Assembly: GCA_001775995.1 (NCBI GenBank)
Contig: MEZH01000004.1
Span: 1 to 21,597 of the forward strand
Reading direction: 5' to 3'
DNA from: Candidatus Bathyarchaeota archaeon RBG_16_48_13
GTDB taxonomy: Archaea > Thermoproteota > Bathyarchaeia > RBG-16-48-13
Length of the DNA stretch: 21,597 bases
In this document: positions 1-21,597 of the stretch, piece by piece
Position numbering within the stretch: the first letter of the stretch is position 1
How the letters are laid out: the number at the start of each line of letters is the position of its first letter
Translations under genes and position numbers: made by a program
The notes under the pieces: model-generated
Database searches by the model: none
What the model was told of the DNA's origin: nothing
What the model saw: the letters and a program-made list of their open reading frames with translations, nothing else

Positions 1-463
1 CCGTCTGGATGTGGGTTTTCATGACGGGCACGTTGATGAGCACATCGCAGTTGATGACGGTTTCTGGCACCCTCAGTTCCTTCAGGGCTCGACCCTTGGG
101 TATCTTGATTTCTACGATCTGATCCTTCTTCAGATCCACAAACTTGACACCGGTTCTTTCAGCCACAGCTTTAGTGCCGCTTACCTCGAATGATTCTGCA
201 GTATCTTTGTTGACTTCAGAACTCTCGGCTATGATTATCTCTTTCGGCTTGGCTTTTTTTATCAGATTGATAACAGCTTCGGTGACCTTTGGATTCGTCG
301 TGACACCAAGGTTTTGAGTTGGCTTCAATAAGTTCGGTTTCACAAGAACCCTGCTGCCAGGTGAAACGACGCTCTTGATGCCGCCAATTTTTCTAACGGC
401 CTCTTCAACCATTTTCTGGACATCTTTGCCCTTGACCACGGAAACAACAAATCTTTCATCCAA
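1..463 (-). CDS. DUF362-domain protein, 5' part (runs off the left edge; absent from the ORF track)
   Basis: Manual translation from TTG at 463, with GAGG upstream: MDERFVVSVVKGKDVQKMVEEAVRKIGGIKSVVSPGSRVLVKPNLL...TTNPKVTEAV...IIIAESS...CDVLINVPVMKTHIQT. The V-x-V-K-P-N, T-N-P and I-N-x-P-x-x-K-T-H motifs are typical of DUF362. Confidence 0.85.
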   Translation of the reverse strand, partial: MDERFVVSVVKGKDVQKMVEEAVRKIGGIKSVVSPGSRVLVKPNLLKPTQNLGVTTNPKVTEAVINLIKKAKPKEIIIAESSEVNKDTAESFEVSGTKAVAERTGVKFVDLKKDQIVEIKIPKGRALKELRVPETVINCDVLINVPVMKTHIQT

Positions 464-507
464 TCTCTTATCCTCATGTTGGCGATATCGTAGGTTGGAC
501 GTAGAGA

Positions 508-517
508 AAATATAAAC
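508..517 (-). promoter_or_regulatory. Putative TATA box for the DUF362 gene
   Basis: Minus strand reads TTTATATTTT, about 45-55 nt upstream of the TTG at 463. Confidence 0.45.
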
Positions 518-780
518 TTGCCCTGGGGCGAGATCCAGTATGAGTAAGAAGGGTTGGAGAGGCTTAAGTGGAAAGCTGTTCTCAGACTCTTAAAAGGGAC
601 GAGAATATTAAGATGCAGAAGAACGAGAGCATATAGACCCAGTGTTCTTGGTCATCCTGCAAATCATCCCTTTGATCGCGGGCCAAGATGTGGACCGAAT
701 GCACGTATTAAGAAAGAAGACTAGATGTGATACTTGGTTTTGCATTCGTTCTCAGCAATCATCTTGCCTTGCCAGCAGCT

Positions 781-1869
781 CTACCAAGGGTTCGTGAATA
801 GCTTCTTCATCAGGTCGATATCAACCTTCCCAGCATGATGAACCCTCCCCGTCCTGGTGTCGCTCAGCGACGCCTCGGCGACTACCCACATCCCCGCCAT
901 CGCTATGGCGCTGCGGATGCGCAGCCACGACTCCAGGTCCTTAACGTCCTTCGTCAGGTCCTCCATCGGCTGGAAGCTCCTTACCCTCGACTGGTAATAC
1001 GACCTTCCGTAGAGAGTGCCGTGGCTCTCCGTCGCGAGGTCCTTCACCATCAGGTCCATGTCCCACTCCTCTTTGGAGCGGACCCAGAAGTGCGCCCTGC
1101 CGCCGTAGTCTATCATGTCGTCCATCCAGGCGCACGGCTCCCTGAAGACGTTGGGCGATATGGGGCAGAGCGGCGTCGATCCCGACGCGTGCTCCATCCT
1201 CTCGTAGGGCACGTTGTGGTACTCGGTAAGGCGCCAGAACACATCCTCCACCCCGCTTGACGCGACATGTGTGACGCCCGCGACGCTCTCGGACGGCGTG
1301 ACTATTACATAGAGGGCCTTCGGCTCTACCCTGCACTTGTCGGCGATCGTCTGGACGAACTCCTCGTTAGGCAGCCCCTGGGCCTTGTCCCTCGTCTGGA
1401 CCACCACCACCCCCGCGTCCGGGTGCGGATCCCTGTAGCTGATCCTGTCCTTGAACACCCAGTCAGGATCCTGGGCCAGCGCCTTGGCGGGCCCCGATAT
1501 CCACGCAGGGAACGGGTGCTCCAGCGTCTCGGGCGGCGGAACTATGCCGAGCCAGACGAACTGGCAGACCCCTATGAGGGCTGGGAAGTTGGTGTGGCAG
1601 AACAGCGTCGGTATGGTGTAATCATCATAGGTGACATCAGTCACATGCGCGCCTCCGACCCCTCCGAACCTGATCTTCGTGATCAGCTCGCCAGCCTCAT
1701 AGCCCCCCGGAACCTTGACGCCGCAGTCGATCAGGGTGGCGCCGTTCTTCAGCTCTCCGACCTCGACCTGCAGCCTGTCGGAGTCCCGCATCATGTCCTT
1801 GACTATTCTTAGAGCAAGCTGGTTTACGCTTATCTTCTCTGCCCACGGTGGGCTCCAAGGTTCTACCAC
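781..1869 (-). CDS. Divergent methenyl-H4MPT cyclohydrolase (Mch)-family protein
   Basis: SVNQLA, NGATLIDCG, GGYEAG, SGPAKAL, LYVIVTPSESVAG, YGG and TGRVHHAGKVD follow Mch along its whole length. The catalytic motif is altered. The likely start is GTG at 1869, after SD-like GGAGCGTGA; the ORF track starts it at 1899. Confidence 0.85.
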   Translation of the reverse strand: MVEPWSPPWAEKISVNQLALRIVKDMMRDSDRLQVEVGELKNGATLIDCGVKVPGGYEAGELITKIRFGGVGGAHVTDVTYDDYTIPTLFCHTNFPALIGVCQFVWLGIVPPPETLEHPFPAWISGPAKALAQDPDWVFKDRISYRDPHPDAGVVVVQTRDKAQGLPNEEFVQTIADKCRVEPKALYVIVTPSESVAGVTHVASSGVEDVFWRLTEYHNVPYERMEHASGSTPLCPISPNVFREPCAWMDDMIDYGGRAHFWVRSKEEWDMDLMVKDLATESHGTLYGRSYYQSRVRSFQPMEDLTKDVKDLESWLRIRSAIAMAGMWVVAEASLSDTRTGRVHHAGKVDIDLMKKLFTNPW

Positions 1870-1912
1870 ATGGTTCACGCTCCGAAGACGAGCTGCCACT
1901 CGGTCCTGACGC

Positions 1913-2719
1913 CTAGTAAAGGACCGTGTACGGCAGCAGGACTATGTTCAAGATCAGCAGTATGATCAGGGACACGATGGCAATGTAATCAACGGTTTGG
2001 AATTTTATCTCCTTCACGAACGTCCTCTTGACAGGGGCGCCGAACGCCCTCGACTCGATGGCCACGTCCAGCTCGTCTGACCTCTTCAGCATCGCCAGCG
2101 TCAGCGGCGTCACCAGAGGAACGTATGCCCTGATCTTCTTGAAGAAGTTCATGTGCTCGAAATCGTAGGCCCTGAGCTTCTGGGCGTTGAGGATTTCACC
2201 CCAGGTCCTCGACATGAGGGGCGCGAACCTGAGAGCCGTTGAGAGGGTGAAGTTGAAGCTGTATGGGACTTTCAGCTTCGCCAAGGCCACGATGAAGGTC
2301 GAGAGAGGGGTCGTCATGGTCAGGATTGGGATGCTGAAGACGATGCACAGTATCCTGAGAGAAAGGGTGACCCCGAACAGGAAGCCCTCCAGGGTGTACG
2401 CCCCTATGTTCTTGCCACCTACGTTGAAGGTGAAGAGGGTGAAGAGCACCGTCTTGCCCCTCCAGTAAAAGAACCCCTGCACCAAAAGGAAGATCACTAT
2501 AGTTGTTGCCAGCAGCGCGAAAATGACTTTAAGCCTCGAAATCGGGATCCTAGCGACACCCCACCACGCCAAGATCACAACGAGCAGGATCGTCAACAGT
2601 ATGAGGTTCGGGAAAACTGACGCCAAGATGAAGCACATAGCCAAGAAGAACAGCTTCGTCACAGGGTTCATCCTGTGGACGGCCGTCTTTCCAGGCACGT
2701 ATTCAAGTATTGAAGCCAT
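1913..2719 (-). CDS. ecfT: ECF transporter transmembrane component T (copy 1)
   Basis: HRMNPVTK N-terminus, hydrophobic helices, ALRFAP, and the two X-R-X coupling motifs (KLRAY, ESRAFG). Confidence 0.92.
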   Translation of the reverse strand: MASILEYVPGKTAVHRMNPVTKLFFLAMCFILASVFPNLILLTILLVVILAWWGVARIPISRLKVIFALLATTIVIFLLVQGFFYWRGKTVLFTLFTFNVGGKNIGAYTLEGFLFGVTLSLRILCIVFSIPILTMTTPLSTFIVALAKLKVPYSFNFTLSTALRFAPLMSRTWGEILNAQKLRAYDFEHMNFFKKIRAYVPLVTPLTLAMLKRSDELDVAIESRAFGAPVKRTFVKEIKFQTVDYIAIVSLIILLILNIVLLPYTVLY

Positions 2720-2722
2720 TTT

Positions 2723-4438
2723 CTAGGCACCTCCATATGATGATAACAGGCCTTCTACCGACAATACGTTCGGCACCCCATGGTCCTTCATGGTTTGGGC
2801 GAGTTGCGTTATCTGGGGAGGCTTCAGGTAAGTCTTCTCCAGGATCCCGGTCTGGCTGAACACCTCTTCTGTCGGCCCGTCAAGGAGGATCTCTCCAAGC
2901 CCCATTACAACGGTGCGCTTCGCGTATTTCGCGACGAGGTCCATGTCATGGGTAATCATAATCACAGTGTGGCCTTTGTCATTCAGGTTCTTTGCGAGAT
3001 CGGTTATCTCGTATCGCCCCTTGTAATCCTGGGCGGTCGTGGGTTCGTCCAGAATTATGATCTTGGGCTCCATGGCTAGGACAGCAGCCACCGTCAGCTT
3101 TCTTCTGTCGGCGAAACTGAGTCTTAGCGGGTAGACGTTCTTGGAGTTCTCCAGCCCGACGGACTTGAGCGCCGAATCAACTCTCTTGTCTATCTCCTCC
3201 TTGGACAGCAGGAGGTTCTTGGGCCCGAACTCCACTTCTTCCTTCACCGAGAGGGCGAAGAGCTGATGGTCAGGGTTCTGGAGGATCAGACCCACCCTCT
3301 TGGCTATCTCTCCCGTCGTGAATTTCTTCGAGTCATCTCCATAAACCAGGACCTGCCCGGTGGTGGGCTTCAAGAGGCCGACAAAATGCTTCACAAGGGT
3401 TGTCTTCCCCGCGCCGTTCTGCCCGATTATCCCGACGAATTCTCCGTCGTATATTCTGACGTTTATATCCTTTAGGGCGAGCACGTTGCCTGGATAGGTG
3501 TGTGAAAGGTTCCTTGTCTCCAGGATCGGCGATCTGCCTTCCTCAGAGACCGCGGTGGCGCCAGCCGCCGGTTGAGTGCTGTGCGCTCTCCTCTTGTGGG
3601 GTTTAGGAATATCCGCCACAGCTTCCTGCAAAGTGATCGGCAACTTGTCGATCTTGAAGCCCTTCTTCCTCAGCTCAAAGCCCAACCTGGTCACGGGCGG
3701 AACCTTCACCTCGATCTTGTCTAGGAGATCGATCTTGCTGAAGACTTCGTGCGGATCGCCGCTTGCTATCATCTCGCCATCATTCAACAGGATTATCCTG
3801 TCGGCAATCTCTGCAACCTCTTCGCTCTTGTGCTCAGCCATCACGATGGTGACGCCATATTTCTTGTTAAGGTCCCTGACGACCGACAAGACCTCCGTTG
3901 AGCCGATCGGATCCATCTGAGAGGTGGGCTCATCAAGTACCAGAACGTCTGGGCGCATTGCGAGGACTGCGGCAAGAGCCAGACGCTGCTTCTGGCCGCC
4001 CGACATCTCGTTCGGGCTTCGGTCCAGCATCCCTTCCAACCTGACAGCCTTCAGAACGTAACTTGTCCTTTCGATGATTTCCTCTCGCGGTATTCCAAGG
4101 TTCTCCGGCCCGAATGCAACCTCCGTTTCGACGTCGGGGCATAGTATCTGGGTCTCTGGGTCCTGCAGCGCCATCCCGACCTTCTGGGCCAACTCATAGA
4201 CTGGATGTTCATCAGTTTTGAGGCCGCAGACGGTCACGATGCCGCTCTTCTCTCCCTCAACGACGTTAGGCACGATGCCATTCATGGTCATGCAAAGGGT
4301 GCTCTTCCCGGCTCCATTTGGACCCATTATGACTATGAACTCGCCCCTCTCGACATCGAAATTGATGTTCTTCAGGGCCTTAGCGCCGTTCGGGTAGGAG
4401 AACGAAAGATCCTTAACGGAGATTATGGTGTCGGTCAC
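2723..4438 (-). CDS. ECF transporter fused double ATPase (A-A'), copy 1
   Basis: Two nucleotide-binding domains: GPNGAGKS / MSGGQKQR / LVLDEPT and GQNGAGKT / LSFADRRK / IILDEPT. Q-loops LQDPETQ and LQNPDHQ are of the EcfA/CbiO type. Confidence 0.95.
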   Translation of the reverse strand: MTDTIISVKDLSFSYPNGAKALKNINFDVERGEFIVIMGPNGAGKSTLCMTMNGIVPNVVEGEKSGIVTVCGLKTDEHPVYELAQKVGMALQDPETQILCPDVETEVAFGPENLGIPREEIIERTSYVLKAVRLEGMLDRSPNEMSGGQKQRLALAAVLAMRPDVLVLDEPTSQMDPIGSTEVLSVVRDLNKKYGVTIVMAEHKSEEVAEIADRIILLNDGEMIASGDPHEVFSKIDLLDKIEVKVPPVTRLGFELRKKGFKIDKLPITLQEAVADIPKPHKRRAHSTQPAAGATAVSEEGRSPILETRNLSHTYPGNVLALKDINVRIYDGEFVGIIGQNGAGKTTLVKHFVGLLKPTTGQVLVYGDDSKKFTTGEIAKRVGLILQNPDHQLFALSVKEEVEFGPKNLLLSKEEIDKRVDSALKSVGLENSKNVYPLRLSFADRRKLTVAAVLAMEPKIIILDEPTTAQDYKGRYEITDLAKNLNDKGHTVIMITHDMDLVAKYAKRTVVMGLGEILLDGPTEEVFSQTGILEKTYLKPPQITQLAQTMKDHGVPNVLSVEGLLSSYGGA

Positions 4439-4455
4439 GTTGATTGCAACCCCGA

Positions 4456-4467
4456 TGAACGTAAAAT
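4456..4467 (-). promoter_or_regulatory. Conserved 12-bp element ATTTTACGTTCA upstream of ATPase 1
   Basis: 11/12 identical to ATTTGACGTTCA at 11736-11747. The two lie 18 and 19 nt from their ATPase start codons. Confidence 0.5.
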
Positions 4468-4490
4468 TAACTTATGACAGATTGGCTCAT

Positions 4491-4504
4491 AAAAAAAGAA
4501 AAAA
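4491..4504 (-). terminator. Oligo-T terminator T6-C-T7 after S component 1
   Basis: Plus strand AAAAAAAGAAAAAA, about 25 nt past the stop at 4530. An identical 14-mer follows S component 2. Confidence 0.7.
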
Positions 4505-4529
4505 TGTTGGTGCTCATCCTCTTTCAAGG

Positions 4530-5303
4530 TCACCAAACAGCTCTCGGGATCTTCTTCAGCCCACTCTTCTTTAGCCCTCTCAATATCGCCGTGCCGATAA
4601 TAGCCGCGACGGTGTAGAATATCGATGCCTGCCACCAGACCGCAAATATACCTATCCAGATGTTCAGAGACGGCGGAAAGACGTACCAGATGTCGTACCA
4701 GACCCAGCCAAGAAGATGTCCTATTTCCCGCGCAATCCAGGTTGTGAACCAGACCGCGATGAAGATCTTCACAGGGCTGTCGCTCCTCAACCATAGGTTG
4801 AGATGCTTGTACCCCAGGACGACCGTCCATAGAAGCCCTCCGAAAGCCACCCATACTATAGCCTGCCACATGTTGGGATCGAACGCCGGAAAGCCTCCCG
4901 CTGGTCCTGGCCATGCATACGGGATGAACATGAACATCACTGAGAACACTATCCACAGCGGAACCAGGTAGTACCATTTCCTGTTGGCCACAAGCCCTGC
5001 AGCTAGGGGAGGCAGTATCCAGCCATCAAGTATACCCAGAGCTCCAGTAGAGAAGGCTGCCGGGTTGATGAAAAGGCCTATGATTCCCCCGATCAGACCT
5101 GCGACGGCTCCTGCGAACGGGCCCAGCACCAGACCGGTCAGTGGAAGCAGAGCTGTAGCGAGCGGGAAGACCGCTCCTCCTTCCATGTAGTAGATCAGCG
5201 GGATGATTCCCGTTGCCCCCAAGATTGCACCGAAGATCGCAATCCACGAGAGAGGAGCGCCAAAAAGTGCGGCTCTCTGAGCACTAGTCTTGGTCTCTGC
5301 CAT
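4530..5303 (-). CDS. Putative ECF substrate-binding (S) component 1, unusually long (257 aa)
   Basis: Highly hydrophobic. AxxxA-like motif in TM1 (AIFGA) and an LGPxxGAxAxxIGG segment. Lies directly upstream of the ECF ATPase and T genes. Paralog at 11837-12595. Confidence 0.75.
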   Translation of the reverse strand: MAETKTSAQRAALFGAPLSWIAIFGAILGATGIIPLIYYMEGGAVFPLATALLPLTGLVLGPFAGAVAGLIGGIIGLFINPAAFSTGALGILDGWILPPLAAGLVANRKWYYLVPLWIVFSVMFMFIPYAWPGPAGGFPAFDPNMWQAIVWVAFGGLLWTVVLGYKHLNLWLRSDSPVKIFIAVWFTTWIAREIGHLLGWVWYDIWYVFPPSLNIWIGIFAVWWQASIFYTVAAIIGTAILRGLKKSGLKKIPRAVW

Positions 5304-5521
5304 TACTTACCACTCCCCTTCATTGATCTCTTAAGATACATCGCAACGACTACCAGGATGACTCCCACGACAGCCACGACCGCACCCATAGGAACGTTAG
5401 TCATATCAGCAATGTTCAACGAAGACACAACGATAGCGGCTCCTACTGCCAAGGCACCCCAACCGATCCACGAGAGAATCTCATAGCTAATATTACCAGT
5501 TGGTTTTGTTTCTTCTGCCAA
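5303..5521 (-). CDS. Small 2-TM membrane protein 1 (72 aa)
   Basis: TTG start with AGGTGA SD. Two hydrophobic helices. TAATG overlap with the S gene. Homolog in the same position in module 2. Confidence 0.8.
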   Translation of the reverse strand: MAEETKPTGNISYEILSWIGWGALAVGAAIVVSSLNIADMTNVPMGAVVAVVGVILVVVAMYLKRSMKGSGK

Positions 5522-5559
5522 GCATAGTCACCTAAAGATCATTTTTCTTTTGCAATCAC

Positions 5560-5568
5560 TATATAAAA
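5560..5568 (-). promoter_or_regulatory. TATA box of ECF operon 1
   Basis: Minus strand TTTTATATA about 40 nt upstream of the TTG at 5521, leaving room for a short leader that carries AGGTGA. Confidence 0.6.
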
Positions 5569-5612
5569 TTTGGCATCACGCGACTTTGGCGCCCATTTTT
5601 TACACGAATATG

Positions 5613-5619
5613 TATAAAA
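5613..5619 (+). promoter_or_regulatory. TATA box of the LLM oxidoreductase gene
   Basis: TATAAAA in the divergent intergenic region, upstream of the ATG at 5685. Confidence 0.5.
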
Positions 5620-5684
5620 TCTGTTGCGAAACGAAAAAACGTTCATCGCAAGGCTTTAAGATTCGGCCGCTCAACTGAATTCCC

Positions 5685-6698
5685 ATGGGCAGGATAAAGA
5701 TCGACGCGATAATAGCGCCAGAGTGCGATCTTAAGACCCTTGCAAGGCTTTCCAAGATGGCGGAGAAGTACAACTTCAACACCATATGGATGGGTGATGG
5801 CGCCTATCAGAGAGACTACGCGTCTTGCCTCACGATCATGGCTCAAGCCACCAAGAGGATAGGCGTGGGTTTGGCCGTGACCAACCCATATCTACGACAC
5901 CCCATCAAGAGCGCCTTGGCGATTGCCAGCGTAAACGAGATCTCCGGGGGGAGGGCTCTCATGGGGATCGGGGCGGGGAGCCTCGACACACTGAAGTCGC
6001 TCGGACACAATTGGAACATGCCGGTAGAGCGGATCTCCGACATGATAACGGCTGTCAGATCCTTCTTAAGCGGAAGATCGGTGGAACTGAAGACAGATAC
6101 AATAAGCATCGAGGGTGTGAAGGCCTGGATGCCGTTGATTAGCCCCATCCCGATCTATGTCGGTTGCAGGCGGCCCTTGATGATGAGGATGGCGGGAAGG
6201 TTTGCCGACGGTGTCCTCCTCGACAACGTCCCAATTGAATACCTGCCATTCGCTCTGGATCAACTCAAAACTGGGTCAGAGTTGTCTAGAAGGGATTTCA
6301 CCAAATTCGACGTTGGAAACCTCAGCATATTCGCGGTCTCCGAAGACAAGAAGGAGGCTATGAAAAGGGTCAAGAGGCACCTTCCATACGACTTTATCAC
6401 AATCTCCAAGAGGGAGCTCAAAGCCGTGGGCCTCACGCCGAGGGATATCGAACCAATGCTCGCCGCCCTACGGCGGCAGCTGCCGGAGGACTTCATGAAG
6501 GCTTCAGAATTCGTCACCGATTACATGGTCAAGAACTTCTCCACCAGCGGAACCCCTGAGGAGTGCATCAGGAGGATAAAGGATTATTCGAGAGCTGGAG
6601 TCACCAGGATCCTGCTCGGATTGCCCACAGAGCCAAGCGATAAGCCTGAGGAAACGCTGAAACTCGCGGGAGAATCAATCCTGCCTGAGCTAAATTGA
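5685..6698 (+). CDS. Luciferase-like (LLM) oxidoreductase, Mer-like, probably F420-dependent
   Basis: AEKYNFNTIW, AVTNPYLRHP, EISGGRALMGIGAG, PIPIYVG, AGRFADGVL and SGTPEEC are LLM/Mer motifs. F420 use is inferred from family and host type. Confidence 0.85.
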   Translation: MGRIKIDAIIAPECDLKTLARLSKMAEKYNFNTIWMGDGAYQRDYASCLTIMAQATKRIGVGLAVTNPYLRHPIKSALAIASVNEISGGRALMGIGAGSLDTLKSLGHNWNMPVERISDMITAVRSFLSGRSVELKTDTISIEGVKAWMPLISPIPIYVGCRRPLMMRMAGRFADGVLLDNVPIEYLPFALDQLKTGSELSRRDFTKFDVGNLSIFAVSEDKKEAMKRVKRHLPYDFITISKRELKAVGLTPRDIEPMLAALRRQLPEDFMKASEFVTDYMVKNFSTSGTPEECIRRIKDYSRAGVTRILLGLPTEPSDKPEETLKLAGESILPELN

Positions 6699-6746
6699 GT
6701 CAGACGACTCCCAGAGGAGGGCTCGGGGGAGAATCCCGGAGACGAC

Positions 6747-7739
6747 CTAAGGATTTCTCAGGATCTTCCTCATCTCTGAAAGCGAAATGTTCCCTTTTTC
6801 ATGGTACTTGATGTCCTTCTCTGTCCGCCCCTTCACCAATCTTATCGTCTTACCAACGATGTCCTTGACACTCTTGACGCCCTGCTCCTCCAGGATCTGG
6901 CTCATCTCGTCCCTTATCTCGCGGATCTTTTCAAAGCCGCCGGTGATGACAGAGCTCTGCAACCCTACCGCCGTCGCGCCGGCCATCATTAGCTCAAGCG
7001 CGTCCTCGCCGCTGTAGACTCCGCCTGAGCCGATCAGAGGCATATCCACCGCCTTTGCAAGCTTGTATACGCAGTACACGGACAGCGGATGCACGGGTCT
7101 CCCGCAGAGGTGCCCAGTCCCATCAGGACTTCCTATGATCGGCATGCCGGTCGAGACGTCTATCTTCATCGCCCAAGGACCATCGACAACCAATGCTGCA
7201 TCGGCTCCGGCCTTTCTCATCAGGCCTCCAACTCGTTCTATGTCGTACGCGTAGTTCAAATTGACGCAGACTGGAAGGTCGGACGTCTTCTTCACGGACG
7301 CAATGATCGCCCGCGCCTCGTCCAAGCTCATGTCCACGTAATTCGTTACAACGTGAAGCATGGCTGCACCTGCATCTGCAACCTTACCCGCCAGCTCGGT
7401 GTACTCTGCAATGGCTGACTTGGCCTTAAGGACAAAAATGCTGCCGATGATCGGAATGCCCGCCTTCTTCGCTTTAGGGAACTCCCGCTCAATCCAGTCA
7501 TCGACGCTCGATGCCGAAGCCGTGGTCGCATTAAGTATGCCCCCTCCCAAAGACGAAAGGCACGGCATCGGATCCTTGCCCCCCTTCTTCTCAATAGATC
7601 TGTTGATGACCGCTCCAGCCCCGTACTTGGCCGCCTGCAAAATGGACTCGCCATCCTGAGTCATCGGTCCGGGGGTGAGAATCAATGGATTTCGGAGTTT
7701 CAGCCCGCAAAACTCTACGGAAAGATCAACGCCCTTCAA
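6747..7739 (-). CDS. Divergent dihydroorotate/dihydropyrimidine dehydrogenase (PyrD class 1/PreA)-family protein
   Basis: LSVEFCGLKLRNPLIL, AGAVI, ILNA, PIIGSI, AGADA, IDVSTGMP, LIGSGGV and ELMMAGATAV match the family scaffold. The catalytic motifs are replaced. Confidence 0.85.
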   Translation of the reverse strand: MKGVDLSVEFCGLKLRNPLILTPGPMTQDGESILQAAKYGAGAVINRSIEKKGGKDPMPCLSSLGGGILNATTASASSVDDWIEREFPKAKKAGIPIIGSIFVLKAKSAIAEYTELAGKVADAGAAMLHVVTNYVDMSLDEARAIIASVKKTSDLPVCVNLNYAYDIERVGGLMRKAGADAALVVDGPWAMKIDVSTGMPIIGSPDGTGHLCGRPVHPLSVYCVYKLAKAVDMPLIGSGGVYSGEDALELMMAGATAVGLQSSVITGGFEKIREIRDEMSQILEEQGVKSVKDIVGKTIRLVKGRTEKDIKYHEKGNISLSEMRKILRNP

Positions 7740-7797
7740 GATTTTCCCTCAAGTCAGACAATGCTTCCTTTGATTTATAACAATTTCAAGCGGCATC

Positions 7798-7826
7798 CAA
7801 TCCCCGACGATTGTTTCAGGGGATTG
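7798..7826. repeat. Inverted repeat CAATCCCC-N13-GGGGATTG
   Basis: Perfect 8-bp arms (7798-7805 and 7819-7826) between the MFS stop and the PyrD-like promoter (TTATAAAT near 7773-7780 on the minus strand). Confidence 0.6.
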
Positions 7827-7883
7827 ATTTGGCCGACGTCAGTAACACCATCAGGCACGAAGATGGAGCCCTTCCGCGCTTCC

Positions 7884-9032
7884 TCATTTCCTCCTAACCT
7901 GAAGTATTAGGATCGAGGAGAAGGCTACGCTGCTAAGGGTGAAGAAGAGATATGGCCATGTCACCGAGATGTCAGCTATTATTCCGCCTATTTGCGATCC
8001 CAAGGCTATAGCCACTGTCAAGAAAGCGTCGAACAAGCCAATCATCATACCCCTCCTTTTCGAAGATGACTCGGCGACAAAAGACAGCGACGCTGGATAT
8101 ACTATGCCCAGGCCAACACCCAATATTATCAGGGAACACAAGAGCTGGATGTATCCGCTGAAGAAAGATATCAGCAGGACTGAGGACGAAAGGATCACAC
8201 CAAATGTGGCCAGGATTTTCTTCCCAATCCTGTAGCTTAGCCGTCCCGTTGCGAAGTTCGCTAAGATCCTAGAGGAGTTCAAAACTGCCAAGAGAAAGCC
8301 TATTTGAGCACCTGTGAAGCCTAGTATGGCTCCATACACCGGAAATATCTGAAACATGCCACCGGTTACGAGCCCGTAGGCGAAGATCGCGATGCTGGCG
8401 AAGATCAGAGAACTCTTCTCGAGATTGTCCAATTTCAAGAAGCCCTTACCACCTGAACTTGGATCATCTTTTGGTCTCGGAACGCGCTCTTTCGGTCTTG
8501 GCAAGAACAGCATTGGAATCAACGAGAACAAGCCGGCCGCGGCGAACACGAACGTTATGTTGATATCCTTTAGAAATCCCGCAAGCGCGGGTCCTATCAC
8601 CATTGCTGCGCCAAAGGTAGCGCTATATAGCCCCATCGCCTCCCCATGTCCAGACAACGGACTGCTATCAGCTATGAGTGATTCGATAGTGGGCCAATAA
8701 AACGCAGATGCCACCCCCAGAATAGCCCCTAAGAACAGGACTATCTGGGTGCTGTTTGTCCAGATCAACGCGATTGATGAGACTGCGTTGACCACCAGAC
8801 CCAGTGATAGGAGCTTCTCTCGACCAAATCTGTCTGAAAGCCTTCCCAACAACGGAGTCAAAGGTGCCTGAATGCCATAGTAAATGAGCCCTTGGAGCCC
8901 GATCTCGAACTGGGACGCGCCCAAGGCGAACATGTAGAGCGGAATCGCCAAGTAAATGAAAGAGAGAGCGATCACGAATAGGAAAACTACTAAATAGAGC
9001 CTTAGAAGGGAACGAAAGAGGCTACCACTCAT
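7884..9032 (-). CDS. MFS transporter
   Basis: Motif A GRLSDRFGR, a second-half GRLSYRIGKK, about 12 hydrophobic segments, and GPALAG. Confidence 0.92.
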   Translation of the reverse strand: MSGSLFRSLLRLYLVVFLFVIALSFIYLAIPLYMFALGASQFEIGLQGLIYYGIQAPLTPLLGRLSDRFGREKLLSLGLVVNAVSSIALIWTNSTQIVLFLGAILGVASAFYWPTIESLIADSSPLSGHGEAMGLYSATFGAAMVIGPALAGFLKDINITFVFAAAGLFSLIPMLFLPRPKERVPRPKDDPSSGGKGFLKLDNLEKSSLIFASIAIFAYGLVTGGMFQIFPVYGAILGFTGAQIGFLLAVLNSSRILANFATGRLSYRIGKKILATFGVILSSSVLLISFFSGYIQLLCSLIILGVGLGIVYPASLSFVAESSSKRRGMMIGLFDAFLTVAIALGSQIGGIIADISVTWPYLFFTLSSVAFSSILILQVRRK

Positions 9033-9058
9033 AGGGGAACGAATAGGTTGTATGCCCC

Positions 9059-9066
9059 TTTAAAAA
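9059..9066 (-). promoter_or_regulatory. TATA box of a probably leaderless MFS transcript, next to T-runs ending ECF operon 2
   Basis: Minus strand TTTTTAAA ends 27 nt before the ATG at 9032, and no SD is visible. Confidence 0.5.
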
Positions 9067-9100
9067 GGTTTGAAAAAGGGGGGAGCTCAGGCGGATCTGC

Positions 9101-9985
9101 CTAGGTTGGCAAGAAAGTCGGCGGCTTCGCCCATGAAGGAACCCACCACATCCAGTCTGAGGGGACGAAGTACCCCTGCCAATATATCTGGCCGTAGATC
9201 ACTAGAGCGGCGAACAGTGCCATCACTATAAGGAATATGTAGTCTACGTGAGTGAAACGAAACTCCTCGACAAAGGTCCTCTTGACTGGGGCACCGAAAG
9301 CTCTGCTCTCTATGGCGATTTCCAAGTCGTCAGATCTTCTGAGAAGGGACATGAAAAGCGGTGTCACAACAGGCACGAAGGCCTTGCGGACCTTGTCTAG
9401 ATAGCTCATCTTGTCTATGTCATGAGCCCTGAGTACCTGAGCGTCCTTTATGTCGTAATAAGTCGTGAAAATTAGGGGAGAGAATCGTACGGCTGTTGAG
9501 AAGGCGAAGTTGAATTTGTACGGGAACTTCAGCTTCTGCAAGGACACGGCTATTTGCGGGACCGACGTGGTCAGTGTCAGCAAAGGCACGCAGGAGAATA
9601 TACACACGATCCTTATGACCATCGCCAAACCGTAGGTCAAACCCTGGAAGTATATGCGCCCGAAGGGCTTGTCGACGGGCCAAAAGGGTATGTTGAATTC
9701 AAAGACCGAAATGTAGGGCCCTCCAAACATCCACAGAAGTGTCTGGGCAGCGACCCATATCGCCCCCGACGCGAGCATGATCACAAAGAGGAACTTGAAC
9801 CTGCTGAGCAATCGAGGTATTCCAGCCAAAGCCCATAATACCATGATGCTTACCAAGACTATGGCCAGGGAAAAGATGTCTCTCAGCCCAAGGGTCACGA
9901 AAATGATGTAAAGGGAGAAAAATACTTTCGTAATGGGGTTCAGCCTATGGATCGGCGAGTTACCCGCTACATATTCTATGGCCAT
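9101..9985 (-). CDS. ecfT: ECF transporter T component (copy 2)
   Basis: HRLNPITK, AVRFSP, VLRAH and ESRAFGAPVKRTFV. The last block is identical to copy 1. Confidence 0.92.
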   Translation of the reverse strand: MAIEYVAGNSPIHRLNPITKVFFSLYIIFVTLGLRDIFSLAIVLVSIMVLWALAGIPRLLSRFKFLFVIMLASGAIWVAAQTLLWMFGGPYISVFEFNIPFWPVDKPFGRIYFQGLTYGLAMVIRIVCIFSCVPLLTLTTSVPQIAVSLQKLKFPYKFNFAFSTAVRFSPLIFTTYYDIKDAQVLRAHDIDKMSYLDKVRKAFVPVVTPLFMSLLRRSDDLEIAIESRAFGAPVKRTFVEEFRFTHVDYIFLIVMALFAALVIYGQIYWQGYFVPSDWMWWVPSWAKPPTFLPT

Positions 9986-9992
9986 TTCTCTC

Positions 9993-11717
9993 TCACTTCC
10001 TGAAACTCAACGATTCTTTAAACTCATCTACAGTAATAATATCTTTGTGGACACCTTGCTTCTCAAGGGCTTGCGCAAGCTGACCTATCTGCGGCGGCTT
10101 CAGGTATGTCGTTTGGAGGACATCCGGCTTCTCAAAGACCTCGTGCGTCGGTCCGTCCAATATAACCTCACCGTTGCCTAGAACGATCGTCCGGTGGGAA
10201 TACCTCGTCACCAATTCCATGTCGTGAGTGATCATCACGACGGCATTTCCGCGTTCATTCAAGTTCTTGGCTATCTCAACTATGTCGTACCGCCCCTGGA
10301 AATCTTGCCCTGTGGTCGGTTCATCTAGTATGAATACGCTAGGCTTCATCGCGTATATCGCAGCCACCGCCAGTTTCCGTCTGTCTCCAAAACTGAGTCT
10401 GAACGGATAGGCCTTTCTCATTTTCTCCAAGCCAACCAGCTTGAGGGCTTCATCAACTCTTTTGTCGACCTCTTCTTTGCTAAGTCCGAGGTTTGTGGGG
10501 CCGAAGGCCACCTCCTCTTCCGCGGACTGCGCAAACAGCTGATGATCAGGGTTCTGAAGCACCAGCCCGATGTTTCTCGAAAGCTGGGCAGCAGTCTTTT
10601 TCTTTGTATCTTCACCTAGGACCACGACGTTGCCCTTTGTGGGCTTAAGCAGCCCCACGAAGTGCTTGACCAACGTGGTCTTTCCGGCGCCGTTCTGGCC
10701 TATGAGGGCGACGAACTCACCTTCATATATCTTGAGACTGATGTTCTTTAGCGCCACAAAGTCCGGCGGATATGTGTGCCACATCTCGCGTGTCTCGAGG
10801 ACCACTTTGTCCGAATGTGAGGACTCAGCCCTGTTGATCATGTACCCCTTCTTCTCATGGATCTTCTTCTCCTCGAAGAGCTTCGACAGCGCGGATATGC
10901 CCTCTTCAAGGGTTACCGGGAACTCTTTGGCCTTCTCGTGTTTGTTGATCCAGTGGAACAATTGGCTTACTTGAGGTAGCTTCACTTTCGACTCATTAAA
11001 CAGTTGCTCATTCTGGAATACCTCATGAGGGTTTCCGTCAGCCACGACTTTCCCTTCGTGAAGGAGTATAACCCTGTCAGCGAAATCAGCGATCTCCTCG
11101 CTCTTGTGTTCGGTCATTATGACGGTAATCCCGAATTTCTTATTGAGATCCTTCGTAACGGAGAAGACTTCGGTTGTCCCTATTGGGTCGAGCTGTGAGG
11201 TGGGTTCATCCAAGATTAATATCTTCGTCTGCATGGCTATTGCGCATGCCAAGGCGAGCCTCTGTTTCTGGCCCCCCGACAGCTGCAGGGGAGATGCCGC
11301 CTCCTTCCCGTCGAGCCTCGTGACCTTCAGGGCATAGGCGAGACGCTTGAGGATCTCCTCTCTGGGGATACCTAGATTCTCTGGACCAAAAATGACTTCA
11401 GATTTCACGCTGGGCGCAAGGAGCTGGGATTCCGGATCCTGTAAAGTGATTCCAACTTTCTGCGCCAAGTTGAAGATGGGCGTCTTCGTTGTCTGCAGCC
11501 CATCGATGATGATTTTGCCTTCATACGTCCCATTGATGAGGGATGGAATAACGCCGTTAAGGGTCAGGCATAGAGTTGTCTTGCCGGCGCCGTTCGCGCC
11601 CATGACTACGACGAATTCGCCCTCGTTTATCGCGATGTTGACGTTATCGAGAGCCTTCCTCTCCCCCGACGGATAGGTAAATGAAAGATTTTCTATTGTA
11701 ACTATGGGCTCAGCCAT
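9993..11717 (-). CDS. ECF transporter fused double ATPase, copy 2
   Basis: GANGAGKT / LSGGQKQR / LILDEPT and GQNGAGKT / LSFGDRRK / FILDEPT. Confidence 0.95.
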   Translation of the reverse strand: MAEPIVTIENLSFTYPSGERKALDNVNIAINEGEFVVVMGANGAGKTTLCLTLNGVIPSLINGTYEGKIIIDGLQTTKTPIFNLAQKVGITLQDPESQLLAPSVKSEVIFGPENLGIPREEILKRLAYALKVTRLDGKEAASPLQLSGGQKQRLALACAIAMQTKILILDEPTSQLDPIGTTEVFSVTKDLNKKFGITVIMTEHKSEEIADFADRVILLHEGKVVADGNPHEVFQNEQLFNESKVKLPQVSQLFHWINKHEKAKEFPVTLEEGISALSKLFEEKKIHEKKGYMINRAESSHSDKVVLETREMWHTYPPDFVALKNISLKIYEGEFVALIGQNGAGKTTLVKHFVGLLKPTKGNVVVLGEDTKKKTAAQLSRNIGLVLQNPDHQLFAQSAEEEVAFGPTNLGLSKEEVDKRVDEALKLVGLEKMRKAYPFRLSFGDRRKLAVAAIYAMKPSVFILDEPTTGQDFQGRYDIVEIAKNLNERGNAVVMITHDMELVTRYSHRTIVLGNGEVILDGPTHEVFEKPDVLQTTYLKPPQIGQLAQALEKQGVHKDIITVDEFKESLSFRK

Positions 11718-11735
11718 TTTACAATCAGACCTGCT

Positions 11736-11747
11736 TGAACGTCAAAT
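11736..11747 (-). promoter_or_regulatory. Conserved 12-bp element ATTTGACGTTCA upstream of ATPase 2
   Basis: Positional and sequence match to 4456-4467. Confidence 0.5.
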
Positions 11748-11805
11748 ACTCAATCTGAGTTCTAATTAGGCTTTGCGGTAACGGCAGAGCCGAGAGTTAT
11801 GATTC

Positions 11806-11819
11806 AAAAAAAGAAAAAA
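11806..11819 (-). terminator. Oligo-T terminator T6-C-T7 after S component 2
   Basis: Plus strand AAAAAAAGAAAAAA, identical to 4491-4504, about 17 nt past the stop at 11837. Confidence 0.7.
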
Positions 11820-11836
11820 GGGGTTAAATAGTGTTC

Positions 11837-12595
11837 TTACCAGACAGCTCCGGGTATTCTTCTGAGCCCGCTCTTCCTAAGCGACAGCAGCAACGGCACT
11901 CCTATTATGCCTGAGATCACCTGCAACATCACCCTCTCAAAGGGCACCGCGACACCAGATAGCACCGCGACGACGTAGGCCGGAATCGGGAAGTAGAATA
12001 GCAGCCACGTTGTCCAGCCCCACAGGTGCAATGATTGAGCGGCTATCCAGTGCAATAACATCAGGCCGAAGAACATCCTTGTCTTGTTGTCGCCCTTGAC
12101 CCAATCCGCCACTTTGCCTCTGCCAACGGTGATCAGCAGTGGGAACGATAGGCCATCGTACCAAACTGAAGCGGCCAAGAAGGGTTGTGGCAATGCACCC
12201 ATTGCAGGATATGTTGGCCAATACCACGGGGTAAGCTCGTAGAATACGATCCCAAATAGCGGTACCCACCATATCCATTTCCATTTCTTGTTCAGGATCA
12301 TGCCTGCCATGAATGCCGGTCCGATGAAGTTAGTGATCAACCCGTCGATGGTAGAGCCAGGGGCCAAGAACATACTGATCGCTCCCCCGATTGTGGCTGC
12401 AGCTGTTGCTCCCCAAGGTCCCAATAGAGCGGCCACTATGGCTATTACTGCGTAGCTCAGTGAGTGATATCCGCCACCCTCAACATAGTAGATCAGAGGT
12501 ATGATTGAACCTGCGCCTAGGAGAGCCCCCATCAATGCCACCCAAGATACTGGAGCTCCACCTATTGTAGCACTAGTTGTTTTTTCTTCACCCAT
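11837..12595 (-). CDS. Putative ECF S component 2 (about 252 aa)
   Basis: Paralog of 4530-5303, sharing GAPxSW, IIPLIYYxEGG, LGP, NxKW, HLxGW and KSGLxxIPxAVW. The likely start is ATG at 12595 after GAGGGTGA; the ORF track starts it at 12610. Confidence 0.75.
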   Translation of the reverse strand: MGEEKTTSATIGGAPVSWVALMGALLGAGSIIPLIYYVEGGGYHSLSYAVIAIVAALLGPWGATAAATIGGAISMFLAPGSTIDGLITNFIGPAFMAGMILNKKWKWIWWVPLFGIVFYELTPWYWPTYPAMGALPQPFLAASVWYDGLSFPLLITVGRGKVADWVKGDNKTRMFFGLMLLHWIAAQSLHLWGWTTWLLFYFPIPAYVVAVLSGVAVPFERVMLQVISGIIGVPLLLSLRKSGLRRIPGAVW

Positions 12596-12606
12596 TTTTT
12601 TCACCC

Positions 12607-12873
12607 TCACTCCTTTGGTTTCATCATGACGCCTGCGACGTACATCACCGCGCCAACGACTAGCGGGATAACACCCATCCAGCCATTAGCGTAAGCCATG
12701 CCCCAATGGTACTGCCAAGTCGCCGGATTCCACGGCGCACCGCCACTCCACACGTCCAGCGGCACATAAACATAGCTGCTGAACAGGACCATGGCACCCA
12801 CCGCAATCAGAAGAATACCGATCCACCGAACAATATCGTTCATCTTCCAACCAGATTTCTTAGCTTCTGCCAA
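12607..12873 (-). CDS. Small 2-TM membrane protein 2 (about 88 aa)
   Basis: Homolog of 5303-5521 (WIG, AVGA, SS, MG, VVG). The likely start is TTG at 12873 (MAEAKK, compare MAEETK) after GGAGG; the ORF track starts it at 12891. Confidence 0.8.
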   Translation of the reverse strand: MAEAKKSGWKMNDIVRWIGILLIAVGAMVLFSSYVYVPLDVWSGGAPWNPATWQYHWGMAYANGWMGVIPLVVGAVMYVAGVMMKPKE

Positions 12874-12969
12874 TTTTTCAAGTTCCTCCAACGTCTTTCT
12901 GGAGATATAAAACCAAAAACCTATTCTCGGAGCGGATTTTTTATAAAGCTTTCCGTGATAGCCATAATA

Positions 12970-12986
12970 TTGAATGATTCATTCAA
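12970..12986. promoter_or_regulatory. Perfect palindrome TTGAATGA-T-TCATTCAA, candidate operator
   Basis: Two 8-bp arms with a 1-nt spacer in the AT-rich region upstream of ECF operon 2, about 25 nt from TTTATAAA (near 12940-12947). Confidence 0.55.
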
Positions 12987-13073
12987 ATATTATTGCAAAA
13001 ATGATGAATAATTTGTTGCAAAAAATACTAATATAATACTCATTGGCGAATATATTTTCTACTTAATTCGACA

Positions 13074-13763
13074 TTATGTCCTGAATTTCTTCTGCACTTC
13101 CTCGATCCTTCCACACGTCAAGGCACCCTCTGGACAGTAATCCAGCTCGACGCACTCCGGCCCTGCGTCCTTGAAGATAGTGGGCGCCACCTCCTTGACC
13201 TGTCTCAGCATCTCCGTGGCCAGCTCCCTGATCTCCCACTGAGCTCTCTCGCAGCACCTGACCTTGAAGAAATGCTTCAACTCTCTCGCATTCATGGTCA
13301 ACAACACGTTCGTCTTAGCCGCGTTTGGCAGAACGTACCTAGCGTCCTCCAGAGGGATACCGAGGTCGATCAGCCTTCGGTACGTTCCGGATATCTTCTC
13401 CATCGCTTCGCCGAACTCCCTCGATGCCTCCTTACTCGCCTCCACGCTTATCGGCACCACGTAGTGCGCATTAGAATCATAAGGGACGTAGCGTTGACTC
13501 TGCTGTGTAAAGGAAGCAAGTCTGTGCCTCACAAGTTGATGCGTCAAGGCCCGCGAAACACCCTCCACGCTGAAAGTGAAAGTTGCATGTTCAATTATAG
13601 ATACATGACCGTAGCCCGTCACATTCTTGATGACCTTCGCAGCCTTTTTCGAGTCGATTGTCTCGAAGAGTTCTGAGGCTCCCTCCGGCCTGGTCGAGGT
13701 CAGCGCGGCCGCGGCGCAGAGCAGTTCAGGGTCTGGGGTGCAACGGAGGAGTTTCACAAGCAT
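13074..13763 (-). CDS. thyX: FAD-dependent thymidylate synthase ThyX
   Basis: Signature RHRLASFTQQSQRY, plus GHVSIIEHA, EDARYVLP, NARELKHF and AQWEIR. Confidence 0.97.
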   Translation of the reverse strand: MLVKLLRCTPDPELLCAAAALTSTRPEGASELFETIDSKKAAKVIKNVTGYGHVSIIEHATFTFSVEGVSRALTHQLVRHRLASFTQQSQRYVPYDSNAHYVVPISVEASKEASREFGEAMEKISGTYRRLIDLGIPLEDARYVLPNAAKTNVLLTMNARELKHFFKVRCCERAQWEIRELATEMLRQVKEVAPTIFKDAGPECVELDYCPEGALTCGRIEEVQKKFRT

Positions 13764-13922
13764 TCAATCAAGCCCTTCGAGAGGCGGCTATAGTCAGATC
13801 TGTTTTATAGAGAGTTTTACGGAATATAAAGATGTATTATTCGAGAAACATTCAAAAGGTATTTGAGTGCAACCAACAATTATTACAGATGCCAAGTTCG
13901 CATTACGTGAGAAGGTGTTTTA

Positions 13923-15794
13923 ATGTTAGGTGGCTACGCGGGAAAGATACTTCACGTTGATTTGAGTAAGAGGATGTTCAAGAAGGAGATATTGGATCCT
14001 AAGTTCGCCCGTGCATTTCTTGGTGGAAGAGGCTTCGGCGCCAAGCTCTTGTTTGATCATTTGGAGCCAGGGGTCGACCCTTTCAGCCCAGATAACGTGC
14101 TGATCTTCGCCACAGGTCCCTTCACCGGAACCAACATGCCCAAAGGCCAACGGTACAGCGTCGTGACCAAATCACCCCTCACCGGCGGGTATGGCGATGG
14201 CGAGGGAGGCGGACACTTCGGACCGGAATTGAAGTTTGCGGGCTACGATGCCTTGATCGTAAAAGGAAAAGCGGACAAACCGGTCTATATCTGGATCGAT
14301 GACGAGACCGCTCGGCTGGAAGATGCAACGCATATATGGGGTAGAGGAGTATTTGAGGCGGACAAGATCATAAAGGATGATAAAGCGGACAAGCTGGTCA
14401 GAGTCGCCGCGGTAGGCCCCGCAGCCGAGAAACTTGTGAGGTTCGCAGCCGTAACAAATGACTTATACCGCCACGCCGCGAGGGGCGGGGGGGGAGCGGT
14501 CATGGGTTCAAAGAACCTGAAGGCGGTGGCAGTTCGAGGGTTCGGGGGAGTGGAGGCCGCAAACACCGATGAGTTCAACAAAGTTGCTGAAGAGGCAATG
14601 AAAAAGACTTACGACAACCCCGGAAGAAAAGGCATGTACGATTGGGGAACCTGGGGGGGTGGCGGAGGATGGGACCTGAAACAATACAACCTCTGGGGTA
14701 TACACCCAACGCGCAACTACAGATCGGGATACTTCGAGAATTACGAAAAGATCTACGGGAAGAACTTCCGCGATAGGCTACTCCTGAAACAAAGGGCATG
14801 CTTTGCTTGCCCCCTGGCATGCGGGAGGCATGCGCTCATCCGGGATGGACCGTACAAGGGCACATTCGTCGAGGGTCCCGAATATGAAACAATAACGATG
14901 TTAGGATCTGATTGCGGAGTCGACAACATAGAGGCCATCGCCAAAGCCCACCAAATGTGTGACGATCTCGGATTCGACGGAATATCAGCAGGAAACGTAG
15001 TCGCATTTGCCATGGAATGCTACGAGAAAGGCCTCATCACGAAAGAACAGACTGGTGGAATAGAGCTGAAGTGGGGAGACCCAGAGGCGCAGATGGCCCT
15101 CCTGAAGAAGATAGCTTACAGAGAGGACATAGGAGACGTACTAGCGGAAGGAGTCAAGATTGCGGCTGAAAAGATTGGCGGAAGCGCACCCGATTTCGCC
15201 ATGCACGTGAAGGGACTACCGCTGCCTGCCTACGAGCCTCGAGGCGCGTTGGGACAAGCGCTGGCATTCGCCATATCGGATTTGGGTGGGTCTCACGACA
15301 GGGCTTGGACATACGGTGAGGAGATAACCAACCCCAAGCTCGACAGGTTCTCCACTGATGCAAAGGCGGAGTTGGTCAAGAACAACATGAGGATGAGGAC
15401 TCTTCCGGACATCTTGGGCTATTGCCGCTTCGTCCTTCTCAGCTATGACGACTACGCCAAGGCGATGGCTGCATTGACGGGGTGGAATATAACAGCAGAA
15501 GAACTGATGACGGTGCCGGACAAGGTCACAACCCTGACGAGGGCCTTCAACGTAAGGGAGGGGTTCGGCAGGAAGGATGACATATTGCCTCCAAGAGCCA
15601 TGAAGGAGCCGGTGGTAGACGGGCCTACAAAGGGCAGGATGGTAACCAAGGAAGAACTGGACAAGATGTTGGATGAATATTATCTGCTGATGGGTTGGGA
15701 CAAGGACGGGATCCCCAAGAGGGAAACCCTAGAGAAGTACGGCATGACAGATGTAGCTGAGAAGCTTACAAGCCGGGGAATATTACTCTCCTAG
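13923..15794 (+). CDS. aor: Aldehyde:ferredoxin oxidoreductase (tungstopterin AOR family)
   Basis: GKILHVDLS, KSPLTG, GPELKFAGYD, GAVMGSKNLKA, 4Fe-4S ligands CFACPLAC plus GYCRF, GPEYET, and DDLGFDGIS. Confidence 0.95.
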   Translation: MLGGYAGKILHVDLSKRMFKKEILDPKFARAFLGGRGFGAKLLFDHLEPGVDPFSPDNVLIFATGPFTGTNMPKGQRYSVVTKSPLTGGYGDGEGGGHFGPELKFAGYDALIVKGKADKPVYIWIDDETARLEDATHIWGRGVFEADKIIKDDKADKLVRVAAVGPAAEKLVRFAAVTNDLYRHAARGGGGAVMGSKNLKAVAVRGFGGVEAANTDEFNKVAEEAMKKTYDNPGRKGMYDWGTWGGGGGWDLKQYNLWGIHPTRNYRSGYFENYEKIYGKNFRDRLLLKQRACFACPLACGRHALIRDGPYKGTFVEGPEYETITMLGSDCGVDNIEAIAKAHQMCDDLGFDGISAGNVVAFAMECYEKGLITKEQTGGIELKWGDPEAQMALLKKIAYREDIGDVLAEGVKIAAEKIGGSAPDFAMHVKGLPLPAYEPRGALGQALAFAISDLGGSHDRAWTYGEEITNPKLDRFSTDAKAELVKNNMRMRTLPDILGYCRFVLLSYDDYAKAMAALTGWNITAEELMTVPDKVTTLTRAFNVREGFGRKDDILPPRAMKEPVVDGPTKGRMVTKEELDKMLDEYYLLMGWDKDGIPKRETLEKYGMTDVAEKLTSRGILLS

Positions 15795-15798
15795 AACC

Positions 15799-15810
15799 TC
15801 TTCCCCTTTT
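15799..15810 (+). terminator. Pyrimidine/T-run after aor
   Basis: CTTCCCCTTTTT a few nt after the aor stop. Confidence 0.4.
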
Positions 15811-15840
15811 TCAGACTTCATTTTGGCGGTTTGACCATAG

Positions 15841-16128
15841 ATGATGAATATCAAGGTCCAATACTATGCCTTGATAAGGGAATTGGTGCAGAAGGAAGAA
15901 GAAGGAGTGGAGCTGGTAGAAGGCTCCTCCCTACGAGATCTATTGGAACAGCTGACAAAAGAGTACGGTGCTGACTTCAGGGATCTATTTTTCGAGAGAG
16001 ACGGTGACGTCGCCCACCGCATATTGATGTTCGCGGATGGCGCAGAGGTCGACCTGGCCAAGGATGGAAACCGGAGATTGAAGAACGGGTCTAATGTCCA
16101 ATTCTTCCAGCCCGTGGGCGGCGGCTGA
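15841..16128 (+). CDS. MoaD/ThiS/SAMP ubiquitin-like sulfur carrier
   Basis: 95 aa, with IKVQYYA at the N-terminus and a C-terminal PVGGG di-glycine. Lies next to a pterin-cofactor enzyme. Confidence 0.9.
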   Translation: MMNIKVQYYALIRELVQKEEEGVELVEGSSLRDLLEQLTKEYGADFRDLFFERDGDVAHRILMFADGAEVDLAKDGNRRLKNGSNVQFFQPVGGG

Positions 16129-16192
16129 AGACGTCTTCGTAGAAGTACCCCGTGCCCAAGAATCTGAAAAATGAACTCAGGCGGGTCCCAAG

Positions 16193-17578
16193 TTGAACTC
16201 ACAGACGATCGGCAATCTGCATAGCATGTTCTATCCTCAAGCCATCGCCATTATAGGGGCTTCTTCAAAACCGGGAAAAATCGGGTACGCCCTCCTCAAG
16301 AATATAGTCGAATACGGTTACGAAGGTAGGGTCTATCCCATCAACCCTGAAAGGGGTGAAATACTTGGACTCGAAACCTATCCGCGCGTCCAAGATGTCC
16401 CTGAGAAAGTTGACCTAGCCATAATATCTGTCCCCGCGCAGGGTGTCCCAGGGGTCATGGATGACTGTGCCAAGAAATGTGTAAGAGGCGCTCTGATAAT
16501 AACGTCAGGTTTCAGCGAAGTGGGCGAAGAAGGCAGAAAACTTGAGAACCAAGTCCTGGAGATCGCTAGAAGAGGCAACGTCAGGGTAATAGGCCCCAAC
16601 ATGATGGGAATAGTGAACACCGCAGGTAAGTTGAACGCGTTGTTTGTCCTTCCAAAGGCGATTCCCGGGGAGATCGCCTTTATTTCTCAGAGCGGAGCCA
16701 TGGGGAATGCAATACTGAGCCTCGGCTCGAAACTGCGCATAGGCTTCAGCAAGTTCGTGAGCATTGGAAATATGGCGGACATCGATTTCTCCGATCTTCT
16801 GGAATACCTAGAGAACGACAACGACACAAGAGTCATCGCCATGTACATTGAAGGACTTAGAGACGCCAGGAGGTTCTTGAGAGTCGCCGAGAGGGTCACA
16901 CGAACGAAGCCCGTGATAGTCATCAAGGCTGGAAGGTCAAAGGCCGGTGCTAGGGCCATAACTTCCCACACGGGTTATTTGGCGGGATCGGACAGGATCT
17001 ACGATGCAGCATTCAGACAAGCCCGAGTCTTCCGAACAAACAGCATCGAAGAGCTCTTCGACGTTGCCAAGGCGATGGCATATCAAGGCGGACTCGCCGG
17101 GCGGAGAGTAGCCATAGTCACAAACTCAGGCGGGCCGGGAATCATGGCATCAGATGCTTGCGAGGACCAAGGCCTGACAGTCTCCGAATTGGATCAAGTC
17201 ACCGTAAACAGGTTGAGAGAAGGACTGCCACGGATATGCAGCACCAAGAACCCCGTGGATTTGGTCGCCAACGCAGATCCCGAAAGATACAGATTCGCCA
17301 TCGAAACCGTTGCAGGAGACCCTCAGGTTGATGGTGTCTTAGTTATATTGACCCCTCCTGACGCAATAATCCCGAGGGGCAGCACGACCATAGCGCAGGA
17401 GATAGTGTCCCTGACAAGGGTTCTGAAAAAACCCTTAGTCACGTCATGGATGGGTGGCGTCGAAGTTGAAGAAGGGATCATGGTCTTGGAAGAGCACAGG
17501 ATCCCGAACTTCCCCACGCCAGAAAGAGCTGTTAGGGCCATGGCGTTCATGTCCAGATTTCCTTCGAGAAAAAAGTGA
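16193..17578 (+). CDS. acdA: ADP-forming acyl/acetyl-CoA synthetase alpha subunit
   Basis: IAIIGAS CoA-binding fold, GPNMMG, SQSGA, phospho-His motif SHTG, TNSGGPG, and NPVDL. Confidence 0.92.
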   Translation: MNSQTIGNLHSMFYPQAIAIIGASSKPGKIGYALLKNIVEYGYEGRVYPINPERGEILGLETYPRVQDVPEKVDLAIISVPAQGVPGVMDDCAKKCVRGALIITSGFSEVGEEGRKLENQVLEIARRGNVRVIGPNMMGIVNTAGKLNALFVLPKAIPGEIAFISQSGAMGNAILSLGSKLRIGFSKFVSIGNMADIDFSDLLEYLENDNDTRVIAMYIEGLRDARRFLRVAERVTRTKPVIVIKAGRSKAGARAITSHTGYLAGSDRIYDAAFRQARVFRTNSIEELFDVAKAMAYQGGLAGRRVAIVTNSGGPGIMASDACEDQGLTVSELDQVTVNRLREGLPRICSTKNPVDLVANADPERYRFAIETVAGDPQVDGVLVILTPPDAIIPRGSTTIAQEIVSLTRVLKKPLVTSWMGGVEVEEGIMVLEEHRIPNFPTPERAVRAMAFMSRFPSRKK

Positions 17579-17595
17579 TGTGTTGCTAATTGCCT

Positions 17596-18405
17596 CTATT
17601 TGGGATGCAATACGCGTAAAGCCTGTTCGGCGGTAGCTCGTCTGTGGATTATGGAGCCGATGGCTCTTGTGATACTCACAGGATCCGGGTGCTGCCAGAC
17701 GTTTCTTCCGAAGGCCACTCCTCTTCCACCCGCTTTCAGGGAGCCCTCAATCGATTCGAGCATCTTCATTTCATCGCCTGTCTTGGGTCCGCCCAAGATG
17801 ACCACCGGAACGTAGCATTTCTTCACGACTTCCCGAAAGGTCTCAGGAGTGCCAGTGTAGTATGTCTTTATCATGTCAGCCCCGAGCTCTGCCCCAACCC
17901 TAGCAGCTATGCTCACACTCTCTTCCGAGTAGGGATTCTCCGTGACTGGAATCATCTCCGCCAGGAGTGGCATCCCCCAGTCCTCGCAGGATTCAGCCAC
18001 AATATTTAGGTTCTGCAACATCGCAGATTCTCCGGGACAACCTATAAAGGCGGTTACGGCTACTGCGTCAGCGCCCATCTTGATCGCAGATTCAACACTT
18101 CTTGTTATGGTTGAGACATGGTGCTGAAGACCTTCCGGGCCTACAGGGGTGCCAGACCCGCTTATTCGCATTATAAAGGAGATGTCTCCAGCCATCAAAG
18201 AGTGGTTGCTTCTTATCACTCCAGTAGTGGTTAGTAAGGCGTCAGCCCCACCTTTAACAAGCTTCATTATTGTCTCGGCAGGCCTCTCTATGCCCTTCAA
18301 CGGCCCGTCCGCAGAGCCATGATCCATGGCCACTATAAGAGTCCGGTTGGAGCTCTTTCTGAAGATCCTGTTTAATCTAATATCCTTTCCGACGTCTCTG
18401 ACCAA
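17596..18405 (-). CDS. Class I (DhnA/FbaB-type) aldolase, substrate uncertain
   Basis: AMDHG, GADAV, Schiff-base motif AELGADMIKTYYTG, LGGPK, and GRNVWQ. Confidence 0.9.
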   Translation of the reverse strand: MVRDVGKDIRLNRIFRKSSNRTLIVAMDHGSADGPLKGIERPAETIMKLVKGGADALLTTTGVIRSNHSLMAGDISFIMRISGSGTPVGPEGLQHHVSTITRSVESAIKMGADAVAVTAFIGCPGESAMLQNLNIVAESCEDWGMPLLAEMIPVTENPYSEESVSIAARVGAELGADMIKTYYTGTPETFREVVKKCYVPVVILGGPKTGDEMKMLESIEGSLKAGGRGVAFGRNVWQHPDPVSITRAIGSIIHRRATAEQALRVLHPK

Positions 18406-18448
18406 ATGCAGACATCCCTTAATCGTTCAATCTGGTTCGACCAAGTTC

Positions 18449-19963
18449 TTAACCAAATCGGATGCCTTTCATCCTCTGATAGATCTCTTTGTAGGTTGAG
18501 AAGTTCTGGGAATACAGGTCATGGAGGCTTCGATCAGGTTCGAAGACTTCATCAACCTTGAGGACGTTTTCGATGGCTTCCTTTGTGTCCCTGTAATAAT
18601 GAACTGCACAGGACGCCAATATCATTGCCCCAAGCGGGGAGGTCTCTCTGACCTTTAGGGATTTGATGTTCCTTCCCGTAACGTCGGCCTTGGTCTGGAG
18701 CCAGAATCTGCTCTTGGAGCCTCCCCCAGTTGCGCGGACTTCTCTCACACTTATGCCCAAATCCTCGATAGTCTCAATGAGGTCGCGCAGAAGATATGAG
18801 GTGGACTCAAATATCCCCCTGATGGCGTGGCTTTTTGTGTGAGCAAGGGTCAGTCCGGCTATGACACCCCGCGCCTCGGGGTCCCAGATGGGAGATCGCT
18901 CTCCTTGAAAATACGGAAGGAGCATCAGACCGTCTGCCCCAGGTTTGACGTGCGATGCCTCTTCACTCAAGAGTTCGAAGACGTCGCGACCGGTCTCATT
19001 TGCAATTGATGCTTCTTCGCCAGCAAAGCAGTCTTTGAACCAGTTCAGTATGGCCCCGCTGGTTGAGCTGGGTGCCTCTATCAACCACTTGCCTTCGACC
19101 CCATAGCAGTTGGTTATTACCCTCATCTTGCGATCGATGACGGGTTCATCAGCGCAGACTGAAGCTATCGTGGACGTTCCAGTGACATCGTGACATATTC
19201 CTTCCTCGGAGACCCCAGCTCCCAGAGTAGCGCAGATTGCATCTCCACTTCCCACAGTTACCGGTGTATTAATGGGGACGCCCAGGAGTCTGCTTGCCTC
19301 AGCCGAAATATCTCCTGCTATTTCGTTTGGGCTCTTCAGAAGGGGTAACTTCTCAAGCGGTATATCCAGCTCTGCCAACAATTTACTCGACCAATCTTTC
19401 TTCCGAAGATCGAGGAGCATTGAGCCCGAGGCATCACCATGATCGGTAGCAAAGAGCCCAGTTAATCTGAACCTTAGGTAGTCTTTCGGCATCAAGAAGA
19501 TGTGTGTTCGTTTGAAGATTTCAGGTTCGTTTTCTTTGATCCACATGGCTTTGACGGCAAAGAAAGCAGGGTCTATCCTATGGCCGGTAATTTCATACAG
19601 ATACTTGCCGCCCAGATGTTTTCTTAGCCTTTCAGCTTGGCTTACGGCTCTCCTGTCCATCCAGATGATTGAGGGCCTTAAGGGTGAGCCCTTCTTATCA
19701 AGAGGTACGATGCCGCTCATTTGCCCTGTTACACCGATCACTTTAATGGCTGAGGAGTCAATCTTAGAATTTCTGAGGGCCTCCCTCGAAGCTCTTATGC
19801 TGGACGCCCACCACGCCTTCGGATCTTGTTCAACCCAGCCCGCGTGTTGCTGACAAAGGGGGTAGGAGTCATAACCAGATCCAATCATCTCGCCTTTTAT
19901 GCTGAAAACGACGACCTTGCAGCCCGCTGTTCCTAGGTCCAAAGTCAAAATGTGAGGTAGCAA
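18449..19963 (-). CDS. FGGY carbohydrate kinase, xylulokinase-like
   Basis: LDLGT, EQDP, TGQMSG, WMDRR, PKDYL, PYFQGERSPIWDP, GGGSKS and WLQTKAD. The likely start is TTG at 19963 after GAAGGA; an in-frame ATG lies at 19981. Confidence 0.92.
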   Translation of the reverse strand: MLPHILTLDLGTAGCKVVVFSIKGEMIGSGYDSYPLCQQHAGWVEQDPKAWWASSIRASREALRNSKIDSSAIKVIGVTGQMSGIVPLDKKGSPLRPSIIWMDRRAVSQAERLRKHLGGKYLYEITGHRIDPAFFAVKAMWIKENEPEIFKRTHIFLMPKDYLRFRLTGLFATDHGDASGSMLLDLRKKDWSSKLLAELDIPLEKLPLLKSPNEIAGDISAEASRLLGVPINTPVTVGSGDAICATLGAGVSEEGICHDVTGTSTIASVCADEPVIDRKMRVITNCYGVEGKWLIEAPSSTSGAILNWFKDCFAGEEASIANETGRDVFELLSEEASHVKPGADGLMLLPYFQGERSPIWDPEARGVIAGLTLAHTKSHAIRGIFESTSYLLRDLIETIEDLGISVREVRATGGGSKSRFWLQTKADVTGRNIKSLKVRETSPLGAMILASCAVHYYRDTKEAIENVLKVDEVFEPDRSLHDLYSQNFSTYKEIYQRMKGIRFG

Positions 19964-20209
19964 ATGGAATCCTTCAACCATTAATAGTTATAGAGTCGAA
20001 GGTAGAAAAAAATAGCGGTTGATTTCGAGAGAGTATGCACCATAGATTGCTCAAAGCCTTGACCGACATGAAGAACGTAAAGATCATTGGAAAGAGAGAA
20101 ACGTGACGCTTTTCACTGATACGGATAAGAGATGCCTTAGAAAAAGTGCTAGCGTCGGACAAGAGCTCACAAGGAAGTGAAAATTGGTGCCATCGTGCAA
20201 TTGATCGCA

Positions 20210-20446
20210 TCAAGGATGGACGTGGACGCTTCGGTGCGTCGTTTTGTCTGAGATTGGGGCAACCCCATTGTCCACGCCTCGGGAACGCCTAGCTTCTTCG
20301 AGCTGATCGCTGACCATTTCCGAGACCTTCCAACTGATATACCACTCCAAGCCTAGCTCGCTGTCCTTTTCGTATCTCTCTTCGGGCCAATTTTCATTGA
20401 AGAATTGGTAGACCCAATCGGGTAGTCTTATCTTTATCTCCTTCAT
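20210..20446 (-). CDS. Small Trp-rich protein A, ribbon-helix-helix-like N-terminus
   Basis: ATG at 20446 after AGGTGA. A tandem paralog at 20528-20776 supports coding status. The fold is inferred from the EIKIRLPD strand-helix pattern. Confidence 0.75.
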   Translation of the reverse strand: MKEIKIRLPDWVYQFFNENWPEERYEKDSELGLEWYISWKVSEMVSDQLEEARRSRGVDNGVAPISDKTTHRSVHVHP

Positions 20447-20527
20447 CGCCTTCACCTATGGATCATTTTGATGATTTGCAGATAAAAACCTGACTCACTG
20501 AAACGCTAGAAATTGTGCAAGATATCT

Positions 20528-20776
20528 TCATGGCAAAATAGGCCCGCGTCGCCTTTCCCTGAGGATATCTCTTGGCTGTCTGCCACCGGCTGTACCTTTG
20601 CCAGCTCTGGCAAGTGATTCCTTTTGAAGTTTGTTCCCGACCATTTCTGAGATCTTCCAGCTGACGTACCATTCCAAGTTGAACTCCTTGTCCCCGGATC
20701 GTTTGTCTTCGGGCCACTTGTCCGCGAAATATTGGTAAGCCCAATCAGGCAGCTTCAGGGTTACTTCCCGCAACAT
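20528..20776 (-). CDS. Small Trp-rich protein B, paralog of A
   Basis: ATG at 20776 after AGGTGA. Shares LPDWxYQxF, WPE and LEWYxSWKxSEMV with A. Confidence 0.75.
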   Translation of the reverse strand: MLREVTLKLPDWAYQYFADKWPEDKRSGDKEFNLEWYVSWKISEMVGNKLQKESLARAGKGTAGGRQPRDILRERRRGPILP

Positions 20777-20855
20777 TTTCACCTGAAGCTCATGTATGCC
20801 CCAGTCCGATAATAAGTTTTGTCGCAATCACAGGTGCAGCATCGTAACAGAATGC

Positions 20856-21597
20856 CTAACATATTCTTGGGACCGGGTCACCTGCAGGGGGCATTACTAC
20901 TCGATGTCCGCCTATGGACGTTTCCAACACCACCCTGTCAAATTCTCTTGTGGCCTCTCCGATGATCTGGGCATCCTTCCCCGCGGTGGTTTGTCGCAGG
21001 GTTGTCAGAGTCTCTTCAGCCTTCTCTTTTACCACGGCGATGACTATTTTCCCCTCGTTACCGACTTCCAGCGGGTCGATGCCAAGCATTTCGCAGGCAG
21101 CTCTTACGCCTTCCTTGATCGGTATCATCTCCTCGCGTATCAGTATTCCTATTCTGGATTTCTCATTCCATTCGTTGAGTGTGTTGGATAGGCCTCCTCG
21201 GGTTGGATCCTTGATCTTCACCACCCCGCCCACCTTCAGCAGCTGAGTGATGAGCTTGTTCAGTGGCTTCACGTCTGACGTGACTTGACTTTCAAAGCCG
21301 TAGCCTTCCCGGAATGAAAGAATGGAAATGCCATGATCCCCCATAGTCCCTGAGACTATGATCTTGTCACCTTCTGCCACATTCGAATCGAGCAGCCATT
21401 CCGCGTCGAACTTCCGGTACTTCTTGACTTCGGCGAAATTCCCATCCAACTGAGGGCTTCTCTTGCCTACCCCAGACGTGTTTATTACACATCTCTCAAG
21501 CGAACCCTTCTCCATCACCTTAGTGTCCCCGGTTATGATATTGACCCCTGCCTCCCGACAGGTTTCGCCCATGCTCTTCACAATTCTCTCAAACTCT
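20856..21597 (-). CDS. hypE: Hydrogenase maturation carbamoyl dehydratase HypE, 3' part (start lies beyond the window)
   Basis: ITGDTKV, INTSGVG, SGTMGDHG, KDPTRGG, GIDPLEVGNEG and C-terminal PRIC. The frame stays open to the right edge. Confidence 0.96.
   Translation of the reverse strand, partial: EFERIVKSMGETCREAGVNIITGDTKVMEKGSLERCVINTSGVGKRSPQLDGNFAEVKKYRKFDAEWLLDSNVAEGDKIIVSGTMGDHGISILSFREGYGFESQVTSDVKPLNKLITQLLKVGGVVKIKDPTRGGLSNTLNEWNEKSRIGILIREEMIPIKEGVRAACEMLGIDPLEVGNEGKIVIAVVKEKAEETLTTLRQTTAGKDAQIIGEATREFDRVVLETSIGGHRVVMPPAGDPVPRIC

Follow-up and report, generated by a model that had tools for sequence, protein, structure and literature searches.

A bathyarchaeial locus with two ECF-type importers and diverged Mch-, Mer- and DHOD-like genes: possible uptake and conversion of an N-heterocycle

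Introduction

The best described relatives of the importers reported here are of two kinds. In the group I ECF systems CbiMNQO, NikMNQO and BioMNY, which have a two-part S unit, a CbiQ-family T component and ECF-type A ATPases are encoded with the S gene. In the group II systems, the vitamin S components FolT, BioY, ThiT, RibU and PanT use a shared AA'T module. The locus that we describe from Candidatus Bathyarchaeota archaeon RBG_16_48_13 has the gene set of group I, including a gene for a small 2-TM candidate partner beside the S gene, which resembles CbiN beside CbiM. It departs from group I in its fused A and A', in a small gene that lies ahead of the S gene, in the tandem arrangement of two paralogous systems and in its S protein, which, at 257 aa and with about 8 helices, lacks the N-terminal metal-binding start of CbiM and matches no S-component family. 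S1 shares the fold of the group II vitamin S components, but the sequence identity is only 9-20%, S1 has about 70 residues more, the S-like proteins have their own AA'T module, and the gene neighbours of their family are catabolic or ring-modifying enzymes, not vitamin-related genes.

Three enzyme genes between and behind the importers also have well-described relatives. Mch (TIGR03120; 1QLM, 4GVQ) aligns over its full length with the Mch-like protein MchL, which keeps 20 of the 37 columns that are invariant in canonical Mch and differs by two insertions and by its location behind an importer. The LLM barrel of the Mer-like protein MerL aligns over its full length with Mer (TIGR03555; 1Z69, 8QPL; E 6e-52), and MerL keeps the GxxVTNPY region, which surrounds the cis-peptide/F420 site. 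In jMer, Glu6 is catalytic and Asp96 binds the pterin, and an E6Q variant was left with 0.4% of kcat (PMC11094777). Class 1B PyrD and PreA share the FMN-type TIM barrel, the GSGGV phosphate-binding motif and the LNA motif with the DHOD-like protein DHODL, in which the Lys and Asn that contact orotate and FMN are changed. Finally, a bathyarchaeial “diverged Mch” cluster (loci L015-L020) combines an ABC importer with a cog0402 amidohydrolase, MchL, Ftr-like, Mch2, SDR, DUF2193 and M19 genes. MchL adjoins an importer there as it does here, but that importer is an SBP-dependent ABC system instead of an ECF system, and the Ftr-like, amidohydrolase, M19 and DUF2193 partners are missing from our locus.

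Gene content and composition

The window, that is, the whole stretch of 21,597 nucleotides analysed (contig MEZH01000004.1), holds between positions 781 and 13763 two paralogous dedicated ECF importers, an MFS permease and the Mch-like, Mer-like and DHOD-like genes, with thyX at one edge and a DUF362 gene at the other (Table 1). All of these had been listed in the original prediction, made from the sequence alone, and all are present.

Table 1. Genes of the locus and its flanks (positions in the window)
Gene	Position	Strand	Evidence or remark
DUF362 protein, N-terminal 154 aa only	2..463	(-)	PF04015 E 1e-27; truncated at contig start
Mch-like (MchL)	781..1899	(-)	PF02289 E 1e-52; TIGR03120 171.8 bits
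ECF T component 1 (T1)	1913..2719	(-)	PF02361 CbiQ E 2e-27
Fused ECF A-A' ATPase 1 (AA1)	2723..4438	(-)	TIGR04520 520.8 bits, TIGR04521 504.4 bits
S-like substrate-capture protein 1 (S1), 257 aa, ~8 helices	4530..5303	(-)	Predicted model and structure search
Small 2-TM protein 1 (sm1), 72 aa	5303..5521	(-)	Stop overlaps S1 start
Mer-like LLM oxidoreductase (MerL)	5685..6698	(+)	PF00296 E 1e-50; TIGR03555 206.7 bits
DHOD/PreA-fold FMN-barrel paralog (DHODL)	6747..7739	(-)	PF01180 E 4e-28; NF005574 159.9 bits
MFS permease, DHA1-like	7884..9032	(-)	PF07690 E 8e-52
ECF T component 2 (T2)	9101..9985	(-)	PF02361 E 6e-29
Fused ECF A-A' ATPase 2 (AA2)	9993..11717	(-)	PF00005 twice, E 1e-59
S-like substrate-capture protein 2 (S2), 257 aa	11837..12610	(-)	34% identity to S1
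Small 2-TM protein 2, 94 aa, Trp-rich outer loop	12607..12891	(-)	Overlaps S2 start
ThyX	13074..13763	(-)	PF02511 E 1e-70, 237.8 bits; RHRLAS
AOR	13923-15794	(+)	Neighbour beyond ThyX, context only
ThiS/MoaD-like protein	15841-16128	(+)	Neighbour, context only
ADP-forming acyl-CoA synthetase (ACD)	16193-17578	(+)	Neighbour, context only; neighbour block 13923..17578

MchL closes the gene run of importer 1 on the same strand, with gaps of only 3 nt between AA1 and T1 and 13 nt between T1 and MchL. Its true start probably lies about 10 codons inside the called reading frame, because its orthologs have 362 aa. An overlapping reading frame at 4435-4977 was rejected as the gene at that place.

The GC3 values of MchL, T1, AA1, S1, MerL and DHODL (0.64-0.82) are atypically high for a genome whose mean is 0.54 +/- 0.085, and that of MchL, 0.82, is the top value in the genome. 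High GC3 could stem from expression level and not from common origin. The locus is situated at a contig end, and the host assembly is a small genome (0.85 Mb, 75% complete). From 3 Mch, ~13 LLM and 3 DHO_dh matches in 0.85 Mb, and assuming uniform scatter, we roughly estimate at ~4e-4 the chance that a given stretch of 13 kb contains one of each, a figure below the true chance because accessory genes cluster.

The importers

The locus encodes two tandem duplicated, dedicated, predicted ECF-type ABC importers, each consisting of a T component, a fused A-A' ATPase and an S-fold protein. T1 and T2 are 43% identical and both belong to the CbiQ/EcfT family that an ECF importer requires, while AA1 and AA2 are 56% identical. 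AA1, a single fused protein, exceeds both equivalog cut-offs (315 bits for TIGR04520 and 330 bits for TIGR04521).

S1 and S2 match no Pfam or NCBIfam family, and the original description of them as related and atypical holds. S1 has a faint match to the FolT family (TIGR04518, E 0.005), and PF01891 (CbiM/NikM) is absent from both proteins even at E <= 1. Their N-termini also differ from that of CbiM, which we take to start with Met-His. The AlphaFold model of the S-like protein has a pLDDT of 81, and a structure search with the S1 model returned ECF S components as all of the best 15 matches, at Z 9.4-13.0 compared with at most 7.4 for unrelated chains. FolT scored best (Z 13.0), about level with BioY (12.4), followed by ThiT (11.8), NikM (11.2) and CbiM (9.4). 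Foldseek gave a probability of 0.99 but an E value of 0.04. Judged by these models, the S-like proteins are S-fold membrane proteins of an unannotated family, which has just 189 clusters in a set of 1.84 billion representatives.

In front of both S genes stands a small 2-TM gene, not named in the original prediction, that ends within the S start, the overlap being 1 nt for S1 and 4 nt for S2. Among 80 related loci, 32 have a homologous small reading frame 5' of the S gene. The host genome additionally encodes a shared EcfAA'T module (C8:11728-14125) and two canonical S components of the RibU family.

Conservation across related loci

The core of two ECF importers and an MFS permease is repeated in the P0004 contig, L043 and L051, with the MFS gene after T2 in all four related contigs. 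These relatives are close (64-96% protein identity), and the conserved order may therefore be mere shared ancestry. Between the MFS and sm1 genes lies a slot that varies across all four contigs. MerL is present in L043, absent from the P0004 contig and interrupted by a 790-bp internal deletion in L051, which is 85-91% identical at the DNA level, while DHODL is found in L051 but in neither L043 nor the P0004 contig. A DHODL ortholog of 66% identity stands at a different locus, with another LLM gene and amidohydrolase genes, among them an Amidohydro_1. Of the predicted co-localisation in other genomes, the part that stood thus concerns the importer-MFS core and MchL. MerL and DHODL appear to be optional add-ons, and we infer that the unit needs neither.

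Such variability would be expected if the locus were no functional unit at all, but a variable, possibly acquired region in which a duplicated transporter and spare paralogs of expanded families have gathered. The genome has ~13 LLM paralogs, none of which has the Glu6 of Mer, as well as 3 Mch and 3 DHO_dh genes, and the contig-end location and atypical GC3 are in keeping with this explanation. It is nevertheless improbable in our judgement, given the operon-like spacing, the recurrence of LLM and XDH genes in the S1/S2 clade, and the adjacency of MchL to importers of two unrelated types among orthologs of 49-77% identity.

Could the cargo be an amine or amino acid that is taken up for fermentation, transaminated and then oxidised via AOR and ACD, with MchL, MerL and DHODL as unrelated neighbours? 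In the wider S family, 34 related metagenome loci extend as far as the T gene, and 17 of them have a class-III aminotransferase gene within 600 bp of the ECF module. Other related loci have AOR, ACD, xanthine-dehydrogenase-like, arginine-deiminase-family, SDR and 2-hydroxyacid-dehydrogenase genes nearby, AOR or ACD homologs flanking the modules of L057, L063, L097, L102, L111, L112, L037 and L038. In the window itself, AOR, ThiS-like and ACD genes follow just past ThyX. However, the S1/S2 clade is distinct from the aminotransferase-linked clades and has its own neighbours (XDH, LLM and MchL), an aminotransferase was not found in the window, and MchL is co-oriented with T1 at 13 nt, an arrangement shared with a 77%-identical relative. 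We therefore consider this explanation unlikely for the present locus. The neighbours of the wider family do bear on the original argument that vitamin-type importers imply a cofactor as cargo, which appears weak, since class-III aminotransferases, AOR, ACD and XDH-like enzymes beside related modules point to nutrient catabolism and not to vitamin-type cargo.

The diverged enzymes

Changed catalytic motifs had been predicted for all three enzymes and are borne out in each, with the qualification that MchL keeps its catalytic Glu. MchL scores below the TIGR03120 equivalog cut-off (171.8 vs 228.8 bits), and its PF02289 score of 169.5 bits compares with 390-426 for canonical copies in the order. 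The MchL clade is separate from canonical Mch with 100/100 support. The catalytic Glu, aligned in GVEDV and numbered Glu186 in 1QLM by count on the alignment, is invariant in 14/14 rows of this clade. In contrast, the canonical QxxxRxxE has become HxxxSxxE, so that the Arg three residues before the catalytic Glu is Ser and the Gln is His. R215S and Q211H occur together in 7/7 rows of the subclade of the window, R139K, E168Q and D231P occur throughout the clade, and the sister subclade retains the Arg of RxxE, to which we presume a functional role in the Mch active site.

All members of the MchL clade that we examined adjoin an importer. In the window and the P0004 contig this importer is of the ECF type, whereas L015-L020 have an ABC system of the SBP type that is unrelated to it. 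The order and co-orientation of MchL and T1 are repeated in the 77%-identical relative (P0004 contig), the sole relative whose sequence reaches that point. The L015-L020 proteins (49-53% identity) belong to the same clade with 100/100 support, and their clusters also include an SDR gene, diverged copies of Ftr and Mch, and an amidohydrolase of the cog0402 type that resembles purine/nucleoside deaminases, with DeoC/FGGY or RuBisCO-III/R15P-isomerase genes nearby. DeoC/FGGY genes lie near the locus in the window as well as in L018.

MerL scores 206.7 bits against the TIGR03555 equivalog cut-off of 348.7, whereas three canonical Mer proteins of the order reach 411-416 bits. Compared with jMer, Glu6 is Ile, Asp96 is Ser, Asn178 is replaced and LINAS reads LLDNV. 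Throughout the MerL clade, Ser stands at the Asp96 position, and Glu6 is replaced by Ile, Thr, Leu or Met.

DHODL falls below every cut-off (NF005574, 159.9 vs 269; TIGR01037, 157.3 vs 270; PreA NF006183, 99.2 vs 335). Relative to 1EP1, the NISCPN (NxSCPN) motif is replaced by LHVVTNY, which contains no catalytic Cys, and Lys43 and Asn193 are exchanged for Asn and Asp. Unlike its nearest relatives (35-43%), DHODL has no adjacent PyrK gene and no Fe-S domain (C-terminal 2x[4Fe-4S]). A host paralog at C7:262793-263929 carries a Fer4 domain, and a canonical PyrD-PyrK pair, whose PyrD motif is ELNLSCPHV, is located 33 kb away at C4:~40130-41833. The host has two more Mch and ~12 more LLM copies elsewhere. 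Of the canonical counterparts that the original prediction had proposed to look for outside the locus, pyrD/pyrK is thus the only one present, the Mch and LLM copies being non-canonical.

Flanking genes

Efflux pumps are the best NCBIfam matches of the MFS permease, at scores well short of the cut-offs. Judged by its Thy1 domain and RHRxxS motif, ThyX is apparently canonical, and it stands at the same position in L043. In L092, that position beside a 64% ortholog of S2 is taken by a three-subunit XDH-family enzyme, which precedes the S2 gene. Such enzymes, whose best model match is xanthine dehydrogenase, adjoin S1/S2-clade modules or MchL in the P0004 contig, L092, L061 and L017. In the 77%-identical relative, too, a full-length DUF362 gene follows downstream of MchL, there after the XDH cluster.

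The host genome and the nature of the cargo

The original prediction had raised a host without pterin or F420 biosynthesis, and marker searches agree with it. In the 75%-complete genome we did not find RFAP synthase, MptD-type DHNA, Pterin_bind/DHPS, MptA/FolE2 or the riboflavin marker DMRL synthase. The FO-synthase CofH/G was not found in the host and was detected in 0/23 genomes of the order. Genes that use or finish such cofactors are present (CofD, CofE, ThyX, an MtrH-like gene, 3 Mch and ~13 LLM). A host unable to make pterins or FO might use the importers to scavenge a methanopterin- or folate-type pterin and/or FO/F420, and ThyX, MchL and MerL might use or recondition the cofactor. The proximity of ThyX to importer 2 in the window and in L043 and the resemblance of S1 to FolT, level with that to BioY, are consistent with such salvage. 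On the other hand, near-universal SHMT is also not found in this 75%-complete genome, so that the missing quarter of the assembly or genome reduction may explain the absences. RFAP synthase is undetected in 19/23 genomes of the order while Mch is present in 17/23, so that this marker may perform poorly in the lineage. For flavin-type cargo, the two RibU-family components and the shared EcfAA'T module are already at hand. MerL lacks the residues that activate methylene-pterin, the S-family relatives adjoin catabolic genes, and XDH replaces ThyX beside the S2 ortholog in L092. Taking both sides together, we assign cofactor salvage a low probability.

The explanation that we tentatively put forward, and which we rate at somewhat less than an even chance, is that the locus serves the lineage-specific uptake and conversion of an N-heterocycle. 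The importers would bring in one or two related N-heterocyclic compounds of the purine, nucleoside or pterin type. MchL, with its Glu kept and the neighbouring Arg lost, might act by hydrolysis or ring closure on a cyclic amidine or formamidine of the imported compound or its product. MerL probably still binds F420, although its sequence lacks the pterin-activating Glu and Asp. Together with DHODL, an FMN barrel without the catalytic Cys, it may, from the variable slot between the importers, reduce a ring of the imported type, and the MFS permease may export a product.

The recurring core of two ECF importers and an MFS permease, the position of MchL beside importers, the link to XDH, the tight spacing and the shared GC3 speak for N-heterocycle conversion. 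Against it stand the closeness of the relatives, the coming and going of MerL and DHODL, and the aminotransferase neighbours in the wider family. XDH, Ftr (tblastn, three queries), M19 and SBP homologs were not found in the host genome, and the enzymes that would suggest a purine cargo are thus missing in this host; Mtd (PF01993) was likewise not found in the 75%-complete genome. As for the single pathway of three enzymes and importers that had been proposed, the link between MchL and importers is repeated, whereas MerL is variable and DHODL usually lies elsewhere.

A more specific possibility, which we hold to be quite doubtful and less probable than any explanation considered above, is that the twin ECF systems are an uptake route for a methanopterin- or folate-type pterin and/or FO that cofactor-auxotrophic Bathyarchaeia take from their neighbours, and that MchL, and MerL where present, recondition pterin-C1 for ThyX. 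If true, an archaeal C1 cofactor would gain its first transporter, and there would be evidence of a trade in H4MPT and F420 precursors among sediment archaea.

Organization of the locus

All of the genes that the original prediction placed in or next to a candidate import-and-convert island for a pterin, cofactor or other N-heterocycle (781-13763) are observed: two ECF importers, an MFS permease, Mch-, Mer- and DHOD-like genes (MchL, MerL and DHODL), thyX and DUF362. The closest named homologs are from Bathyarchaeia. The host genome comprises 0.85 Mb in 16 contigs (C1, C4 and so on; the window covers the initial 21.6 kb of C4), with an estimated completeness of 75%.

Genes of the window and their coordinates
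Feature	Position	Strand	Remark
thyX	13074-13763	-	first in transcription order
Small 2-TM protein 2 (sm2), 94 aa	12607-12891	-	
S2, membrane protein, 257 aa	11837-12610	-	
Fused ECF A-A' ATPase 2 (AA2)	9993-11717	-	
ECF T component 2 (T2)	9101-9985	-	
MFS permease	7884-9032	-	
DHOD-like gene (DHODL)	6747-7739	-	
Mer-like LLM gene (MerL)	5685-6698	+	between DHODL and second ECF set
Small 2-TM protein 1 (sm1), 72 aa	5303-5521	-	
S1	4530-5303	-	
Fused A-A' ATPase 1 (AA1)	2723-4438	-	
T component 1 (T1)	1913-2719	-	
Mch-like gene (MchL)	781-1899	-	13 nt past T1
DUF362 gene	2-463	-	truncated by contig end
AOR, ThiS/MoaD-like protein, ADP-forming acyl-CoA synthetase, DeoC, FGGY kinase	13923-19981		just past thyX

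An ORF at 4435-4977 was dropped as a gene, as it matches no family and overlaps S1 out of frame. Neither a tRNA scan nor an Rfam scan of the window gave a match, and thus no riboswitch hints at the ligand. MchL, with a GC3 of 0.82 and a GC content of 0.61, is at the top of the 628 host genes of at least 150 codons; T1, AA1, S1, MerL, DHODL and ThyX have GC3 values of 0.64-0.80, where the genome averages 0.54 ± 0.085, while importer 2 and the MFS gene are closer to that mean. The raised GC3 of the importer-1 half fits either a common foreign origin or a common expression level.

The importers and their S-protein family

ECF importers described so far transport vitamins and metals. In the window, the A-A' ATPase scores above the cut-offs of both ECF equivalog models, and each T component is of the CbiQ family. 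Because all paralog pairs of the two importers are related (34% identity for S1/S2, 56% for A-A' and 43% for T), the whole ECF module was duplicated. S1 and S2 match no family in Pfam or NCBIfam. For an alignment-based model of S1 (pLDDT 81), Foldseek returned nothing from the PDB at E ≤ 0.001; the fold emerged from the VIA wide search, in which the 15 best structural matches are all ECF S components (Z scores: FolT 13.0, BioY 12.4, ThiT 11.8, NikM 11.2, CbiM 9.4), well above unrelated chains. The family is narrow, with 189 clusters (E ≤ 0.001) in a set of 1.84 billion protein representatives, yet 86 of the 301 Bathyarchaeia genomes sampled carry it.

In both importers the sm gene overlaps the start of the S gene, and of 80 related metagenome loci, 32 have an sm homolog ahead of the S gene. 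This arrangement resembles that of CbiN beside CbiM in CbiMN systems and makes sm a candidate partner of S; a complex prediction of S1 with sm1 gave no answer (score 0.04), which speaks neither for nor against pairing. A CbiMN-like metal transporter was itself downgraded, given that there is no match to the CbiM family and no metal-binding N-terminus. The same applies to S1 and S2 as riboflavin and FO importers, a lead to PF07155 that came from a language model, since the host encodes two canonical RibU-family S components and an ordinary shared EcfA-A'-T set (C8:11728-14125).

In a tree of S proteins, S1 and S2 cluster with those of two metagenome loci, L061 and L092. Class-III aminotransferase, LLM, XDH and AOR genes lie near the L061 module, and a three-subunit XDH is located directly upstream of sm2-S2 in L092; the best models for the XDH molybdenum subunits are xanthine dehydrogenase, at scores under the cut-offs. 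For the larger S clades, half of the loci that extend to the T gene (17 of 34) have a class-III aminotransferase no more than 600 bp from the module, and other loci carry AOR, ACD, arginine-deiminase-family or SDR genes. The signature of these larger-clade neighbourhoods is catabolic, not vitamin-related.

The order sm-S-AA'-T followed by a class-III aminotransferase was seen in L057, L063, L071, L073, L076, L081, L082, L086, L100, L108, L109, L128 and other loci, sometimes with an added AOR or 2-hydroxyacid dehydrogenase. ECF modules of this kind may import an amino compound.

MchL and its sister clusters

The changed catalytic motifs proposed for the three enzymes were confirmed. MchL retains the catalytic Glu, but 17 of the 37 columns invariant in canonical Mch are altered, and in the window's subclade HxxxSxxE replaces QxxxRxxE. 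The MchL clade is split from canonical Mch with a support of 100/100. Two other Mch copies in the host score 296 and 269 bits, compared to 390-426 bits for the full-length genes that most other members of the order carry; Ftr (by tblastn) and Mtd were not found in the host.

MchL members of 49-53% identity occur in a recurrent cluster with an M19 peptidase, an SBP-type ABC importer, a MalK-type ATPase, a diverged Ftr (162 bits vs. a cut-off of 297), a second diverged Mch, SDR, DUF2193 and a cog0402-type amidohydrolase, whose best models are 5'-deoxyadenosine, 8-oxoguanine and guanine deaminase. DeoC and FGGY genes lie nearby both in the window and in one such locus, L018, whose homologs are 50% (DeoC) and 38% (FGGY) identical to those of the window. 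A 74% ortholog adjoins SDR, Ftr, an ABC importer, an XDH-family enzyme, form-III RuBisCO and R15P isomerase. In every context examined, MchL thus adjoins an importer, and these importers are of two unrelated types; no other observation argues as strongly for a functional link. The rival explanation that the importers take up an amine or amino acid and that their enzyme neighbours are unrelated, to which the aminotransferases of the larger S clades would point, we consider unlikely.

MerL, DHODL and their paralogs

MerL was compared with three canonical Mer proteins of the same order (411-416 bits). Throughout its clade, Glu6 is replaced by a hydrophobic residue or Thr (Ile in the window protein), Asp96 by Ser, and LINAS by LLDNV. 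In jMer, the E6Q variant retains only 0.4% of kcat (PMC11094777). Of the roughly 13 Mer-like LLM paralogs in the host, not one attains the Mer cut-off, and Glu6 is missing from all 12 that were aligned. The paralogs include C12:50995-52050, C11:19162-20184, C1:56770-57774, C1:57798-58805, C7:26355-27365 and C7:44707-45699, and several adjoin Amidohydro_1, class-III aminotransferase, Mch or MFS genes. One Mer-like gene, at C7:47518-48567, is broken into three ORFs, of which one contains an in-frame TAG, and probably represents a pseudogene. Immediately downstream of it lie an MtrH-like methyltransferase (C7:48587-49489) and an MFS gene.

In DHODL, LHVVTNY stands in place of the catalytic NISCPN of L. 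lactis PyrD-B, and Lys43 and Asn193 are altered as well. Its nearest relatives carry a 2x[4Fe-4S] tail, which DHODL lacks. A search of 300 Bathyarchaeia species genomes for DHODL orthologs gave no match above 39% identity. In the region C7:262793-265452, a PreA-type paralog, with the tail and also without the catalytic Cys motif, is divergent from a class-III aminotransferase; AcnX, a nitroreductase-family gene and CofD come next.

That canonical copies exist elsewhere in the host held for DHOD, with PyrD (ELNLSCPHV) and PyrK at C4:~40130-41833, but not for Mer or, judged by their scores, for the other Mch copies. The canonical pyrD is broken by a 12-N assembly gap, and pyrK comes after it.

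Conservation of the locus in relatives

Related JGI contigs (P0004, P0021 and P0048) were compared through gene tables. P0004, whose MchL is 77% identical, has the order sm2-S2-AA'-T-MFS-sm1-S1-AA'-T-MchL with neither a Mer-like nor a DHOD-like gene; past MchL lie ThiS, a three-subunit XDH-family enzyme, XdhC, MocA, DUF362 and PurH. Metagenome locus L043 (MerL 73% identical) reads thyX-sm2-S2-AA'-T-MFS-MerL-sm1-S1 and lacks the DHOD-like gene. L051 (Ga0315282_10080964; 85-91% DNA identity) reads MFS-DHODL-sm1-S1; a deletion of 790 bp, equivalent to window 5856-6645, has removed all of MerL but 171 nt at its start and 53 nt at its end. Elsewhere, a 67% MerL ortholog is surrounded by unrelated genes, and a 66% DHODL ortholog occupies a different locus between another LLM and a 467-aa Amidohydro_1.

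The comparison therefore defines a conserved core of two ECF modules and the MFS gene, with MchL ending the gene run of importer 1, and MerL and DHODL fill a variable slot. Because the relatives are close, gene order is modest evidence. That the locus forms no functional unit, as the shifting slot could suggest, is in our view unlikely.

Cofactor background of the host

The original prediction also asked whether the host lacks pterin or F420 biosynthesis, and the ring-building markers for pterins and FO are indeed not found in this 75%-complete genome: RFAP synthase, MptD-type DHNA, Pterin_bind/DHPS, MptA/FolE2 and CofH/G (FO synthase), nor are DMRL synthase (riboflavin), SHMT and FolD, although each marker was detected in control genomes. 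As a genome of this completeness would rarely miss all markers if they are dispersed, auxotrophy for pterin, riboflavin and FO is plausible, with the caution that SHMT is missing as well. RFAP synthase is also undetected in 19 of the 23 genomes of the order although Mch is present in 17 of the 23, which calls for caution with this reading. CofH/G was found in none of the 23, four of which carry CofD. The host has CofD (C7:267994-268896), CofE (C7:245929-246579) and an MtrH-like gene; CofD and CofE without FO or DMRL synthase suggest reliance on external FO and riboflavin. In two other genomes of the order, G071 (98% complete) and G049, canonical Mer is present (411-412 bits), yet CofD and CofH were not found, and these organisms may depend on external F420.

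Could the locus then serve cofactor salvage? The missing ring-building steps would favour this, the catabolic surroundings of the S family would not, and we regard it as unlikely, to the same degree as the two other rivals. The original interpretation finds partial support: import and conversion is plausible for the ECF modules with MchL; for MerL and DHODL, which vary among related contigs, it is unproven. Our tentative preference, short of an even chance, is import and conversion of an N-heterocycle of the purine, nucleoside or pterin type.

Significance

The system is not new in kind, its parts being variations on known kinds, and we found no description in the literature of this cluster, of the S family or of pterin/FO salvage in Bathyarchaeia. 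The importers here combine a small unannotated S family with a small partner gene and a fused ATPase dedicated to it. Because this family is mostly wired to catabolic enzymes, sediment archaea may also use ECF systems to take up nutrients in bulk. In this lineage, genes annotated as Mch, Mer and DHOD cannot be taken for members of the Wood-Ljungdahl pathway or of pyrimidine synthesis, and such misreadings touch metabolic reconstructions of an abundant group. Finally, the steps that build the rings of pterins, riboflavin and FO are apparently missing from the host, which keeps enzymes that use or finish these cofactors, a pattern that makes the cofactor dependence of Bathyarchaeia directly testable.

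Follow-up and report, generated by a model that had tools for sequence, protein, structure and literature searches.

The question posed by this locus is what a homolog of methenyl-H4MPT cyclohydrolase (Mch) is doing as the last gene of an ECF importer operon, having lost the arginine of the active site and kept the glutamate. The usual view of Mch is that it marks H4MPT-dependent C1 metabolism and has no second function, and metagenome studies take its presence as a sign of the Wood-Ljungdahl pathway or of methanogenesis. In the enzyme of Archaeoglobus fulgidus we take Arg183, Glu186 and the loop 93-95 (QKA, followed by GW) to be the active site, and mechanistic roles for Arg183 and Glu186 have reportedly been described. 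The open texts reached by a literature search gave no account of the roles of these two residues and described no Mch paralogs. The window, by which is meant the whole 21,597-nt stretch of DNA that was analysed, comes from a Bathyarchaeia genome of 849 kb on 16 contigs, which is 75% complete. The homolog is called MchL here, and the genes of the window that bear on its role are as follows.

781-1899, minus strand: MchL, a diverged Mch-family reading frame, 372 amino acids from a GTG at 1899
1900-1912, minus strand: spacer between ecfT1 and the first possible start of MchL
1913-2719, minus strand: ecfT1, T component of the CbiQ family, with its stop codon at 1913-1915
2723-4438, minus strand: fused ECF ATPase A-A'
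4530-5303, minus strand: S-component-like membrane protein, 257 amino acids
5685-6698: Mer-like LLM protein, scoring below its cut-off
11837-12610: paralog of the S-component-like protein (34% identity, E 5e-34)
13074-13763: ThyX
17596-19981: DeoC and FGGY genes, about 16 kb from MchL

The minus-strand operon runs from the S-like protein, whose nearest Atlas clusters partly carry PF07155, through the fused A-A' ATPase and the T component to MchL. As had been predicted, the gap after the ecfT stop is short, 13 nt if MchL starts at 1899 or 43 nt if it starts at 1869, with both genes on the same strand. No promoter- or terminator-like site and no visible A/T-rich box was found at this junction; the promoter scan used a sigma-70 model, which is of little use for an archaeon. 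Among the 428 reading frames of at least 250 amino acids in the genome (mean GC3 0.55, sd 0.087), MchL at 0.82 and ecfT1 at 0.80 rank second and third, and because both are so extreme they share an expression or an acquisition history. Strand, spacing, the lack of signals and the common GC3 extreme all place MchL for co-transcription with the ECF module, as originally proposed, and we infer that it is transcribed together with the importer genes. In the spacer downstream of MchL (464-780) a blastx search against the neighbourhood proteins gave no gene remnants.

The reading frame 781-1899 on the minus strand is uninterrupted and translates to 372 residues, or to 362 from the GTG at 1869. The latter is probably the true start, since the closest homolog, 95% identical, has an ATG at the position of the GTG at 1867-1869 and a GGAG precedes this GTG by about 10 nt. 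The parts of the gene referred to below were located by translation and alignment, and include all three additions to the family that had been predicted, namely the N-terminal extension, the Pro-rich insert and the C-terminal insert.

1867-1869, minus strand: probable true start, GTG, residue 11 (P0007 and L035, both homologs, have an ATG start here)
1843-1860, minus strand: N-terminal PWSPPW extension, residues 14-19
1549-1563, minus strand: QFVWL loop, residues 113-117, equivalent of Q93-K94-A95-G-W in A. fulgidus Mch
1507-1539, minus strand: Pro-rich insert PPPETLEHPFP, residues 121-131
1246-1269, minus strand: active-site helix motif HVASSGVE, residues 211-218
1267-1269, minus strand: H211
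1255-1257, minus strand: S215 (AGC), in place of Arg183 of A. fulgidus Mch
1246-1248, minus strand: E218 (GAG), the catalytic Glu, retained
889-984, minus strand: C-terminal insert, residues 306-337, about 20-30 amino acids, with lower model confidence

Membership of the Mch family is clear. MchL matches the Pfam MCH profile PF02289 with 179.4 bits (E 1.3e-52, gathering cut-off 25) over profile positions 1-264 of 311, and TIGR03120, the equivalog model for Mch (EC 3.5.4.27), with 171.8 bits, which is under the cut-off of 228.8. A phmmer search of solved structures returned Mch entries only (1qlm at E 2e-39, 4fio, 4gvq and 4gvr). From 101 family sequences an AlphaFold2 model was built, with a mean pLDDT of 91.3; residues 11-20, which include the N-terminal extension, are modelled confidently (about 91), and the C-terminal insert reaches 59-76. 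Foldseek searches with this model likewise retrieved Mch structures only (E 1e-31 to 5e-28, target TM 0.86-0.89). In VIA-align the model superposed on Mch structures with Z of 39.7-41.4 and an rmsd of 1.9-2.1 A over 307-313 of about 316 residues, the best match being 1qlm (Z 41.4, 2.0 A, 313 of 316 residues); the next match had a Z of 4.5. The modelled fold is thus the two-domain fold of Mch over the whole chain.

The motif HVASSGVE aligns opposite QVSARVVE of the Methanopyrus kandleri enzyme and QISGRIVE of the A. fulgidus enzyme in pairwise alignments, from which it follows that the Glu is kept as E218 and the Arg is replaced by S215. Translation reproduced the motif coordinates originally given, and the central claim of a Mch homolog with Glu and without Arg is upheld. 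In 138 full-length sequences of the Mch family, the Arg column holds R in 122, S in 7, K in 3, C in 2, and H, M, V and L in one each; Ser is confined to the clade that contains the window's gene (the Ser clade, below). The Glu column is E in 132 of the 138, including every MchL. Residue 211, four positions before S215 and therefore one turn away on the same active-site helix, is Q in 117 of the 138 and His in the Ser clade alone. The H211 and S215 pair occurs nowhere else; the sequence P0020 has His directly at 215. Each of the two substitutions corresponds to a single third-position transversion (CAA to CAC or CAT, and AGA to AGC or AGT). A sequencing error at S215 is ruled out by the presence of the H..S pattern in eight independent sequences. 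R268 was considered as a compensating gain and rejected, because R or K at that position is ancestral in the wider clade.

The change from QKAGW to QFVWL, also predicted, is present at residues 113-117: Q113 and W116 are retained, K-A-G becomes F-V, which shortens the loop by one residue. If only its backbone amides matter, the altered loop may still be functional. The replacement of GRTND by AWMDD was correctly placed, at residues 257-261, but it is not peculiar to this gene, the extra residue and the DD being common to the wider clade (the genome's own Mch on contig C11 has ITPDDM). Of the residues common to 90% or more of the family, MchL otherwise keeps most. Compared with Mch (EC 3.5.4.27; PDB 1QLM, 4FIO, 4GVQ/4GVR), then, it has the same fold at 27-31% identity and the same Glu, but Ser in place of Arg183, His in place of Gln, a shorter QKAGW loop and three additions (N-terminal, Pro-rich and C-terminal). 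It also differs in position, being the third paralog in its genome and lying behind an ECF importer, not with genes of the C1 pathway. The other two copies look canonical, with 296 and 269 bits against the Pfam model compared with 169 for MchL.

Where the Arg was lost was determined from a maximum-likelihood tree of 101 Mch-family sequences. The MchL subfamily is a small Bathyarchaeia clade of 16 members (SH-aLRT 99), and the Mch on contig C11 of the same genome falls in its sister clade. The Ser clade, nested within MchL, has seven members in the tree (support 100), and the homolog at L037 is an eighth. Its seven-member sister clade within the subfamily has Arg, as does P0021, and P0020 has His, so that the tree originally called for maps the loss of Arg to one clade; it is clade-specific, not a feature of the subfamily. 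The Arg-keeping sister sequences (P0013-P0019; loci L024, L026, L032 and G349) are 49-53% identical to the window's MchL, from which they differ in keeping both Arg and Gln and in lacking an extra C-terminal segment of 11 amino acids, by which the Ser clade is the longer. The two groups have in common the motif EDxFWRLTE, which comprises the catalytic Glu and its neighbours and is invariant across the subfamily, a C-terminal NPW, a Pro-rich loop of similar form and a link to solute importers. The PWSPPW extension is conserved throughout the Ser clade and partly in P0020.

The original prediction named frameshift or decay in close homologs as a check, and none was found there. Within the Ser clade dN/dS lies between 0.037 (window against L035) and 0.108, and the Ser codon itself varies synonymously between AGC and AGT. 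Gene decay is ruled out on both counts, and the clade is under strong purifying selection. Its stem, at 0.37, is twice the length of the sister clade's (0.18), with short branches inside the clade, which together with the low dN/dS fits a functional shift followed by constraint rather than decay. The sole decayed copy found is a relic in two fragments at L034, in a distant Guaymas MAG that has an intact MchL on another contig. MchL is therefore an intact and selectively maintained member of a small, Bathyarchaeia-specific clade of Mch paralogs. The gene is a real and constrained homolog without the Arg, which supports the idea put forward at the outset, but the loss is confined to one clade, and since the paired His211 may have taken over the role of the lost Arg, the new chemistry then suggested is not required.

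Recurrent neighbours of MchL in relatives were identified by clustering the reading frames of 14 loci. The most frequent is a 450-residue amidohydrolase of the TRZ/ATZ/MtaD/DadD deaminase type, present at 10 loci and often adjacent. It was considered as an analogue of FwdA and rejected; its matches are of the TRZ/ATZ/MtaD type, with no FwdA among the best 25 of 61. Also recurrent are a Zn-ADH, a DeoC-type aldolase, an FGGY kinase, an SDR, a ribokinase (above its cut-off), a sugar-type ABC importer, an M19 dipeptidase-like protein, DUF2193 and an Ftr-like protein. The Arg-keeping MchL genes adjoin the MtaD-type deaminase and mostly also the sugar-type ABC importer, and in L026, L032 and G349 the order is MchL, an Ftr-like gene, a second, canonical-like Mch and a MalK-type ATPase. 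Within a single 20-kb stretch, G349 has three genes each for Mch and Ftr-like proteins and two each for the deaminase and M19, together with an ABC importer. Sugar-type ABC importers adjoin MchL at L024, L025, L026, L032, L033, L036 and L037. At L036 and L037, which belong to the Ser clade, the flanking genes are a PRPP-synthetase-like gene, an SDR, an Ftr-like gene and the ABC importer, and in the vicinity of L036 there are form III RuBisCO, a gene of the ribose-1,5-bisphosphate-isomerase family and a PfkB kinase. ECF modules lie 6-10 kb from MchL at L029-L031, beside a gene of the ADP-ribosylglycohydrolase family, and at L034 an S-T-AA' ECF module directly adjoins the MchL relic; the S components of all these modules are homologous to those of the window. 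An importer, whether of the ECF or the ABC type, thus goes with MchL again and again, as do enzymes resembling those that process nucleosides or N-heterocycles. In the window neither the deaminase nor an Ftr-like gene is adjacent to MchL. Homologs of the MtaD-type deaminase and of E1 are in the same genome on other contigs, and the Ftr-like protein, DUF2193 and M19, partners of MchL elsewhere, were not found in this genome.

The position directly behind ecfT is a more restricted feature. It recurs in the closest relative only, at L035, where the contig (89% nucleotide identity) opens with the final 48 nt of an identically placed ecfT; L036 and L037, Arg-less homologs of 73-74% identity, lack any ECF gene in the surrounding 8-10 kb. 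The ECF adjacency of MchL is young. Homologs of the S-type protein (at least 88 bits) occur in about 15 of the 401 genomes of the class and are never near an Mch gene, so the modules and Mch are separable, and a general linkage between them was ruled out because in other genomes of the 401 they are on different contigs. The genes that follow ecfT were compared at six loci. At L039 a protein of the arginine-deiminase (ADI) family and an ornithine/aspartate carbamoyltransferase come directly after it; at L043 an ADI-like gene follows an SDR, with the carbamoyltransferase on the opposite side of the module; and at L040 and L044 a class-III aminotransferase is next. Because these genes vary, the position is a variable slot for soluble enzymes that act on C-N bonds of nitrogen compounds, and in the window this slot is occupied by MchL. 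The variability also shows an importer family with no specificity for an Mch substrate. The original suggestion that MchL acts on the imported compound is reasonable in the light of the C-N enzymes that take the same place elsewhere, but it has against it the restriction of the adjacency to the closest relative. Operons of Group I ECF importers reportedly contain enzymes related to the substrate, and the window likewise combines an S, A-A' and T module with a gene for a soluble enzyme. We know of no ECF operon with an enzyme of the Mch family, and a literature search found none.

These observations suggest that the job of MchL lies outside classical C1 metabolism. The reading we prefer, tentatively and at rather less than even chances, is that MchL is an active, neofunctionalised cyclohydrolase which acts on an imported N-heterocycle or pterin derivative. 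To judge from the conserved residues, it would be a hydrolase with Mch-type chemistry, in which Glu218 activates water and opens a cyclic formamidine or, in reverse, closes it; His211, going by its position, would serve as the polar or positive partner, as Arg does in canonical Mch. The substrate would be brought by the importer, and might be a derivative of a pterin-type C1 carrier or an N-heterocycle derived from a nucleoside. The housekeeping role would be left to the two canonical-looking copies of Mch, whose availability makes MchL an improbable candidate for it. Among the other enzymes for cyclic formamidines or N-formyl and N-formimino groups are FolD cyclohydrolase, FTCD cyclodeaminase, 5-formyl-THF cyclo-ligase and the IMP cyclohydrolase PurO/PurH, which make or break a ring at the formamidine carbon that joins two nitrogens. 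Their folds are unrelated to that of MchL and the likeness is one of chemistry only; by this analogy an altered Mch could perform such a ring reaction on a purine or pterin derivative. A more specific version is possible and somewhat doubtful: the Ser clade's MchL would be the first enzyme of the Mch fold to act on something other than methenyl-H4MPT, a His/Glu cyclohydrolase that opens a cyclic formamidine in a compound (for example a purine- or pterin-derived ring) delivered through a new class of ECF S component.

Retention of the fold, of Glu and of most family-wide conserved residues would also suit a near-ordinary Mch chemistry in the salvage of pterins, with the ECF system importing a methanopterin- or folate-type C1 carrier, perhaps in a stable N5-formyl or methenyl form, and MchL interconverting formyl and methenyl forms for pterin-dependent enzymes. 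The window does have pterin-dependent or pterin-dependent-like genes, the Mer-like LLM and ThyX, and the genome as a whole has ThyX and about 13 Mer-like LLM paralogs; in relatives, MchL is found with Ftr-like genes. The 75%-complete genome yielded no Ftr, Mtd, FolD, CdhC or FwdA, and none of the markers of pterin biosynthesis and use that were sought (RFAP synthase, a DHPS-type pterin-binding protein, MptA and SHMT), yet ThyX needs methylene-pterin. These absences, if real, mean that the cell must import a pterin carrier, which keeps pterin salvage alive as an explanation. However, of the 23 genomes of the order in which Ftr was sought, the window's own among them, 17 have it, so that the missing pathway genes may be assembly gaps. 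Pterin salvage must also contend with two canonical-type Mch genes already in the genome, with the altered Arg and QKAGW loop, with an S component that gives no hint of pterin specificity, and with homologous ECF modules that are tied to ADI/OTC or aminotransferases and not to pterin enzymes. We regard it as unlikely. The same neighbourhoods would also fit a MchL that belongs to a pathway for the breakdown of ribosides or N-heterocycles and was translocated behind an unrelated ECF operon in the window's lineage. The MtaD/DadD-type deaminase is its most conserved neighbour, Ftr-like, ribokinase, DeoC, FGGY, SDR and Zn-ADH genes recur near it, DeoC and FGGY are in the window too, and the ECF adjacency is restricted to the window and L035. 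Against such a translocation are the GC3 extreme that MchL has in common with ecfT1, the tight spacing without signals, the ECF modules near MchL in two other lineages, and the location of the genome's deaminase and E1 homologs on other contigs. Chance adjacency of this kind seems distinctly unlikely to us.

The suggestion that MchL has lost Mch activity and is a non-catalytic partner, binding a pterin or other ligand or acting as a regulator, draws on the missing hallmark Arg, the reshaped segment of the oxyanion loop and the score under the TIGR03120 cut-off. It does not agree with the very low dN/dS, with the invariant catalytic Glu and EDxFWRLTE motif, with the near-complete set of conserved residues, or with the His that stands near the lost Arg in every member of the Ser clade, and we consider it very improbable. 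The preferred reading, an active cyclohydrolase for an imported compound, would be of consequence in several ways. If the substrate does differ, MchL would be the first known functional divergence of the Mch fold and would provide a handle on uptake and breakdown by Bathyarchaeia, which are very abundant in sediments. If the substrate is indeed something other than methenyl-H4MPT, the locus would point to an undescribed route of uptake and breakdown, or of salvage, in cofactor-poor Bathyarchaeia. Here a constrained Arg-less paralog lies behind an importer or within nucleoside-type breakdown clusters, and no remaining part of the pathway turned up in its genome, so that a match to Mch alone should not be taken as evidence of the pathway without a check of the subfamily.

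The subfamily itself is rare. In a set of 1.84 billion representative proteins it makes up three full-length clusters (at 50% identity) out of 517 clusters of the Mch family. With a subfamily profile and a threshold of more than 300 bits, true MchL turned up in 3 of the 401 genomes sampled from the class, and a search of the 40 nearest relatives of the window's genome gave none; a gene so sparsely distributed is expected to have an accessory rather than a core role.

Among 401 Bathyarchaeia genomes, about 15 have ECF modules with an unusual S type of 257 aa. These modules include the following.

Window 1913-5303 and 9101-12610: ECF modules with the 257-aa S type; further modules at loci L039-L044.

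The slot directly 3' of ecfT in these modules is occupied either by an arginine-deiminase-family gene together with a carbamoyltransferase, or by a class-III aminotransferase. Genes of this kind after ecfT hint that the substrates of the family are nitrogen compounds imported for breakdown, not classical vitamins. In the window operon, GC3 climbs from 0.64 in S to 0.71 in AA', 0.80 in ecfT1 and 0.82 in MchL, the diverged Mch-family paralog (the last two at 781-2719), compared with a genome mean of 0.55. This pattern could stem from joint acquisition, or from biased codon use in a strongly expressed unit. One further frame was considered within this operon.

Window 4435-4977, (-) strand: 180-aa ORF, out of frame with the S-component gene that it overlaps.

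Its translation is low-complexity and implausible, and it is probably not a gene.

The 849-kb assembly of the same genome contains about 13 luciferase-like (Mer-like, LLM) paralogs, on contigs C1, C4, C7, C11, C12 and C14. On C11 (L002:452-2448) LLM and canonical-type Mch genes overlap, at the start of the Mch, with MFS, SDR and another Mer-like gene nearby; this region is the paralogous counterpart of the window's island. SHMT, a DHPS-type protein, RFAP synthase, MptA, Mtd, FolD, CdhC, FwdA and Ftr were not detected in this 75%-complete assembly, even though ThyX (window 13074-13763) requires a methylene-pterin. Mch-family genes are clustered in another Bathyarchaeia genome, G349.

G349 contig C12, 48000-71235 (L045/L046): multi-Mch cluster.

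There, a single 20-kb stretch carries three Mch-family, three Ftr-like, two MtaD-type deaminase and two M19 dipeptidase-like genes plus a sugar-type ABC importer, and looks like a repeated Mch/Ftr/deaminase module.

At one other locus (L034:6200-9400) an MchL gene is present as two short out-of-frame fragments, one with the active-site helix, the other with the NPW end of the C-terminus. Next to them lie an ECF module of the order S-T-AA', AOR genes, a DHOD-like gene and a fragment of an M19 gene. An intact MchL is retained by this MAG on a separate contig (L029). The ECF A-A' ATPase gene adjoining MchL at L027:2504-3252 appears broken into at least two short frames, which may represent a frameshift or decay.

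Follow-up and report, generated by a model that had tools for sequence, protein, structure and literature searches.

A divergent, ferredoxin-less DHOD/PreA-fold protein encoded in a Bathyarchaeia genome

Introduction

As a drug target, the DHOD/DPD barrel has been studied intensively, and two of its lysines are regarded as fixed. The host of the 330-aa PyrD-like gene considered here is an uncultured sediment archaeon (Bathyarchaeia). The gene lies in a stretch of 21,597 nt, referred to below as the window, and an earlier, sequence-only reading of this DNA presented the product as a PyrD/PreA-fold protein with nearly every catalytic motif rewritten. This raises the question of whether the protein is an altered pyrimidine enzyme, a decaying copy or a barrel with a different task, and from which ancestor it was derived. 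At present, the window protein is a well-documented divergent paralog, most likely a stand-alone FMN enzyme whose substrate would be anionic or N-heterocyclic and other than orotate.

The gene and its upstream region

The reading frame is uninterrupted, as had been claimed from the sequence, and the features of the gene are collected in Table 1. The TTG start is considered correct because an in-frame TGA lies 12 nt upstream of it and residues 3-25 align to the N-terminus of the family. The Shine-Dalgarno-like site is GGGGG in the ortholog L016. When the upstream spacer is compared with that of L016 (88% nucleotide identity), the proximal ~55 nt are nearly identical and the distal part has diverged with indels. 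The BRE/TATA-like element is a putative promoter of the PyrD-like gene, which seems to have a promoter of its own, and the conservation of this element suggests separate transcription. No Rfam family was matched in the window, and a scan of it for sigma-70 promoters and terminators, bacterial signals which do not apply to archaea, stayed at chance level. None of the sequencing runs listed for the organism is an RNA run, and runs with a small share of it were left out as evidence of habitat.

Table 1. Features of the PyrD-like gene, in window coordinates
Feature	Position	Strand	Basis or remark
PyrD-like CDS, 330 aa	6747..7739	(-)	ORF list; TTG start, TAA/TAG-type stop at 6747-6749
Putative Shine-Dalgarno-like GAGGG, 6 nt upstream of TTG	7746..7750	(-)	read from sequence
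Candidate archaeal BRE/TATA element (GAAATTG-TTATAAAT), ~35-40 nt upstream of TTG	7773..7787	(-)	read from sequence
Arg47 codon, first active-site lysine column (DHODA Lys43, DHODB Lys48)	7599..7601	(-)	alignment
His129-Tyr134 codons (HVVTNY) in place of ELNxSC, catalytic-Cys loop shortened	7338..7355	(-)	alignment
Asn160 codon (AAT), second lysine column (DHODA Lys164, DHODB Lys170)	7260..7262	(-)	alignment
Asp186 codon, orotate-binding Asn column (DHODA Asn193, TcDHODH Asn194, DHODB Asn197)	7182..7184	(-)	alignment
His210-His217 codons (HLCGRPVH) in place of GLSGPAIK	7089..7112	(-)	alignment
Phosphate-binding end, kept: GSGGV (237-241), GATAVGLQS (254-262)	6954..7031	(-)	alignment
Clade-specific C-terminal tail, ~residues 306-330 (TEKDIKYH...SLSEMRKILRNP)	6750..6824	(-)	replaces relatives' 2x[4Fe-4S] domain

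Fold and known systems

The 330-aa protein is a (beta/alpha)8 barrel of the DHOD/PreA fold. Its match to PF01180 (DHO_dh) reaches 3.6e-28 and 99 bits against a 27-bit cut-off and spans profile positions 2-291 of 291, the AF2 model has a pLDDT of 94.8 and a pTM of 0.92, and Foldseek relates it to DHODB, class 1A DHODs and DPD at TMq 0.75-0.82. The ESM Atlas search returned generic DHO_dh clusters only, with no model of the protein itself. The C-terminal half weakly matches non-flavin phosphate-binding barrels (HisA at 1.9e-7, HisF, GGGPS), which is explained by the phosphate-binding motif common to these barrels.

The best PDB sequence match (1.8e-20) is the class 1B PyrD, L. lactis DHODB (PDB 1EP1-3, 5KSW, 5UE9), which has the same (beta/alpha)8 FMN-barrel fold and a best Foldseek TMq of 0.77-0.80 at 24% identity. 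Both proteins have Asn72 (here Asn70) and the FMN-phosphate loops, whereas the Cys135 loop and an adjoining PyrK are missing from the archaeal one. Class 1A DHODs (L. lactis DHODA, trypanosomatid DHODH) are stand-alone barrels with neither Fe-S cluster nor partner, in which both half-reactions occur at one site. Their Foldseek TMq is 0.77-0.82; in sequence they are less similar than DHODB, and most chains match the C-terminal third only, while the T. brucei class 1A chains (9vpr, 2b4g, 5xfv) align over query residues 6-297 with E ~4e-6. Their catalytic Cys130, Lys164, Asn127 and Asn193 lack counterparts in the window protein. The FMN domain of PreA and DPD (pig DPD 1H7W/1GTE; NF006183) has the DHOD fold in common with it, and the PreA layout, a barrel with a C-terminal 2x[4Fe-4S], is present in its nearest relatives. 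The window protein itself differs in lacking the Fe-S domain and the general-acid Cys (pig DPD Cys671). An example of such barrels working without an NAD(P)H module is the ferredoxin-dependent PydAc of Clostridium chromiireducens (PMC7332683).

Ancestry and distribution

The window protein branches inside an archaeal PreA-like family of ~360 aa, composed of an FMN barrel and 2x[4Fe-4S]. Beyond its own clade, the best matches are ferredoxin-fused proteins of 360-380 aa. In the FastTree phylogeny the clade groups with P0124 and P0004 (support 98), and this group is nested in a 15-row group (98) that includes the ferredoxin-fused paralog of the same genome (C7:262793-263929); the SH-like support values on the nested groups are 98, 92, 89 and 98. 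The closest family members (for example P0006-P0023, Hadarchaeota L018 and the C7 paralog) are 33-45% identical to the window protein and have in common with it a Cys-less short loop with T-x-Y, often Asp186, and a 2-residue insert before GxG(W/R/H)xSG. Membership is therefore indicated by the tree grouping, the short loop without Cys and the insert before GxGxxSG alike. Nearly all members of the family keep both lysines and most keep the Glu and the 8-Cys ferredoxin, whereas the window clade has lost both lysines, the Glu and the ferredoxin domain. Because this domain is missing, the protein is a derived, atypical member.

Such ancestry changes the meaning of the rewritten motifs. The residues described in the sequence-only reading are there, but canonical PyrD was wrongly taken as the starting point: PreA-like proteins fused to ferredoxin stand nearest to the window protein, most members of the family are already without the Cys loop, and among the 256 other homologs aligned, 62 are of the Tyr134 type, Asp occupies position 186 in 55, and position 210 is not Gly in 112.

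The clade is extremely rare: a set of 15 billion proteins contains ~8 of its sequences. Searches of ~860 genomes (60 relatives, 400 from the class, 400 from the phylum) gave no ortholog above 40% identity. The 3-kb contig L016 was the sole clade member among the matches listed in a metagenome scan, and no clade member was among those listed in a scan of genome contigs.

Active-site residues

Residues were counted in a 264-sequence alignment of 8 clade members and 256 other homologs. L. lactis DHODB numbering was mapped by pairwise HMMER alignment, with the register set from family alignments; the pairwise alignment is shifted by 2 residues at the first lysine, whose column holds R47, not I45/N46, in the 100- and 264-sequence alignments. 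The motifs reported earlier all stand at their exact positions: N46-R47-S48, H129-V-V-T-N-Y-V-D136, V159-N160-L161, V185-D186-G187, G209-H-L-C-G213, G237-S-G-G-V241 and G254-A-T-A-V258. From DHODB to the window protein the correspondence is K48=R47, N72=N70 (kept), E130=H129, N132=V131, C135=Y134, K170=N160, N197=D186, G219=H210, S221=C212 and K226=H217, and the Cys loop (LHVVTNYVD) is at least 7 residues shorter than in DHODB.

By this alignment, three near-invariant residues are replaced: K by R47, E by H129 and K by N160. The change to Arg47 is conservative (among the 256 other homologs 239 have K and 7 have R; R in 8/8 of the clade), so that NRS in place of TKS is real but is overstated as a rewriting. 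Column 129 holds E in 246 of the others and H in one, with H throughout the clade. At column 160, K is found in 255, R in one and N in none of the 256, and N in all 8 clade members. The DHOD lysine of this column touches flavin N1/O2 and the ribityl chain.

The remaining columns are more variable. Cys is present at column 134 in 140 of the 256 and Tyr in 62, with Tyr throughout the clade, and column 186 holds N in 184 and D in 55, which makes Asp186 common to part of the ferredoxin-fused family. Column 210 is G in 144, W in 66, Y in 13 and R in 11, and H is confined to the clade and P0004. The clade has R at column 214 (P in 163/256), and the window protein has H at column 217 (K in 186/256). 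A catalytic use of His210 and Cys212, as suggested from the sequence, is unlikely because Cys212 is Ser in the 65%-identical relatives; His210 alone is clade-wide, and is shared with P0004.

The phosphate-binding end is intact, in agreement with the sequence-only reading. G209 and G213 of GGxSG are also kept, none of 100 homologs deviates at G213, G240 or G254, and G239/G240 are G in 255 of 256. The loops GxGG and G(A/S)xAVxxG(T/S) and the glycines of GGxSG, by which retention of the FMN cofactor is judged, are thus present in the sequence, and a phosphate-bearing cofactor of the 330-aa protein would most likely be FMN. The earlier designation as a flavoenzyme is in keeping with these loops but too firm, given Asn in place of a lysine held by 255 of 256 homologs. 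The last 75 residues contain no cysteine (8 in relatives) and no Fer4 Pfam match, and the PreA-type ferredoxin domain is therefore absent, as had been stated. P0002 and P0273 (65% identity) share this tail in conserved form, whereas P0004 and the ferredoxin-fused family have 8 Cys there. The ferredoxin loss, Lys to Asn160, Glu to His129, His210 and Arg214 are what sets the clade apart from the other homologs.

Comparison with pyrimidine enzymes

Orotate is bound by Lys43, Asn67 and Asn194, and Lys164 and Lys214 are located in the pocket (PMC4427443, PMC12060061). Of the orotate-binding Asn residues (DHODA Asn67, Asn127, Asn132, Asn193), only the one in the Asn67 column is kept, as Asn70. Val131 occupies the Asn127 column and Asp186 the Asn193 column, and the Asn132 column lies within the shortened loop, where there is no Asn. 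The PyrD catalytic-Cys loop (xLNxSCPN) is lacking, with Tyr134 in the Cys column, and Arg47 and Asn160 stand in place of the two PyrD lysines. Scores against NCBIfam PyrD models remain below their cut-offs (NF005574 159.9/269, TIGR01037 157.3/270, NF041011 120.6/330), and the PreA model NF006183 gives 99.2 bits against a cut-off of 335. A canonical pyrD with pyrK is located ~33 kb away on the same contig, with the motifs LNLSCPH, AKL, INT and GGLSG.

The separate pyrD and pyrK and the low scores bear out the earlier statement that this is not a uracil-biosynthesis enzyme. In favour of a genuine dihydroorotate or dihydropyrimidine dehydrogenase with atypical residues are the DHO_dh fold, PyrD and PreA as the top named matches and the kept Asn70, and Arg47 could still bind a carboxylate. 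Such an enzyme is nevertheless very unlikely here: there is no catalytic Cys/Ser loop, other residues stand in place of Asn132, Lys170 and Asn197, the protein scores 160 bits where 269 are needed, the genome has its canonical pyrD-pyrK pair, and neither an Fe-S domain nor an adjoining PreT/PyrK partner is found.

Selection and strain variation

The PyrD-like gene is under strong purifying selection. Its dN/dS against the 92%-identical metagenome ortholog L016 is 0.07, the same value as for the neighbouring MFS gene. Of the 38 variants in a third strain, 30 affect the third base of a codon, and the 5 amino acid changes leave the motifs untouched; the variant at 7260 is synonymous in the Asn160 codon (AAT to AAC). 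Reading frames are intact in 8/8 clade sequences, and the rewritten positions, except Cys212, are identical in the 65%-identical homologs.

These data bear directly on the idea of a decaying paralog, a pseudoenzyme in the course of being lost, for which the sequence-only reading had named relaxed dN/dS or substitutions unique to this copy as the signs. Neither was found, and decay is refuted on those terms. The loss of many catalytic residues and the very narrow distribution of the clade would fit it, but with a dN/dS equal to that of the MFS neighbour, variants concentrated at third positions, intact frames, motif residues invariant at 65% identity and a confident AF2 model, its probability is close to nil.

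Genomic context

The gene order is ECF S-AA'-T, MFS, PyrD-like, with Mch-like, Mer-like and thyX genes within 7 kb. L016 retains the order MFS, PyrD-like, S component; inside its Mer-like gene lies a 790-bp frame-breaking deletion. The S-AA'-T module occurs in 17 other genomes of the class, and the stretches examined from 15 of these (16 loci, up to +-10 kb) contain no close counterpart of the PyrD-like, Mch-like, Mer-like, MFS or ThyX genes; the sole match there is a 27% DHO_dh-like protein ~7 kb from the S gene in L063. The ECF module does not drag enzymes along in other genomes, as judged from the 16 loci checked. In NCBIfam, the MFS protein matches generic efflux types only, resembling DHA1 pumps, and the S components have no match. 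The genomic context points to no substrate for the PyrD-like protein.

Proposed function and alternatives

We tentatively favour a functional, neofunctionalised, stand-alone offshoot of the uncharacterised archaeal PreA-like family, which is neither PyrD nor dihydropyrimidine dehydrogenase. A phosphate-bearing cofactor, most likely FMN, would be bound through the GSGGV and GATAVGLQS loops and Asn70. Since neither an Fe-S wire nor an adjoining PyrK-type partner is present, both half-reactions would take place at one site in the style of class 1A DHOD. The substrate would be non-orotate, anionic and/or rich in N-H/amino groups (an N-heterocycle or ene-acid), and may be held by Arg47, Arg214, Asn70 and Asp186, with proton transfer from Tyr134 or the new histidines 129, 210 and 217 instead of a cysteine. 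The exchange of Glu129/Lys160 for His/Asn has the look of a paired replacement on adjacent strands, where His129 and Asn160 may be in contact. The His129/Asn160 pair would remove the positive charge normally found at flavin N1-C2=O, and flavin chemistry, if kept, would thereby be retuned. Counted against this explanation is Asn160 itself, the clade's substitute for a lysine that is near-universal in homologs (255/256).

The same substitution leads to the view that the enzyme is flavin-independent, in which the phosphate end now serves a phosphorylated substrate or a different cofactor, and His129, His210, His217 and Asp186 form an acid-base or metal site at the former place of the isoalloxazine. 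The loss of the near-universal lysine (255/256) and Glu (246/256) and of the Fe-S electron wire, the three new histidines and two arginines along the former active site, and the weak similarity of the C-terminal half to HisA (1.9e-7), HisF and GGGPS are consistent with it. However, this similarity reflects the shared phosphate-binding motif only, Asn70 and the entire cradle for the FMN phosphate remain, every strong match in sequence or structure is to a flavoprotein, and relatives with both lysines in place commonly have a bulky W, R or Y at 210. A flavin-free enzyme is unlikely, though a real possibility. More doubtful is the broader proposal that a barrel without the flavin-anchoring lysine and the Fe-S wire carries out chemistry new to the fold, be it through another cofactor, a His/metal site, or a lineage-specific import-and-convert reductase of pterin-like compounds or N-heterocycles fed by the ECF and MFS transporters.

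The last of these options, a reductase of dihydropterin or another imported cofactor or heterocycle in an island with ECF module 2, MFS, Mch-like, Mer-like and ThyX genes, is a special case of the favoured explanation. It draws on the gene order and the Mch-like, Mer-like and thyX genes within 7 kb, on the partial conservation of that order in L016, and on Asp in the Asn197 column, which would favour a ring N-H/amino donor. It is improbable, as the association is seen in this lineage only, with 16 loci of 15 genomes lacking close counterparts, L016 has a broken Mer-like gene beside a PyrD-like gene that is still selected, the conserved promoter-like element suggests separate transcription, and the MFS protein resembles generic DHA1 efflux pumps. 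DHOD and DPD barrels function as dimers, and the Fe-S chain of DPD passes from one subunit to the other. A role as a non-catalytic or regulatory partner of the ferredoxin-fused C7 paralog could thus be imagined, given that a ferredoxin-fused member of the same 15-member subgroup and a ferredoxin-less copy occur in one genome, and that catalytic positions are altered while the fold and the surface tail are conserved. Little weight is given to such a pairing: the two genes are on different contigs with unrelated neighbours, and the constancy of the altered active-site residues down to 65% identity speaks for a pocket in use.

Significance and the wider family

One lysine regarded as fixed has become Asn, together with its likely Glu partner, yet selection is as strong as on the neighbours. 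Because these residues are replaced in a protein under selection, the clade offers a natural experiment on the roles of the lysine and the Glu in flavin binding and tuning. If the substrate is found, one more reaction would be added to the poorly known metabolism of Bathyarchaeia. Attention is also drawn to the family from which the window protein arose, a large archaeal group of PreA-like Fe-S flavoproteins without the Cys; a literature search on such Cys-less archaeal proteins found no paper. No shared partner gene emerged beside the ferredoxin-fused relatives among the contexts examined. Their neighbours include SsnA, a hydantoinase-like protein and XdhC in Hadarchaeota, E1 alpha/beta in G253 and G310, and AOR in G253:C31, and the C7 paralog adjoins an HDAC-like protein and an aminotransferase.

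Gene, fold and selection

Two features show the TTG start of the PyrD/PreA-like gene to be correct: it is preceded at 12 nt by an in-frame TGA, and the family's N-terminal strand aligns to residues 3-25. On these grounds a shorter start at Met26 (P0270) was rejected. The protein matches the entire PF01180 DHO_dh profile (3.6e-28, 99 bits). An AlphaFold2 model based on an alignment of 100 sequences has high confidence (mean pLDDT 94.8, pTM 0.92) and comes closest to the structures of L. lactis DHODB, class 1A DHODs and the pig DPD FMN domain (TMq 0.75-0.82; 17-24% identity). The phosphate-binding loops and Asn70 are intact. Every residue named in the sequence-only reading is in place, and its claim that a ferredoxin (Fd) domain is missing is borne out by a C-terminal tail without cysteine.

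Coordinates of the genes and regions discussed
Feature	Position	Strand	Remark
PyrD/PreA-like CDS, 330 residues	6747-7739	minus	ORF, TTG start; third DHO_dh gene of the source genome
Mer-like LLM gene	5685-6698	plus	partly deleted in L016
S component (257 aa), fused AA' ATPase and T component	1913-5303; 9101-12610		two modules; also in L051-L065
Aldehyde:ferredoxin oxidoreductase (AOR) gene	13923-15794
Canonical pyrD, then pyrK directly	G000:C4 ~40,000-41,030 (L001:1320-2238), outside the window		~33 kb from PyrD-like gene, same contig; LNLSCPH, AKL, INT, GGLSG
378-aa paralog with C-terminal 2x[4Fe-4S] domain, and flanks	G000:C7:261654-265452 (L029:7655-11453)		contig C7
Hadarchaeota MAG region	L018 (CAYFIY010000005.1), 4899-14772
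AOR and 364-aa Fd-fused PreA-like genes	L069 (G253:C31), 8095-11083		20 nt apart

The gene is under purifying selection and is not decaying. Compared with the ortholog on the 3-kb metagenome contig L016 (92% amino-acid and 88% nucleotide identity), dN/dS is 0.07 at a dS of 0.53 (Nei-Gojobori), equal to that of the adjacent MFS gene (0.07); the S-component gene has a higher value (0.20). None of the 24 amino-acid differences affects a motif residue. A third strain, represented by X3 contigs from a soil run, differs at 38 positions, 30 of them third codon positions, with five amino-acid changes that leave the motifs untouched; about half of its variants are absent from L016. The clade members at 65% identity (P0002, P0003, P0273) retain Arg47, His129, Val131, Thr132-Asn-Tyr134, Asn160, Asp186, His210, Arg214, His217 and the C-terminal tail. 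The substitutions are therefore fixed across the clade at this distance, except for Cys212, the sole listed motif residue that varies (Ser in the 65% group), which makes the proposed His210/Cys212 pair unlikely. Against these values, degeneration of the copy is extremely improbable.

Ancestry and occurrence

Homologs were searched in 5.8 billion clusters and, exhaustively with HMMER, in 1.84 billion representatives. Both searches rank the clade first (66%), followed by the Fd-fused P0004 (43-45%) and many proteins of ~360-380 aa (33-40%) that combine the DHO_dh barrel with an 8-Cys ferredoxin domain; only 59 proteins reach an E below 1e-30. In a FastTree phylogeny of 109 homologs, the clade groups with P0124 and P0004 (support 98), nested in a 15-row group (support 98) that includes the Fd-fused paralog of the source genome. 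PreA-like Fe-S flavoproteins are thus the ancestors of the window protein. The catalytic Cys loop is already missing from most Fd-fused relatives (ELSTHYLG, ELPAY); these also have two inserted residues and a bulky side chain at GxG(W/R/Y)xSG and, often, Asp in the INT motif. The description of nearly every catalytic motif as rewritten therefore holds for the replacements themselves, but several of them are inherited rather than new.

These relatives (P0005-P0023, P0121-P0199 and others) form a large, apparently uncharacterised family of ~360 aa with a DHOD-fold barrel and 2x[4Fe-4S], mostly without the Cys loop, with both lysines in nearly all members and GYGWLSG or GxGRISG; no paper on it was found in the literature searched. 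The nearest characterised relative of this layout is the ferredoxin-dependent PydAc (PMC7332683).

The clade comprises ~8 sequences among roughly 15 billion. By exact-sequence look-up, the 90% clusters of the window protein, P0002 and P0003 hold five, one and two members, respectively. At more than 40% identity, no ortholog turned up in 60 relatives or in 400 genomes each from the class and the phylum. Its DNA is present in sediment, soil and groundwater metagenomes.

Active site

Residue equivalences were taken from a HMMER alignment to DHODB chain 1ep1_A and from family alignments. The pairwise alignment is off by two residues at the first lysine; in the large alignments, Arg47 falls in the Lys column, described as a nearly invariant K47. 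The equivalents of the catalytic Cys, Glu130, Lys170 and Asn132/197 are all replaced.

Active-site positions, DHODB equivalents and census of 256 non-clade homologs
Position	Window protein	DHODB	Other homologs
47	Arg	Lys48	K 239, R 7
70	Asn (kept)	Asn72
129	His	Glu130	E 246, H 1
131	Val	Asn132
134	Tyr (loop at least 7 residues shorter)	Cys135	C 140, Y 62
160	Asn	Lys170	K 255, R 1, N 0
186	Asp	Asn197	N 184, D 55
210	His	Gly219	G 144, W 66, Y 13, R 11
212	Cys	Ser221
214	Arg		P 163
217	His	Lys226	K 186, H 19

Judged by this census, the features that belong to the clade itself are the absent ferredoxin domain, Asn160, His129, His210 (otherwise only in P0004) and Arg214. The alignment gap left by the domain falls between ...KYH and the conserved tail SLxEMRKIL, which has weak homology to the post-ferredoxin residues of P0004. 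Like the clade, the Fd-less relatives P0124 and P0035 (both ~303 aa) have Arg47, Asp186, His217 and a residue other than Glu at 129, yet they retain the second lysine, so the change came about in steps. In DHOD structures, this lysine touches flavin N1/O2 and the ribityl chain. Its replacement, at a position held by lysine in 255 of 256 homologs and under such strong constraint (dN/dS 0.07), is noteworthy to flavoenzymologists.

Possible function

As regards cofactor and substrate, the protein is for now a well-characterised orphan. The preferred reading, held tentatively, is a stand-alone FMN-binding barrel that acts on a non-orotate substrate. Both half-reactions would run at a single site, as in class 1A DHOD, the architecture most like that of the window protein. 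In class 1A enzymes, orotate is hydrogen-bonded by Lys43, Asn67 and Asn194, with Lys164 and Lys214 in the pocket lining (PMC4427443, PMC12060061). Here, Arg47 and Arg214 may point to an anionic group on the substrate, and Asp186, which takes the place of Asn197, to a ring that carries an N-H or amino donor; Tyr134 or the new histidines could serve as acid/base. Positions 129 and 160 lie on the neighbouring strands beta-4 and beta-5 (DSSP of the model), and the Glu/Lys to His/Asn change may be a coupled exchange, with loss of the positive charge usually found close to flavin N1.

A flavin-free enzyme, which would reuse the intact phosphate cradle around a His/Asp and possibly metal site, is less likely but a serious rival. 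There is a slim chance that the protein is a pterin or cofactor-salvage reductase, a special case of the FMN-dependent reading, and a non-catalytic partner of the Fd-fused paralog is just as improbable. A true DHOD or DPD is very hard to credit: all residue-level and score-level membership tests for PyrD or PreA fail. With these failures and a separate pyrD-pyrK pair in the genome, the sequence-only reading was right to set the protein apart from uracil biosynthesis.

Genomic context

Three DHO_dh genes are present in the source genome, which is 848 kb long and 75% complete. The canonical pyrD is crossed by a 12-N run (scaffold gap), with its halves in different frames, and reads TQS immediately 5' of the gap; relatives have TKS (13 sequences) or MKS (one). 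An assembly artefact close to the end of a contig is the probable cause, and for now the first lysine of this housekeeping enzyme is only putative. The Fd-fused paralog has a same-strand HDAC-family amidohydrolase gene downstream and, on its other side, a class III aminotransferase gene transcribed divergently from it; genes for AcnX and the F420-biosynthesis protein CofD are found a few kb from it.

The PyrD-like gene is preceded on its own strand by genes for an MFS permease and an ECF importer (S, fused AA', T); on its downstream side it faces the convergent gene of a Mer-like LLM protein (F420-type). Also within 7 kb are thyX and another ECF module, this one accompanied by a divergent Mch-like gene; no PyrK/PreT partner was found nearby. 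The idea that these genes form an import-and-convert island is still tenable, but it rests on one lineage. Four observations bear on it. The order MFS, PyrD-like, S component is kept intact in L016, but its Mer-like gene lacks 790 bp from the middle (net 784 bp, frame-breaking; window 5856-6645 vs L016:1911-1918), so a strain that conserves the PyrD-like gene can do without the Mer-like enzyme. In the 144-nt spacer 5' of the PyrD-like gene, GAAATTG-TTATAAAT lies ~35-40 nt upstream of the start; the proximal 55 nt of the spacer are near-identical in L016 and its distal part has diverged with indels, which suggests that this gene is transcribed from a promoter of its own. Together with AA' and T, the S-component family is also present in 17 of 400 further genomes from the class, most of them in a single genus, and close PyrD-, Mch-, Mer-, MFS- and ThyX-like genes were absent from all 16 loci covered (15 of the 17 genomes, up to +-10 kb), the sole hit being a 27% DHO_dh-like match in L063 that lies ~7 kb from its S gene. 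The MFS protein itself resembles a generic DHA1 efflux pump. The atypical S component is always accompanied by the fused ATPase and T component.

The contexts of the Fd-fused relatives are heterogeneous. In two genomes they lie beside 2-oxoacid dehydrogenase E1 alpha/beta. In the Hadarchaeota MAG, a 363-aa Cys-less member begins 2 nt after an SsnA-like aminohydrolase gene, near a hydantoinase/dihydroorotase-like amidohydrolase, XdhC, MobA, a MoCF-domain protein and a MOT1 molybdate transporter for Mo uptake, a layout reminiscent of anaerobic purine/pyrimidine-type N-heterocycle catabolic clusters. In L069, the Fd-fused gene follows an AOR gene, with an amidohydrolase upstream; the window also contains an AOR gene.
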